Positions 1-64,000 of a stretch of DNA of 64,000 nucleotides are shown here, piece after piece; position 1 is the stretch's first letter, and each line of letters opens with the position of its first letter. Both the position numbers and the translations under genes were made by a program. Under the pieces are notes generated by a model. That model searched no databases. It saw only the letters and a list, made by a program, of their open reading frames with translations, and was not told the origin of the DNA. Source of the DNA: Blasia pusilla (taxonomy: Eukaryota); NCBI GenBank assembly GCA_050084515.1, contig CM114271.1, forward strand, positions 31,806,001-31,870,000, given 5' to 3'.

Positions 1-2368
1 GAAAATCCAAAAAATTTAAAAAGGTTTCACTTTATTTAATTTCTTTTTGTTCGTTGGTACAAGTAGTAGAGTACTGATATTGTATACTTCAATTGTGTCC
101 TCAACCAACGCATTCATTCTTCTTATAAGATGCTAAGAACGTTGCCATTATTTTAAATACAATAAAATATATTTTACATGAATTATTAAATATAAGGTAG
201 ATTTTAGAAAATTTAAAGAATAGACTCAAATTTAAATTAAAGGGATTCTCATGAAAATTTCAATTTACGGGAAAATTAGGAACTAAAAAATATGGGCTTA
301 AATTTTTATTTATTGAAACTTATTACAACAAGGGGTGAAAATTTAGGCTATTCTTGCATACATCCTCTATCACTAATGGAAAAACTCATGAAGGAAGATC
401 TCCCTCCAATCCTCTCTTCAAATTTAAATTCGACATTTATTTTCAAATTTTGCATGAAAGAACATATTATAAATTTCAGTCTCAAAAATAGAAATTTTCA
501 AAAATTTTAACACATGAGACGCCAAGATATTCAGAAAAATTATATCTCTTTAGAAAATCTCACTATTCCCTTTAATTTGAAAGTTATTCTATTCGATCAA
601 TTAATTTTTTATTCTATTCTTTAAAAAATTGTATTTTTACTCTCTTGTAATAATCAATATGAAATAAAATTAATCACCTTTGAAAAACTTGGGAACTCCT
701 AGATCATATAGTACAAGAAGTGCAAATAGAAGAATCACCATATAGGTTAAAGACATAATTAAAGTGAGCAATATCGATAAATGTACTAATTAAAAACAGA
801 ATCCAAAAAACGAGAATAAAAAAAAGAATGGAATAAAGGAAAAAAAGGGGAAAAAGAGAGAGGAAAAGAGCCTTTGAAATCCAAAATCACAATGAATTAG
901 AGGAGGACCCTAAAACCTAACTCGACTTTTTGACTCTACGTGTCAAAGTATCTATACCAAAGGTTCCGTAGTTAATGTAGTAGCAAGAATCATGAAGTTA
1001 AGAAATGAGGGATGTGACTAATGACTTTATCCCCTCTGCTTTGGAAGTTTTTGGACACTTACATAATCGCTTACATATGCCGTTTGATATTTTTCTAACA
1101 ACACATGCTCATCATTCCCTTGAAAATCATCAACTCATATATATCTTTTCTCAAAATCCTTCTCCTTCCGGGTGTTACGACATGAACAAGCATGGGCATT
1201 GTTATATAGGGTCAAAGTGATGAGTGTATGCCATTCATCTCGTCGTTCATTCACATGTTATCCACTACAAGTGTTCTTTTCCTATTTATTTCAAATCATT
1301 ATTCATGTAACTGGTTGTGCATATATTTTTTCCTTTCTTGCCTCCTTCCCCTCTTGGGATGAGGTTCACTTTCCTTGCCATCTCATTCCTTGAGGTCTGT
1401 TTTCTTCTTCAAGTGGATGATTTACAACTTCACATGATGTTTTAATTAGCTAAGAAATCCATCTAATTTACACTTCCTTATTTACAATCCAACATCCCCA
1501 AATGTTGGAATGGCCGCGGGAAGAAGAGGAAGTGAAAATGATATTCAATTTTAGTTTGAATGCAAAAAAAAAAGGATTTTGGGGAGGGGAGTGGGCACAT
1601 GGGATTGAGGGAATTCCAATATGGATTCTTGGGGTCCATTATCTACATATTATTTGTACCATGTGTAAATCATATTTAGGAGTTATGGAGAACCTCCTTA
1701 ATTGCCCATTCCATCGTCCCTTATGTCCCCTTAATGGTAAGAGAAGATAAATTTTTACTATGCATTATGTTTTAGTAGGGTTTTCTATAATCTATATTAC
1801 GATGGGCGATCCTATATGGACAATAAGACAAAATAGTGGGAAAATAAGACAAAATATCAACATGTTTTACATTTGATATTCTAGGAAAGGAAAATGAATG
1901 TAAATGGAAAATATAAATTCTTTCATTAATTAAGAATTTAGGTAGTGGATGTTAGTTTGGTGGGAAGGGGAAGAGTAGGCATTGTTTAAACCTTTATGGA
2001 AGAGTGAATTATTTAGGGGAGTTCGGCATTATTTAAATTTTAATTGAAACGTAAAATTATTTCAAAATTGAAATTTCATCACGTTCTTAAAATTTAAAAA
2101 TATCTAATTATATTTTAATTAAAAATTAATTAAAAATTAAATAAAAATCATTTTCGTGTTACTCACGGGCATACTAACTAGTCCCTTAAGTAGTTCTTGT
2201 TAGGTCCAATGGTTTAACTCTTGTTTTGTAGTGACAACATCCCCAGCCCCACATTTCAATTTTAATTTATTTATATATAAAAATAGAATTGTATGTATTC
2301 CTACGGAAGAAAAAGGGAGGGAAGACGTCCGAAGGGCTAATAAAAAAGCCCTATTGAAATTACCCACC

Positions 2369-2996
2369 CCGCGTTTTGGATGGGTAAAAGGTAAAGTCTT
2401 CGCCATACTCCAGTGTTGGACTAATTCAACGTTCACTCAGGGTTCGATTACTCCCCAATGATCGGGGAGATCCGGGGTTACGAGTAAGGCTAGCCGGTTA
2501 AATCTGAGAATTTCCGATTAATTTTAAAGCTGCCTACGATTTGAGGACGCTCTTTGTATTTCGTATCTGAAAACCGGTTCATAAACCGGAATTTCCGTTT
2601 CCGATTTACGATTCCCGGTAATGTACCGGGTCCACGGAAAAACTCCCCGAACCCTGTTACTCCCTCGCTGTGGGAGGAAACCCCGCAGGGTGGGGTCCAC
2701 CTTTTCACAAGGTAGTCCCACCACCGAGTAACAGGGGTGTTCATTGTCAGAGTGAGAGAATGGCCAAGTCAAACATACCCAATGCTTCGTTTTCTCTTCC
2801 ATGCTCCGGTCTTCATTCCGCTTTGAGAAAGCGCTTATCGGTATTCGCGTCGCGAGATCTTGTCCGCATTCTTCAAATGCCTCTTACGAGAGGCTCCATT
2901 CATTCAAGAACAAGGCAAGCCCAGAGTTCAGAGGTCAAGTATGTGTGTATAAGAGAGAGAGAGAGAGGTCGCGCACCTGTGAAATACAACCCGCGT
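2369..2996 (+). promoter_or_regulatory. Putative WRKY promoter with W-boxes, CGCG boxes, TATA-like motif and GA repeat
   Basis: Reverse W-boxes AGTCAA (2767-2772) and GGTCAA (2933-2938); CCGCGT at 2369 and 2991; TATAAG near 2948 followed by a (GA)n tract. These are short motifs, so function is inferred. Confidence 0.4.
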
Positions 2997-3567
2997 ATTG
3001 GCTGGATGGTGCGCACGCAGAGAGAGAGCCGAGGTTTCTTATGACAGCCAAATTTGTATGTTGTAGTTCACAACTTTGACGGGTGTAGTTCTCTGGAGTG
3101 TTTTCGTGTATGAGAAGGTGATAAAACGTTTTCATCAGAAGAGAGAAATAAGCTTGAATGAGAAAGAACCAGGGCAGATAGCGGCTGCAGGCGATGAGCA
3201 TTCGAGCTGAAAACTCAACTAGAGGATGCCATTGTGAACACCTGGTGGAGCGGAATTTGGGATGGGACCAGAATTGACGATGGCTCCTTTTGATAGGCAT
3301 GCTTCGAGGATTACACTGACATAGTTCGGTGATATAGTCGAGTTAATTTAATCGTTTACAGGGACGGAGCTTTGCCGAAGAGGAAGGGCACGCGCATTGT
3401 CCCGAAGTCGACATCGCAACGTAATAGATAGTGCAGTTTGGATCTCACAACTCTCCGGGGACGGTTTGAGTAGAGCTTTCGGACAGGTGTTTCCGCAGAT
3501 TTGAAGTCTCTGCAATTGGATAGACCAAATTCAGACGATTGATACAATCCTTTGAGACATTTATCCT

Positions 3568-5942
3568 ATGGAACAGGAGTCAGAAGGCCAGGCAAAAATG
3601 AGTCCTCTAGACTTCGAACGGAAGGTGCGTTTGGAGGCACTGTCGGTATGCCAACGCCTGGAGCAGCGAATCCGAGATGCACCAGAAGGATTTCTAGGAA
3701 TTGCTCACGGAGAGGAAACACAAGAGATTCTGAATGCGTTCGCGACCACCGTGGAGACTTTCGGCAAGCTGATCCGTATGCTCTCTGCCTACCCCAACGG
3801 TTCACGCAATGCCGCCTTCCCTATCACAGCCGAGGACACCAAGTCTCAGGAACAAATCGGCAGGGTAGGAGCTATGCCTTTAAATGCTGAGAGTCCGTTG
3901 TTGTCAACTACCAACACCGCCGAAAGTACTCCGCCCCATTCCCCTCGACGCCCCCCTGGTTCTACTTCCAGTCGCTTGATTATGTCCAGCCCGAACATAA
4001 GCCCCTGTCACACTCCACTCAGCGGTAGTGGAATGTCTGATGGCTCTCCTAGACGACAGAATGCAGTCGCCCTGGATTCGGATGGGGAGGTGGCCGATCG
4101 TGTGCGGCGATCGACTAACACTTCAAACAGCGCCGAGATGGAGGCTAATGAGAAGCAGGCTCTGTCTAAGAAAAGGTAGGACCCATCCATTTCAAACCGC
4201 AGAATAAGAGCTCATTCCCAAACCCGGGGACGGGACGATCGTGTCAGCAGAGGACCTGTATTGAGAATCTGCTCTGACTCTATACTCGCAGCGCTGTCAA
4301 TTTCCATCCGCAATTTCAACGATTTGTGATTTTTCTGATATATGTTCGTACTCGTTGTTCGCTGCAGGAAGTACTTGCCCAAGTATTCATGTAAACAACT
4401 TGCCACGGGCTCTGACCCAGGAAACGATGGACCTCCGGATGACGGATACACTTGGCGCAAATATGGACAGAAGGACATCCTGAACTCAAGCTATCCAAGG
4501 TATGTGCAGTTTTCGATTGATCACGAGCCTGTCTTCTCGACCTTACTGGAATGAATTTGCTGTCATCTTCAATACTTTCAATTTGGTGGTCGCACTTAGG
4601 TCACAGGTGAGGAATATTTCCGAATGTATGTTCTCTTGCGATCGATCTCTGTCAAGCCCTGTAGACAATTTATTTCACCCGAATAGTCTGTTCCAGTTTC
4701 AGAATCGTTTTTCTTGAATCGCTCAATTCGACTGCTAAACCTGTTATTGCTTCACTCTTGCCGTCTGATCTCAAGGATGTGCAAAGAACGACGGATACTT
4801 CATCCGGTTCCCGTCTTTTCTAGAGCAAATGAAGTCCCTTATCGATGACCGCGGAGTCTGATTGCGTTATTAATTTGATTCTGTGCAGAAGCTACTACCG
4901 GTGTACGCACAAACATGACTTGGGATGTCCGTCCACGAAGTTGGTTCAACGTTCAGATAAGGATCCTACAATGTTTGATGTTACTTACCGAGGTGATCAC
5001 ATCTGTCCGTCCATGCAACAGCGAACAAACTGGCCTTTTGCTGTGGCACCTAGCCAAATGGCAATCCATGAGCTGCTCAATTCCGATCCAAACATTTCCA
5101 ATGCAATCATGGCAGCTACCATTGGCAACCTCCGTACCAATATACCCAGTCAAAGTCAGGAGAATGTTCTCCTAGGAATATCCCCAGCTGCACAGTCAAC
5201 GGCAGGGTTGGCTGTTCCCCACTCATCCGCTTCAGATATGAAGCAAACGCATCCGACGACCGCTCCGGCTCCGGCTCTCAATCAAACCTTAGCCGGCGGG
5301 TTTTTTTTGGAAGGGCATCCCATGGCTGTTTCCCGAGGCTCGGGCACTCACCGGTGTAGTATTTCGCCAAACTCGGCTTCCGCTAACCAGTCCTCTCAGC
5401 AGTCTTTCCAGGCACGGACAACAGCAACTGATGGCATTTGTCGGGCGGAATCCTTTCTCATGAATCTCGTACTTGGAACAAGTCCACAAACCGTGCAAAG
5501 AACTGATGGTCGTGGGTCCACGGCATTTGACGACTTATCAGATTATGGTCAACTCCATTCGCAAAAGGACACGGAGGCCGAGCGTGAAGATGGGGGTCAG
5601 GCTAGGACTCGGTCAGTGAATAATATCGAGGTGATGAGAAGTTTAGAAAGATGGCCTGATCCTCTAGAGTCGCAATTTTCTGTTTCTTCACACCAGGCCG
5701 TACATGATGAATTAACTGGCGTATACTGTGTATCTCCATCTAATTCTGAAGTGCTCTCGAACCAGCAACAAGAAGTAAGATGTCCATACAATAACTTGCC
5801 TCCGATGGAATCCGATGCTTCGGAGGTGATCTCCGAACAAACACCGTTACCTGGTTCTCCCTACAGTCCCATGGCTGGGTACATGATTGGTAGCCCTGGT
5901 TGCCATCCGCATATGTACGTGGACATTGACCAGCCTTGGTAA
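3568..5942 (+). CDS. WRKY: Group III WRKY transcription factor, ~597 aa; exons 3568-4175, 4368-4499, 4889-5942
   Basis: GT-AG introns join the exons in frame (1794 nt). Contains DDGYTWRKYGQKDIL and the conserved phase-2 intron in the PR codon. The zinc finger CTHKHDLGC-X23-HIC is C-X7-C-X23-H-X-C, diagnostic of group III. Confidence 0.95.
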
Positions 5943-8465
5943 CCCGCTGGATCTAAGAAAGAAGAATACCCTCTGTATATTTCACCGGGCAGGGTGGGGT
6001 AGCCGGAGTCTTCCACCATCTTCACCCCCGTGTAACGAAGATGCCTTCTATTCCTCCTGTTCAATCTTGATCGGATCCCAAACAAAAATGTACATAGCTC
6101 TGGCCAGCAAATTATCGACTTGCCATTCATTGATAGAGATGAACGGCATTGGTTTAATCCTCGGCGGGGGATTAAACCAAAATTTGTGGTGCAAGAAGTA
6201 CAAGTCTAGTCAGTTAGAGTACGCCAAGTGTAGAAAAAAGTTTCGCAACCTTCACATTATTCTATGCAGATGTAATGGATGGTGTAGTAATCCATCGACC
6301 GTCCATGACCTCGGGCGGGCGAATTTTCGAGTGGATGTTCATTGTAGAGTAGTTTAGAGCTTCACCCCATACGTGTGAGGAGTAGGTGGTTTCTTTGCGA
6401 TATACCAAGGCGATAGAAGCCTCATTACTTCGAATAAGAACACGTTACCACAATTATTTAATACAGGTGTAATTTATCTTATGAAGTAAAGTCCGCGGCA
6501 GCTCATGGATCTGATGTTCCAAGTTGAGTTGGAAGTATGCACTAGTAAGAATGCCCCTGTGATGATTAGATTGAGAATAATAGGAAGACAATTGCAAGAT
6601 ATTCGTCCTTCATTCCTACTAACTAATAAATAAGGTAGTTGATTCCTAACCTGCTGCTATCGTAGTAGTCACGCATGCACGAATGTACTACGTAAGGGGG
6701 ACCACTCCCATGCCTTGTCACTCACAGGTTATCCAGTTAAGAGGAGATGAACTAGAGCGATGCCCTGTTGTGATTCTTCAGAAGAAATGGCTATTGTGTG
6801 TGCTGTCTCCTCGCTCTCGTCTCTCTTTCTGTCCGCTTCTCTCTCTTCTTCTCTTGCTTCATCTTCTTACAACGTGGGAGTGCGCTTGCCAGGTATTACA
6901 TTGCACACACTTCCACCTTTTCTCTACTTGTTTCCCTTGCCTGTGGAATGGAGAGATGAGAATTTTGAGGCTTTTCTTACGCAACCTTCCACAGGAAACA
7001 TTCGGAAGTAGCTATGGGAAAGAGCTCCTTGATTCAATTGTTCTTTAAAATGAAAAAATTCAGCACGCAAGAAACATAGACGGTTTGAAAAATCTCCAGG
7101 AGTCTAGAATCTCTACAAACTTATTTATCTCTTTTGAGAGACATGGAATCATCGGCTGGAGTACGAGTTACATAACGTACTTGGATATTTGTACAGTTAA
7201 TGAAAATTATCATTACTAAAGTGGAAATAGGCGATCGGTTCGTGAAGACTCTCACACATCACCAGAAAGGAGCTATACACGAAACTTGGTTGGAGGAGAG
7301 AAAAGAGTTTCACGAAAAGCCTAGAAAAGAGTCGCAAGAACTATCGCCAAAGAATCTACATCTTCGGTATCAGACGTATGCTACTTGCAAAATTTCTACC
7401 TGCAATGCCGAAACAATCTCATCACATGTAATCACAACTGAAAAAAAAAAGACCTGGATACTCCTTTGGGAAGAAATACGTTCATAAGGCTTCATAGGAG
7501 GCGAAGAGATTCCTACAACAAGAATCGTCATCGCACGACTTCTGACAAAGCGCTCAATAGTTCTTCAGGGAAATCCGTAAGCACAATTGAGCGTCCTTCT
7601 TGGGACTCGACATCTAGAAGTCGTGGAGATGATGCCAATTTGCAACACTTTTCTTAAACACGTTAGAAAAAGTTATGCCAACTGGAGAATTGTCTGGCCG
7701 CCTAAAATTAACGAAAATAGTAAAATACATGCAATCGCAGAGAATCACTTGGAGAAAAATCCAAGAACATCCATTCCCATAAAGCCACCGCACGCTTTGC
7801 GTTTCGTCCCAGATATGCGACCTCTGCTCCAGAATCAAAAACCTCGGGTTCTCCCGATTCTCACGAGGCGACAACAACATGAGGGATAGCGGCATTTTAA
7901 GCCAGCTCGAATTGTTCACATGTTTGAGAGAAGTCAAGAGTTATGCAATCTCAAGCTCCGATTTGAGGAGCCAAGAGAGCTAGGGGAATCAGGTTCATTC
8001 CCCCCTTCAACAATCTTTCGCAGGATTTGGCACATTAGCTCAGCCACGGCAGCCAACTCCAACAACGGGTCTGCACGTGCGGCTTCATTAAACTGAGCGC
8101 ACATGACCATGTGAGATCGAAGAGCTTCTTCTATAGATGCGCACTCCAGGCGTCCTTGCTCATAGCTTCAATGCTGGATCTGTGAAAAAGCTACTCTCGC
8201 GCTTTCACCGGTTTTGCATACGAATTTGGTGCATTCGTAGGAAGGAAGAGCCATAAGAACCGGATTTGGTGCACAGAGAGATTTAATCTCGTCTTTGGGC
8301 CGCTGGAAAAATTGAGGCTGTAATCCGGACCACTCACTGATTATCGCCTTTCACACAATTGCCACAATGGCTTACCTATCAGTTTCCTTAGCCTCTCTCA
8401 CACAAAATTCAAATTAAATCCAACAGCAATTGATGTCGCTGCTTGATTTAGGCGAGGCATATAGT

Positions 8466-8610
8466 GGCCACCCTCCTCGTTCCCGACCTCCGATTGAGTT
8501 TTCTGGCCACCCTCCTCGGCTAGTAGCTATAATCGAATTTTTCTGCTACCTTCCTCGCTTGTAGCTGTAATCGAGTTTTCTTTGCACCCTTCTCGGCTAG
8601 TAGCTGCTAC
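8466..8610. repeat. ~39-bp degenerate tandem repeat, about 4 copies
   Basis: Recurring unit (GG)CCACCCTCCTCGGCTAGTAGCT.TAATCGAGTTTTCT. Confidence 0.6.
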
Positions 8611-8702
8611 AGTTTCGGATCCGATTTTAAATGCAATTCCAACGCCTCCACTCGCTCCACCTCTACCAAGTTCGGCCTCTCCCTTCTCGAAAGTAGACTG
8701 CA

Positions 8703-11700
8703 TTCATTCCTCAATTCCTAGCCTATGAGACCCAGTTCTATGTCGTGTACTACTATGATGTAAGATCGTGGAGATCCCCGCAAGAAGGTATCCTTGTTCA
8801 CAATATACAAGCATAGGATTAACATGAAGTTGATAGAACTCTATTTTGTGCCCGGGTTGCTCCAAATAATATTGAGAAATTGCTTCTATAGATGCTCGCG
8901 GAGTGCATTCCGTTTCAAGTCCTAATCGCGTTCTACCACATTCCACTTTGAAGACCAAGTCACCACATCCGCAATCCACCCTATGGAACGTGTGGCTTGC
9001 AAAGCTTGATGAGGGAGGCAAGAAACATCGAGAGATCTCACCCTTCGATATAAGTGATGGTCAAGTAGAGAGCTTCAACCTCTAGAGGAAGACAACCTGT
9101 TTTTGCAAGAAAAATAGCATAAGGAGTTTGGTTTCTTATACCCAATTTTTCTTTTAGAAAGATCTTTTGCACCCTCTCCAACTTGTCTTCTTATAACTAG
9201 GGCCCCAAACTTGAGTCCCATATAAGACCACCGACAACACTAAGCTCTTAAATAAGAACTTCCTAAGATCTCAAGACACAAGATGAGCTCTTCTACATCA
9301 ATTTAAAAATGAATATAGAGCTTTGTAACCAGCTTCTATTCTCTTTTACACGCAAAGTGCCCAACTATAGTCATGAGAGAAATCAATGCCTAGATATTTG
9401 AAACACTTCACTTGTTCTAATTATAGACCTTTGTAAGAGAACGAGAATTTAGATCTAGTACCCACTAATGACTTTAAACTTCTCCATATTAACCTCTATC
9501 TGATTCTGGGTACAAAAACATGTCAAAGTGTCGAGGTGTTTTTGTAAACTAATGCCATCACGTAATATGATATCATTTGTATACAATAGAGCTTTGATGA
9601 CAAAGTCTCCAAGCATGACACCTTCACTATCACATTCCTCCAACCACTTTTTGATATAATTTATGAAAACTTCAAATAGAGTAGGGGAGAGAGGGCAACC
9701 TTGAATGACTCCAAAAGTACTTAATATCTCTTGAGTTTGTGAATCTGTGATCTTGGCCCGAACGGAATGGTACAACATGGCCACGGACGGCAACTAGTAG
9801 ATTTGATGGTACTCCAATGGTTGGCAGCCTATCCCATAACAACTTACGAGATACGGTATCAAAAGTTTTCTTGAAATCGATGAAACCACAAAACAAAGCT
9901 TTCCCATTGCCCTTAGATTTCTCCCATAAAATACGTAAGACCAAGATATGGTCAATGGTGTTGTATGTTGGGGCGAAAACCAGCTTGGACCCGTGCTCTC
10001 TTTTGGAAAGACTCTGTCCATGCGCTCAACTTTGACTCCACCAATTTCCCAAACAGCTTGGCAAAAACACTACCGACCATGATAGTGCGATAGTTTGTCA
10101 CCAAATCCTTCCTTCTTGATTTATGAATAGGAACAATCTCCTGTAGTGACCAAGTAGAAGAAAAACCATAGATAACAACATCACTCAATACTTTGGTAAG
10201 GATCGGTCCGATAGAATCTCCTCCCCACTTGAGAAGTTCAATAGAAAGACCATCCAAATCCTCATATTTGCCATTTGCTAATATTCTAAGTTGAGTCATC
10301 ATCTTTGCTTCAGAGAATAAGCCTAGTATTCCTCCACAACGCGACATAGATATAGCATGGGGAAAGAAGTAGAGCTTTTCAGCAAAAGATATCAAAGACT
10401 GGAAAGCAAGAGTAGGTTTTGAATACCATACTACTAATTGTCTTCAGAATGATTTGGGATCGTCATGGAGTTCCTTTGTTAAGGACTCTTGCTTCCGCTG
10501 CAAGAAAACTCATTTCTTGGATTTCACCAAGTATTTATAAAGGCGCGTCATGATAAGCCAACTTTGGATATCCAAAGATTTGTCCACTGACCTTAACCTT
10601 GCTTGCTTGCATTCAAAGTCAAACCAGCCATTACAAGGCAACCTCCTAGCACTTCTATTTCTGTGTCGGGAAAAGAACTTGGATGCAGTGTTTTTGAGCA
10701 ATTCGGTTAATTGCAAGCTTTCTGTCTCTGGATCAGAACTCCATATAATGTGAGTCAAGAGTTCTTGTAAATCTAGCCTATAAAGATTTTTTTTACCAAG
10801 ACCTAAGCGAAACTTCAGAGAAGCTAAAACATATTGACATGTAGAGAGAGGAATTGCCTTTGACATTGAAAGAGTAAGCAAAAAAGGGGCATGATCTGAT
10901 TCAGGATGAGGGTCTAAAATGTCAAATGTAGAGATATGAGAGCTATAAGTGGACGAGGAGAGAAGATAGCCAATGGTGCTCGCATCGGTAGAGGTGAAAC
11001 ATATATTGGAGTGAGAGTTTGGAAAATGAGAGGTTCCATTAAGAACTTTCAAATTACAAGTGGCTCCGAAAGTTAAAAAATGCTCTATCACAGGATTTGT
11101 AGAAAGATCTAAAGAGATTCAAGACCACAAACCATCCTCTGGTTTTTCTAGAAGAGGAGCAGTAAAAGAATCACTAAATTGGGTAAATTGAGCAATACGT
11201 GTACGAGCATTGAAATCCCCAACTAGAAAGACTTCACCTTTGCTTTGATATTTGAGAACATCCCCAATAAGTCGGTGGAACGGTTGACTTTGATTGTAAG
11301 TGCGTGTTGAGTAGATAGGCATGGACAGTGGTGCAAAATAACGAACTACCAAATAACAATAAGATCCCCCAACCAAACCAAGACGTAGCCAATGATATTG
11401 GCCCCCGATATCTTGATCTTCTAGTGCAAATTGGTTTTCCTTTTCTATCTCTTGCTCTTGATAGAAAGAGATATGAGCAACCTTTGTAGCTTCAGTATAA
11501 GATTTCATTTTCACTTCCAAAGTTTCAACAACCTCATGCAATTCTGAACTATTGGGAGTAGTCTCTAATGATGATGCTTTCTCTTGAACATCCACAACAG
11601 ATTTGGAAAGATCCACCATCACACTAGAGCTATCTTTCAACTCCTTTTTCAAAACCTCTAGCGTTCCTTTCAACTCTCGAATTTGAATATGTGCAAGGTT

Positions 11701-12542
11701 CAATTGAGAAGTTTGTACCTTGAATTTTTGCCGAAGCTTTTTCAATTCATGCAAGACCACTTGCATGAGATTCAAGATTTTGTCTTAAGTAGTCATCATG
11801 CAGTGGACTTCAGTACATCCCAGATATTACACGACCTCCAATCAAGTAGAGCATAAACTTCAACACCACACAACTTTTGCTCTAGGATTTTGTTGTGCTT
11901 ATAATTTCTATAGCTTGGACGTCTCCTTACATTTCACGTTTCCTCAAAATCTCAGCTTCACCTAACACTTCATGTGAAAGATATGGCCTTTGGAAGATTT
12001 AGATCTGAAATCCTCAAATGTGGAAGAGCAGAAACTCAAATCCCCCATAAATTCGTCTTTGTGACTTGGTTGGCCTTAAAATTTTCAACGCTAGGGCACC
12101 TTTTGACATTGCACGTGTCTTAAAAATATTCATTTTATGTAACACTCCACCTAAAAGATATGGCCTCCGCAAGATTCAGATGTGAAATCTTCAAATGTGG
12201 AAGAGCAAAAACTTAAATCTCTCATAACTTCATCATTGTAGCTTTTCTGGCCTTGAAATATTTAGGAATAAGGAGTATCTTTTTATTACACGTTTTCTTA
12301 AAATCTCAACTTCATGTGACACTACACTTGAAAGATATGGCCTCTGCAAGATTCAGATCTGAAATCTTCAAATGTGGAAGAGCATAAACTTAAATATCTT
12401 ATAACTCCATCTTTGTAGCTTGGTTGGCCTTGAAATTTGTAAGGATAAAGCATTTCCTCCCATTTCACGTCTCCTCAAAATCTCAGCTTCATGTGACACT
12501 TTTTCTGAAAGATATGGCCTTTGCAAGATTTAGATCTGAAAA
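8703..12542 (-). mobile_element. Degenerate LINE (CR1/RTEX-like), copy 1; 3'-truncated and internally deleted
   Basis: Contains ORF1 coiled-coil fragment, APE motifs (VGDFNART, SDHAP), RT fragments (FIDFKKTFD, QGCPLSPTLF, YTND) and RHRTGSHRLGIEE. Colinear with the copy at 27451-32323. A deletion near 11430 fuses ORF1 to APE. Confidence 0.9.
11860..12542 (-). repeat. 177-bp tandem monomers at the LINE 5' end (copy 1)
   Basis: Anchor GATATGGCCT at 11980, 12157, 12334 and 12511, an exact 177-bp period. Confidence 0.9.
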
Positions 12543-13462
12543 ATCTCCAAGGTGACCTCTTTGCAAGGCATACTTACGTAAACCTCTCTTCATCGTCTGC
12601 ACAACCCTCTCTACTAGTCCATTTGCCTCAATATGATCTTGCGGAGTGGTGCACTGGTCAATCAGTGCCATATCACAAAAGGTCTAAAACTCCCCATGAA
12701 ACTCCGTAGCCTGGTTTGTCAACACCTCAACGTGTGCGCCATGATGACTCAACACTCAATCTAGGAAGTCATACACTACTCCCTCACTTGCTTTGTTAGG
12801 AAATGCAACCAACTCTATCCACTTCGAGAAATGCTTGACCGTCACCAACACATAATGACTATGGCGCACCGTCAAAGGTAAAGGCCTTGCAAAATCCAAA
12901 CTTCATCGATAATCTAAACCCATGATCGAAAGTGGATGCAATTGTGGATTCAGAGCATTGAACGATGCCCAGACTCGATCACACACCATACATCTACCAA
13001 CAAACTATTTATTGCCAATCTTCATGCCTCGCCATCAATAGTGTATCTTGAGTCCGCTATATATCCGCTTCACTCCAAAATGACCCAACTCCTCGAAGGC
13101 ATGCTGCACCAAACGTGCTCTCTATGAAGGATGAGGAACTACACATACTCTAGCATCCTCCCAAACTCACAACACGTGTGTCTCTTCCCACCAAAATTGT
13201 CTAGCTCACTATAGGATCCGATCCCGCTCTCTAGCACCCACTATGCTCGCGACGCTGCTGGTATACAAGTACTCCAAGATTACTCCATCCTCATGAATAT
13301 CTCGGCCACTTGTTGCTTCTTCAATGACCTCTGGATCTAAGGACTCTCCATTAGAACTCGCCATCCAAGTGTTAACAATGTGGCTTTCCATAGCCAATAA
13401 GCCCAAATAGGCTCACGCATGCCATCCCGACACCATCTCTTCATTATGCTAGCGAGCTCCAA
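12543..13462 (-). mobile_element. Older Ty3/gypsy host element, integrase part (downstream of the nested insertion)
   Basis: EANGLVERVVQTMKRGLRKY, the DFARPLPLT region and RDIHED...RERDRIL are homologous to the inner element's integrase. Many stops. Cut by the LINE at about 12543. Confidence 0.85.
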
Positions 13463-13566
13463 TGTCGTGCGAATCCACATTGTCATACAACATACATCGT
13501 TGACATACCATACTCACATACATACATAACATAGACGAGAGCATACACAAACACAAGTGTACCACA
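13463..13566 (-). repeat. Repeat A, terminal copy (104-bp U3-start segment displaced to the element's 3' end)
   Basis: Near-identical to 13937-14040 and the same length. Confidence 0.9.
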
Positions 13567-13575
13567 ATTGAAATA

Positions 13576-14040
13576 TGTGAAAGACCTACTGTCATAAAAC
13601 ACGTATAGAATCACATACAATCGAGCCAAACCCACTCCACGATGGGAGAATCCATGTCAAAGCTTGCAGGAACCACCTTAGCCAAGAGCTCTACTCACTA
13701 CCAAGGCTAACTCCCAACGCAAGATGCTCAACTCAAAAAACTAACTGTTCTTTGAGTGCACTCCATACTATATCCTCCAACCTAAGAGCGGGCCCTACTG
13801 GAAAAGTCACCCTCAACTGAGTAACCCCCAACCCTATGTATGAAACCGCATCTCTACTTAGACACTACCGTCCTACATAAGGTATGGCCTCTACTAGCAC
13901 ACTATACTCTACGACATAATCCGTATGGTCATGATTTGCCGTATGAATCCACATCGTCATACAACATACATCGCTGACATACCATACTCACATACATACG
14001 TAACATAGACGAGAGCATACACAAACACAAGTGTACCACA
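13576..14040 (-). repeat. Complete 3' LTR (A 14040-13937 + B 13936-13576), sense TGTGG...TCACA
   Basis: Preceded on the sense strand by the purine tract AGGGGGGCGA (14052-14043). B matches 20763-21112 and A matches 13463-13566. Confidence 0.85.
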
Positions 14041-14207
14041 AATCGCCCCCCTAACTAGCGGTTAGGTCCGTCTAACTCCCAAGTAGCCCTACTACATGCT
14101 AAACACCTTCTTGGATGCACGAATCAGAAGGCCGGGTGCTAGGTTGCCCCATCGTTAGTCGCCTATCTGTAATCCATATCACGCAAAGATCAAGTCATCT
14201 ACCTCTC

Positions 14208-14352
14208 CTAAGTACATCGAGGACAAACCCACCTTCCAGTAGGAACAACATCCATACATGGAATTAAACACATCATGTGCCAACCCCTAGAACACCGATC
14301 ACACACCAACATACGGGCTGCATTACCAACAAACCCACATAACATACACCTC
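14208..14352 (-). pseudogene. PHD finger at the integrase C-terminus
   Basis: CMLC...MLVCDRCSRGWHMMCL...VPTGRWVCPRC fits C4HC3, with the conserved Trp before the last Cys pair. Confidence 0.9.
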
Positions 14353-14631
14353 AAGCTAGCACGTATCATCGCTAAGCTTGGGTCAACAGTACCATCCACA
14401 TTTGGAAGATGACATGGCGCACAATTACGCACATGGTCCTTCCAAACAACTCCATCACGACCCCCGAAAAAATCCGAGCTGGGGACCGGTTTAGCATGTC
14501 TGTGGAAAAGTCCAACAAACATTTTAAAAATATGCAAAACTCTTCCTTACTGAAAAAATCAACCCTTTCTCTCTTGCCATTCCCTTTTGAAAATTATTCC
14601 TTATTTCTCCTCCCCTATTTAAAATTAAACA

Positions 14632-16084
14632 TCCAACATGAGAACTCCAGAAGCTAACACCTCGCGCACTCGTAAAATAGTGCGGCCTGCCGTCATATCC
14701 AACGTTGTCGGTGCAATCTGCTGCAAATAGACATAGTCCCCCACATGGAACCTACGAATCGATGGTCGATAACCTCCACCCCGAATGGTTGCATACCGCA
14801 ACGTATCCCTATGTTGAGCAATGGCAAGATTCTCAAAGGCTGTTGGCATAACTCTCCGAAAGAGCTCCGCCCGCTAAGAACACACCCTCATCCAGATCTC
14901 TGGGTCATCAAGGTTCACCACCTCACTAGACTCCCGACAATTGTTGGCAAAAGTCGGATCTCGGCCGTATAATGTAAAAATAAGGTGAGAAGGAATCCAA
15001 GGATGCTTGGCAACTAAACCTATACCCCATGGCTAACCATGGCAGCTGAATATCCCAGTCTCCAAGATGCCCCTTATGTAGGCCATACTTGCGCAATGCC
15101 CTCTTCACCGTCTGAACCACACGCTCAGCCAAACCATCCGCCTCTGGATGATCTCAAGACGTGGTCCGATGATCAATCAACGCCTTGTCACACAAGACCA
15201 AGCTCACCCAAACTCAGACTGGTCGGTCAACACTTTAGCTGGTGCACCAAAATGACTAAGCACTCTATCAAGAAACGCATACGCCGTTCTCTCACTTGCC
15301 TTGTCCGGTAATGTCACCAATTCAATCCACTTGGAGAAGTGCTCCACCATCACCAACACATATCGATGATGTCGTACAGTCAACGGTAACGGTCCCGCAA
15401 AGTCCACACTCCAACGGTAACCCAACCCCATAATAGGCAAGGGGTGTAATTGTGGTGTAGGAGCATTGAATGATGCCCTCACCCGGTCACAAACCATACA
15501 ACGTGACACCAATCGCTGCACTGAGTATGCATGCCACGCCACCAATATCGCCAAGGAGTAAGCTATACGTACGCTTTACCCCAAAATGTCCCAACTCCTC
15601 ATGGGCATGTCGCACAATGCGCTCTCTCTGAGCCAGATGTGGCACTACTCGTACTCTACCATCCTCCCACACATGGAGAATATGTGTTCCCTCCAATCGA
15701 TACCTCTTAGCACGTTGAAGAACACGGTCTCGCTCCTTGGCACTCACTATGCCTGGCACCCTACTGGTCCGTAGGAACTCCAACACCAACGCATCATCAT
15801 GAATATCACGTTGATCCGTACCACCATCTCCAACCTTAGGATCTGAAGGTTGGCCATCTACCCTCTGACTAGAGTAAGATATCATGTGGTTCTCCATACT
15901 AGAGTCCACCCCTAACCAACATAAAAAGGCGGATGCATGCCAACCTGGCACCATCTCCTCATCAACCTCGCCATGCCATCTAGCCCCAGTTGTATCCTCT
16001 TGGCTAGTACATGGGTTCCTACTCAACCCATCAGCATCAAGGTTGGCAACTCCAGGTCTATGTACCACCTGGATGTCATACTCT
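14632..16084 (-). pseudogene. RNase H C-terminal end and DDE integrase of the inner element (frameshifted)
   Basis: EYDIQVVHRPGVANLDADGLSR; HEELGHFG...CMVCDR zinc-binding region; WSVDFAGP, LTDQ..EF, ERVVQTVKRAL; FHVGDYVYL. Confidence 0.9.
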
Positions 16085-16545
16085 CCATCATTTGGGTCCG
16101 AGTGTCACCCAACAATGGAACATTCTCCAGAATGTAAGCTAGAGCACGTGCCTGATGAACCTGGAGATGTCGTAACACCCATAACATCTCCCAAAACAAT
16201 CGAGACCTAGGGTCGTGTAATCCCTCACCACGACCAGCACGTGTATGACCCTGACATGGCCATCCAACAATCACCAAATCCATAGGACCAACCCTCTCAA
16301 GGTCCTGCGCCCCCAACAATGCAATGTGTGACGGCAAAGCACGCTGGTACCCACGAATAGCTGATGGCGGCAACAACTCAGGATATCTCCGCATCAATTG
16401 ACCAATATGTCGGGATGAGACTCTCTAGGCTGTCTCATCTTGCTCCACATACACGTATCTCCGCACAGGAATACCGGCCTGCAACACTGCAGCCAAACCA
16501 GTGCTAATCCCACCAAAGATCTAGAGATCTAACACACAAATGCCC
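16085..16545 (-). pseudogene. C5 cytosine DNA methyltransferase domain (motifs I-VI), C-terminally deleted
   Basis: In frame with the protease-region ORF. Motif I: ICVLDL[*I]FGGISTG, where a 6-bp TAGATC duplication creates the stop. Motif II: YVYVEQD. Motif IV: DLVIVGWPCQG, with the catalytic PC. Motif V: LHDPRSRLFWE. Motif VI: YILENV. Confidence 0.88.
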
Positions 16546-16899
16546 TCCGGCAGATACTTCCATAAAATGGGTGTAATATCCAAAGGGGATAACCCAACTG
16601 GACCAGAAGTAGGAGTCCGCCGTGGGGCCTCCTCTTCATCGTGAGGTATAACAGCCTCACACCAAGCCTCCTGCACTAGGCAATGAGCCTCTTGCCGTAG
16701 TGCACCGCCTGAACTCCAAAGTGGCACATCCAACGATGAGGATGCCATTGCTGCAAAAATAAGGACCTCTTCTACCTCTTCATGGGCAGGAGAATCCATA
16801 GCAGAAACATTACCCTCCAAAAAGTCTCCTCGCCAAGTGACTACTCCACTAAAACCAGCCACAGATGCTAACACTGTTGGGGAAGACCCTCCTGGTCGA

Positions 16900-19250
16900 G
16901 CCCCATAAATAAATCTCACAAGAACTTGGCTCATACGTCCATCCCCGGATTGCCAACCAGGTCTATAAGACGTTGTCTCAGTCCAGTAATCCATCTGAAA
17001 ACCCATCGGGTACAATACTGCTCCTCCAACTAGTACATCATACAACTCGGCTGATGTGACTACCGCAGGTCCTCCCTACCGGGAGCTATCAGTCGCATAA
17101 TCTGGTCTCAACTGTACGGAAAGCTTCTCCCGTGTCATGAATTGAGACCTATCATTGGCTCCTCCAAGTGATGTTTGAATCTGGAATGGGCAAGGCTCAA
17201 GCTCTGACCTCCGAATACCCAAACCAACATCTTATATCCCAACATCCCTCTTCGCTGCTGCTGCCTGCCAAGTAGCACTGGTACTCAATGCTATCCCTGA
17301 CATAGAGGGTCGCTCCACCGCAACACCCTCATTCACCTCAGCACGTGTAGCAGTAACATCCCCACGTTCACACATCGTGGCTGCTAGTTGAAATACAGGA
17401 GCTAAGTCAACTCCTAAAGCCATCAGCTCCGTGGCCGAAAACAATGGGGATCCCAACACTGAAGTTGCCATCTGCAATATTGCACTGGATGGTGCATCCG
17501 TGTCTACTACACGCGATGTAGATGCCTCAGTCCCCATTGTCGGCTCAATAGGTTGCGTAGGAACCATGGATGAATTCCTAAGCACCTCAGACAACAAGAA
17601 TGACTAGGGAAGCCTAGCCTACCTCCCAGCCTCACCCTCTATGGGTCCAACTCCACAGTACCACCACGTGGCTCTGACGCTCGAGTGGCTCCTCTCGTAA
17701 CTACAGCTGATGCCTCAACCTGTACTGCACTCGCCATATAAGAGAGATCATCCCCTCCATTAGAGATGGAAGCCCCTACTCCCAAACCTGATCTATGCTG
17801 GATACAAACCATAGTAGCCAACTTTTGCTCCAACTGCTCAATCCTGGTAGCCATAGCTGACTCTGTCGTAGTGGTAGGGGTAGCCACCGTAGGCTCTCCA
17901 ACCTCTAGAGGTAGAGGTCCACCTCTACCACACCTACCACCTCTACCACCTCGGCCTCTTGGAGCTACTCCATCACGGCCGCGGCCTGATCTCAACTCTG
18001 GATGAAGATCAAAGCAACGCCCTAGAGGATGACCTGGTCTCCCGCAATGATCACACTGAGTTGGGGCCGACTGAGGCCCATCCTCCAAAGTCCGTCTCCC
18101 ATCCTCTTGGGGACAAAACTTCCTAACATGATCACCTCCACATGTCCAACATGACTGTCCTTGCTGCGGGGCAGCAAATGAAGGCAATGGTCTCTGCGCA
18201 GGTTTCCCTCTAGGACCTGACTAAGGTCGTGTGTATCCCCCACAACTCCCACTACTACTACCACCACCACTACTACGAGACTGTGAGGTGGGTTGCTGAA
18301 TACGAGAAGTAGTAGTTGTATCCCTACTGAATGCGGATGTCACCACTCTCTCCTTCACCATGTTAAGCTCAATCTTCTCAGATAGAGCAAACACATGGGT
18401 CAATGTGGGTGAATCATCACTCATAAGAGTACCATTACGTACCCTACGACGCAACTCTCTGTCCAAGATCCCATACCAAAACTGGACTGCCTGAGCCTCA
18501 GTCACACCCTGGGTAACTGAAATCAAGCGTCACATACGAGTGTATGCCTCACGAAGACTCTCACTAGTCTTTCGCTCAAATTCCTGAAGACTCCTCAACT
18601 TCTCTGTCTTCACTCCTTGATAGTTCTTCTTCAACCTCTTGAAGAACTCTGCAACCGGGTTGAATGATGGTGGGGCACTAGTACCTCCACTAGTACCTCC
18701 ATGGGTACCTCCACTAGTACCCCCACTCCAGCTTGTACTCGTACCACTCAACGTCAGACTGACTGGCATAGTAGGAGCACTACTACCAATACCACCATGG
18801 GTGATAGACATATAGCCTGGAGACCAATATTGTCTCCACGCCTCAATCTCAGCAACATGGTCCTTCCTAAACTCATGGTAATCATCCATGGGTGGTCCCT
18901 CCAAGTGCTGAAACAACCCCTTCCAAGCCAAGAAGGGTGTAAACAACGTGGCGTTCCGCAACATCTGCATATCAAACCACGTATCAAAGTCCTAAATGAA
19001 GTCCTCCAACTCAATGATGCTCACTGCACCCGAGTATCGTCATGGGCCCTTCATGGCCCCATATATCCCATCCATGTCCCAAATCAATGGAGCTGCAACA
19101 CTCGATAACAACGTAGAAGACTCGGTGTCTGGAACACCCTCGTCCTCCTCTTCATCAACCGTCGGAAGTGGAAAAGGTAACCGATACCTCAATCCACTCC
19201 GTGTGAAACCACTATTGTCTGCACCACGGTCCCCAACAAGACAGCTCCGT
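16900..19250 (-). pseudogene. gag and aspartic-protease remnant of the inner element
   Basis: Capsid-like region (QHLEGPPMDDYHEF, ESLREAYTRM), knuckles CWTCGGDHVRKFC and CDHCGRPGHPLGRC, RGG-rich tract, and protease C-terminal YDVLVG. No catalytic DSG/DTG is visible. Confidence 0.8.
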
Positions 19251-20743
19251 CATGACCAACGCCGATGCCGAACCACCACTAAATTACCACCACTAAGTAA
19301 CCAAGTGACGTCGATGTCGCTGTACTATTCTAGCTCTACTAGCTATGGGTGTAGGCAACCTAACCTATCAGCACCACAAGAAGCCTCCCAAGGTTTACTC
19401 GTCATCACTCTAGCCTCACTACCGATAGTACACAAGAGTAACACTACTCTGGAAATCAACGTCAACCCTAACAATGGGCGCACAAGCAAGAAGCAACGAC
19501 AGAGGGGATCCAAACACATGAAGTCCAACGACAATCCTCCAATCGCAAATGGAAATCAAGGTAATACAATCCACCAAACGTGGCGCCCCCTGAATCCAAA
19601 GAACCCATCACACAATTCTAACGCAATAGCTACTCCATAGCGGGTCGATGATGTGCTAGTCGGACTCGCAGCATCTGAAAATATCATCTGCATGGAGAGG
19701 CTACACCATACTATGTGCTAGAGGTCCATCAACCAAAAAACTTGAGATGCATAAAGCGCCTAAAACATCTCCGAACAACACCAAATGAGATACACCAGTG
19801 TGTACACTCGCATAGTTAAGAACTCAGCAGTTAAGCGTCTTCCAGGTAGAATAGCCCAAAGATGGATGACCAGTTATGCAACACTCAAATCACAAATCTT
19901 GCAAAAACTGCCTCACGCCCAAGCTAGGAAGCTTGCTTGCTTGCTCCTTGCTCCTTGCTCCTTACTCCGCCTCTCATGCCCACTCGCCCCGAGCTACCAC
20001 GAGTTGCCTCAAAGCCTCGCTATGGAGAGAGGCCCAACCAAGGTGCCCCAAACGGAATAGGCGTCTCCAACAACGAACGAGTCACCAACCAACCAGCCCC
20101 TCCGATTCGCTGTCCACCATAGCTATTCTGCTAGTTCTATTCATAGACCTTGAGCTAGTCCGCAAAATTTTGATCAGTTATTACTCCACAAATCCTCAAC
20201 CAAAATTGAATCTGTTTCAACCAGAATTCAATTGACCACCATAGCTATCTCTCCACAAAAAATCAACTACAACCAAGCTCTGTACTCTGAGCTAAAAATC
20301 AGACAAACTTGTTGTCCATACACCTCTAGAATCGCAAATCCGACAGCGCTTCGGCCCAAATTCATGCACGTAGAAATCCGCAACACTCTCCACACTCAAG
20401 CAGATAGCTTCACATGAGATCACAATACAAGTAGCAACAGGAACCTCTCACCCGATCTAGATGAACTTCAACACAGCTTCCGCACTCCAAGCTCTCCACA
20501 TCGGAAAACCGTCGAACACGAACCAGCATCTTCAATCCTTGATAACTTCCAACTCCCTTGACGAAATCCGGCGATCTAAAGCGCATTGGAAAGCTCTCAG
20601 CAAGGCGCTTCTTTCCCAATCAACCACGTACCAGATTCCCACCTCCAACATAGGCCACAAGCCATGAACATCCACGGCTGAGTACACAATCAGCCATAAC
20701 CAGATCCTACTGATCCACAATCGAAGCTACCGTCCATCTACTC

Positions 20744-20754
20744 TAGTTCTTTGA
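20744..20754 (-). promoter_or_regulatory. Putative self-priming PBS
   Basis: Sense TCAAAGAACTA lies 8 nt after the 5' repeat and is perfectly complementary to TAGTTCTTTGA (20930-20920) inside that repeat. No TGG tRNA-type PBS is present. Confidence 0.6.
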
Positions 20755-20762
20755 CTAAAATC

Positions 20763-21112
20763 CGTGAAAGACCTACTATCATAAAACACGTATAGAATCA
20801 CATACAATCGAGCCAAACCCACTCCACGATGGGAGAATCCAGGCCGAAGCTTGCGGGAACTACCTTAGCCAAGAGCTCTACTCACTACCAAGGCTAACTC
20901 CCAACGCAAGAGGCTCAACTCAAAGAACTAACTTTTCTTTGAGTGCACTCCATACTATATCCTCCAACCTAAGAGGGGGCCCTACTGGAAAAGTCACCCT
21001 CAACTGAGTAACCCCCAACCCTATGTATGAAACCGCATCTCTACCTAGACGCATAAGGTATGGACTCTACTAGCACACTATATTCTACAACATAATCCGT
21101 ATGGTCATGACA
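20763..21112 (-). repeat. 5' repeat B (LTR lacking its first 104 bp)
   Basis: 350 bp; aligns to 13576-13936 with one 11-bp indel and scattered substitutions. Confidence 0.9.
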
Positions 21113-21840
21113 CCAATCACATCTCGATGACTCGGGCATGGGTTATGGTTCAAACCATTTGCATCTTGGTGGAGCGTCATAGGTCTATGGACCACCTAGA
21201 AATCATACTCTTGCAGTAATAGAGCCCGCCTCACAAGCTTCCCTATAAGCTTGTCAGACTCCATTAACCACTTAAGTGGTTGATGATCAATGATGATGGT
21301 TAAGGGATTGCTGAATAAATAACACCTAAAATGTGCAACAACCCACACTGCAGCCTAGCACTCTCCCTCATACAAGCTATACTTTATCTCCGTAGCGTTG
21401 TTTGAGCGATTAGCGTAAGCCACCATAAACTCTCTATCCTCATCGTCATGCTGGGTGAGCACCGCTCCAAGCCCCAACATGCTCCAATCAGTATACAACT
21501 GGAAAGGACGCCCCCTGATCGGTCTCCTTACTATAAGCACAAATCTCAATTTTTCCTTGAGCAGCTCGAACATGCTCTCTTGCTCATCCTCCCAGTGCCA
21601 CTCATGATCAACCTTGGTAAGCAAGGTTAGTAACTTTGCAATCAAAATGAAATCCTTGACGTACTGTCAATACAAGTTTTCCAATCCCATAAATGCAAAA
21701 ACTCGACTCATATCTAAAAGGTGTGGAATGAGTGGGATAGCCTCTATCTTTGTGTGCTGAACACCAAGGCCACCTGGGTATATTGTATGACCCAAGTACT
21801 CAATCTGGTCGTAGAAGAATTTGCACTTGCCAAGATGGTA
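21113..21840 (-). mobile_element. Older Ty3/gypsy host element, RT thumb and RNase H part
   Basis: KCKFFYDQIEYLGH, FQLYTDWSMLGLGAVLTQ, VAYANRS, YEGEC, DHQPLKWL, LQEYDF. Continuous with 12543-13462 across the TSD. Confidence 0.88.
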
Positions 21841-24800
21841 TACAGGGGGAAGAGGGTAGCTCTTCCTAGAATTTCCGAGCAAAGTTGGCCTGCTGCACAT
21901 TGCGCTGATTGGATTAGGCATGTTGGTTGCCATCTTTCCCTCTCAAGACTTGGCCTACGTTGAGGACCCCTTTTTCGTCTTTGTCAACGACTATCCTTAC
22001 CGCTGTTCTTGTTGTTCGCTTGATTTCCGCGAAGCCGTCGTCCTGTTTCATCCGTTGTATTTCCACAGATCCCTCGTGCTGCCGCCGACGTAGTCCCTAT
22101 CGTAGCTTTCCAGAATCCTCGGCGCTTGACTTGCTGCCGACACTCTTTTCTCGTCGTTACGGGCCGTTGTTCCGCAGATCTTTGCCTTTGGCCCTAGGAA
22201 CCGTTAGTTTCCATCCTCTATCGTCTGATCTCGTTGCTAAGGTGACGGTTATGATTAACGGTTGCCTACTGGAGAATTTATAGCTTTGCCACGCATTCGG
22301 GCAACGATGGTAGATGACATGTTGATTGATGGTGTCAGAGTGTTTGTCCCGCTTTGCTATGTTTTGTGAGTGGTAGCCGCTCAATGATCAAGTACTGTGC
22401 CGTGACGCCTGTAGCCGTAATGTGCCACTAGGGGAGTATATATGACTTGCTGATTGTAGGAGTTTTGTCTTCGCGACCAAGTTGGGGTTGAGGTTTGCAG
22501 TTGTTAAGATATGACATTGAAATTTTTTCATGTTATCCATTTCGGGCTTTTACCCTACTCGTGTGGGAGAATTTTCGAGTATTTGGCAGTTATTTGGGGA
22601 TATTGGGTTTCGTGCAGATGTTGAGAGCATTATTGATGTATGGGGTTAGGGAACATAGACATGTGTGGGATGTCTAGAGTTGTGGGTATGTCCTATTGAT
22701 GAGACGATAGGAGAGGAGGCTATTTGCAGCACCACGTCGCTAATTGTTGCATAATACATGTTTCAATGAGAGGGAGTGTAGATTGAGTATCATCATATGT
22801 TTGAGTTGAGTGATTGAGAGATTACTCATGAGATTGAGAGTGGTCATGCAAGAGGAACACGAGGGGCATCATGGCATCCTTTCGGGACTTTGAGAGGCAG
22901 GGTGGTGGACCTAAGAGTAGCTCTAGAGGTTTTACGGGGAGTGGCACGAGGTTTTGAGGGTCTCCACGTGAGGGACCGCCTTGATCACCTTATATGTTGT
23001 CCTCAGACAAGGCGGAGGGCGTAGAGGACTTTTTTAGTGATTCACCACACCCGTTGAGTGGCCCTATTTCTTGGGCGTATGAGATGGACCACCGGGATAG
23101 AGGACCGCCTAGGTTTCCGGGAGTGGTAGGCACGATAGGGTTGCATGACTTCATTGGGGAGTTAAGGAGTTGGTGTGATTCACAACCGGCTAGGATTTCT
23201 AGAGAATCCAACCCATTCACAATATGGAACGGCATTCTCCAACATTCTAAGGGAGCATCCATGGACAATTACCATGAGTTTTCCTGGAAGTATACGCATG
23301 AGATTAAGGCTTGGAGACTCTACTATGACCCACATTATGTGTCATGGACTGAGCTATTTCCAAATGAGGAGGAGGAGCTAGAAGAGGCTACTTCCTCTGC
23401 CACTAGTGATGTGCTAGGAGAGGTGACTCGGACTAGAGCACTTGCATCGTCTAGTCGGGTTTATCTTAGGTTCAACCCCGTGGTTGAGTTCTTTGCGGAG
23501 TTACAAAGGAACTACAAGGGGTACAAACTGAGAAGTTGCGGAGCACCCACGACTTCCATAGGCGCACGAATGAGAGTTTGCGTGAGGCATTCACTTGCTT
23601 GCATTGATTGATTAGCGTCACTTTGGGAGGCGATAGAGGCCTAGGCTATCAAGGCATGGTACGCAATGCTGGAACGAGACGTGTGGAAATAAGTGAGGGA
23701 TGCGGTACTTCTTATGCGCACCTCACCTACATTGAGAGATGTTTTTGAGATGGAAGAGTGTATTGAGCGCAATATGGCTGAGGAGAGCGTAGCAGCCATG
23801 GGATCACGTGTGAGAGCCTAATTTCCTACACTATCAGATTTTGGGAGAGGACTTTGGCGCCACGAGCTCAAGGAGGATATCCAGAGTTTGTGCTAGAGAG
23901 ACCTACGCCATCATATGCGTCACAATAGCAACACCCACGGATTATTTGTTGGGCATATGGTGGAGCCCATCACGAGCGGGATCATCACGATAGTGGACGC
24001 GTGCCTCAACCTGGAGGAGGAGATGGGTTCGCACCAAAAGTTTACTTGTGTGACCATTGTCGGAGGTATGATCATACACGCGCTAGGTGTTTTATATTGA
24101 AGATTGAGTTATAGTCAATCTCATGAGATACCTCAACTGCTATATTTGGTACTCACACGAAGTAGGGAAGCTTAATCTTGGTTAGTCAGTTAAGCGCGAT
24201 TATCTTAACTAGGGTTAATTAAACACAATTAGTATAACTCGAGACTATGGTTAAGATTAGGGTTAGGGTTGCTTGTACATACCTTATATAATTGAGAAGG
24301 GGACTAGCCTCCACTCATTCTCTCATTGCAAATTTTGTTCTCCATGGTGGTGTGTGTGTGTGAGAGTTGTTTCCAACCATTTATGCTTCTTTAGCAGTTT
24401 TCCACATGGTATCAGAGCAATAGAAGAATATCACTTGAAATTCCTGGTGTTTGAGGAGAGAAGAGAGGCAAGAGAAGGCACAACTTCAATTTGGGAGAAG
24501 GAAATTTTGTTCAAAGTTCAGTGGATGCAAATTTCAGATGGAGCTTTGACCGTGATAAAACTTTGGAGACGTTTTTTAGGGCTTTCCCGGTCGATTTAGC
24601 CATCTAGGTCTGCAGTGGCTAAAACCATTCCAAAGGCTAGTTCTATATGTCTTGTAGAGCTTTTTGAGAGCTTTCCAATGCATCCAAAATCGCTCGATTT
24701 TGACATTATGAGCTCCTGCACTAGCAATTTCAGTGTAGGAAAGTGCAATTAGTGAAGAAAAGTTTTGCAATTTACTCTCTACAGGCCAATTACGACTAGT

Positions 24801-25863
24801 TCTTTCATACATTTGATCAATTTTGGAAAATTTTAGGTTGATTTCTCTGTTGGAATGATCTATGCTCAATTAGAGTAGTAGAGAGCATGAAATTACGTCT
24901 TTGTGAGTGAAATCGTATGTCATGGAGTATTCCTTAACAACATTCATAAGCGAGAAGCTAGATAAGCAGAATTATAATGTCTGGAAGTTTCGCATGAAAC
25001 AATTTTTCATAGGTCAAGAATTATGGGAGCTTGTTATAATTGATGAGGCCAAGCCAAAAGGTGACTCAACAGACTTGAATGTTCGCACGTGGAACAAACG
25101 CACAAGGCAAGTAATCCACTACATTTCAATAACGATCAGTTCGCCAATGATAGGTCACATTCAAGATGTTAATACTCCGAAGAAGGCCTGGGATGCATTG
25201 GAAAATTTGTTCTTGACATCAACAAAGGCCAAAAAGCTTCAATTGAAACAACAATTGAACGAAGTGAAGAAAAGATCGCAGAGCATCAATGATTATATTT
25301 TGAGTATCAGACATATTGTTGATCAGTTTAATAGCATTGGAGTGACAGTAGAAGATGATGATCTCATTTTGTTCACTCTTCAAGGCCTTCCAAAGGATTA
25401 CAAGTCCTTTGAGACCTCTATCTCTGTGAGAGAGAAGTATCCAACCTTTCAAGAGTTAGTCCCACTGTTAATAAGTGAAGAGATGCGCCTAGTAGGCAAC
25501 GGTAGCTCGTCTAGTCTCCAAGAGAGTGCGCTATTTGCAGGTTATGGATCAAACAAAGGCAGAGGTCGTGGCAAGAGGTTCTACGGTCGTGGTGGATATC
25601 AAGCATATGGAGAAGAGGCACTCAATATAGCGTCACTCAATCAACAACGAACCAATACCATACAGAATCACAAGGTGGTGATGGTGGAAATCGTTGGGGT
25701 CGAGGTCAACAGCAAAGGATCTCTGGATCTTGCAATTACTGTGGGATAAAGGGTCACTATGCAAAGTTTTTCTTCAAGAAGAAGGCAGATATGAGAACAA
25801 GAGCCTTACAGAAAAAAACTATGTGGAGCAACAACACCATATCACGCATATCGAAAAAAATAA

Positions 25864-26118
25864 CCCTGTTCTACTATCTTTCCTACAGAGATCAGGTTTC
25901 TTGCAATGGTAGGAACATAGAGAATATTTCCAACAGCAAAAAGACCATCCGATGCTATTGGAACTTTACCGGTATGCGTGATATGACACTCAACATCATA
26001 TCACGCATACCGGTAAAGTTTAAATAGCATCGGATGGTCTTTATGCTGTTGGAAATGTTCTCTATGTTCCTACCATTCCAAGAAACCTGATCTCTGTAGG
26101 ACACATAGTAGAACAAGG
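25864..26118. repeat. Long inverted repeat: arms 25864-25986 and 25996-26118, 9-nt loop
   Basis: The left arm is the reverse complement of the right arm with few mismatches. Absent from copia copy 2. Confidence 0.92.
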
Positions 26119-27000
26119 ATATCAAGTGAAGTTTAATGCAGATGGTTGTTTCATTGAAACAATCGATGACCAGACTACGATAGCCAAAGTAACTAGATCT
26201 AGCAGAATGTTCAAATTAGATGTTTTTATGCTAGAGATTCAAACAACATTGTATGGTCAAACCGGCCAACAAGTCACAGATCTAAATGTGTGGCATAAAA
26301 GAATTAGGCATATGAATCTTCAAAGATTACAGAGTCTTTCATCATCTAATATAGTAATATGACTCCCTAAATTAGCGAGTCCTGCTACGTTAGAGATATG
26401 CCTTGCTTGCCAATTTGGAAAACAAGCTAGATTTCCTTTTCCAAAGCAAGGTAGAAGAGCATCCAGGATATTGGAATTGATCCATAGTGATGTGTTGACA
26501 GCAGCATCACAACATAGCCTTAGTGGTTGCCAGTACTTTGCTTCATTTATTGATGACTTCTGTAGATATATATATGGGTATACTTTCTGAAAGGCAAGTT
26601 AGAGGTATTCTAAATGTTCCAAACATTTAGAGTTCTAGTAGAGAAGCATATCGGAGAAAACATTTTGAAATTGCGTTGTGATGGAGGAGGAGAGTATCTT
26701 TCAACAAAATTTGATGACTGTTTACGTCAGAATGGCATCCTACGTCGAGTGACTTGCCGTTACATTCCACAACAAAATGGAGTGGTTGAGAGGAAGAATT
26801 GACATATTGCTGAAGCGGCACGAGCTATGCTGAATGAGAAGAACATGCCTAAGGTGTATTGGATAGAGGCTGTAGCATGTGTAGTCTTCTTAATCAACCG
26901 AACTCCAAGAGCACGAATTCATGATAAAACTCCATTCAAAGTCTTCACAGGAAGTAAACATGATTTTTCCTTCTTGAAAGTACTTGGCTGTATTTGTTAT

Positions 27001-27070
27001 AATGGTAAATGGTAAATGGTAAATAGATCAAGCCCGTGGGACCCAAAGGGTCAAAAGGCTGAAAAACACA
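27001..27070 (-). mobile_element. 70-bp 5'-truncated LINE 3'-end insertion
   Basis: Matches the 3' terminus of the LINE at 27451+, including the (GGTAAAT)3 tail. Flanked by a TTAT duplication. Interrupts the copia CY/AHVP sequence. Confidence 0.9.
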
Positions 27071-27450
27071 TTATGCTCATGTTCCTTTTGAGAGGTGTCA
27101 GAAATTAGACCCCAAGTCTGAAAGATGAATCTTCATTGGCTATGCTGATGGAACTAAGGGGTATAAGTGCTACATTCCATCCTCTAGGCAATTTATTATT
27201 AGTCGCGATGTTGTCTTTGATGAGCTAAAGTCATGGTATGCTTTATCTGAGCCTATTCCACCTCTAAACTTGTCTGTTGAGGGGGAGAATTAGACTGTAA
27301 ACCAACAGACATTGTCTTCAACTTCCCCAAGTACTAGTGCAAGATTAGGATAGGTCCTAGATTCATCAGTTAAACCTGCGAGTCCATGGATGGGAAGAGT
27401 ACGTATTTAGTCTGGTGACACTAGTGAGAGCTCAAGTTAGATGTCACATG

Positions 27451-30400
27451 GTAAATAGTAAATGGTAAATAGATCAAGCCCGTGGGACCCACAGGGTCAA
27501 AAGGCTGAAAAACACATAACAAGTCATTTATTCAATAGCCCAGAAAAACATCCTAAAGACCTTCTCCTGGCTACTGCCTAGAGCACTTGAGTAATGAATA
27601 ATGACGTCCCTAATATACCAACCTAAATCATAAGGCACTAGCTGTAGTAAAGAATAGAAATTCTCCACATCTATTTTATGAGCTAGTCTAATCTCTTCAT
27701 ACCTTCGACATGTAACAAACACATGCTCTTCATCCTCAATATTTTCTCCGTCACATAATCTACAAATTCGTTCACTTCTATCAAGATTAAACCATCGTCC
27801 TTCCTCAATTCCTAGCCTATGAGACCCAGTTCTATGTCGTCCGATAATATGACGTAAGAACGTGGAGATCCCTGCAAGTAGGTATCCTTGTTCACAATAT
27901 ACAAGCATAGGATTAACATGAAGTTGATAAAACTCCATTTTGGTGCCCGGGCTGCTCCAAAGAATGTTGAGAAATTGCTTTTGTAGATGCTCGAGGAGTG
28001 CCATCGGTTTCAAGTCCCAATCGCGTTCCGCCACATTCCACTTTGAAGACCAAGTCCCCACATCCGCCATCCACCCTATGGAACGTGTGGCTCGCAAAGC
28101 TTGATGAGGGAGGCGAGAAACATCAAGAGATCTCACCCTTGCGATGTAAGTGATGGTCAAGTAAAGAACTTCAAGCTCTAGAGGAAGACAACATGTTTCT
28201 GCAAGAAGAATAGCATACGGAGTTTGGTTTCTTACACCCAATTCTTCTTGGAGAAAGATCTTTTGCACTTTCTCCACGCGCTCCCAACTTGTCTTCTTAT
28301 AACTTAGGTCCCATATAAGACCACCGGCAACACTAAGCTCCTAAATAAGAATTTCCTAAGACCTCAAGACACAAGATGAACTCTTCTACATCGGTTTAAA
28401 AATGAATATAGAGCTTTGTAACCAGCTTCTACTCTCTTTTGAACACAAAGTGCTCAACTATAGTCATTAGAGAAATCGATGCCTAGATATTTATAACTCT
28501 TCAATTGTTCTAATTTTAGACCTTTGTAAAAGAACGAGAACTTGGATGTAGTACCCACTATAATGATTTTAGACTTCTCCATATTAACCTCCATCTAATT
28601 CTGGGTACAAAACCTTGCCGAAGTGTCGAGGTGTTTTTATAAAATAATGCCATCACGTGCTAGTAATATGATATCATCTGCATACAATAGAGCTTTGATG
28701 ACAAAGTTCCCAATCTTGATACCTTCACTATCACATTCCTCCAACCACTTTCCGATATCATCTATGAAAACTCCAAATAGAGTAGGGGAGAGAGGGAAAT
28801 CTTGAATGACTCTGATGGTACTCAAGATCTCTTGAGTTTGTGAACCTTTGATTTTGGCCCGAACGGAGTGGTATAACGTGGCCATGGTTGCTAGGAGATT
28901 TGGTGGTACTCCAATGGTTGGCAGCCTTTCCCATAAGAGCTTACGAGGCACAGTATCAAAAGCTTTCTTGAAATTGATGAAGCCGCAAAACAAAGCTTTT
29001 CCATTGCCCTTAGATTTCTCCCATAAAACACGCAAGGCCAAGATATGGTTGATGGTGTTGTATGTTGGACGAAAACCAGCTTGGACCCGTGCTCTCTTTT
29101 GGAAAGACTCTGTCCATATGCTCAACTTTCACTCCACCAATTTCCCAAACAACTTGGCAAAAACACTACCCACCATGATAGTGCGATAGTTTGTCACCAA
29201 GTCCTTCCTTCCAGATTTGTGAACAGGAACAATCTCCCATAGCAACCAGGTTGAAGGAAAACCATAGATAGTAGCATCATCCAGTACTTTGGTGAGGATC
29301 GATCCAATACAATATCCTCCCCACTTGAAAAGTTCAATAGAAAGACCATCCAAATCCTCACATTTACCATTTGCTAATCTTCTTAGTTGAGTCATCACCT
29401 CTGCTTTAGAGAATAAGCTAGGTATTCCTTCACAACGTGACATAGATGTAGCGTCAGGGAAGAAATAGAGCTTTTCGGCAAAAGATATCAGAGACTTGGG
29501 ATCAAGAGTAGATTTTGAAGACCGTACTACTAACCGTCTCCAAAATGATTTGGGGTCCTCATGCAGATCCCTTGTGAAGAACTCTTGCTTCCCCCGCAAG
29601 AAAGCTCGTTTCTTAGATTTCACCAAGTCTTTGTAAAGGCTCGTCATAATAAGCCGACTTTGGATATCCAAAGATTTATGAACTGATCTTGCCCTTGCTT
29701 GCTTGCATTCAGAGTCAAACCACCCATTACAAGGCAGCCTCCTAGCACCTCTGTCCCTGTACCGCGAAAAGAACTTAGATACAGTATTGTGGAGCAATTC
29801 GGTTAGTTGCAAACTTGCCGTGTGTGGATCTGGGCTCCATACAATGCGAGTCAAGAGTTCTTGTAAATGTAGTGTATAAAGATATTTTTTACCAAGATCT
29901 AAGCGAAACTTGCGAGAAGCTAAAACAGATTGAGATGTCAAGAGAGGAATTTCCTTTGAAAGTGAGAGAGTAAACAAAAGAGGTGCGTGATCTGATTCAG
30001 GTTGAGGTTCTAGAATATCAAATGTAGAGATAAGAGAGCTATTAGCGGGTGGGGACAAAAGATAATCGATGGTGCTAGTGCCGGTAGAGGAGAAACACGT
30101 ATTGGAGTGAGAGTTGGGAAAATGAGAGTTTACATTAAGGACTTTCAAATTACAAGTGGCTCCGAAGGTTAAAAAATGCTCTGTTAAAGGATTTGTAGAG
30201 AGATCTAAAGATATTCTAGACCACAAAACATCCTCATGTTCTTCGAGAAGAAGAGAAGTCAAGGAATTGCTGAATTGGGTAAATTGAGCAATACGTGTGC
30301 GAGCATTGAAATCCCCAACTAGAAAGACTTCACATTTGCTTTGATATTTGAGAACATCCCCAATAAGTCGATGGAACGGTTGACTTTGATTGTAAGTGCG

Positions 30401-32323
30401 TGTTGAGTAGATAGGCATGGACAGTGGTGCAAAATAACAAACTGCCAAATAACAATAAGATCCCCCAACCAAACCAAGACATAGCCAATGATATTGGCCC
30501 ACGATATCTTGATCTTCTAGATGTATGAGAGGTAGAAATTGAGACCTGATGAAAGTAGCAATACCGCCATAACCCCTTCCTGCCTGTTGCCTTCTTTGGT
30601 TCCATGTCGATCCCACCAAAGTAAACCCTTACATCTCTGTAATAGTATTGCTCTCATGTTCCCAAGTCTCCAAAATATTGATGATGTCCGCCATCTCCCA
30701 AATTGGTAGAGCACTCACATACTTTGTTGTTGAAAGACCTCGTATATTCCACATGAACACTCTTAGCTTCTTGGATTGCTAGGTTGATAACTCTCTTTTT
30801 CTCTAGGTAACAAGTGCTCGACCATCGCGTAGATAAGCAATAAAACCTGCTTCTTGAGCCTCTTTAACCTTTGCAAGCTTCTTTCTCCTAGCTTTGACTT
30901 GTAGAGGTGTAAGATCAAGATCCAATCATATCCTCCATCCTTTGCTAATAGCCTTGTTAGCCATGGCAGTATCACGTTGAGTTTGATCAACAAACTTAAC
31001 TAGAATGGCACGAGGTTGTGTTCTCGTTTTCCCAATATGGAAAGCTTGAGCCAAGTCCGGGTTATGAACATGAAGTATATCAACCAAGAACTTGGTGACA
31101 AAACTCTTCACCTCTTTGCTCTCTGTTTCTGGCAAACCTGAGATTCTCACATTCTTTCTACGGGAAAATTGGTTTTACTTTTCTATCTCTTGCTCTTGAT
31201 AGAAAGAGATATGAGCAACCTTTGTAGCTTCAGCATAAGATTTCATTTTCACTTCTAAAGTTTCAACAACCTCATGCAATCTTCAACTATTGGGAGTAGT
31301 CGCTAATGAAGATGCCTTCTCTTGAACATCCGCAATAGATTTGGAAAGATCGAGCATCACACTAGAACTATCTTTCAACACTTTCTTCAAAACTTCTTGC
31401 GTTGCCTTTAACTCTCGGATTTGAATATGTGCAAGGTTTAATTGAGAAGCTTGTACCTTAAATTCTTGTCGAAGCTCTTTCAATTCATGCAAGACCACTT
31501 GCACTAGATTCAAGATTTCGTCTTGAGTAGTCATCATGAAGTCGACTTCACAACATCCCAGATATTGCACGACCTCTCATAAAGTATAACCAAATCTCCA
31601 ACAACACACCACTTCTGTTCTAGAATTTGGTTATACTTGAAATTCTCACAACTAGGGCACCTCTTAACACTCCACGTTGTCTCAAAATCTGAGCTTCATA
31701 TGACACTCCAACTCAAAGATATGGCCTCCGCAAGATTCAGATATGAAATCCTCAAATCTAGAAGAGTAGAAACTCAAATCTCTCACAACTTTGTTTTTGT
31801 AAATTTTTTGTGCTGAAAATTTTGAGGGCTAGAGCGCCTTCTTACACTCCACGTTGCCTCAAAATCGCAGCTTTATATGACACTCCACCAAAAAGATATG
31901 ACCTCCGCACGATTCAGATCTGAAATCCTCAGATCTAGAAGAGTAGAAACTCAAATCTCTCACAACGTCGTTTTTGTACATTCTTTGTGCTTGAAATTGT
32001 GAGGGCTAAGGAGCCTCTTTACATTCCACATTTTCACAAAATCTTAGCTTCATAGGACACTCCACATCAAAGATATGACCTCCGCAAGATTCAGATCTGA
32101 AATCCTCAAACCTAGAAGAGCAAGAACTAAAATCTCTCATTACTTCGTGTGTGTAACTTGGTTGTACTTGAAATTTTTAGGGCTAAGGCACCTCCTCACA
32201 TTCCACGTTGACTCAAAATCTCAGCTTCATATAACACTCCACCTCAAAGATATGACCTCCGAAAGATTTAGATCTGAAATCCTCAAACTTAGAAGAGCAG
32301 AAACTCAAATCTCTCACAACCCT
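27451..32323 (-). mobile_element. Near full-length LINE (CR1/RTEX-like), copy 2
   Basis: ORF1 ~31540-30763 (coiled coil + RISGLPE...RAILVKF). ORF2 has APE (WNIRGL, GDFNART, TIDY, SDHAPL), RT (YADD) and a C-terminal RICRLC..EDEEHVFVTC motif. (ATTTACC)n-like tail; CATG flanking duplication; several frameshifts and stops. Confidence 0.93.
31600..32320 (-). repeat. 177-bp tandem monomers at the LINE 5' end (copy 2)
   Basis: Anchor GATATGRCCTCC at 31718, 31895, 32072 and 32249, an exact 177-bp period. Confidence 0.9.
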
Positions 32324-35300
32324 CATGCATCTACCTCTGAACAACGACTTCGTAGATCAAATAGAGTTACACATCTAGTTCATAGATTCATAAATGAAAG
32401 TTTCCTTACGACATATCATGCACATATGATGACTATCCTTCAAGAACAGAAGCCAAGTTGTTTTGAAAAAGATGCAAGTAAAGTCGAATGGATTGAAGCT
32501 ATGGAGGAAGAGCTTGCTGCATTAAGATATCAACAGACATGGGAACTGGTTGATATACCTTCTGGTAAGGAAGCTATTGGTTGCAAATGGATTTACAAAA
32601 TCAAGCGAAATCAAGATGGTACAATTATTAGATACAAAGCGAGATTGGTGGCTAAGGGCTATGCACAATAATATGGCATCGATTATGAGGAAACATTTAG
32701 CCCTATTGCAAAGATGGCGACTACAAGAATAGTGGTTGCAGTTGTACTAAGTAAGAAGTGGAGATTACATCACATGGACATCAAGAATTTTTTCTTGAAT
32801 GGAGATCTATACGAGGAGGTATATATGACTCAACCACTTGGATACGAGCATCCCAAGTTTCCATTTTGTGTATGCAGGTTGAAGAAAGCTCTATACGGGC
32901 TCAAACAAGCTCCAAGAGCTTGGTATGGCAAGATTACATACATCCTACAAGAGTTGGGTTTTAGGGTATGTGATTTTGACTCCTCGTTATATGTCTTGAG
33001 AGGACAAGATCATACAGTTCTCATTGTGTTGTATGTTGACGATCTCTTGATTACTGGGAGTACTGAAGAATTTGTAAAACAAGTCAAGCTTAAGCTACAA
33101 GAAAAATTTGATATGAAGGATTTGGGAGAACTCAAGTACTTCCTTGGTATTGAGTTTATCAAGGTCGGAGACAATATGCTCTTCGAATGCTTTCAAAATA
33201 TGGTATGATGGCTTGTAAGCCAATCTCTACAGCGTTGGACCACAGTGTGAAGCTAAGAATGGATGAAGGAGAGTTGCTTGCAGATTCTAATATGTACATG
33301 CGCATGGTTGGAAGTTTAATCTATCTAACTATAACCAGACCAGATTTAAGCTATGTTGTTGGCCTAGTGAGCCAATTTATGAAAGTACCTCAAAAACCTC
33401 ACCTTGATGTTGTGAGGAGGCTTATGCGGTATGTGAAATTCTCTATTCAATTCGGGCTTCAATTTGAACCTTCTCCGAGTTTTCAATTACAGGGATTTAC
33501 AGATGCTGATAGGGCAGGAAGCGTGTCTGATCAACACTCCACATCTGGTTATTCATTTACTTTAGGAAGCGCAACGATAAGTTGGGCTTCAAAGAAGCAA
33601 CCTACAGTTGCTTTATCTTCAACAGAGGCTGAGTACAGAGGAGCAACCAATGCAGCATTTGAGGCGGTGTGGCTTCATCGATTACTTGTTGAGATTAATG
33701 TTAGTAACTTAGGACCTAGTGTAATATATGTAGAAAATATTAGTAGCATCAAGCTTGCTAATAATCTTGTGTTTCATGGTCGTACAAAGCATGTTGAGGT
33801 GCACTATCATTTTATCAGAGAGAAAGTGCTTGCAGGAGAAATTGATCTTGTGTATATAGGTACAGATCAGCAAATTGCTGACATCTTTACAAAGGCATTG
33901 TCTAGAGATAAGTTTCAGATGTTTACAAATGATTTAGACGTTACACATATTGATATGAGCTTGAGGGGGAGTATTGAAGATTGAGTTATAATCAAGCTTA
34001 TGAGACACCTGAACTGCTACATTTGGTTAAGGTTAGGGTTAGGGTTGCTTGTATATACCTTATGTAATTGAGAAGGGGACCATCCTCCACTCATTCTCTC
34101 ATTGAAAATTTCGTTATCCATGGTGGTGTGTATGTGTGTGAGAGCCATTTTCCACCAGTTGTGCTTCTTTAGCAGTTTTCCACATTTTAACCTTCACCCT
34201 GAGTAACGCCCAGACCGAGGGCTAGAGAGGGCACCAAAGCGAGTTGTCGGGTTGAATCCGGGAAGGCCTAGCCTAGAGGTTGTGTGCCACCTGGTACTGT
34301 TGGCAGACGAGAAGTTGGATTTTCCAGTGGAGGAGGTAGAGATTTGCCATCTAGAGGTGTCTAGCTGGGGAGACGCAGGGCGTGAGGCTGGGATGGCTGC
34401 TCAGATAGAGGAGTTGCAGTAGTCGATTGCCACTATGACATTGTGGTTATCCGATGTTGGATCAGTTCAAGCCATGTTCATGATTATAAATGTTAGTCAC
34501 ATAAGACAATCCTATATGCTGAGCTTCCAAAACCAGTGGGGGAAGAAACTCTATCTATGGCATTTATCAATTTCTTTCCTGTGTATGGCTGATCTTGATC
34601 TCTAAAGCCATACAAATCACTATTTGGAAGAATTTAGACAGAGTATTACCAACCTCTCCACCCAACTCCATGCCTAGGATAAGAGCCATGTTTTCCTCTG
34701 TAATCCTCTGACATTAACTTTCTACGACGGGCATCACCATCCCTTCCATTCCCCAAGACAGGACCAACTGTAGCTCCACAAAACTCATCCCAAATAACTT
34801 TATACTCTTCCCAAGGCTCTCAAATCCAATCGGCAATGAACTTATTAAAAATGCAATAACACAAAGTGCCAATTTGGGCTTAGATTCATGTAGAGGATTC
34901 AAAATGATTACTCTAGGATACTGCCCCTTTGTGTACTCCCCAAAAGTACTTACAATCATTTCAGTACTTTTGGGGAGTACACATTTGTTGTTTTTCAAAG
35001 TGTCATATTTAGCCTCCCATCTGACAAAAAAAATAAAAATGATATTGAGTCTTGTCATCGTGAATATGTGGATTTTTAATTCAATTTGAATATATAGTTC
35101 AATCATACATATGCACAATGAAAAGGTGTAGCATTCCCCATTTGCATTCACCACGGCCTTTCTTTGATTCAAGTTTCATCTTCACCAAATATGACTTGTA
35201 CATCTCCTTGAATGCTATGGACTCGCTTTGATTTAGCTAATACTCTAGTCACTTCCTTGAATATTGCAGATCTTAGCCCAACACAAAAAGGAGGGAGTTT

Positions 35301-36170
35301 AGCCCTATTACGTTAAAGGGTCTTAAGGCCTAGCCTAGCTAAGTTCCTAGTAAAAAAATGAGCCACTTGTTGACCACCAAATTGCAACATTGCTTGAGCT
35401 ATGTCCTTTTTTTGCTCTAACGGGCACCCTTAGCAAATCTTTGTAAGTTACAAGCTACGTCTTGTAGAAAATCCCACAATACCTCCTTCCCACCAAAAGC
35501 ACCATTCCTATGCCCATTCACTATATTCCTAATAAAGAGTTACAAATCCTTCCTATCTACAACTACTCCTACCAATTCTTCTAAAAAAAATTTCTAGTAC
35601 TCAAGGCACACACTTTTTGTATCCCTCTTCCCTCTATGCACTAAAGCTTCCGCTTCGCTGTAGACCTGGCCACGAAAATCATCCTCACGCTTAATATAAT
35701 AACACTTGCTACATGTCATATTCTTATAGCCTCCTCCATTAAGTGACAACCTACAACACAACCAAAATATGTGTAGATGTTGAAAACCTGTACAACAATG
35801 GTTAGCTCACAATCCCACACATTGCTGCCAGGCTGATCATCCAATATGCCCTTAACATTCATATCCACTCTTCATTTCCACCTAACCTTTTCATCCCATG
35901 AGCCCCAACAAAGCAAGCTATGTCCAAGATTAATTTCTACCAACCCACCTCTATATGCATTGCTCCCTGCTTGGTACCTATCCTCCTTGAAGAATTTCAA
36001 AATAGAATTTCACGAGGGATGTTGGTCCCTTGGATCAGGCTTCCTAGGTCTTCCTCATTTTCCACATCTCACTACAATATCCTTAGATATTTCTTTGGTC
36101 TCCAATGCATTCAAATGATCACGGATGACCAAGTGTGTTCTTAAATTAGCTCCAAAGTCACCTTTCAAAC

Positions 36171-36396
36171 GCGCGGCCCGCACGAATCCCCGGTAGGTTA
36201 TTTGGAGCCCGCGCATGACTCATACATGGCGGGCTTGCGGCCTGTAGGGCTGCTTTGGGGGGCTGCAAGCCCGCCATGCACGGGCCTGAGTCCGCCCAAT
36301 GGGAACCCAACCTGCCTGTGGGCCACAAAACCAATGCAGGCTCGGCCACCCTGGGTGCCCGTTACCGGTTTGGCACGCTCGGGTGCGGGCCACGAG
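36171..36396. mobile_element. GC-rich fold-back MITE-like segment
   Basis: GGCCCGCAC / GTGCGGGCC near the ends; internal 14-bp inverted repeat CATGGCGGGCTTGC / GCAAGCCCGCCATG. Confidence 0.45.
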
Positions 36397-36818
36397 CAAG
36401 GTTGCATGTGGACAAATTCTATGTACGTGGATATGTCCATGTCCGTGGAGTTATGTACGTCGTATGGAAGGACTTGTCCGTGTGGGCCCCACCTTTCCCT
36501 TCTTTCTCATTCCCCTTACTTGCCATTGTGTTTCATACTCCCCCATTTCTTCCTCCCTCCACCTCCACTCCCTCCTCCCTCGTTGCTCCTCTCATCCTTG
36601 CCTTGCCTTCCGTCATCGAATAAAAGTGTGGGTCCTACTTCTTGGAACCCATGTCTGTGGACATGTCTAGACTTGTCCGTCCATGTCCGTCCTAAGGAAG
36701 GACTTGTCCATTTTTGTGCAATCATGGCCACGGGTAACCGTACCCGCAGAGACATGTCTATCCTAGGGATGGACATAAGTCTGTGGACATGGACATGTCC
36801 ACGGAAATGGAATTTGTT
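36397..36818. mobile_element. MITE/non-autonomous DNA transposon remnant (hAT-like end)
   Basis: Starts CAAGGTTGCA. ~33-bp imperfect inverted repeat between ~36412-36444 and ~36785-36817. Many ATGTCC/GGACAT subterminal motifs. Second partial copy at 39477. Confidence 0.6.
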
Positions 36819-39476
36819 AATTTGTTATATTTTTTTGTTATCCACCCATCGGCTGAGCCACCTATTTGGCGTCCATGGCCACTTTTATACCCATTCACTT
36901 AGACACGACTAAAGAATGCAATCCAAATTTTACCTCTCAATTTTCCTAATATCCAAATTGGAGTATTAGAGAATATCTTGAATATTTTTTCCAAGACATA
37001 GGCTCCATGGTTTGAAGCATCAACACACACCATGCACGGGGTGGATTGCAATCTCTTTTCCTTTTCCGGTTTGGAAAAATTTTCTGCAACTACAACTACA
37101 AATCTACCAATGTTATCCTCTACAAATGCGGGATTAAGCTTCCAAACTATAATGGAACACCACATTCAAAATACAAATTATTCTCGCTCTTCTATGATAA
37201 GTTTTTTGGGATACAACTCCACAATAATCTTTGTTATCTCTCACATTCGCTCTCGAGGGGACATTTTGCATTTTCTTATGGGCGAATTTCCATATCATTA
37301 AACTTGCTTATAATGATGAGTAGAACACCATTTTGAGGTTGGCTATGCATCATATTTGCTTACAAGATGATCGCCATTGCAAATCCTCCACATATACCAT
37401 TTGGGCAGCCAAATGATTTGCCAATGATTTCCATAGTCATCCAACCCTATAATTAAATTTTCCACTCCTTGAATTTGTGCTTCCACATGGTTAATTAATC
37501 TCATTTAATCAAGAACTCAAACTTGTTGTAAGAGCTATAGAATCATATTAGAATGTGGATTGTCACTATGAAGTGAGAGTGCCATTGCCAATAGCAATCC
37601 AGATGAGTTTTTTCAATGATTTTTTGATAATAGGATGGTTTCTTTTGCACATAAAAGTCTCCATGTTGGGAAAAAAAATACGTGAAGGTCATACCAACGT
37701 GGAGTGGTGGACAAGACGCATAGGTTTCAGTGGTTTTGTGAAAGCGTAAAAGAAAGGTTGATATTTGTTAAGGATAGGCAAAAGAGGACCTTGGAAGATC
37801 AAAGGATCTTAGTCTCTCAAAGAAAATCTCAAGAAGGGTAGTAGATTAGAAATCCAAAGGAAAGAGATAGTCGATTAGAAAATTTTGATGTCGGCCTAGC
37901 GTAGAATGGACATATATGCTTGCAATAAAACTTAGACGGTCTCATTTTAAGATATGGGTTTGGTATGCAATGATATGGAATGAAAAATCTCACAGACATA
38001 AAGTTAAGTAGAGTGAAGAGTATTTAGGTGAAGGTATATTTAGGGAAGGTAAGTTGCAACCTAAAGCAAGTGTGGAGACAACTAAGGCTTCCAATAAGCT
38101 CAACATGAAGAGAATTGAGTAAGAATCAAAATATCGACAAATGAATTGAATGAATATGGAAAGAGAAACATGAAAGTTAGGTATATGCTCAAGATATAAG
38201 AAATCGTAGAGGCCTGATTGTGTGAAAGGATGCGTCTACATATGCTAGGAAGGAATAAGTGAATAAAGCGTATGGGAATTAACGATATACAAGTTCCTAG
38301 AGAGTAACAATGATGAGATGTACAAATTTGGTAAAATTCGTTGTGTTATCTCCGGATAGATGAAAAGGAGGAAACATCGAAACTGTTGGAGTCTAGATCT
38401 GGTGGATTCCAATTATACAAAATCTTCATAAAAAAATGAAAAAGATGTAAAGATTTGATGGAGACTCAACTAGGCAAACTTCTACATGGACATGAACAAG
38501 TTGTGTATAGGCAACGTCTTTGCAAGTATTGAGAAGGCTTGGAGGTATGGAAGGAACTTGGGCGGAGAGGTCTAGAGGTGTGAGGGAAAGTCGTAGATGG
38601 GCCTTGGAAAGCAACTCATGCCAAGGGATGGCGATGGAAACAAATTAGACACACCTAGCTCGAAGAGAGAAAGGATGAGTATGTTCACAAGAAGTGATTA
38701 GGAAGATATAGTACCAATATATAAAGGAGAACGAAGAGCATAGGTGGAAAAAATGTTTAGAAGCAAAAACTTACTCAGAGAGGTAGAGAAGAATTGAGCA
38801 AGACTAGAAAAAAACTTTGGAGTCTTTGGAATATTTACTTTTGTATTTCGCTAGATCATAAGTAAAGTAGAAATATCCATCCTCGATGGGATACTCACTA
38901 CATATTTAGTATCCAAAAGCAATTTTGTTAAAATCTTTGTAATCGATTGGGCCAGGTAAAGTTGATGTAGTGCGGTTTCCATTTTGCATTATAGAGGGAA
39001 TGGTTAATCATATTGGAGGGACATAAACGACCTTGGTTCCCAAACCAATTCATATGGATCAACTGCAGTTCATACTCAAATCCTCATCCTAGAAGCAGGT
39101 GCTTTTTGTTTTGGATGAATTCAACTCAAAACAAAAACTTGATCCATCGGGACTTATAGGCAAATCTCCATCAACTACAATAGATTATGAATCCCTTTAT
39201 GTCTTGACTGCTCTCAATGAGCTACCATATGCCATTGCTCCATATGCTCTCTTTGCGGAGTTCAATGATCCATGTTAGGCAATAATTTCAACATCCAAGC
39301 AAGTTTGATCTTTCAAGAGACATACCTAAAACACTCAAGGAGCACCGCTTACAATTTTGAAGCGGTTTTTTAGATCTTTCGGAAAAATATGCATGATCCC
39401 AATGAAATTGACTTATCCACACTACTCATCTATATTTGATAGAGAAACAACAATCTCAAAATGACAGACTTCCAAA

Positions 39477-39700
39477 CAAGATTGCAAGTGGACAAAATCC
39501 ATGTCTGCGAACATACTTATGTCCGAGGACTTCCATCCGTCCAATGGAAGGACTTGTCTTTATGGGCCCTTCCTCCCACTTCTTTCTCATCCCACCCGTC
39601 ATTTACCTCCATGTCCTTGGATGTCCACATTTATTTGTCCATTTCCGCCTTGGGGAAGGACTTGTCCATGCTTCCAAGCATATATCCTTGCCCAAATCAA
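39477..39700. mobile_element. Partial second copy of the 36397 MITE-like element
   Basis: CAAGATTGCAAGTGGACAAAATCCATGT...ATGGAAGGACTTGTC...CTTCTTTCTCAT...GGAAGGACTTGTCCAT is shared with 36397-36710. Confidence 0.6.
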
Positions 39701-39963
39701 ATCTTGAATACCACATCACATCAAGAATCAATGGGTTGGAACATATGGCCTAACACAAGATTTTGAGACTTGGAGATGATAAATACAAACTTAATTCAGC
39801 TTTGAGCCAAGATTTAAGAATACCTCGACACCACACTTCAATACCATGATATTGAAAGGTAAGTCCACACTTACTACTGATGAAATGGAAAGAAATGCAT
39901 ATTCCAAGATCCATTGGTGGATTGTAAGTGTCACAAATTGTAACCGGCTAGAAATTAGGTGAC

Positions 39964-39988
39964 ATATATATATATATATATATATATA
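39964..39988. repeat. (AT)n microsatellite
   Basis: Direct reading. Confidence 0.9.
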
Positions 39989-42697
39989 TCTCTTTCTCGG
40001 GTCCCAAGAAACTTGGGTTGGTTTTGCATGATATGTATCTGATTGTGTTTCCCCCTCCATTATTCTTGGGAGTATGCATCTCAATGTCCTAAGTGCACAT
40101 TCCAATTGCCATTCCCAATAAATTCTATCCGTAATTCAAAAGAAAGAGGAAAATCCCCACCACTCCTCACAAACAAAACATGGATCCAAACAAGGGATAC
40201 ATTGGGCACAAAATTTCGTTGTCCCACCAATTTTAGGACATGAAACATGCCCGACATGGAAATAAAAGGAATCATCATATTCTTTACCTATTTGATAATT
40301 GAATCACGATGGTCTGCGTGGAAAGACTATTAACTCAACTTCAAGGTTAACTCAACTCATAAATCTCCAAAGACGACTACTTGCTTAAATACAATAGGGA
40401 AATGATGACAGGTTTGAGAATTATTGCATTGTATCCACGTGAAGTTTCCATGTAGTACAATCTCCCACTGAACCAATCTAACTAAATTGGAGAGGATTGT
40501 GTGATGCTCACTCGAGAAAATCTAATGAGGACTCGTTCTTTGGTGGTTGACAATCAATCACTTTGGCCCAATCCTCATGGTTCAAAGGTATTATAAGCTT
40601 GCATACAGTACACAACAAATTTTCAATCCTAAATGATCAATTTCAGGAACTTCCATAGAATCCAAAAGACGAAAATCTGACAGACACGAGGAAGGCTCAT
40701 TTTGATTCAAATCTAGCTTTAAGGTGAAATTTTTTGCATTCCCTTCTTGTGAGCTACCCTGGAGTCCGAAATGAAAAAACACATGAAAGTTCATATTCCA
40801 CAAAACACACAATTCTGAATTACACAGATGGGACATGGCTTGGTCAATCATATGTCAAACATCATGATTTTGCCTTTCTAAGATAGTATTGGCCTCCAAA
40901 ACAAAGTTTCCATCTCTCCAAACAAATTTTACCATTTTGATCAGTGACTTCAACACTTAGGACCCCTCAAAACAGGTCTGCCAGGTGGATTACGCTCATG
41001 ATAAAATCTGTTATGCTTCATCTATTTTTGATTTCCCAGCATCCATGCTACCACATAGAAAGCCCTGCTTCACAAATCACCAATGATTTCAGTAGTCATT
41101 GTTGTTTCCAAGAATCATAATGTACGAACGAAATGAGTACATTTGTAGATGCAAGTGAGGCGCACCTCTGATCTATTGTTAACAGGAATCTTACAACCTG
41201 AATCTCATTTTCTTCAGTCTGTATCCTATGCCCTTAGTGACAAGTGGATTGTGAACGCGAATAAACTCTGTGGATATACCAATCTCCTCACAACCTTCCA
41301 TTCAAATTTCTTCTTCAACTCTATTACCTGCTCACATATAACTTCACTTGCAACCATCCTTTACCAGATGCAGGTCCCTACACTACCTAATATTACTGTG
41401 CGGATCCAATATTCCAATGATACCGCATGAAACCATTAGCCTTTCCTTTCAACACAGAACCAATCACAGATGGGTATAGCACACAAGATAATACACTGGC
41501 AAGGCCCTTAAATTTACCCAGTTTCATGACTGACTGCTGATGTAGGTACATCCCATTTCTGACTGTGCAGGGATGTCTCGCCATGAAATTTGCATTGCAG
41601 TCCACACCATGCATCAACCTCTCTCGTAAAAGTCCAGACAAGTCATATCCAAAGGGAAAGGAGATCAGCCCACTTCTTCATAGTGAACACATGTGCCCAG
41701 AGGGTTGCTAGTGCTAGAGATTCACATATGCAGTCTTTACGCTGAATATCTGGAACAGATCCCATAAAGTACATGTCTAGTGCGAGAGGCATTAACGCAA
41801 ATATAAATTTCAGAATTATTCACAAAATGATTCATGAGCTGTTTAACACTACTGTACAACTTAGAGCTCCTGTAGGATTCAACATTGTTTTGACTACTTT
41901 TGTGCCTATTTTCTTTCATATACCATAACCAATTCACTTGATCTACTCTCTTGACTACTGATGAAAAACATAGATAGCTCAGGTACATACCTTTTGATGA
42001 AAGAATTCAATGTGCATTAAAGGAACTTCCCAGTTCCACCCCTGAAGTTATTACATTACCGGTTTATGACTGATGAGAAACACCATGATGCAGGGTGCTG
42101 TTTTGTGTAGTCTCTGGCAGCTGCTGTTCATGACCATCAGACTTCCCAGCAGTCATTAAAACTGTGAGTCCACTAACTACAAATGTTGCTACACATATCT
42201 CCACTTCAAGAGGTCATTTAAGCTTGTGCAAGCTTTGCTCAACTTTCTCCATGGGATTAACCCATTCTATTGGGTGCACTGGCCACCCATAATATCTTGC
42301 TTGATCTGATTTCTTTTTCCATCTCGGGGTCTCAGATGTGCATCCACGCTGACTCTAACCATAATCTACCTTTTCTAGGATCAAAGATGCCCATGAGGAG
42401 GAGGATAACCTGGCAGAAGTAAAATATTTCGTACACAGGTATCGTTCTCTTACTTGCTTGCTTGACTTACTTTCAGTGCAACCATCATTTGATGTTACAG
42501 AGACCTAATTAATTCAATGGTCACACAATTGCACTCGGTTCACACCTGAACTCTTGGCTGGAATGAGATTGTCCCCAACAACAGTCAACAAGTGTAAACA
42601 TTTGCTTGCCAACAAACTGCCACAATGCAACTCCCAAATCCATTTACTATGTCGTCCCTGAGATTATGAGTATTTTAATTCAGAAGATTGACTGTTA

Positions 42698-45600
42698 TCA
42701 ATTAACCAACCCTGCAAAATGATCCTTTTGGACATAAAGGAAAACTTGTTTATTTTTTCCTGCAGTGGCAAGCACTTCTGATGCAGGACTAATCGCCAGA
42801 CTCACGATTGAAGATCCTGTCAGCCAACAATTCAAATGTCAACTAATATATATATATATATATATATAACTAGGTCACAGTGACCTTCCTTATCTTTAGA
42901 GAAAATAGCTGTTGGACCTCTAGCTGACAGCGTGCCCATATTTAATAAAATTCTTTCTAAGTTCTGATGACCCAAAGGAGTACCTAGTTCATCAAGTATT
43001 GCACATCAAGTAGAGATGTCACCTTGAAGTTCATGGAGTGTTGAAATCTTGATTCCACTCTGAACATCCCATAGATGCACGAGACCATCAGAACTCCCCA
43101 TGACACCACAGCAACCCATTGACAAGAGAGCTGAAGGTCTGCGAGACATCCATAAGTCTAATATAAGCACGTTTTGCTTCCTTGACTAGTGAAGCTGGGA
43201 AAAAATCTCATCTTAACTGATTGGAAAGGAGATTAATATCATATCCAAACTTGAGGTGTCTGGATACTGAAGAAAGATAGCACAAGTCTGCAAAGCAGCA
43301 TCATAGGAACAGATGGACATCAGGGATATCTGTTAATAAGTAGAAAGTACATATTGTGCCTTCTTTTATTAAGACTATGAACATGACTTGAAATTTATCT
43401 CCTTCAATTCAAAGACATGCCCATTCCCAGTGCTTGAGAGTACTTCAGAAACCTCTTTTTTGGGATTTTTAACAATGTTCACGAAGCACTCACCTATGAG
43501 GCAGTGCCGGCCCACAAAGAATTTTACCACCTGCTTTCAGTAACACTATCTTGCAATCCCATTGTCTGCCAACATCATCTCCCAGTAATTTTGGTTCATC
43601 TTTCTTCCTGTTGTCTCCAGGCAACTGCCTCGCACCGCTGGCCACCATGGTCAACATACAGACAGTGGCAGAACCAGAAATAAACTCTTCCGCACCAAAT
43701 TCTGCGTGTTCTTTTGAAATCCCTCCAAATCCAGAGTCTCCTGGTGATTCAAGTTTTTCCAGCTTGGTAGAAGGCAGATCCACTAAACTACCTTTCAACA
43801 GAATGTGGTCATGCAAATGAGAAGACCAGAGCAGTGTTCGTCTGATGCTATCCCTGGCCAGAGTAAGATGACAAAACACAAATAATTGTCATTATCTCTT
43901 GCGAGCTGGTTCTTCAACTGCAAATCTGATCCAGAGACTCTACTATCCCCTCCATTGCACCTTCCACATATCACATGACTTACCATACAGCAAAGAAGCC
44001 ATCAGGGGCACATCCCACAACCATATGTGGCAAGCATGGCACAATTGAAAGATTTGTGACTGATGTAAAAGGAACTCCATTAATAGCTGCTGGCGGTAGA
44101 GAGCATCGTTCCTTCAAAGTCCTGCATCCAATCCACAGGAAATCATTCAGATCCAGAAAGCAGTCTCACTGCATTAGTTTAGCCTCTAACACTGTAAGAC
44201 TACCATCACGTCATCCTTAGAAGCATTTCATACCTCCAACTAGAATCCATATTCCAGCAGTTAATGCAGCCCCTATCTCCAGCAGCAATTAACTGTTGTG
44301 GTCCCACCACAGCAAGACATCGCATTGGCCCATCACTCTGCAAATGCTCAGAAACTTGGAGGTCTTTCTCAAAAGAGACAACCTTGATTCCACCACCATC
44401 GTAGCCGTTGATCTTCATCTTGCTGAATGACATCAGCAGAACAATACACTGGATTGTTGGTAAGGCACAGTAAGCATGACACCTCATATATGAATATATG
44501 TAGACTGATTCCATTGGTAGAAGAAAACAAGATACTGGGCTTCCATCCATCAAAACACTCAAATTGGAATAAAACAGGGCACAAACATGGAGAAGTCCAA
44601 CTTAAGAGGAGAATCCAATGGTAATCCATGGTATTTATGATTTGGCCCTAAGACATCATTTCATTTGCAGGAAAGTTTGCCTTCTAAAATTAAAGCACAT
44701 GACAATGAAACAGACTTTGATTCAACTACCAGACACTGGCCTGATAATGAACTCTGATTTTGACAAGCATATCATAACACCTACCACGAGTTGTGCAACT
44801 TAAAACAGTCCAGAAGAATAAGCTGTTGTCCATCTGGTGTGAAGCCCACCCCTGATTCTTCAATCGGGAACTGTCAACATGGACCAGCAGAGCCATTGAA
44901 TAACTAAAAATCATCTTTATTTCCAATTCATCAAACTTGCCACAAATCAAGCTATATCAGCACAGCACAGAACTACCAGCTAGAAAGACAATTATAGGAC
45001 CAGATTCATTGGAACTGCTAGAAAGATACAACTTGGCCCCGGATGTTGATTTCACTGTGTAAGGAGTCCGGTGAGCTCAATGGAAGGATGCCCACTGAGG
45101 GAGGAGAAATCAGTGTGTGAGGCCAAGAGGAAAGCCGATAAGTCCAACAAGTCCTTACATCATGTTCCCTTCTCTTCACTGCTAAGCCTGTACGGAAAGT
45201 CAATTTATAATATCCTGTATGTGGGCCACTGCGTCAATCTTCTGTCACAACCTTACCAGCAAAATGAAAAACTGGAGATAAACCTTACCTTCATCTTAAC
45301 TGCTATATCTGCAGAGTCCTCAAAAGTAGTCTCCACGACCCCCAAGAGAATAGGATTTTGTAGCTTGGCATTTTCCTTGCAAAGCATCTGATATATGAAG
45401 AAAGTTCTCTCCGTTGCATCAACACCACAACATACACATAGTCGAATGTCATTACCTCGGACATTAAGCACCATACCCAAGACAGGCAGTTCCTGCTCAA
45501 TACAGATTGCTGTCTCCAGTTCCTGTAATTTTTTGAACTGCTTTTCAGATGTTAAATGGCTGTCATGCCCTGGAAAAACTGTCGGATTTGGACAAACTGT

Positions 45601-48600
45601 GCCTTCCAGATAGCTGTCCTTAATCTGCTCTTGGGCTTCTGCCATTGTGCAGGATTCTTCAGGGTGGTCAGAAGCATCAACTTTAAGGGCAGGACCATGA
45701 TGGGCGTCTGGCAGATGAACTTGTGCATCTTTGGAACAACTTGGAACCTCTTCACTTCCCTGTTTCCCTGATGGCCTTAGAAGTGCCCTCTCATTCTTGC
45801 CCTCGGGTTTATACATCTGGAAGTCCAAGCAGAGTCCTTTCTTGCTTCCTTCCAGCACATCACAGTTTGGTCTATTGTAGTGATCCTCATCCACCAATGA
45901 ATCTTCTTTACTTCCATTGGAATCAGCTTTTTGACAGTCTCTATCCCCTTGGATGTCATCTTTTTGCACATCAAAGGGAGGTCCAACATAGCGGGTGTCA
46001 TCTACCCTTGAGGCTTCTGCACTTCCATTGGAATCAGCTTTCAGACAGTCTCTATCTCGAATTTCACTATTGATATCTGCACAGTCATGATTTAGGTGGA
46101 TAGTGGGAACAGCACTATCAGAATTCCCATCTTCTGTTGAATTCCTCTCGTTCTTCCCAAGATTACAATCCAGACTCATCGCCTTCACCGCAACATTGTC
46201 ATTTGAATGGACTCCAAAGGTAACTGAAGAACCTGACATGTCCTCCTCTAAGTGCACATCAAACTCCTGAACCACATTATCTCTGTCTATACTCATCGTC
46301 GCCATGCTTGCATCATCCTGGCAAGGAGACTCAGTATCTGCACAATCGCCTCTACAGAACACTGCAGGTTGAGAACTCTCAGGATCTTCTGCACATTTTG
46401 GCAAGACCCCAGAATGGACAACTTGATGACAAAAACTTTGGTCTCCACAGCCTTCACCCTCCACAACCTGGGAAGTCTCTCGGTTTCCTGGAGACACCTG
46501 ATCACAATTTCCCAAGCCATGGACGTGGACACCTTCAGCAGACATGTACAAATCACCACCTAGACTTGCTGTGCCATGGCTGTTCATGAGGTTCTTTGGT
46601 ATTTTACCTTCATCAGGCGTTGGGGATTGATTCTGGGGAGGTCCACAATCTTCAGAGAGAACCTGTAAAACCTCCATCACTTCTGAACCTATCTTTGGCC
46701 GGAAGGCTTCTCCTGGTTCATCAAGTGATCCATTGGTTGTCTTTAATCCAGGAACATCCATTGTCTTGTGGGCAGATTGTCCGACAATCTTTAGTGTTCC
46801 TGGCATATCACTTCTGCACATTTTCCCGTCATCCACATCGACATTCCCTGGTATTTCGGAAACTTGGCTGGAGGCCATCACAAACTTCTCCTTAGAAGAA
46901 TTAGACAGGACTCCAGTCTTCTGGAGTTTCCCAGTCCCACCTGATAGACAGACGTTGTTATCCATGCCAGATGAAATGGATTTCTCATCCGTCACTCTCA
47001 TGGCCAAAAGAGGAACAGCTTGAGGAAGTAGCAACGTCATCATTGACTTCGTGAGCTCTCGCCGACTTGGATCAGACTCACCACTTTGGCGCTGATCATC
47101 TGCTGATTCACTGTGGTGACCTTGATTGAGGACATTGCAATGCAATTCACATGGCACAACAGTTTGATTTTGATTCTTGGAAGGTCCACTGTTTTGGACA
47201 TCACTGCGGACACTGCAAAGCGATGTATTTGGCACATCAATTTGATTCTCCATCACTAGCAGTGCACTCAACTGAACTAAGTGACTGGGAACATCATATG
47301 GTAATTTGTTTGTCACTCTGGTTGTGTCAGATTTGGTGGGTTGAGAATCATCTATTCCACTCTTTAGAACACCACTGTGGATACTGCAAAGCGATGTATT
47401 TGGCACATCAATTTGATTGTCCATCACAGGCAGTGCACTAAACTGAACTAAGTGACTGGGAACATCATATGGTAATTTGTTTGTCACTCTGGTTGTGTCA
47501 GATTTGGTGGGTTGAGAATCATCTATTCCATAATCCTCAACTGGAGCAGCACAACCATTGAGTGTACATGGCCTAACAACCTGACCCTCAAAGTTTGGAT
47601 TGTCTTCAGTTTCGGCTACTTCACACTCATCAGGTAGAATTTGCTGCTCAACTTGAGAGACCTCTATGGTATCACTAGATTGACAAGTGCGATCATGCAA
47701 CACATGTCCCTCTCCTGATGGCGGCTGTATATCTGCTATCATGCAATGCTTAACCGAATCTCCTTGACCTACCACTTGTACCGATGCAGTTGCTTCAGCT
47801 TCTGTGCAGCTCAATGGGTCAATCTTGGCTTGGAAGACTGGAGGGCTTTGTTTTTCCATTTCTTGAGGACCCACCATCAACCTGACTTGCTCTTTTGTAG
47901 AGGTTGTGGGAACAAGTTGGTAAGTTCCACAAATATTTTTCAGGCTTGTGAGCTTTTCAGCTCTGTTATCACAAATGTAAGCACGGGTCTGGGTTACTGG
48001 GTCCTCAGGTAGGGTATCTGCCAGTAGATCCACCTGATGGCCCGGACTTAACACAGTTGCTACGCCATATTGATTGGTACTCCCAAAAGTGAAGTCCAGA
48101 GTACACACTGCTTCTTTCTCTCCTGCCATAATCACAGAACAGACCTCCTTGTTGAAATCTTGGAGAACCTTTTCTGAAACTTTGGAATCAAAGCCTTCCT
48201 CAGGACGCTGATTCAAGAAGGTCTCGTTCGAAGTCTGTAAGGAGTTTCTTGGAGGCCCTCTAAGCTGACACTTAACCATGGAGTTCATTTCAGGCCCACC
48301 TATGGGTATTGTGGGTAGGTCCACCTGATTACTAGGAGCCACTACATTGGACATAGCATCCTGGTCAGAACTCTCAGAAATTTTCTCTGCTCCACATTCG
48401 ATATCTTTTAATGCCATAACTGCTGACACTTTCATTGTCTCGAAGCCAGAAGTGAGTTCACAAGTAGTCACTCCTAGAGGAACTGAATCTGATTGAAGCA
48501 ACTTGCTCATAGTTTCCCCACTATCTGAGCAGGAACCCTCAAACCGAGAGGCACCAGAAAGGAGATCAGAGATAGTGTCCCCAGGTTGACCCACCTGAAA

Positions 48601-51600
48601 ACTAGTATTCAAACCCGTCACCACACCATTTTGGTTAATCCCTCCAGAGGTGAGCACCATTTCATGCTCATTTTCTTTCACTACACTAGATTCTGTTGCA
48701 GATGAGACTTCTACAGACAAAACTTGAGAAGAAGAGATCTCCTCCATGACAATTATAGGAACGTTCACCTTGCTTATCAATACACCACCTGTAGAATTCG
48801 CAACAGAATCAAAATGGTTTCCAGTGTTTCTTTCATCATCTTGACTACCTATGGTGGGGTGGTTGTTAAAAAGTAAACCTCCCTGCTCTACAGCTTTAGA
48901 AACAGTTAACTTCTTGGAGCCATTAGGTTGCTTGATGAATGTACCTCTTAGCTCAGATTCCAAATTTTCTTGGTCAGAGTGAGCATCATCACAAGATGAG
49001 ATAGGATTTAATATTTCTTGTAACATGGCTGCATTTTGGAAATGAGGCACATCAGTCGTTTTCTCCTTTGAATCAGAAGTTTCACTGGATGATATAGCTG
49101 GCTCCACAAGCCGGATACCAGTCTTACTTTGTGTTTCAGGTCTCACAGTCTCAACTGGTTCATCCTCAACCACAAAGAGACGCTTCTCAGCAGATGCTTG
49201 GTCAATGGCATTCTTTTCAGGCACAACTGTAATCCCTTCCATGTATGTTGAAGGCGAACAATCCAGTGATGAGGCTCCAATAAGCCATTCTTGTGACTCC
49301 GATTTCCTATTACTTCTTCCGGCTTTCGGAGCAGGATTTTCACTTCCTGGGTTTTGTACAGAATCCATCACCTCCAGCACTGTACACTCACCACCGCTGT
49401 GCTGCTTTGCCGTGGAATCATCATCCTTTCTGATTTCAAGTGACCTGAATTCGCCTGTAACTGTTGCAGTGCACAAAGACTCCTGGTTGTTACACATGGC
49501 GCCATGAGAACCCCACTTCAAAGTCTCTCCAATATCAGGTCCCACCAATGGAACCTCAAACTGGTCATTCTTTTGGCGTGTCATGGAAGATCCAGTAACT
49601 GATAGATCATGCATGTGTTCAGCTGGATCATTGCAACTTCCTGTTGCCTTTAGATCAGGACATGGAGAGCACCCAGCTTGAAGCACAGCCACTGTGTTTG
49701 AAGAACAAAACCTTTTGGCTGCTTCATACTCTTCATTTGATGGCTGAGTCGAGTTGCTGAAGGTGTGACAGAGTACGTCAGCTGACGCCAACCTCAAGCT
49801 ACAGTCTGTACCAGAGGATACTCTTTTTCTCTTAACATCAGTAGTTTCAATCTTTTCCCTGGAACAACTTTTCTGATTTCCAGAAAAGCTGTCCCCTGCC
49901 AACTTGCAAGCCTCTAGTAACATGAAAACACCATCTTGCCTGGAAGATGAGGTAGTATCCTCTTGCAAAGGTGAAAGTGATAAAGCACAAGGGTTTTCAA
50001 GTCCAATAAGAGTGCCAGGGCACTGGTTGCTCAAATCGTCAGCACTGGGACACATTAGGTCAATTGACAAAACACCTTCACTCTGTGTGAGGTCCACATT
50101 GGTTCCATACTGCTCATACTTCACAATATCAAGACTCTTCCCAAGTTTTGCAAGCTTAAGTTTTCGTCTCTTGCCACTAAGATTGTTAGGTGATCCTTCA
50201 TCTACGCTAGGTGGATTCTGCAAGCAGAAACAAAGAAAAAAATTTGTCAGTCTACTGATATGGCTAGTACACTGAAATGTGTGACTAAAACTTCTGAATA
50301 ACCAGTATTGGAATTGTAGCCCTACCCACAAAGCCTGCCGGTAGATCTTGAGGACTTGTGTTAAAAAATGCACAGTACACTACAATCTAAGAGACGTAAG
50401 TTGTTTACTTGTCAAAACAGATGCATGATTGGGTTACAGCTTTTCATAAAGAGAACACATGGATCAAAACATTATCAGCAAATGAGTCCCCCCAATGGCT
50501 CAAGTTCAAGTTCAGCCTTTACTTACAGAGCAGTCAATTGCTTCAAGAGAACTCCTATCCACAGTACATGCTCTTCTTTCCAGGCCTCTGGCAGATCCAC
50601 AAGGGGATTCTTGCATCGTATTGCCAATAGGAAACTTCCAATTATACTCACATTCTGCATCTGTATTTCTCAATGGCAATAACATGTTGAGTACTGACCC
50701 CTTCCGGCTTTGTTCCACAGGATTTTCCTCTCTCTCCATCCACTTCATTTCAAAAGGGGGAGAGTAAGCTCTCATCAGATTTCCCAATTCAGAGTCTATT
50801 GGACTGGTGGTCAGACCAGCACTTTCCAGCTCAAGGCCTTCATGAGGAAGGTGACTTCCTTTTGACCTACATGACCTGGGTCTCTTGCTCTGCCTACTAT
50901 GCCGTGACACCTCTTCACCCTCAAAGGATACAGGTGCCATGTTTGGTACTCCACCTTTCTGAGTGGAACAAATTTGTGTTTGCTTCTCTGCTGTCATACC
51001 CACATCATGCAGAACCTGGAGCTTCTCTGGGTTTTCTTTGGATTGTGGTTTGAACTTCTGAGTACGAGGTTCTGCCATCTCATGCTTTTTCTGGCCTGCC
51101 TCATCCAAGTTTTTATCCAGGGTCCCAGCTGGAAATCTTTTCACATCATTTCGTGGTTTGTGAACACCCTGCTCTACATGCTTACTACTAGTTGATGCAA
51201 TCGATTTCTTTGCTCTTTTTACTTTTGGCTGAGGCTTTCCACTTGACTCTGCCAAAGCACCAACACTTCTAGACTCCAATTCATCACCATCTGCATGGTT
51301 TTCTTTCGTCTTTGCGCTCAACATGAGTTGACTGTTTTCTGCAACACCACTTGCAGATACAACAAGGTCCCTACAAAGGCGCTGAACCAAGGGATGTGTG
51401 AAACCAAACATCTGCGAAGAGCAACCAAGTTCAACCATGAGTGAAAATCACAACTAGCTGGTCAAAGCCCACTCACTCTTAAAAACATGCCTGGAATCAG
51501 GTTGCTGCAGCACTTCACATTACTGTTAAGTATGCTAGTTACTATTCTTGAAACTGTGCTAAGCCACAGAGATGGAAGAAAGTAATACAAACCGGACATC

Positions 51601-54116
51601 CAAGCACACATGATCAAGATATTCATCTGACCACCATCTGACCACCGAAAGTGGCACCATAAACTCTGTGGTTGAGGTCTCTCTCTGGGACAACAAAAGA
51701 TGAATAGAATAATCTTGACTAAGACAGATTAGAGGTATTCCTCTCAGCATCCACATTTTGCTCAAAAAGCAATCAACACTCACATCAAAATATCAGACCA
51801 TCCAATCATCATCATTCTGCTGACAGCAGATGAACAACTAATCCCTGCTTCCCTTCAATTGGTCTACTACTGAGGCAAAAAGCAGGACCATTAAAAAGGT
51901 AAGAAAGAACTTCGGTCTGAAGGGAGACCAAGCCAAGGGACAGTTAGAAAATGTCCAAGGGAGCAAGAACCAGCAAGGCCACGCCAGTGATCAACTACCT
52001 AACCAACCTTAGGGCCACCTGAATTAGTCCTCAGAGATACTCAGCTTCATGCAGTGGTTTAGGGCTTGGAGATGGTCTTTCTGGACCTGATCAGAGGACT
52101 ACCTGCACTAGGACAACAGCAATGTCTGCCATACCCTCATTATCACTAGCTCGACTATTTGATCAGACGTACCTCAGGGCCATCAATGCTGGTGCATGAA
52201 CTTCTTACTAGAACCCTTTTGGCCCCAGCATGCTTTTTCTTTAAGATGTCCTCCCAAGCCACCGACGGAGTCTGGCCCGAGCATGCAATTCCCTCCTCAC
52301 AAGTAACCTATAAAAATAGGTGGACACAGCACAATCAATACCTGAAGTTAGCATTTGTTAGCAAAGAACCAACTATCCCATGTATAATCAAGTCAATTCA
52401 TCGACTCATAACTGCCTGCGATGAGTTGATGCATCGTGTATTCCTTGCCAAGTTGATGAGCCTCTCTCGAAATTAATGAATGAAATTTTATTTGCTTGCG
52501 ATATTTTCCTGAAAATGAAGGTACAGCTTGTTTAAAAAGATGAGTTCATCAGATGAACAATAACCACAACTACCAATTGACAATGTCCTGGCTCTGAAAA
52601 TGAGCTTTCATTGCAAAATAAGTGGCAAAAGGTAATCATGAACCGTTTGTACTGGCATGCTATGTTAGGATTTCACATAAAATTGTCTGCTGTTTTCTTC
52701 CAGTTTTTTAACTATGGTTACTTCTGCAAACTATGGTTGGAGGTTTATCATAGTTACAAGTCTCAGTTAGTTTACTGGTTACCTCTTTAACTATTCTTGT
52801 GAGTTTTGGTTATGTTTAATTGTGCACATGGTGTGCTGGCCTGTTGTGCTGTCCTGCTCATAATGTGCTGGCCTATTCCTGGTGTGCTGGCCCTTCCACC
52901 TTGCCTTACCATGCAGTGGTCCTTTCTGCTGGTCTCTTGTAGGAATCTATTTAACTCCCCCTCTCTTCCCTTCTTCTTTGATTCACTTCTACTCCTGCCC
53001 TCTAAGGCTGTGGGTTTTGACATTAGCTCCTACATACCTGAACCTCTGCTGGTGCCTTGATCAACTAAGAAGGAATGTGCATTGGTGTGGAGAATGCTCC
53101 AAGAACCAATCTAGCACAAACTCCTGCATCTTGGTTTCAACCACCTCTCTTCAGGACTTGTGTATTCTAATAAGGTGTTGTTTTTCAAGCACCCAGTTCT
53201 CAATACAAGTTGTAGATCAGTTCTACATGCAATACATTTCAGATTTGCTCTTTTCAGGTTTGTAAGTGATTACCCTCATGTACATGGTTCAGTGGAAGAT
53301 CCTGTCGGGATCTACTATCTTTCTATCCTTTTAAAAGTTTTAAAAGAAGATCTGAGAGGAAGTAGAATTCTGATTTCAACATGCTAATCCCTGGTCTAAC
53401 AAAGGATTAAGGAAACGGTACCAAACAGTCGGCCCAGTTGCCATACCAAGGCACATTACCAGACATGTTCACTTCAGACATGATTACTCTCCTGATTCAG
53501 ATTTCCTGCCTTCAGTCCGTACAAGCCCCCAAGTTCAACTCAGCAAAATCTACTGTAAAAACGAGTTGTACAGCTTTACTAGAGCCTTGTATTTGAGGAC
53601 CTTACCACAAATGACGGTCCTCTGGGACCTTCAGAGACTTCCATAAAATAGCTGTGCCCACCATGCCATCGGGTCGCTTGATATCCAACTGGGTACGGGT
53701 ACTTCTCTTTTCCCTAAGGGACACCATTTAGACACTTAGATGTATACTGACCCAAATTATACACCAAAATGCAAGCAAAGAAAGAAGCTATCACAATAAA
53801 TCTGCATTCTAGACATCAATCTGTCACTCCTCAAAACTATGCCAAATAGTGCCTTTCGGAAATTTGGAACAACAAAATGGTGATGAGGAGATACAACCCT
53901 GATAATTGACAATGGATAAACCAATCACTGTCCAAGGAGGCACTTCACATCTAGGTGCTCCTTTTGAAGGGAAACAAACTGACTCGTTATACAGCCACTG
54001 CACTTAGAAGTACATACCCGGGAGCTGCTCCAGTACTTCTTTTCTAACAGTCCTTTGTAAAGGATCCCGATAGAGGTGATTTCCAACCCGTCAGGGTGCT
54101 TAACAGTTGATCCCAT
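42698..54116 (-). CDS. FYRN/FYRC-domain protein with a long disordered middle and a C-terminal WD40-type propeller (resembles Arabidopsis At1g26330), ~2387 aa; exons 54116-54018, 53713-53606, 52307-52173, 51411-50527, 50217-45289, 44870-44785, 44422-44234, 44121-43984, 43853-43494, 43138-43023, 42816-42698
   Basis: All ten GT-AG introns are phase-compatible (7164 nt). N-terminus: LEITSIGIL...YPYPVGYQATR...GPRGPSFVV...GQTPSVAW...DGPEMFGFTHPLVQRL (FYR). C-terminus: FTPDGQQLILL, GFFAVWD, GSSDGLVHLWDVQSG. The At1g26330 likeness is from memory, not a search. Upstream exons and the final exon end are less certain. Confidence 0.85.
42846..42867. repeat. (AT)n microsatellite in the last coding intron
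   Basis: Direct reading. Confidence 0.9.
45840..46060 (-). repeat. 111-bp (37-aa) in-frame tandem duplication
   Basis: ACTTCCATTGGAATCAGCTTT at 45910 and 46021; DRDCxKADSNGS occurs twice. Confidence 0.85.
47189..47530 (-). repeat. 171-bp (57-aa) in-frame tandem duplication
   Basis: GIDDSQPTKSDTTRVTNKLPYDVPSHLVQ... occurs twice, nearly identical at the DNA level. Confidence 0.95.
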
Positions 54117-57100
54117 GTCTTTGTTGATTCTGCACCTCCAGCAGAAACAGTACTTCTCTCAGCGAAAGCATACAACTCATACAATTGAGGTCATTGAAAA
54201 TGGACATCTCCCTCGTAAGGATTTGAACTCTTCTTTTCTTCACTATCCAATAAGGCCACAACTCCTAGCTCAAAACCACAGTAATTTGCATTTGTCTCAT
54301 CCTTGCAAAGGTTTTCAACTGGTTGTGCTTCACTTGTAATCAACCGTGTAGTGAAAGGAAAACATCAAGAGGCAAACTCCGCCTCCTAGGTCTGTAGACT
54401 AACTATTTCTAATCACTTCGAATGGCTGAAAAAAATTGTAAGTAGACTAGAAACTGCGCTGTCAAATTCTTGACTTGTCAGAAGACGTAAGTTGCGACAT
54501 GTCGAGCCAAGAATTAAAGCCCCAAAAGCTATTAATATACTTTACATATCCCCGGTGCAATAAGCAAACACTGAACTTACAAATCCAGTAGCAAAGTTCA
54601 AATGGTCTAACCGAACACTACTCAACACACGGTCACCATCAGTTGTTCACAGGTGTTAAAGGATTCTACGCCAACTGACCTCCGATTCCCACTACACCCC
54701 ACCCCCTCCCAATCTAGATGAGTACCTGCGTTACTATGGATGGACCTACGGCCTCTTTCAAAAAGCTGCAAACTTAGGACACGAACAAAGTCAAAGTCTA
54801 ATACTAATCTTGAAGCATGGAAAACGAAATTCGGCAAGACCGACCAATCCGGTGTAGCCAGACTCTACACGACTTCACTTTTTGTGACGAGGTAGCACAA
54901 TTTTGAAAGAAAAAAAAGACATGCGCATGACATTTGTTATCCAACATTATGCAGATTGATTATCACAGTTTTATGTGTTCATCTGTGGAAGTTTAAAAAC
55001 CGCAAGACCGACTAGATCAAATGCCGACTCCAAAGATTATTGGTAAAGAACAATCAGGACGTCGAGACCGACAATATATTAAACTCGACCCACGGAATGT
55101 TTGTTCTAGATGGATTGATGATGAAATCGTTGGCTTATCCGCACCGATCATCTTCTCAAAACAGACATAGACAAAGGGAGGGCACTTATCAAATACTCCC
55201 TTGACATGGCGCTACGACTGAACGTGGAACACATACCCGCGGGGAGAGAGACCGAGAAGGAAGACCTATCTTCAACCTACCACTCTCCGCAAGGACGAAT
55301 CCAAAATTTTGGCAGAGACCGTAGCATCTTCGTAGATTACGAAGAAAAACACCTAAACCTAGACCAAGGTATGTCACCACACGAAGGCTTGCACCCTGGT
55401 ATGGAACTACGTCACAAGATGTAAAACTGAGTACATAACAGACGTGGCAATGATGACGCCATTTTGTCGATATTTCACGATAATTCCCCAAAAGCTCGAC
55501 TAAACGACCCCATCCTGTGACAACGAAGATTTTGACAGACAGATTCCTCTCAAAAGTCCGAACAGTATGTTGCACGTCTACGCAGCGAGGGTCATCGTAA
55601 AACCCGGTGAGCTCAATTCTGGATTAAACTCGGAGTGAACACTTTCCTGTCGATCTCTGGACCATGGACTCGCTCCGGACAGAAACTTCTATACTTGCGC
55701 GAATTCTTATCGAGCATGTCCCGTAGCTGCGTTCCACTTACAAAAGATATCCGCGGCCGGGAAAACAAACATCCTCCGCGGTGATTCAAAACATATCCAC
55801 AGACGTCACGATCCGAAGGACCTCACACCGCTGTTCCATAAAATCGTCCGCAGCTCGCCACACTGAGAAAGAACACTCTAGCCATAGAGTTAGGAGGCAA
55901 TTTTTCCACTTGCCGGACTGTGAAGACTCGCCTCGCCTCGCCTCGCCAGCCCTCCAAGAACCCCAATCCCTCCCCTCGTTTATCGCTTATCCATGATCCA
56001 ATTCTCTTGCTTGTCGCTCTAACTCACTGCGTCTGAGTTTGGCCAAACGAGCAATGTAACCGAGTTCACAATGATCTCGCAGCTCTCAATATCATACCCC
56101 ACCGGACCGTCAATTGATGTGGCTCGAAATCGAAGCATCTAAAACAGTTGTATGACTATGTATGTATAAATAAAGAGAGTCTCACTCATTGGCCTGTAGT
56201 GTTTCACACTAACAAGAGTGGATATCTCGAACCGTCGATCTTTCCATCCACGGCTGTACACTGGTTCTTTTCAACAAAGGCAGACAATCATATGTTCCCG
56301 GTTGTGTAGCCGTGCCGAAACGTTCTCCCGGCGAGGCACCGCTGGTTACTCATTTTGTTTTGTAAAGTAGATTACCTTTCCATCACACGTACTATACTAG
56401 TCGATGCGACGGTTAATGGGTAACTTTTAAAATACCAACATGTTCGAAAATTAAGAGGGTTGTTTCTAATTATTAATTGGTAAGTATCATTATAAGTTTT
56501 GTTATAATAAACTAATACGGTGTATATGCAATCCACAGTAAATAAGAAAATGTTTTAAGAGTTAATGCATAGCCCGTAAAGGAAAAAAATTAATTATGTT
56601 GTATACAAATTCAAATTTTTTTCTCGTTGCCCGTAGCATGTGAAACACTCACATTTTTTTGCCAAGTTGCCATATGTCAAATACAAAGGTGTTTGCAAAT
56701 CAAAAAAGCATTCTCCCATGATAATATAAATTATAATTAAAATCTACTGTTTCATAAAAATAATTTTCAAAAGAATACAAAAAGAAACTAGTGTGGAGGT
56801 CCTTGGAGGTCTTTTGTTGTTAGCATCCCAACAAAATGTTTATATTGCTAGTCTAAATATTGAAAAGAAGGCACATTTAAATGGGAAAGAAGGGGCAAAG
56901 GGATTGGTAGCATATAGGGTCTTTTGGGTCAATAACGCAAACCAATGTGAGGTCCCTGTTCACACAAAGTAAGAGGAATAACACGAAGGAAAAATGTGCA
57001 ACTCAAAAATCAATGACTCAATCACAAGTTGGGATAATGTGCTAGACTCATGGAGTTTTCTCTAATTTGGAGAAGAAAGTGGTATCGAGATTGAAATGTG

Positions 57101-58482
57101 TGCAAGTAGATGTCGAGATAAGAAGATAGAAAATGAAGTTGAGGATCGAAAAGAGTATGTGAGAGCTAGAAAGGGATAGAGATTGACATTCCATCTTCAC
57201 AAGTAGGTGAATCTATTCATACTCCCCAACTTTTATAGATCAATATTGCGCAATACCGATAGTTATACATTGCCTTGATTACATTGAAGTGAGGAGTGGT
57301 ACTCTCTTTATAATCTATCATGAGATCATCCTGTGGATCCATAAATTTCTCAAGGTCTATAAGACTTCCCATCCTAACAACGTCCCCTTGGTCTTCTTGC
57401 TCTTACACTTCTTTCCGTGTCATAGAAGTTGCGTCTTTATTCACTACTTTGGTGGATTTGAGAGGTAGGTAGGTAACACTTTGTCCAAGCTCCAATATCC
57501 TTAATGAAAGAAGAGAGAAAACTCAAGATGCATGCGACACTAATTGTGAGCTCAAAGCCTTAAGTGGAGCACTTTGAATCTTCAAACAATTTCTCATGAT
57601 TTAGGTTTGAGGCGAAGAAACAGAGAGTTTCTTTGTATCGTGTAAAGCTCAAGAAAGTGTATCTAGATTTAAGATTTGAAGAAAAGCAATCGATATTTTC
57701 TCCCAATATGAGACCATTTTTTTGACATCTCCCTTTCTAGGTGGAGGCAAGATGTAAAAAATGTAAGATCCATCTCTCATTTGCCTCGGTCCTTGCTTGA
57801 ATTTGATAGAGAAAATTGTAAACTTGAACCTTATCCTCATCCAAATTAAAGTAGTTTTATTATTCCAGAGATATGTATCACGTCTTTTGTAGCACATTGA
57901 CGAGTATCCATAGGGTCGTGTCATGCGCCTACTCCTCTTGAACGTCAATCTTTTTTGTGGAAGTGTACGTTCAGCAAGATAAGCTCTCACTACTTATCTG
58001 CACCCAAACACACTCACGTTAGTCTGGTTTGTATCCATCAGCCTTCCAACCCACCGCATTCTCAATTGTGCAACTCATCAAGCTCAAGCGTCTTAGTTCT
58101 TTACTTCCCAATACGGACAAGTCTTCTAAGACTTGGGACAAACTCTCTGGTTAGTTTAGGCACCTAAAACGGGGTTTGCACGCCTAGTGGTCCCAACTGC
58201 CAGATGGAACTCGCATAAGCCCAAAAGCTAGACCCAACTAAATGAGTTGCGGGTTGGAATCCAATAGGGACCTCCGAAATCCACTCTATTGGATTTGGTT
58301 CAGGTTTTGAATACCAACGTCACAACTCCTCTTCCATTCCATGCCCTTGGATCTCCCCGCAGCGCCCCAAAGAAGGGTTTGAGTCCCAAGCACTCTTGGA
58401 GACCTTTCCCCTTACAAGTATTTTCTAGGGTTCTCCTCCCTCTCCCTATCTTTGGGTAAGGGACGTTCGGGCCACTCTTTTG

Positions 58483-61400
58483 TGTGGAAAATTGCTAAAC
58501 AAGCATAACTTGTGGAAAACGGCTCACACACACACACACCACCACCATGGAGAACAAAATTTGTAATGAGATAATGAATGGAGAGTGGTCCTCTTCTCAA
58601 TTATATAGGGTATGTACAAGCAACCCTAACCCTATCCTTAACCATAGTCTCGAGTTAGCCTAACTGCGATTAATTAACCCTAGTTAAGATAATCGTGCTT
58701 AACTGACTAACCAAGATTAAACTTCCCTATTTCGTGTGAGTGCCAAATGAAGCAGTTCAGGTGTCTCATGAGCTTGACTCTAACTCAATCTTCAATACTC
58801 CCCCTCAAGCTCATATCGATATCTCTAACGCCTAAATCCTTTCTAAACATCTCAAACTTATCTCTAGATAATGCCTTTGTAAAGATGTCAACAATTTGTT
58901 GATCTGTACCTACATACACAAGATCAATTTCTCCTGCAAGCACTTTCTCTCTGATAAAATGATAGTGCACCTCAACATGCTTTGTACGAGCATGAAACAC
59001 AGGGTTATTAGCAAGCTTGATGTTACTAATATTGTCTGCATATATTACACTAGGTCCTAAGTTACTAACACCAATCTCAACAAGTAATCGATGAAGCCAC
59101 ACCGCCTCACATGCTGCATTGGTTGCTCCTCTGTACTCAGCCTCTGTTGAAGATAAAGCAACTGTAGGTTGCTTCTTTGAAGCCCAACTTATAACTACGC
59201 TTCCCAAAGTAAATGAATAATCGGATGTGGAGTGTCGATCAGAAACGCTTCTTGCCCAATCAGCATCTGTGAATCTCTGTAATTGAAAACTCGGAGAAGG
59301 TTCAAATTGAAGCCCAAATTGAATAGAGAATTTCACATACCGCATAATCCTTCTCACAGTATCAAGGTGAGGTTTTCGATGTGCTGGCATAAACACGCTC
59401 ATTAGACCAACAACATAGCTCAAATCTGGTTTGGTTATAGTTAGATAGATCAAACTTCCAACCATGCGCCTATACATATTAGAATCTGCAAGCAGCTCTC
59501 CTTCATCCACTCTTAGCTTCACGCTCTTGTCCGACGGTGTAGAGATTGGCTTACAAGCCGTCATACCATATTTTGAAAGCATATGAAGAGCATATTGTCG
59601 TTGTAGTAACCACATGCTCTCTCCAACCTTGATAAACTCAATACCAAGGAAGTACTTGAGTTCTCTCAAGTCCTTCATATCAAATTCTGCTTATAACTTA
59701 AGCTTGACTTGTTGTACCATTTCTTCAGTACTCCCAGTAATCAAGAGATCGTCAACATACAACACAATGAGAATTGTATCATCTTGTCCTCTCAAGATAT
59801 ATAACGAGGAGTCAGAATCACATACCCTAAAACCCAACTCTTGGAGGACGTATGTAATCTTGCCATACCAAGCTCTTTGAGCTTGTTTGAGCCCGTATAG
59901 AGCTTTCTTCAACCTGCATATGCAAAATGGAAACTTAGGATGCTCGTATCCAGGTGGTTGAGTCATATATACCTCCTCGTATAGATCTCCATTCAAGAAG
60001 GCATTTTTTACGTCCATGTGATGTAATCTCCACTTCTTACTTACTGCAACTGCAACCACTGTTCTTGTAGTCGCCATCTTTGCAACAAGACAAAATGTTT
60101 CCTCATAATCCATACCATATTGTTGTGCATAGCCCTTAGCCACCAGTCTCACTTTGTATCTGTTAATTATATCATCTTGATTGCGCTTGATTTTGTAAAC
60201 CCATTTGCAACCAATAGCTTCCTTATCGGAAGCTATATCAACCAGCTCCCATGTTTGTTGATGTCTTAATGCAGCAAGCTCTTCCTCCATAGCTTCAATC
60301 CATTCGGCTTTACTCGTAGCTTCTTCAAAACAACTCGGCTCTTGCTCTTGAAGGGTAGTCATCATATATGCATGATGTGTAGGAAGGAAACCTTCATTTA
60401 TGAATCTATGAACTGGATGTGTAACTCTACTTGATCTACGAAGTTGTTGTTCAAAGGTAGATGCCTCTAACACCTTACTCGATCTCTAACTAATGTTAAC
60501 ACACTGAATATGTACTCTTCCCGTCCATGGACTCACACATTTAATGGATGAATATTGGACGTCTCCTAATCCTGCTCTAGTACTTGGGGAAGTTGAAGAC
60601 AATATTTGTTGGTTTATAGTCATATTCTCCCCCTCAACAGACAAGTTTAGAGGTGGAATAGGCTTAGATGGAGCATACCATGACTTTAACTCATCAAAGA
60701 CAACATCCCGACTAATAATAAGCTGCCTAAAGGATGGAATGTAGCACTTAGTTCCATCAGCATAGCCAATGAAGATACATCTTTCAGAAGGAACATGAGC
60801 ATAACAGATACAGCCAAATACTTTCAAGAAGGAAAAATCAGGTTTACTTCCTATGAAGACTTCGAATGGAGTTTTATCATGAACTCTTGCTGTTGGAGAT
60901 TGGTTGATTAAGAAGACTGCACATGCTACAGCCTCCGCCCAATACACCTTAGGCATATTCTTCTCATTCAGCATAGCTCGTGCCGCTTCAAGAATATGTC
61001 GATTTTTCCTCTCAGCCATTCCATTTTGTTGTTGAGTGTAGCGGCAAGTCACTTGGCGTTGGATGCCATTGTGATGTAAATACTCATCAAACTCTGCTAA
61101 AAGATACTCTCCTCCTCCATCACAACGCAATTTCAGAATGTGTTGTCTAGTCTACTTCTCTACTAGAACTCTGAATGTTTGGAACATTGAGAATTCCTCT
61201 GACTTGGCTTTCAAAAAGTATACCCATATATACCTAGAGAAGTCATCAATAAATGAAACAAAGTACAGGAAACCACTAAGGCTCTATTGTGATGTTGTCC
61301 ACACATCACTGTGGATCAACTCCAATATCTTGGATGCTCTTCTACCTTGCTTTGGAAAAGGAAATCTAGCTTGTTTTCCAAATTGGCAAGCAAGACATAC

Positions 61401-63760
61401 TTCTAACATAGCAAGACTCGCTAATTTAGGGAGTCCTATTATTATATTAGATGATGAAAGACTTTGTAATCTTTGAAGATTCATATGTCGAATTCTTTTA
61501 TGCCACACATTTTGATTTGTGACTTGTTGGCCAATTTGAACATACATTTATGTTTGAATCTCTGGAATAGAAACATCTAATTTGAACATTTTGCAAGATC
61601 TAGTTTCTTTGGCTATTGTAGTCTGGTTATCCATTGTTTCAATCAAACAACCATCTGCGTTAAACTTCACTTGATAACCTTGTTCTACTATCTGTCCTAC
61701 AGAAATCAGATTTCTTGAAATGGTAGAAACATAGAGAACATTTCCAAGAGCACAAAGACCATCTGATGCTATTGGAAATTTACCGGTATGCGTGATATGA
61801 TGTTGAGTGTCATCTCCTGTGAGCACAATTGCAGGGTCTTTCACCGGCTCCAAACTACTGAACCATTTCGCTTGTGAGGTCATGTGATTTGATGCACTGG
61901 AGTCAATGTACCAATCTGTTGTCGAGTCTTTCTTGACCATTGCTCCCATATGATGAGTCATGACCAAGAGATGCTCCGTTTGTGAATGTTGTTGTTCTTG
62001 GTACTGCTCTTGGTGTTGTTGCTCCACATAGTTTTGTTGCTGTAAGGCTCCTATTCTCATATCTGCCTTCTTCTTGAAGCAAAACTTTGCATAGTGACCC
62101 TTTATTCCACAGTAATTGCAAGATCCAGGAACCCTCTATTGCTGACCTCCACCCCAACGGTTTCCACCATCACCACCATGTGATTGTGTCTGGTACTGGT
62201 TTGTAGTTGATCGAGTGACGTTATATTGAGTGCCTCTTCCTCCATATGTTTGATATCCACCACGACCACGGAAGTTTCTACCACGACCCCTCACTCTGTT
62301 TGATCCATAACCTGCAAATAGCGCACTCTCTTGCAGACTAGACGAGCTATCGCTACCTACTAGGCGCATCTCTTCACTGATCAACAGAGGAACTAACTCT
62401 TGAAAGGTTGGATATTTCTCTCTCACAGAGATAGAGATCTCAAAAGACTTGTAGTCCTTTGGAAGGCCTTGAAGAGTGAATAAGATCAGATCATCATCTT
62501 CTACTATCACTCCAATGTTATTACACTGATCAAAAATATGTCTGATATTCAAAATATAATCATTGATGCTTTTGCGATCATTTCCTCATTTCGTTCAATT
62601 GTTGTTTCAATTGAAGCTTTCTAGCCTTTGTAGATGTGTGGAACTTTTTTTCCAATGCATCCCAGGCCTCCTTTGGGGTATCAACATCTTGGATGTGACC
62701 TATCATTGGCAAATTGATCGTTATTGAAATGTAGTGGATTACTTGCCTTGCGCGCTTGTTCCAAGCGCGAACATTCAAGTCTGTTGAGTCACCTTCTGGC
62801 TTGGCCTCATCACGTGTGACAAGCTCCCATAGTTCTTGACCCATGAGAAATTTTTTCATGCGAAACTTCCAGACATTGTAATTCTACTTGTCTAGCTACT
62901 CGCCTGTGATTGCTGTTGAGGAATACTCCATGATAAACGATTTCACTCACAAAAAATATAATTTCAGGATTTCTACTGCTCCAATTGAAGCATAGACCAC
63001 TCCTATACAGAAATTGACCTGAAATTTTCCAAAATTTATCAACTGTATGAAAGAACTAGTCAAAATTGGCATGTAGAAAGCAAACTGCACAACTTTTCTT
63101 CACTAATTGTACTTTCCTACACTTAAATTGTTGCTGCAGGAGCTCAGAGTGTCAAAATCAAGCGATTTTGGGTGCGTTGGAAAGCTCTCGATGAGCTCTA
63201 TAAGATGACTTGAACCAATCTTTCGTACCTTTCTAGCCGCTTCGGACCTTGACGATTGAATCGACCGGGAAAGCCCTAAAAAACGCCTTCAAAGTTTTAT
63301 CACCATCAAAGCTCCACTTGAAATCTGTACCCACTGAGCTCAGAGTAAAATTTCCTTCTCCCAAACTGAAATTGTGCCTTCTCTTGCCTCTCTTCTCTCT
63401 TCAAACACCAAGTATTTCAAGTGATGTTCTCCTCCCGCTGTGATACCATGTGGAAAATTGTTAAACAAGCATAACTGGTGGAAAACGGCTCTCACACACA
63501 CCCACCACCATGGAGAACAAAATTTGCAATGAGAGAATGAGTGGAGGCTGATCCTCTTCTCAATTATATAGGATATGTACAAGAAACCGTAACCCTATCC
63601 TTAACCATAGTCTCGAGTTAGCCTAACTTTGATTAACTAACCCTAGTTAAGATAATCGTGCTTAAGTGACTAACCAAGATTAAGCTTCCCTACTTCGTGT
63701 GAGTGCCAAATGTAGTAGTTCAGGTGTCTCATGAGATTGACTGTAACTCAATCTTAAATA
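58483..63760 (-). mobile_element. Ty1/copia LTR retrotransposon, copy 2 (structurally complete, ORF disrupted)
   Basis: LTRs at 63760-63449 and 58797-58483. PBS TGGTATCACAGC; PPT GAGGGGGAG; TSD TTTTG. gag-PR (WYIDS)-IN-RT (YVDD)-RH from 62931 to 58785 with frameshifts. Same family as 24095-34184. Confidence 0.96.
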
Positions 63761-64000
63761 TTTTGGCCCTCAACCCAACTCCATAGATAGTCATTTTTGG
63801 AAAGTTCCTCTAGCTCTACTTATGCGTTTGCTAAGATCTTTGGAATTGGCTTTGCATAAGATTTCTAACACCATTTTACTTATCCCAAATGCATCTTCGG
63901 ACTAAAAGTTATGGTCCAAAATACATTCAATCCCCCAAAAGCTATTCACGTTCCAAGTCCGGTTCTCACATCTTGGGCAACCCCTCTTCCTATACTCAAC

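Follow-up and report, generated by a model that had tools for sequence, protein, structure and literature searches.

The element at 21112–13463 on the minus strand of the window, the 64,000-nt stretch of Blasia pusilla DNA analysed here, raises the question of whether direct repeats in a split order can belong to a retrotransposon with a DDE integrase. In the textbook classes, elements with split direct repeats use a tyrosine recombinase, whereas those with a DDE integrase have identical LTRs. We write L and S for the long and the short repeat, which an earlier note on this DNA called B and A, and all coordinates are given in minus-strand direction. The element reads L1–body–G-run–S1–L2–S2 (Table 1). 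The earlier note had proposed the order B-body-A-B-A, equivalent to the A1-body-B1-A2-B2 order of PAT/Ngaro-type elements, with the ~104-bp A that is missing from the 5′ side placed at the far 3′ end; both repeat pairs were found in these places, the PAT/Ngaro-type order is present as L1-body-S1-L2-S2, and S2 occupies 13566–13463. The accompanying claim that the 5′ LTR has only B needs amending: L1 does stand alone there, but the first 5 nt of A are also present. Homology between the two sides restarts past B at TTC(G/A)ATTGTGG (20725–20715 versus 13572–13562), and therefore the 5′ repeat includes the first 5 nt of A. Within the 5′ spacer, TTCGATTGTGG (20725–20715) agrees with the L2/S2 junction in 10 of its 11 nt, and a 38-nt stretch faces just 4 nt in the 3′ copy, a length difference of 34 nt. 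At the 3′ side, 9 bases (13575–13567) separate the end of the LTR as it was drawn in the earlier note from S2.

The two repeat pairs have diverged to a similar extent. L1 (21110–20764) and L2 (13934–13577) differ by 14 substitutions over 346 ungapped positions and by one 11-bp indel, and S1 (14041–13937) differs from S2 (13567–13463) at 6 of 105 positions, all of them transitions (14/346 versus 6/105; Fisher p = 0.43). Such equal divergence is compatible with all four repeats having arisen in a single insertion. No extra copy of L or S was found elsewhere within the 64-kb window. L1 carries a TATA-like ATATAG at 20960–20955 and a hairpin at 20944–20918.

Table 1. Features of the split-repeat element and of its host, as positions in the window
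Feature	Position	Strand	Remarks
Host left flank: RT C-terminal part and RNase H	21109..21837	-	PF17917, PF17919
TSD, left copy	21113..21117	-	TTGG at 21116-21113; ATTGG if 5 bp
L1, 5′ long repeat	20764..21112	-	starts TG (21112-21111); pairs with L2
5′ spacer and leader start	20715..20763	-	alignment with 3′ copy
Gag-like region	17618..19219	-	CCHC-type knuckle; stops and frameshifts
Protease-like region, then N-terminal part of C5 cytosine DNA methyltransferase	16077..17600	-	PF00145
RNase H tail, then DDE integrase	14600..16083	-	PF17921, PF00665; frameshifts
PHD finger, C-terminal end of integrase region	14214..14348	-	PF00628, E = 2.6e-08
PPT-like AGGGGGG	14046..14052	-	5 nt upstream of S1
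S1, internal short GT-rich repeat	13937..14040	-	AA (13936-13935) directly after
L2, 3′ long repeat	13577..13934	-	pairs with L1
Spacer L2/S2	13567..13576	-	A + TATTTCAAT
S2, terminal short repeat	13463..13566	-	last bases CA (13464-13463)
TSD, right copy	13459..13462	-	TTGG
Host right flank: linker and integrase	12544..13462	-	related gypsy element

The copy was inserted into a related element, within its pol gene, as a single unit and with a target duplication of 4–5 bp. The left end reads ATTGG followed by TGTCATG and the right end CACGACA followed by TTGG. The outer 6/7 inverted repeat described earlier is real and extends to 10/14, and we arrived at the same reading of the boundaries, CA-AA at the intact LTR versus CA and TG at the outside; the ambiguity between a 4- and a 5-bp duplication also persists (TTGG or ATTGG). 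Removal of the element and of one TTGG restores the host frame, as had been claimed, to ...DVIGAR..., an empty site that aligns without gaps to 3 of 3 homologues (two proteins of Marchantia and the paralogue carried by the insert), and retaining TG and both TTGG produces a 2-residue insertion relative to all three. The host alignment alone would permit a 6-bp duplication too, with one mismatch (TTGGTG/TTGGAG). The TG...CA termini and the inverted repeat are characteristic of a linear DNA that a DDE integrase has inserted, here with the start of L at one terminus and the end of S at the other. A short target duplication and TG...CA termini are both present, as in a Ty3/gypsy LTR retrotransposon, and duplications of 4 and of 5 bp are both described as usual for plant Ty3/gypsy lineages in a passage of PMC6317226.

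The coding content is that of a decayed gypsy element. The gag-like region, whose CCHC motif was spotted by eye in the ORF translation, has 51–63% identity to Marchantia relatives (tblastn) and no Pfam match. A C5 DNA methyltransferase domain (PF00145, 16283–16095, E = 5e-08) follows the protease-like region and precedes the integrase. Residues 1–534 of the Marchantia protein P0005 align at 17567–16077 and residues 1097–1189, the RNase H tail, at 16083–15676 (tblastn), while residues 535–1096, RT included, are absent at ~16080, the deletion breakpoint at which the methyltransferase region stops. In keeping with this, a search of the element copy for a gypsy-type RT gave no RVT_1 match, and most of RNase H is deleted too. 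Because relatives have RT at that place, we read the missing RT as a deletion in the copy examined and not as a family trait. The DDE integrase claimed in the earlier note is confirmed by an H2C2 domain (PF17921, 15633–15556) and an rve core (PF00665, 15419–15219), and tyrosine recombinase families were matched at E ≤ 0.01 by 0 of the 66 element ORFs scanned (at least 45 aa on the element strand, at least 50 aa on the other).

Named relatives are gypsy polyproteins of bryophytes, Closterium and Klebsormidium. The lineage is a broad one: the methyltransferase (DNMT) fragment had 55 matches, 19 of them named to organism, and all 19 were from bryophytes. In the Marchantia and Closterium relatives the DNMT precedes RT and RNase H and, in Closterium, is itself preceded by a protease, and the best solved-structure matches of a Marchantia relative are to DNMT3A, although weak (E ~2e-4). 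Klebsormidium nitens RT-RNase H proteins, which have no DNMT, showed 47% and 40% identity to the Marchantia relative and share linker motifs with those in the 64-kb window; no protein with a DNMT domain was present among the K. nitens proteins retrieved.

The element thus has to be compared with two kinds of retroelement. PAT-like, Ngaro and DIRS elements are tyrosine-recombinase retroelements, whereas the Blasia element has a DDE integrase and none of its scanned ORFs matched a recombinase; it also differs from them in its 4–5 bp target duplication and TG...CA ends, neither of which is known from DIRS-type elements. It resembles plant Ty3/gypsy elements in its gag, protease-like region, DDE integrase, 4–5 bp duplication, TG...CA ends and the G-run before the 3′ repeats, and is unlike them in that the repeat units differ between the ends (L and 5 nt of S at the 5′ end versus S-L-S at the 3′ end) and, compared with ordinary members, in its DNMT and PHD accessory domains. 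A split layout with gypsy domains is not new. It was printed earlier for KnitGypsy-Dnmt3 of K. nitens, which combines DIRS-type repeats with gypsy domains (legend of Fig. 4c in de Mendoza et al. 2018, PMC5890265), the DIRS layout being defined in that paper as A-coding region-B-A-B. Both elements have a gypsy polyprotein, a Dnmt3-like methyltransferase and a DIRS-like repeat order, a likeness of described features and not of aligned sequences (PMC5890265). The passages on KnitGypsy-Dnmt3 in PMC5890265 mention neither target duplications nor terminal TG...CA nor a PHD finger. In contrast to KnitGypsy-Dnmt3, the Blasia element has named relatives that span all three groups listed above, and the present copy lacks RT and the greater part of RNase H. 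Since it concerns one degenerate copy and has a precedent in print, the finding is a useful lead and no discovery.

We consider it just about probable that the element belongs to a streptophyte Ty3/gypsy lineage with a Dnmt3-like methyltransferase in its polyprotein and a PHD finger after the DDE integrase, that it is a decayed copy with an internal deletion, and that the lineage normally has split repeats when integrated. With one copy examined, the split layout is probably typical of the lineage and not a one-off, because the layout of KnitGypsy-Dnmt3 is already in print; the published Klebsormidium precedent together with the DNMT fragment found here therefore shifts the odds from a one-off to a family-wide layout (as far as PMC5890265 describes that element). 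The wider proposition, that split repeats are the normal integrated form across a streptophyte clade of DDE-integrase gypsy elements with DNMT and PHD domains, is doubtful at present. For the lineage-typical layout, the L-spacer-S unit would act as the LTR defined by the integrase, and the G-run before S1 would be the start point of plus-strand synthesis. The earlier note had placed a PPT before the complete LTR, and a G-run does lie ahead of S1; its G6 (14051–14046) is the sole one on the element strand across 7650 nt. Two kinds of end signal occur side by side, this G-run internally and the target duplication, TG...CA and inverted repeat at the outer ends. If plus-strand synthesis starts at this G-run, the ends made by reverse transcription and those used by the integrase would therefore be offset by the length of S, and the internal S1/L2 abutment may be the counterpart of the joined termini. 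The offset could arise when a tandem-LTR or circular intermediate is cut at the S/L site, or from template switching at the common TTGTGG. The opening of a two-LTR circle at the A/B boundary, as inferred in the earlier note, is a possible mechanism for which the evidence points both ways. Several observations count against the lineage-typical account. One copy was examined, no primer-binding site was identified, and no K. nitens protein with a DNMT domain was retrieved. The first ~180 nt of L1, upstream of any L1 promoter, should be recopied from L2, and yet L1 begins with TG and L2 is preceded by AA; moreover, TG...CA, the G-run and an 8/14 inverted repeat are likewise found when the LTR is read classically as S-L.

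A rival reading, the second option of the earlier note, is a one-off permuted insertion from a family whose LTRs are ordinary (S-L and a short tail) and in which a two-LTR circle or a tandem-LTR cDNA was opened at S/L of the leader-side LTR and then integrated. We regard this as unlikely, even though the G-run immediately before S1 is placed as at the start of U3, the S-L unit has TG...CA with its 8/14 inverted repeat, and just 9 nt separate S2 from L2, which recalls a circle junction that has gained a few bases. Moreover, L1 starts and S2 ends at the identical LTR position, with 0 bases lost or gained if the duplication is 4 bp. The L2-spacer-S2 abutment likewise resembles the U5/U3-type junction, with few extra bases, of retroviral two-LTR circles. 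In the reported cases in which integrase re-uses such circles, however, it cuts at the LTR-LTR junction and normal ends are restored, whereas the break here would fall ~105 nt inside an LTR. A clean target duplication together with TG...CA and a 10/14 inverted repeat would not be expected from an arbitrary internal cut, and a single template serves for both LTRs of a cDNA, yet the outer left end has TG and the intact junction AA. Finally, a second DNMT-bearing gypsy element with such a layout is in print, as described in the text of PMC5890265, and a chance recurrence is unlikely.

Little credence can be given, likewise, to an ordinary LTR element with L-spacer-S as its true LTR that was rearranged after insertion, the 5′ LTR having lost S by a small deletion right after TGTGG and the extra S1 being a separate duplication or an old family feature. 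The outer ends do carry all the classical marks (target duplication, TG...CA, inverted repeat), the 5′ copy still has the spacer and 5 nt from the start of S (TTCGATTGTGG), as would be seen had S once run on there, small indels are known in this copy (11 bp in L and the 34-nt difference in the spacer), and the GT-rich S presumably resembles a U5 region. Two separate events would be needed, however, with both breakpoints at the start of S, and S1 is no more recent than the rest (p = 0.43, from small counts). After TGTGG neither a remnant of the end of S nor a primer-binding site was identified in the 5′ copy, and the end of S1, before L2, is not purine-rich, the sole G-run preceding S1. An assembly artefact, in which reads of different family copies were joined inside a repeat, might be suspected in a transposon nest with many repeats, but is very improbable: the repeat pairs are 4–6% apart and so are not collapsed identical copies, one host gene lies on both sides with its frame restored, and S2 is just 104 nt long, which puts its two junctions, to L2 and to the flank, close to each other.

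The copy joins split repeats, a DDE integrase, a clean target duplication and TG...CA ends, which shows that the layout is independent of the recombinase. If a clade-wide split layout were true, the integrase ends would lie ~100 nt off the plus-strand-priming ends, a possible route being a cut at an internal TGT...ACA site of a tandem-LTR or circular DNA, and the clade would connect LTR-type with DIRS/PAT-type organisation as a working link in which a DDE enzyme replaces the tyrosine recombinase. If the layout were lineage-wide, the Marchantia relatives would offer a tractable system for the making and integration of permuted genomes, and the mis-annotation of methyltransferase-bearing elements by LTR finders that expect two identical LTRs would be explained.

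No primer-binding site was identified in the element after the 5′ repeat. The initiator-tRNA-Met primer site has 7 matches in the window at ≤2 mismatches, 0 of them within 13463–21112; copia elements in the same window have this site, unlike the split-repeat gypsy element, and no tRNA gene was found within the 64 kb. An 11-nt stretch in the 5′ spacer, TCAAAGAACTA (20754–20744), is complementary to 20930–20920 and thereby a candidate for self-priming, but the predicted fold does not use this pairing and lends the candidate no support. The left flank of the host has 60–65% identity to Marchantia P0005 and P0007 (tblastn) and is truncated upstream of ~21840. The right flank, linker and integrase, has 69% DNA identity to the integrase region of the insert and ends at 12541, cut by a 177-bp tandem repeat, and the surrounding region is a transposon nest rich in repeats.

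The element, 7650 nt on the minus strand (21112-13463), interrupts the pol gene of a different gypsy element, the host, which lies in the same orientation. When the element and one TTGG were removed, the host read through the junction as ...DVIGAR... and aligned without a gap to all three homologues, one of them the insert's own paralogue and the others two proteins of Marchantia, while retaining TG and both TTGG copies required a 2-residue insertion in each of the three alignments. Because the empty site is gapless throughout, the target-site duplication (TSD) is real, and the element is one insertion made with a TSD. The TSD measures either 4 bp (TTGG) or 5 bp (ATTGG), and the host alignment by itself also permits 6 bp with one mismatch; thus the restored host frame and the 4/5-bp ambiguity described in the earlier note both held. 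TG and CA form the outer termini of the element, and when the outermost 14 nt of one end are set against the reverse complement of those at the other, 10 positions agree.

Comparison of the repeats gave the order L1-body-S1-L2-S2, with L the long and S the short repeat, which is the B-body-A-B-A layout that had been proposed. The two long repeats are distinguished by 14 substitutions over 346 ungapped positions and one 11-bp indel, the two short ones by 6 differences over 105 positions, and the two divergence rates show no difference (Fisher p = 0.43); no further copy of L or S was found elsewhere in the window. Moreover, homology between the 5′ and 3′ sides runs past the end of L, resuming after a 34-nt length difference as TTC(G/A)ATTGTGG, and the 5′ repeat hence includes the first 5 nt of S. 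TTGTGG is also present after the G-run, a polypurine-tract-like G6 before S1. A 9-mer on either side of the body has one extra T in its copy next to the G-run, and TTGTGG is the only sequence common to all three sites.

Features of the element, its host and the copia-type elements in the window
Feature	Position	Strand	Remarks
L1, long repeat	21112-20764	minus	first part of element
Body	between L1 and G-run	minus	~6.7 kb
S1, short GT-rich repeat	14040-13937	minus	after G-run
AA dinucleotide	between S1 and L2	minus	
L2, long repeat	13934-13577	minus	
Ten-base spacer	between L2 and S2	minus	
S2, short repeat	13566-13463	minus	last part of element
Integrase zinc-binding domain	element ORF		Pfam
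rve core	element ORF		Pfam
PHD finger	element ORF		after integrase; Pfam
C5 cytosine methyltransferase match	16283-16095	minus	Pfam
Host left flank	21837-21109	minus	RT C-terminal part and RNase H; Pfam, homologue alignment
Host right flank	13462-12544	minus	linker and integrase; Pfam, homologue alignment
Copia-type element	24095-27444	plus	
Copia-type element	58483-63760	minus	
Copia LTRs	24095-24406, 58483-58797, 63449-63760		
Copia gag	24907-25749		PF14223
Initiator-tRNA-Met primer site	24407-24418		directly after copia LTR; exact
Initiator-tRNA-Met primer site	63437-63448		directly after copia LTR; 1 mismatch

The position of the true LTR ends is ambiguous between two units. The S-L unit (14040-13576), taken by the earlier note as a complete TG...CA LTR following a polypurine tract, does have TG...CA ends, together with an 8/14 terminal inverted repeat, and the only G6 run in the whole element lies 5 nt upstream of it, where a polypurine tract marking the beginning of U3 would be expected. 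The L-spacer-S unit holds the TSD, TG...CA ends and a 10/14 inverted repeat. Joined to each other, the outer ends line up with the internal S1|L2 junction except for TG in place of AA, a discrepancy to which attention had already been drawn and which we also observed, and for three transitions among the final 8 nt of S. These differences are clustered, with 5 in 10 nt versus 17 in the other 443 nt. Separate inheritance of the ends was considered as the source of this cluster and set aside, as the three S differences are transitions at what read as CpG or CHG-type sites and can be accounted for by a mutation hot spot, leaving TG versus AA alone unexplained.

On balance we lean towards the reading that the element is a dead copy, with an internal deletion, from a gypsy lineage that bears a C5 DNA methyltransferase (DNMT) and a PHD finger and in which split repeats are normal for the integrated form. 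The element carries its TSD and terminal marks, and the DDE integrase would have inserted it by its outer termini, where L begins and S ends. A lineage-wide layout is suggested by the published precedent (PMC5890265) and because such clean integrase-type ends are unlikely to result from a random break. A one-off event, in which a two-LTR circle or a tandem LTR was opened, seems unlikely, and TG versus AA at the start of L sits poorly with the circle, since one cDNA should have two identical LTRs. We likewise doubt that an ordinary element, with L-spacer-S as its LTR, was rearranged after insertion, and misassembly is very improbable. TG versus AA fits none of these accounts well, the favoured one included: in a lineage-typical split element, L2 should serve as the template from which the portion of L1 upstream of the promoter is copied anew. 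If the layout is lineage-wide and its mechanism is unlike that of both LTR and DIRS elements, the finding would be of more interest.

The split layout is genuine and, for an element with a DDE integrase, unusual; it has a published precedent, and the kind of element to which this copy belongs is known and poorly studied. De Mendoza et al. 2018 (PMC5890265) place Dnmt3-type methyltransferases within the Pol ORF of an LTR gypsy element from Klebsormidium nitens, KnitGypsy-Dnmt3, to which the Fig. 4c legend ascribes DIRS-type repeats together with gypsy domains, and define the DIRS layout as A-coding region-B-A-B; the repeat layout of the present element is already in print. The name KnitGypsy was found in that paper only. 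Literature searches on split LTRs in Gypsy elements gave no match and those on circular permutation and green-algal gypsy elements nothing relevant, while a search on split direct repeats with Gypsy integrase returned, in the parts of the sources available, DIRS and tyrosine-recombinase elements, Penelope-like elements, reviews of transposable elements and a curation guide. PMC5890265 places the origin of the charophyte DNMT acquisition in the K. nitens lineage, but the DNMT-bearing relatives in bryophytes, Closterium and algae suggest a far wider spread. The K. nitens proteins that we retrieved are RT-RNase H(-integrase) proteins without DNMT; their identity to the Marchantia relative, whose linker motifs they share, is 47% and 40%.

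That the element is of the DDE-integrase type, as first noted, is supported by the Pfam matches to the integrase zinc-binding domain and rve core, and a scan of 66 element ORFs from both strands gave no match to a tyrosine recombinase. The reading frames are interrupted many times. With the DNMT fragment as query, 55 proteins matched at 50 to 84% identity, and the 19 with an organism name are all from bryophytes (14 Marchantia polymorpha, 3 Calypogeia fissa and 2 Sphagnum). The M. polymorpha gene models that were hit include MARPO_0091s0058, Mp_4g09160 and Mp_8g17980. The DNA of the window is itself probably of bryophyte origin. A full DNMT domain is present in relatives from Marchantia, Calypogeia, Sphagnum and Closterium. 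Domain order varies among the relatives: DNMT lies ahead of RT and RNase H in Marchantia, the order is protease-DNMT-RT in Closterium, and RT-RNase H-DNMT-integrase-PHD in a large group of proteins that are algal or unnamed. In the Marchantia protein P0005, residues 1-534 correspond to 17567-16077 of the window and residues 1097-1189 to 16083-15676; residues 535-1096 are unmatched, and thus this copy is without the rear of DNMT, RT and most of RNase H. The internal deletion breakpoint lies at about 16077-16083 (minus strand). If the deletion is older than the insertion, the copy would have been non-autonomous and moved in trans. In the alignment of 24 algal-type relatives (A1), the C-terminal 300 columns show consensus motifs such as LDPWAG and DAVV..PP after the PHD finger, which, read by eye, resemble a second, different methyltransferase fold.

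This alignment was also the query for one profile scan of genome contigs, which gave 67 loci (L001-L067), all of them stray gypsy contigs in bacterial assemblies or MAGs with eukaryote-type polyproteins, most likely contaminant or mis-binned eukaryotic DNA. The DNMT segment was absent from all 22 scan loci of 3.5 kb or more. Three loci (L002-L004) are PHD-type, without DNMT and without an LTR pair, and L002 and L003 are 99.4% identical though filed under different organisms.

No primer-binding site was found for the element by the initiator-tRNA-Met motif, tRNA genes or leader complementarity: the motif has no exact or 1-mismatch match in the element, such matches occurring beside copia LTRs only, the window has no tRNA genes, and the start of L has no complementarity to the leader. 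An 11-nt complement does link the leader (20754-20744) with L1 (20930-20920), the L1 part lying 30 nt after a TATA-like motif; we take it to resemble Tf1-style self-priming, as a candidate and a lead only. The pairing is absent from the minimum-energy fold, and the region does not exceed shuffled sequences in structure (z = -0.38). Rfam gave one sub-threshold match only (24.4 bits against a cut-off of 100), and a protein atlas search gave nothing useful.

Within the gag region of the element, a 12-nt tandem repeat in three copies (18681-18725) codes for a Gly/Thr/Ser-rich run. A third gypsy gag fragment, on the opposite strand (23063-24111, plus), is 30-37% identical to Marchantia gag regions and belongs to the same broad gypsy lineage; it is cut at 24094 by a copia LTR. 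Two neighbouring ORFs at 10510-11784 (minus strand), without a Pfam match, form a putative LINE-type endonuclease region, judged by eye from a DFNAR-like motif. A segment of ~3.8 kb occurs twice in direct orientation, at 8704-12541 and 27798-32320 (87% and 81% identity), and within it a tandem array of 177-bp period (12001-12541) ends the host gypsy element at 12541.

What the first reader, a model, noticed from the sequence alone, without database searches (positions are those of the whole stretch)
16085..16545. LTR retrotransposon carrying its own cytosine DNA methyltransferase in a land-plant-type genome
Seen: in frame downstream of the protease region are C5-MTase motifs I (VLDLFGGISTG after removing a 6-bp duplication), II (VEQD), IV (GWPCQG), V (DPRSRLF) and VI (LENV), in canonical order. 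Known: DNMT-bearing retrotransposons have been reported in dinoflagellates and charophyte algae (de Mendoza et al. 2018); I do not know them as a standard land-plant feature. Inference: the family wrote 5mC on its own cDNA or insertion site, for self-silencing or camouflage. This copy is dead (two stops, motifs VII-X deleted).
Basis: partly seen in the sequence, partly recalled or inferred. Interest (0 to 1): 0.9.

Follow-up and report, generated by a model that had tools for sequence, protein, structure and literature searches.

The report
Dead DNMT3-carrying gypsy retrotransposon, bryophyte type
This is a broken copy of a plant retrotransposon family that carries its own DNMT3-type cytosine methyltransferase and a PHD finger; such elements were described in a charophyte alga, and here the family turns out to be multi-copy and transcribed in bryophyte-type land plants.

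Summary
On the minus strand, 16081-16589 encodes motifs I, II, IV, V and VI of a C5 cytosine methyltransferase. It lies in frame behind the protease and scores above Pfam's cut-off for PF00145 (30.5-33.2 bits against 22).

It belongs to a 7,650-bp Ty3/gypsy-like element (13463-21112) flanked by a 4-bp target duplication and nested in another gypsy fragment. The copy is dead. It has at least 9 in-frame stops, at least 3 frameshifts, and a deletion of about 2.15 kb at 16080/16083 that removed the DNMT C-terminal half, RT and most of RNase H.

The DNMT is a family feature, not a private capture:
- 16 annotated Marchantia polymorpha proteins, one from Calypogeia and one from Sphagnum match at 35-71% identity.
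- In 80 metagenome loci the order is gag-PR-DNMT-RT-RH-IN-PHD.
- RNA reads of the same species label run into undeleted sequence exactly at the junction.

The domain is DNMT3-like, and the element has DIRS-like split direct repeats (A1...B1-A2-B2), as printed for KnitGypsy-Dnmt3 of Klebsormidium.

Verdict: a new land-plant member of a known kind. What the methyltransferase does remains an inference.

The parts
21113..21116 (.). Target-site duplication TTGG, upstream side
   Evidence: TTGG directly precedes the element's first bases TG (21112-21111). The same 4 bases follow its last bases CA at 13462-13459. Locus L053 shows the same arrangement with AATC.
20764..21112 (-). Repeat A1, the 5' terminal repeat
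   Evidence: It matches A2 (13577-13934) at 333 of 358 aligned columns. The differences are 14 mismatches and one 11-nt gap.
17639..19219 (-). gag with zinc-knuckle region, 4 in-frame stops
   Evidence: tblastn matches: L013 gag piece to 19219-17693; P0162 residues 1-469 to 19075-17618 at 62%. CX2CX4HX4C is visible in the translation. Pfam gave only a weak Retrotrans_gag hit and no zf-CCHC hit in this copy. zf-CCHC does hit in L013.
16590..17651 (-). Protease and linker, 3 in-frame stops, one frameshift from gag
   Evidence: One search gives HSPs 17651-17250 and 17225-16644 in frame -3. Relatives carry Pfam Asp_protease_2 at the homologous place (P0154, P0188, P0059). Many reads have loose ends at 17227.
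16081..16589 (-). DNMT3-like C5 cytosine methyltransferase, N-terminal half (motifs I-VI); TAG stops at 16521-16523 and 16425-16427; 6-nt insertion at 16518-16523
   Evidence: (PF00145 at 30.5-33.2 bits, cut-off 22).
16080..16083 (-). Junction of an internal deletion of about 2.15 kb (DNMT motifs VII-X, RT, most of RNase H)
   Evidence: P0167 residues 1-534 map to 17567-16077 and residues 1097-1189 to 16083-15676. In L003, L005, L044 and L075 the two sides lie 2148-2154 nt apart. RNA and DNA reads have loose ends at exactly 16080 and 16083.
15994..16083 (-). Last ~30 residues of RNase H (..EYDIQVVHRPGVANLDADGLSRNP)
   Evidence: (73% identity to L013 RH residues 140-169).
14632..15993 (-). Integrase (H2C2 zinc-binding part about 15556-15633; rve core 15204-15575), with several frameshifts
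   Evidence: Integrase_H2C2 at 23.9 bits, below the 25.5 cut-off. (rve at 40.9 bits, cut-off 32.6). (82-84% nucleotide identity to 20+ loci over 14632-16083)..
14464..14631 (-). 168-nt stretch present in this copy but skipped in most related RNA reads and in some DNA contigs (an indel between copies)
   Evidence: joint 14463-14632 in 94 and 106 RNA reads and in DNA contigs of X1; the loci align on both sides of it but not across it.
14208..14546 (-). C-terminal ORF ending in a PHD finger (C4HC3, about 14214-14348), followed by the stop codon
   Evidence: PF00628 at 34.2 bits, cut-off 24. (80 PDB PHD sequences at E<=0.01). (the pattern is intact here and in 12 of 19 loci).
14043..14054 (-). Polypurine-tract-like TTAGGGGGGCGA just upstream of B1
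   Evidence: It is conserved in L037 and L053.
13945..14041 (-). Repeat B1 (internal)
   Evidence: 96.9% identical to 13471-13567 over 97 nt..
13577..13934 (-). Repeat A2 (internal copy of A1)
13463..13567 (-). Repeat B2, the 3' terminal repeat, ending ...CGACA
13459..13462 (.). Target-site duplication TTGG, downstream side
21117..21942 (-). Upstream half of host element B: RT C-terminus and RNase H of a related gypsy element, interrupted by the insertion
   Evidence: 60-65% identity to Marchantia P0167 and P0180. (RT_RNaseH_2 at 61 bits). One search shows the reading frame of B resuming at about 13458.
12489..13458 (-). Downstream half of host element B: RNase H/IN linker and integrase
   Evidence: 71% nucleotide identity of 12544-13163 to 15059-15669..

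Best explanation
**What it is (about 0.95).** The segment is the N-terminal half of a DNMT3-type C5 cytosine methyltransferase. It is encoded inside the Pol polyprotein of a Ty3/gypsy-like retrotransposon on the minus strand (13463-21112).

The intact family reads gag(CCHC)-PR-DNMT-RT-RNaseH-IN-PHD in one frame. It is bounded by split direct repeats (A1 ... B1-A2-B2) and not by two plain LTRs. Its ends are TG...CA and it makes a 4-bp target duplication, so a DDE integrase inserted it.

**State of this copy.** It jumped into another gypsy element and then decayed. It now has at least 9 stops, at least 3 frameshifts, a 6-nt insertion in motif I, and a deletion of about 2.15 kb from just after motif VI to the last 30 residues of RNase H. 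It can make no methyltransferase and no RT.

**The family.** Its nearest relatives are in bryophytes (Marchantia, Calypogeia, Sphagnum). More distant ones are in charophyte and chlorophyte algae. Undeleted copies are transcribed in sense orientation in runs that carry the same species label as the best DNA holder.

**How the family most likely works (inference, about 0.35).** The DNMT is made as part of Gag-Pol and cut out by PR, so it travels with RT and IN. There it would methylate the newly made cDNA or the fresh insertion de novo. The PHD finger at the C-terminus of IN would tether the integration complex to a particular histone H3 state, as the chromodomain does in chromoviruses. New copies would then land in, and quickly look like, silent chromatin, which limits harm to the host.
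For: **Domain identity**
- PF00145 scores above the cut-off.
- A profile of the family against PDB ranks DNMT3A (71 bits), DNMT3C and DNMT3B (62 bits) first. M.HhaI (42), tobacco DRM (35), Arabidopsis DRM2 (29) and DNMT2 (24) follow. A single-sequence search gave only DNMT3A/B/C, 29 of 29 hits.
- The motif order I-X is not permuted.

**Family feature**
- 27 long proteins match P0002. 16 are named Marchantia polymorpha, 1 Calypogeia fissa, 1 Sphagnum fallax and 9 are unnamed.
- P0167 and P0180 read DNMT, then RVT_1, then RNaseH.
- P0188 is a single 2358-aa ORF reading PR-DNMT-RT-RH-IN-PHD.
- L013 has ZnK-PR-DNMT-RT-RH-IN in one frame with only 2 stops.
- Counts in the 80 metagenome loci: PR lies just upstream of DNMT in 52 of 55 loci with room; RT lies within 1.5 kb downstream in 41 of 47; PHD lies downstream in 18 of 20; the full order is seen in 11 loci.

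**Constraint**
- Median pairwise dN/dS is 0.52 for DNMT, against RT 0.37, RH 0.30, IN 0.47, gag 0.51 and PR 0.65.
- Motifs kept in the loci: I in 70 of 73, VI in 57 of 70, X in 39 of 49.

**Deletion and transcription**
- fix the junction.
- RNA raw reads X22 and X23 cover all 30 bins, almost all with the first mate on +. That is sense to the element if the library is of the usual stranded type.
- Only 73 of 2857 and 50 of 2713 laid reads are 99% or more alike, so most reads come from other copies.
- Loose ends lie at 16080 (39 reads) and 16083 (78 and 60 reads). Translated by hand, their consensus continues the DNMT (..VHEVRSWIGP) and the RNase H (KLARWALILQ|EYDIQ), as in the undeleted loci.

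**Repeats and insertion**
- describe the window element.
- The same A1..B1-A2-B2 layout occurs in L037 and L053, and L053 has the 4-bp duplication AATC.
- The Fig. 4c legend of de Mendoza 2018 says that KnitGypsy-Dnmt3 has DIRS-like repeats with gypsy domains.

**Tree.** The window groups with the Marchantia, Calypogeia and Sphagnum rows (16 rows, SH-aLRT 97).
Against: - No enzymatic activity is shown for any member. The Klebsormidium domain gave no methylation in yeast, which the authors call inconclusive.
- Nearly all copies I could read are decayed. Only 2 of 29 DNMT stretches have no stop.
- The dN/dS values mix selection on active lineages with neutral decay. The pairs are not independent. 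0.52 is only moderate constraint, against <0.2 reported for Klebsormidium.
- The loci were found through the peptide patterns WPCQ and FWEM. The motif IV count (67 of 78) is therefore biased upward.
- PHD dN/dS rests on 12 pairs (0.82) and says nothing.
- The strandedness of the RNA libraries is assumed, not on record.
- RNA reads show transcripts of undeleted copies, not an intact ORF or a protein.
- The tree is the quick search, not the finished one. It holds no host DNMT3, DRM or Klebsormidium sequences.
- I found no tRNA-type primer-binding site.
Confidence: 0.85

Rival explanations
1. The DNMT stretch is a fragment of a host methyltransferase gene or mRNA picked up by this one copy, through template switching or a nested rearrangement. 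It would not be a family component.
For: The copy is heavily rearranged, and the DNMT ends abruptly at a junction. There is no other DNMT-like stretch in the window.
Against: The same PR-DNMT-RT order is found in 41 of 47 and 52 of 55 independent loci. It is also found in Marchantia proteins and in single long ORFs. The junction is a simple deletion relative to those copies.
Confidence: 0.01
2. The family's DNMT domain is kept but does not methylate DNA. It might act on RNA, or serve as a non-catalytic binding or regulatory module, as DNMT3L does in animals.
For: KnitGypsy-Dnmt3 showed no de novo methylation in yeast. One clade of relatives has WECQ in place of WPCQ in motif IV. Constraint is only moderate.
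Against: In the bryophyte clade all the catalytic motifs are kept: FGG, PCQ, ENV, RxR, ERERAMGF and GQAMD. DNMT3L-type proteins have lost them (recalled). The yeast result was called inconclusive because human DNMT3B also failed.
Confidence: 0.2
3. The methyltransferase acts on host DNA around or away from the element. It would build a silent landing zone or perturb host silencing, and would not mark the element's own cDNA.
For: The PHD finger on IN implies chromatin contact. The Discussion of de Mendoza et al. raises effects on the insertion site.
Against: Nothing here separates this reading from cDNA methylation. No methylation data were available.
Confidence: 0.2
4. The abrupt DNMT/RNase H junction at 16080-16083 is an assembly chimera. 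The real locus would hold an undeleted element.
For: The family is highly repeated, and reads from other copies have loose ends at the junction. No listed contig piece was shown bridging it.
Against: Independent deletion derivatives without RT exist in other loci (L017, L077, L079). The flanks, the target duplication and both halves of the interrupted host element fit one 7.65-kb insertion. Bins on both sides have depth at 99% or more likeness in the best DNA holder.
Confidence: 0.04

Closest known systems
KnitGypsy-Dnmt3 of Klebsormidium nitens (de Mendoza et al. 2018, PMC5890265; sections 9-11 and the Fig. 4 legend read)
   Same: A non-rearranged Dnmt3-type domain sits inside the Pol ORF of an element with gypsy domain composition. 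The repeat structure is 'the same as that of a DIRS retrotransposon'. The host is a streptophyte.
   Different: The host here is a land-plant-type genome, and the nearest relatives are in liverworts and a moss. A PHD finger ends the polyprotein, and the text I read does not mention one for Klebsormidium. Constraint on the DNMT looks weaker (0.52 against <0.2). A direct sequence comparison with the Klebsormidium copies could not be made, because none was at hand.
SymbioDIRS-Dnmt3 and SymbioLINE-Dnmt of Symbiodinium (same paper)
   Same: These are retrotransposon-borne C5-MTases. The DIRS ones are DNMT3-like and methylate CG de novo in yeast.
   Different: They have a different backbone (tyrosine recombinase DIRS, or LINE), a different host kingdom, and an independent acquisition according to the authors.
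Chromoviruses (Ty3/gypsy with a chromodomain at the integrase C-terminus)
   Same: A histone-reader module is fused to the C-terminus of IN. It presumably targets integration.
   Different: (The role of the chromodomain is cited from the introduction of 10.64898/2026.05.21.726589.)
EpiLTRs of Cymbomonas and Euglena (bioRxiv 10.64898/2026.05.21.726589; passages read)
   Same: These are LTR elements that stack several epigenetic modules: a DNMT plus a chromatin reader.
   Different: Their DNMT groups with DNMT4 and is appended at the 3' end of pol, together with an adenine MTase and a chromodomain. Here a DNMT3-like domain sits between PR and RT, together with a PHD finger.
PAT-like and Ngaro tyrosine-recombinase retrotransposons (PMC4157794; passages read)
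   Same: They have split direct repeats A1-B1-A2-B2.
   Different: Those elements use a tyrosine recombinase. This family has an rve-type DDE integrase, TG..CA ends and a 4-bp target duplication.
Animal DNMT3A/3B/3C
   Same: They are the best PDB matches to the catalytic domain, with the same motif order. Animal DNMT3 also pairs the catalytic domain with a PHD-like (ADD) reader (recalled).
   Different: No PWWP or ADD lies next to the catalytic domain here. The PHD finger lies about 1,100 residues away, behind IN, and would end up on a different cleavage product.

Membership tests
C5 cytosine DNA methyltransferase (Pfam PF00145) | Profile score above the curated cut-off | tested here: met
   30.5 and 33.2 bits against 22. 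Relatives score 29-49 bits.
C5 cytosine DNA methyltransferase (Pfam PF00145) | All ten motifs, including catalytic PC (IV), ENV (VI) and motifs VIII-X | tested here: not met
   In the window copy only motifs I-VI remain. Motif I is split by a 6-nt insertion with a stop. The feature is met in intact relatives (L013, P0162, P0169, P0006).
DNMT3 family | Catalytic domain closest to DNMT3 among known C5-MTases | tested here: met
   The PDB ranking places DNMT3A/3C/3B first (62-71 bits), well above M.HhaI, DRM and DNMT2. All 29 single-sequence hits are DNMT3.
DNMT3 family | Motif order not circularly permuted (unlike plant DRM) | tested here: met
   The order I, II, IV, V, VI, VIII, IX, X is seen.
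DNMT3 family | Placement inside the DNMT3 clade in a tree with DNMT1, CMT, DRM, DNMT4/5/6 and bacterial enzymes | not tested
   No reference sequences of those families could be obtained. The tree holds only TE-borne relatives.
DNMT3 family | PWWP and/or ADD reader domains N-terminal of the catalytic domain | tested here: not met
   Pfam finds none in P0002 or in the relatives. The only reader is the PHD finger behind IN.
Ty3/gypsy (Metaviridae-type) LTR retrotransposon | gag with CCHC, then PR, RT (RVT_1), RNase H and IN (rve), in that order | tested here: met
   Met at family level. The window copy lacks RT and most of RNase H through deletion.
Ty3/gypsy (Metaviridae-type) LTR retrotransposon | Two identical long terminal repeats, TG..CA ends, 4-6 bp target duplication | tested here: inconclusive
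   TG..CA ends and a 4-bp duplication are present. The repeats, however, are split (A1 ... B1-A2-B2) and are not two full LTRs.
Ty3/gypsy (Metaviridae-type) LTR retrotransposon | tRNA primer-binding site after the 5' repeat and a polypurine tract before the 3' repeat | tested here: inconclusive
   A PPT-like AGGGGGG run lies before B1 and is conserved in L037 and L053. I recognised no TGG-type PBS after A1. There are no tRNA genes in the window to compare with.
KnitGypsy-Dnmt3-type elements | Dnmt3-like domain inside Pol of a gypsy-type element with DIRS-like repeats | tested here: met
   compared with the Fig. 4c legend and text.
KnitGypsy-Dnmt3-type elements | Sequence-level common descent with the Klebsormidium copies | not tested
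   No Klebsormidium protein appeared among the 60 named or listed hits, or among the 30 representatives looked up. Those look-ups did find Mesostigma and Closterium (streptophyte algae).
DIRS order (tyrosine-recombinase retrotransposons) | Tyrosine recombinase instead of a DDE integrase | tested here: not met
   rve and Integrase_H2C2 are present. No recombinase hit was found.

The most novel reading that the evidence does not exclude
One gypsy-like lineage, spread across the green lineage (Mesostigma, Closterium, bryophytes, and chlorophytes in a second domain order), pairs a DNMT3-type writer with a PHD reader and replicates through a DIRS-like split-repeat genome that a DDE integrase inserts. 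On this reading it is still active in land plants. Its enzyme would deposit de novo 5mC on new insertions, and perhaps on host DNA, independently of RdDM. Part of what is counted as 'DNMT3' in bryophyte gene sets would then be transposon-borne.
Probability: 0.25. Interest if true: 0.8.

Novelty: new member of a known kind. Interest (0 to 1): 0.55.

Why it matters
What a retrotransposon gains from carrying the enzyme that normally silences it has been open since 2018. The only streptophyte example sat in an alga, and its enzyme gave an inconclusive assay.

This window shows that the family extends into land plants. Many copies occur in public protein sets of Marchantia polymorpha, a transformable model, and transcripts of undeleted copies occur in the window's own species label. 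That makes three things directly testable in a tractable plant: activity assays, histone-binding tests of the PHD finger, and methylome tracking of new insertions.

It is also a caution for annotation. One of the Marchantia models carries a UniRef name beginning 'DNA (cytosine-5' (cut off), although it aligns from gag through PR into the DNMT of this element.

The window copy itself is an inert fossil.

Tried and rejected
- **Whole-genome search.** No genome is held for this window, so copies in the source genome could not be counted.
- **Protein atlas.** With the 133-aa ORF it returned only generic PF00145 clusters from bacteria and phages at 0.92, which adds nothing beyond the family name.
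- **Run search.** No RNA holder was listed. RNA evidence comes only from laying the raw-read runs of the same species label.
- **Host identification.** The 1708-aa ORF at 45253-50379 gave no hit and no Pfam family. Rfam gave nothing and ARAGORN found no tRNA.
- **Structure prediction.** The tool turned down a fold of the DNMT domain twice. No fold and no Foldseek comparison were made.
- **First locus scan.** The 13-row alignment was too diverse. A 4-row alignment worked.
- **Literature.** I ran eight searches and read passages of nine papers. I found no description of DNMT-carrying gypsy elements in Marchantia, other bryophytes or any land plant. The 2025 MBE paper says only 'as previously reported in streptophytes'. 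Supplements were closed and may list land-plant cases.
- **LTR reading.** I first read the repeats as ordinary LTRs plus an unexplained 97-bp duplication. I rejected that reading.
- **CpG depletion.** CpG observed/expected is 0.62 in the element against 0.41-0.86 elsewhere in the window, which does not discriminate.
- **Careful tree.** The careful tree search did not finish in the time allowed. The quick tree is reported.
Full report
**1. The observation**

On the minus strand, 16023-16550 translates to ...GICVLDL*IFGGISTGLAAVLQAGIPVRRYVYVEQDETA*RVSS...GWPCQGHTRAGRGEGLHDPRSRLFWEML...YILENVPLLGD.... These are motifs I, II, IV, V and VI of a C5 cytosine methyltransferase, in the canonical order, with two TAG stops at 16521-16523 and 16425-16427.

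Pfam PF00145 scores 30.5 bits for the read-through and 33.2 bits for the uninterrupted 133-aa ORF, against a curated cut-off of 22. phmmer against 1.84 billion representatives gave 1463 hits at E<=1e-3, 406 at E<=1e-10 and 25 at E<=1e-30.

Close relatives read VLDLFGGISTG. The TAG-ATC at 16518-16523 is therefore a 6-nt insertion in this copy. I could not show that it is a clean duplication.

**2. What surrounds it**

Reading the minus strand downwards from 21112, the order is:
- a 349-nt repeat (A1)
- a leader of about 1.5 kb
- gag with a CX2CX4HX4C knuckle
- the protease, whose C-terminal 'YDVLVGGAVLYPMG' lies in the same frame as the DNMT
- the DNMT N-terminal half
- directly after it, the last ~30 residues of RNase H ('EYDIQVVHRPGVANLDADGLSRNP')
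- an integrase (rve at 40.9 bits, cut-off 32.6)
- a final ORF ending in a PHD finger (PF00628 at 34.2 bits, cut-off 24) followed by a stop

No reverse transcriptase is present. Within the homologous stretches I count 4 stops in gag, 3 in PR and linker, and 2 in the DNMT. There are frame changes between gag and PR, at the DNMT/RNase H junction, and inside IN.

**3. The junction is a deletion**

Marchantia protein P0167 aligns with residues 1-534 to 17567-16077 and with residues 1097-1189 to 16083-15676. About 560 residues are missing between them: the DNMT C-terminal half, RT and RNase H. In four undeleted metagenome loci (L003, L005, L044, L075) the two breakpoints lie 2148-2154 nt apart.

Independent RT-less derivatives also exist. 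L017 goes from the DNMT straight to the PHD. L077 and L079 go from the DNMT to the IN tail.

**4. The DNMT is a family component**

A search for longer proteins with the read-through found 27:
- 16 named Marchantia polymorpha (best: Mp_4g09160, 70% identity over 94% of the query)
- one Calypogeia fissa (63%)
- one Sphagnum fallax (49%)
- nine unnamed

P0162 aligns from the start of gag through PR into the DNMT (19075-16077, about 60%). P0167 and P0180 read DNMT, then RVT_1, then RNaseH. P0188 is one 2358-aa ORF with PR 663-711, DNMT 953-1137, RT 1443-1596, RH 1660-1789, IN 1925-2090 and PHD 2300-2344.

A scan of metagenome contigs gave 298 pattern matches. Of these, 102 were confirmed relatives and 80 loci were kept. 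Among them:
- PR lies just upstream of the DNMT in 52 of 55 loci with enough upstream sequence.
- RT lies within 1.5 kb downstream in 41 of 47.
- The PHD lies downstream in 18 of 20.
- 11 loci show the whole order.

L013 carries ZnK-PR-DNMT-RT-RH-IN in one frame with only two stops.

**5. Kind of methyltransferase**

The full-length relative P0006 hits only DNMT3A, 3B and 3C in the PDB (29 of 29 at E<=0.01). A profile of the family ranks DNMT3A (71 bits), DNMT3C (64) and DNMT3B (62) ahead of M.HhaI (42), tobacco DRM (35), Arabidopsis DRM2 (29) and DNMT2 (24).

The motif order is not permuted, and motifs VIII (GSRAHRxRLWWTN), IX (ERERAMGF) and X (GQAMD) are present in intact relatives. I could not run a proper tree against host DNMT3, DRM, DNMT1 and CMT, because no such sequences could be brought in.

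**6. Constraint**

Median pairwise dN/dS among the loci:

| Domain | Median dN/dS | Copies | Pairs |
|---|---|---|---|
| DNMT | 0.52 | 29 | 277 |
| RT | 0.37 | | |
| RNase H | 0.30 | | |
| IN | 0.47 | | |
| gag | 0.51 | | |
| PR | 0.65 | | |
| PHD | 0.82 | | 12 |

The DNMT thus sits among the element's own indispensable domains. The PHD value rests on too few pairs to be informative.

These numbers are blunted by neutral decay. Only 2 of 29 DNMT stretches are free of stops. The pairs are also not independent.

Motifs kept in the loci: I in 70 of 73, VI in 57 of 70, X in 39 of 49, and IV in 67 of 78. The last count is biased, because WPCQ was one of the search patterns. The PHD C4HC3 pattern is intact in the window and in 12 of 19 loci, and it always ends the ORF.

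**7. Transcription**

Twenty of the 24 listed runs hold parts of the element. Most carry one coded species label, and some are air metagenomes.

I laid two DNA contig sets and two RNA raw-read runs of that label. The RNA reads cover all 30 bins. The first mate lies on + in the great majority, for example 138.8 against 3.47 in bin 14236-14490. In the usual stranded libraries that means RNA of the minus strand, which is sense to the element. Only 73 of 2857 and 50 of 2713 laid reads are 99% or more alike, so most come from other copies.

The reads have loose ends at exactly 16080 (39 reads) and 16083 (78 and 60 reads). Translated by hand, the consensus continues the DNMT as ..VHEVRSWIGP and the RNase H as KLARWALILQ|EYDIQ. 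This matches the undeleted loci (VHQIRSWIGP and KLARWALILQ). Undeleted family members are therefore transcribed. Whether any has an open frame is not known.

Other copy-specific lesions show as loose ends at 17227, 15199 and 14089. There is also a 168-nt stretch (14464-14631) that most RNA reads and some DNA contigs lack.

**8. Repeats and insertion**

The repeats are not two plain LTRs. A1 (21112-20764) recurs as A2 (13934-13577), with 333 of 358 columns identical. A 97-nt unit B1 (14041-13945), just upstream of A2, recurs as B2 just downstream (13567-13471, 96.9%).

The layout is A1 ... PPT-like run, B1, A2, B2. The element starts with TG and ends with CA. It is flanked by TTGG on both sides, at 21113-21116 and 13459-13462.

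The reading frame of the interrupted host element B (RT/RNase H at 21942-21117, IN at 13458-12489) resumes across the insertion.

L037 and L053 have the same A1..B1-A2-B2 layout, and L053 has a 4-bp duplication AATC. The B1-A2-B2 block aligns between the window and these loci at 84% mean column identity.

A1-B1-A2-B2 'split direct repeats' define PAT-like and Ngaro tyrosine-recombinase elements (PMC4157794, passages). The Fig. [quoted passage not shown]

The window element shares this odd combination. It also shows that a DDE integrase with a target duplication did the inserting. How such a genome is regenerated during reverse transcription remains unexplained.

**9. Distribution**

In a quick maximum-likelihood tree of 47 DNMT domains, the window falls in a 16-row group (SH-aLRT 97). 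That group holds six Marchantia rows, Calypogeia, and a subgroup of Sphagnum plus seven metagenome loci.

- Further out, with the same PR-DNMT order: a Closterium protein and unnamed long ORFs.
- A second large group has the order RT-RH-DNMT-IN-PHD. It includes Monoraphidium and Cymbomonas proteins.
- Look-ups of 30 representatives also named Mesostigma viride and several Closterium strains.
- One Closterium protein combines copia-type rve and RVT_2 with a DNMT.
- No Klebsormidium protein turned up in what I could look up, so descent shared with KnitGypsy-Dnmt3 is likely but untested.

A WRKY exon (51 bits), copia and LINE elements, and the element's relatives make it a land plant of bryophyte type. 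The IN region is 82-84% identical in nucleotides to the metagenome loci.

**10. Mechanism**

Shown: the anatomy, the family membership, the DNMT3-likeness, the moderate constraint, the sense transcripts of undeleted copies, and the integrase-type insertion.

Inferred (about 0.35): the DNMT is released from Gag-Pol by PR, stays with RT and IN, and methylates the new cDNA or the fresh insertion. The PHD finger at the IN C-terminus would tether the complex to a histone H3 state. Its best PDB matches are PHD fingers of MLL3/KMT2D, CHD4, ATXR5, DPF2/3 and KDM5. I recall several of these as readers of unmodified H3K4, but I did not test this.

Rivals are a non-catalytic or RNA-directed role (about 0.2) and action mainly on host DNA (about 0.2). 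The yeast test of the Klebsormidium enzyme was negative but inconclusive.

**11. Novelty**

The kind is in print: Gypsy-Dnmt3 in a streptophyte alga (2018), cited again in 2025 and 2026. Three points are new relative to what I could read:
- The family is multi-copy in land plants, in liverworts and a moss. This includes a genetic model.
- A PHD finger ends the polyprotein.
- An integrase-made target duplication flanks split direct repeats.

Eight literature searches found no description of this in a land plant. Supplements were closed.

The window copy itself is a fossil. I rate it a new member of a known kind, with interest 0.55.

Noticed in passing
window 12001-22000 (minus-strand elements) and 22001-24000 (plus-strand gag); loci L013, L037, L044, L053: The sense strand of this family is G- and T-rich and C-poor (GC skew +0.17 to +0.26, AT skew about -0.1). 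This holds in the window copy and in the metagenome copies alike, so it is a family trait and not local decay. It might reflect C-to-U/T loss on the sense strand. It is not explained.
   Followed up: partly
window 14848-15846: RNA reads only (16 and 29 reads) join 14848 to 15846 with 9 other letters between, skipping 997 nt of the integrase. No DNA contig with this joint was listed. It is either a transcribed deletion derivative or a processed RNA.
   Followed up: no
window 11921-12541 and about 31627-32320: There are tandem repeats of a 177-nt unit (73-80% alike) at two places 20 kb apart. The first array truncates the integrase of host element B.
   Followed up: no
window 8704-11784 and 27528-30628: Two copies of a LINE-like element lie on the minus strand (endonuclease/exonuclease/phosphatase fold plus RT motifs). 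They are 88-92% identical over about 1.7 kb and about 19.1 kb apart. The second has a 499-aa open stretch.
   Followed up: partly
window 24907-26027 (+), 32048-33984 (+), 58785-62585 (-): There are three Ty1/copia elements or fragments (Retrotran_gag_2 at 99 bits; RT/RNase H-like ORFs). The one at 58785-62585 has long open stretches.
   Followed up: partly
window 22985-24111 (+): The gag of a third gypsy-type element faces the other way (32-37% identity to the gag of Marchantia P0162). It carries no DNMT-like stretch before a copia gag begins at 24907.
   Followed up: partly
window 4833-5942 (+): A host exon carries the C-terminal part of a WRKY DNA-binding domain (PF03106 at 51 bits) and a long low-complexity tail. 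The ORF at 3556-4179 upstream may belong to the same gene.
   Followed up: partly
window 45253-50379 (-) and 50512-51447 (-): A 1708-aa open stretch and a 311-aa one upstream have no Pfam family, and no homologue was found for residues 900-1700. The long one contains an internal duplication of about 60 residues (GIDDSQPTKSDTTRVTNKLPYDVPSHLVQ...). It looks like a giant exon of an orphan or fast-evolving host gene.
   Followed up: partly
protein P0097 (Closterium sp.): This is a copia-type polyprotein (rve, then RVT_2) with a C5-MTase stretch at its C-terminus (PF00145 at 21.4 bits, just under the cut-off; phmmer E 4.7e-21 to the window's DNMT). It suggests that a second retrotransposon superfamily carries a related DNMT in a charophyte.
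   Followed up: no
proteins P0154, P0159, P0100, P0129: In the more distant clades, motif IV reads WECQ and not WPCQ. The proline of the catalytic PC dipeptide is replaced while the cysteine is kept.
   Followed up: no
protein P0200 (Monoraphidium neglectum): The chlorophyte relative adds a Tudor-like domain (PTM_DIR17_Tudor at 23.8 bits, below the cut-off) behind the PHD finger. This would be a further chromatin-reader module on the same polyprotein.
   Followed up: no
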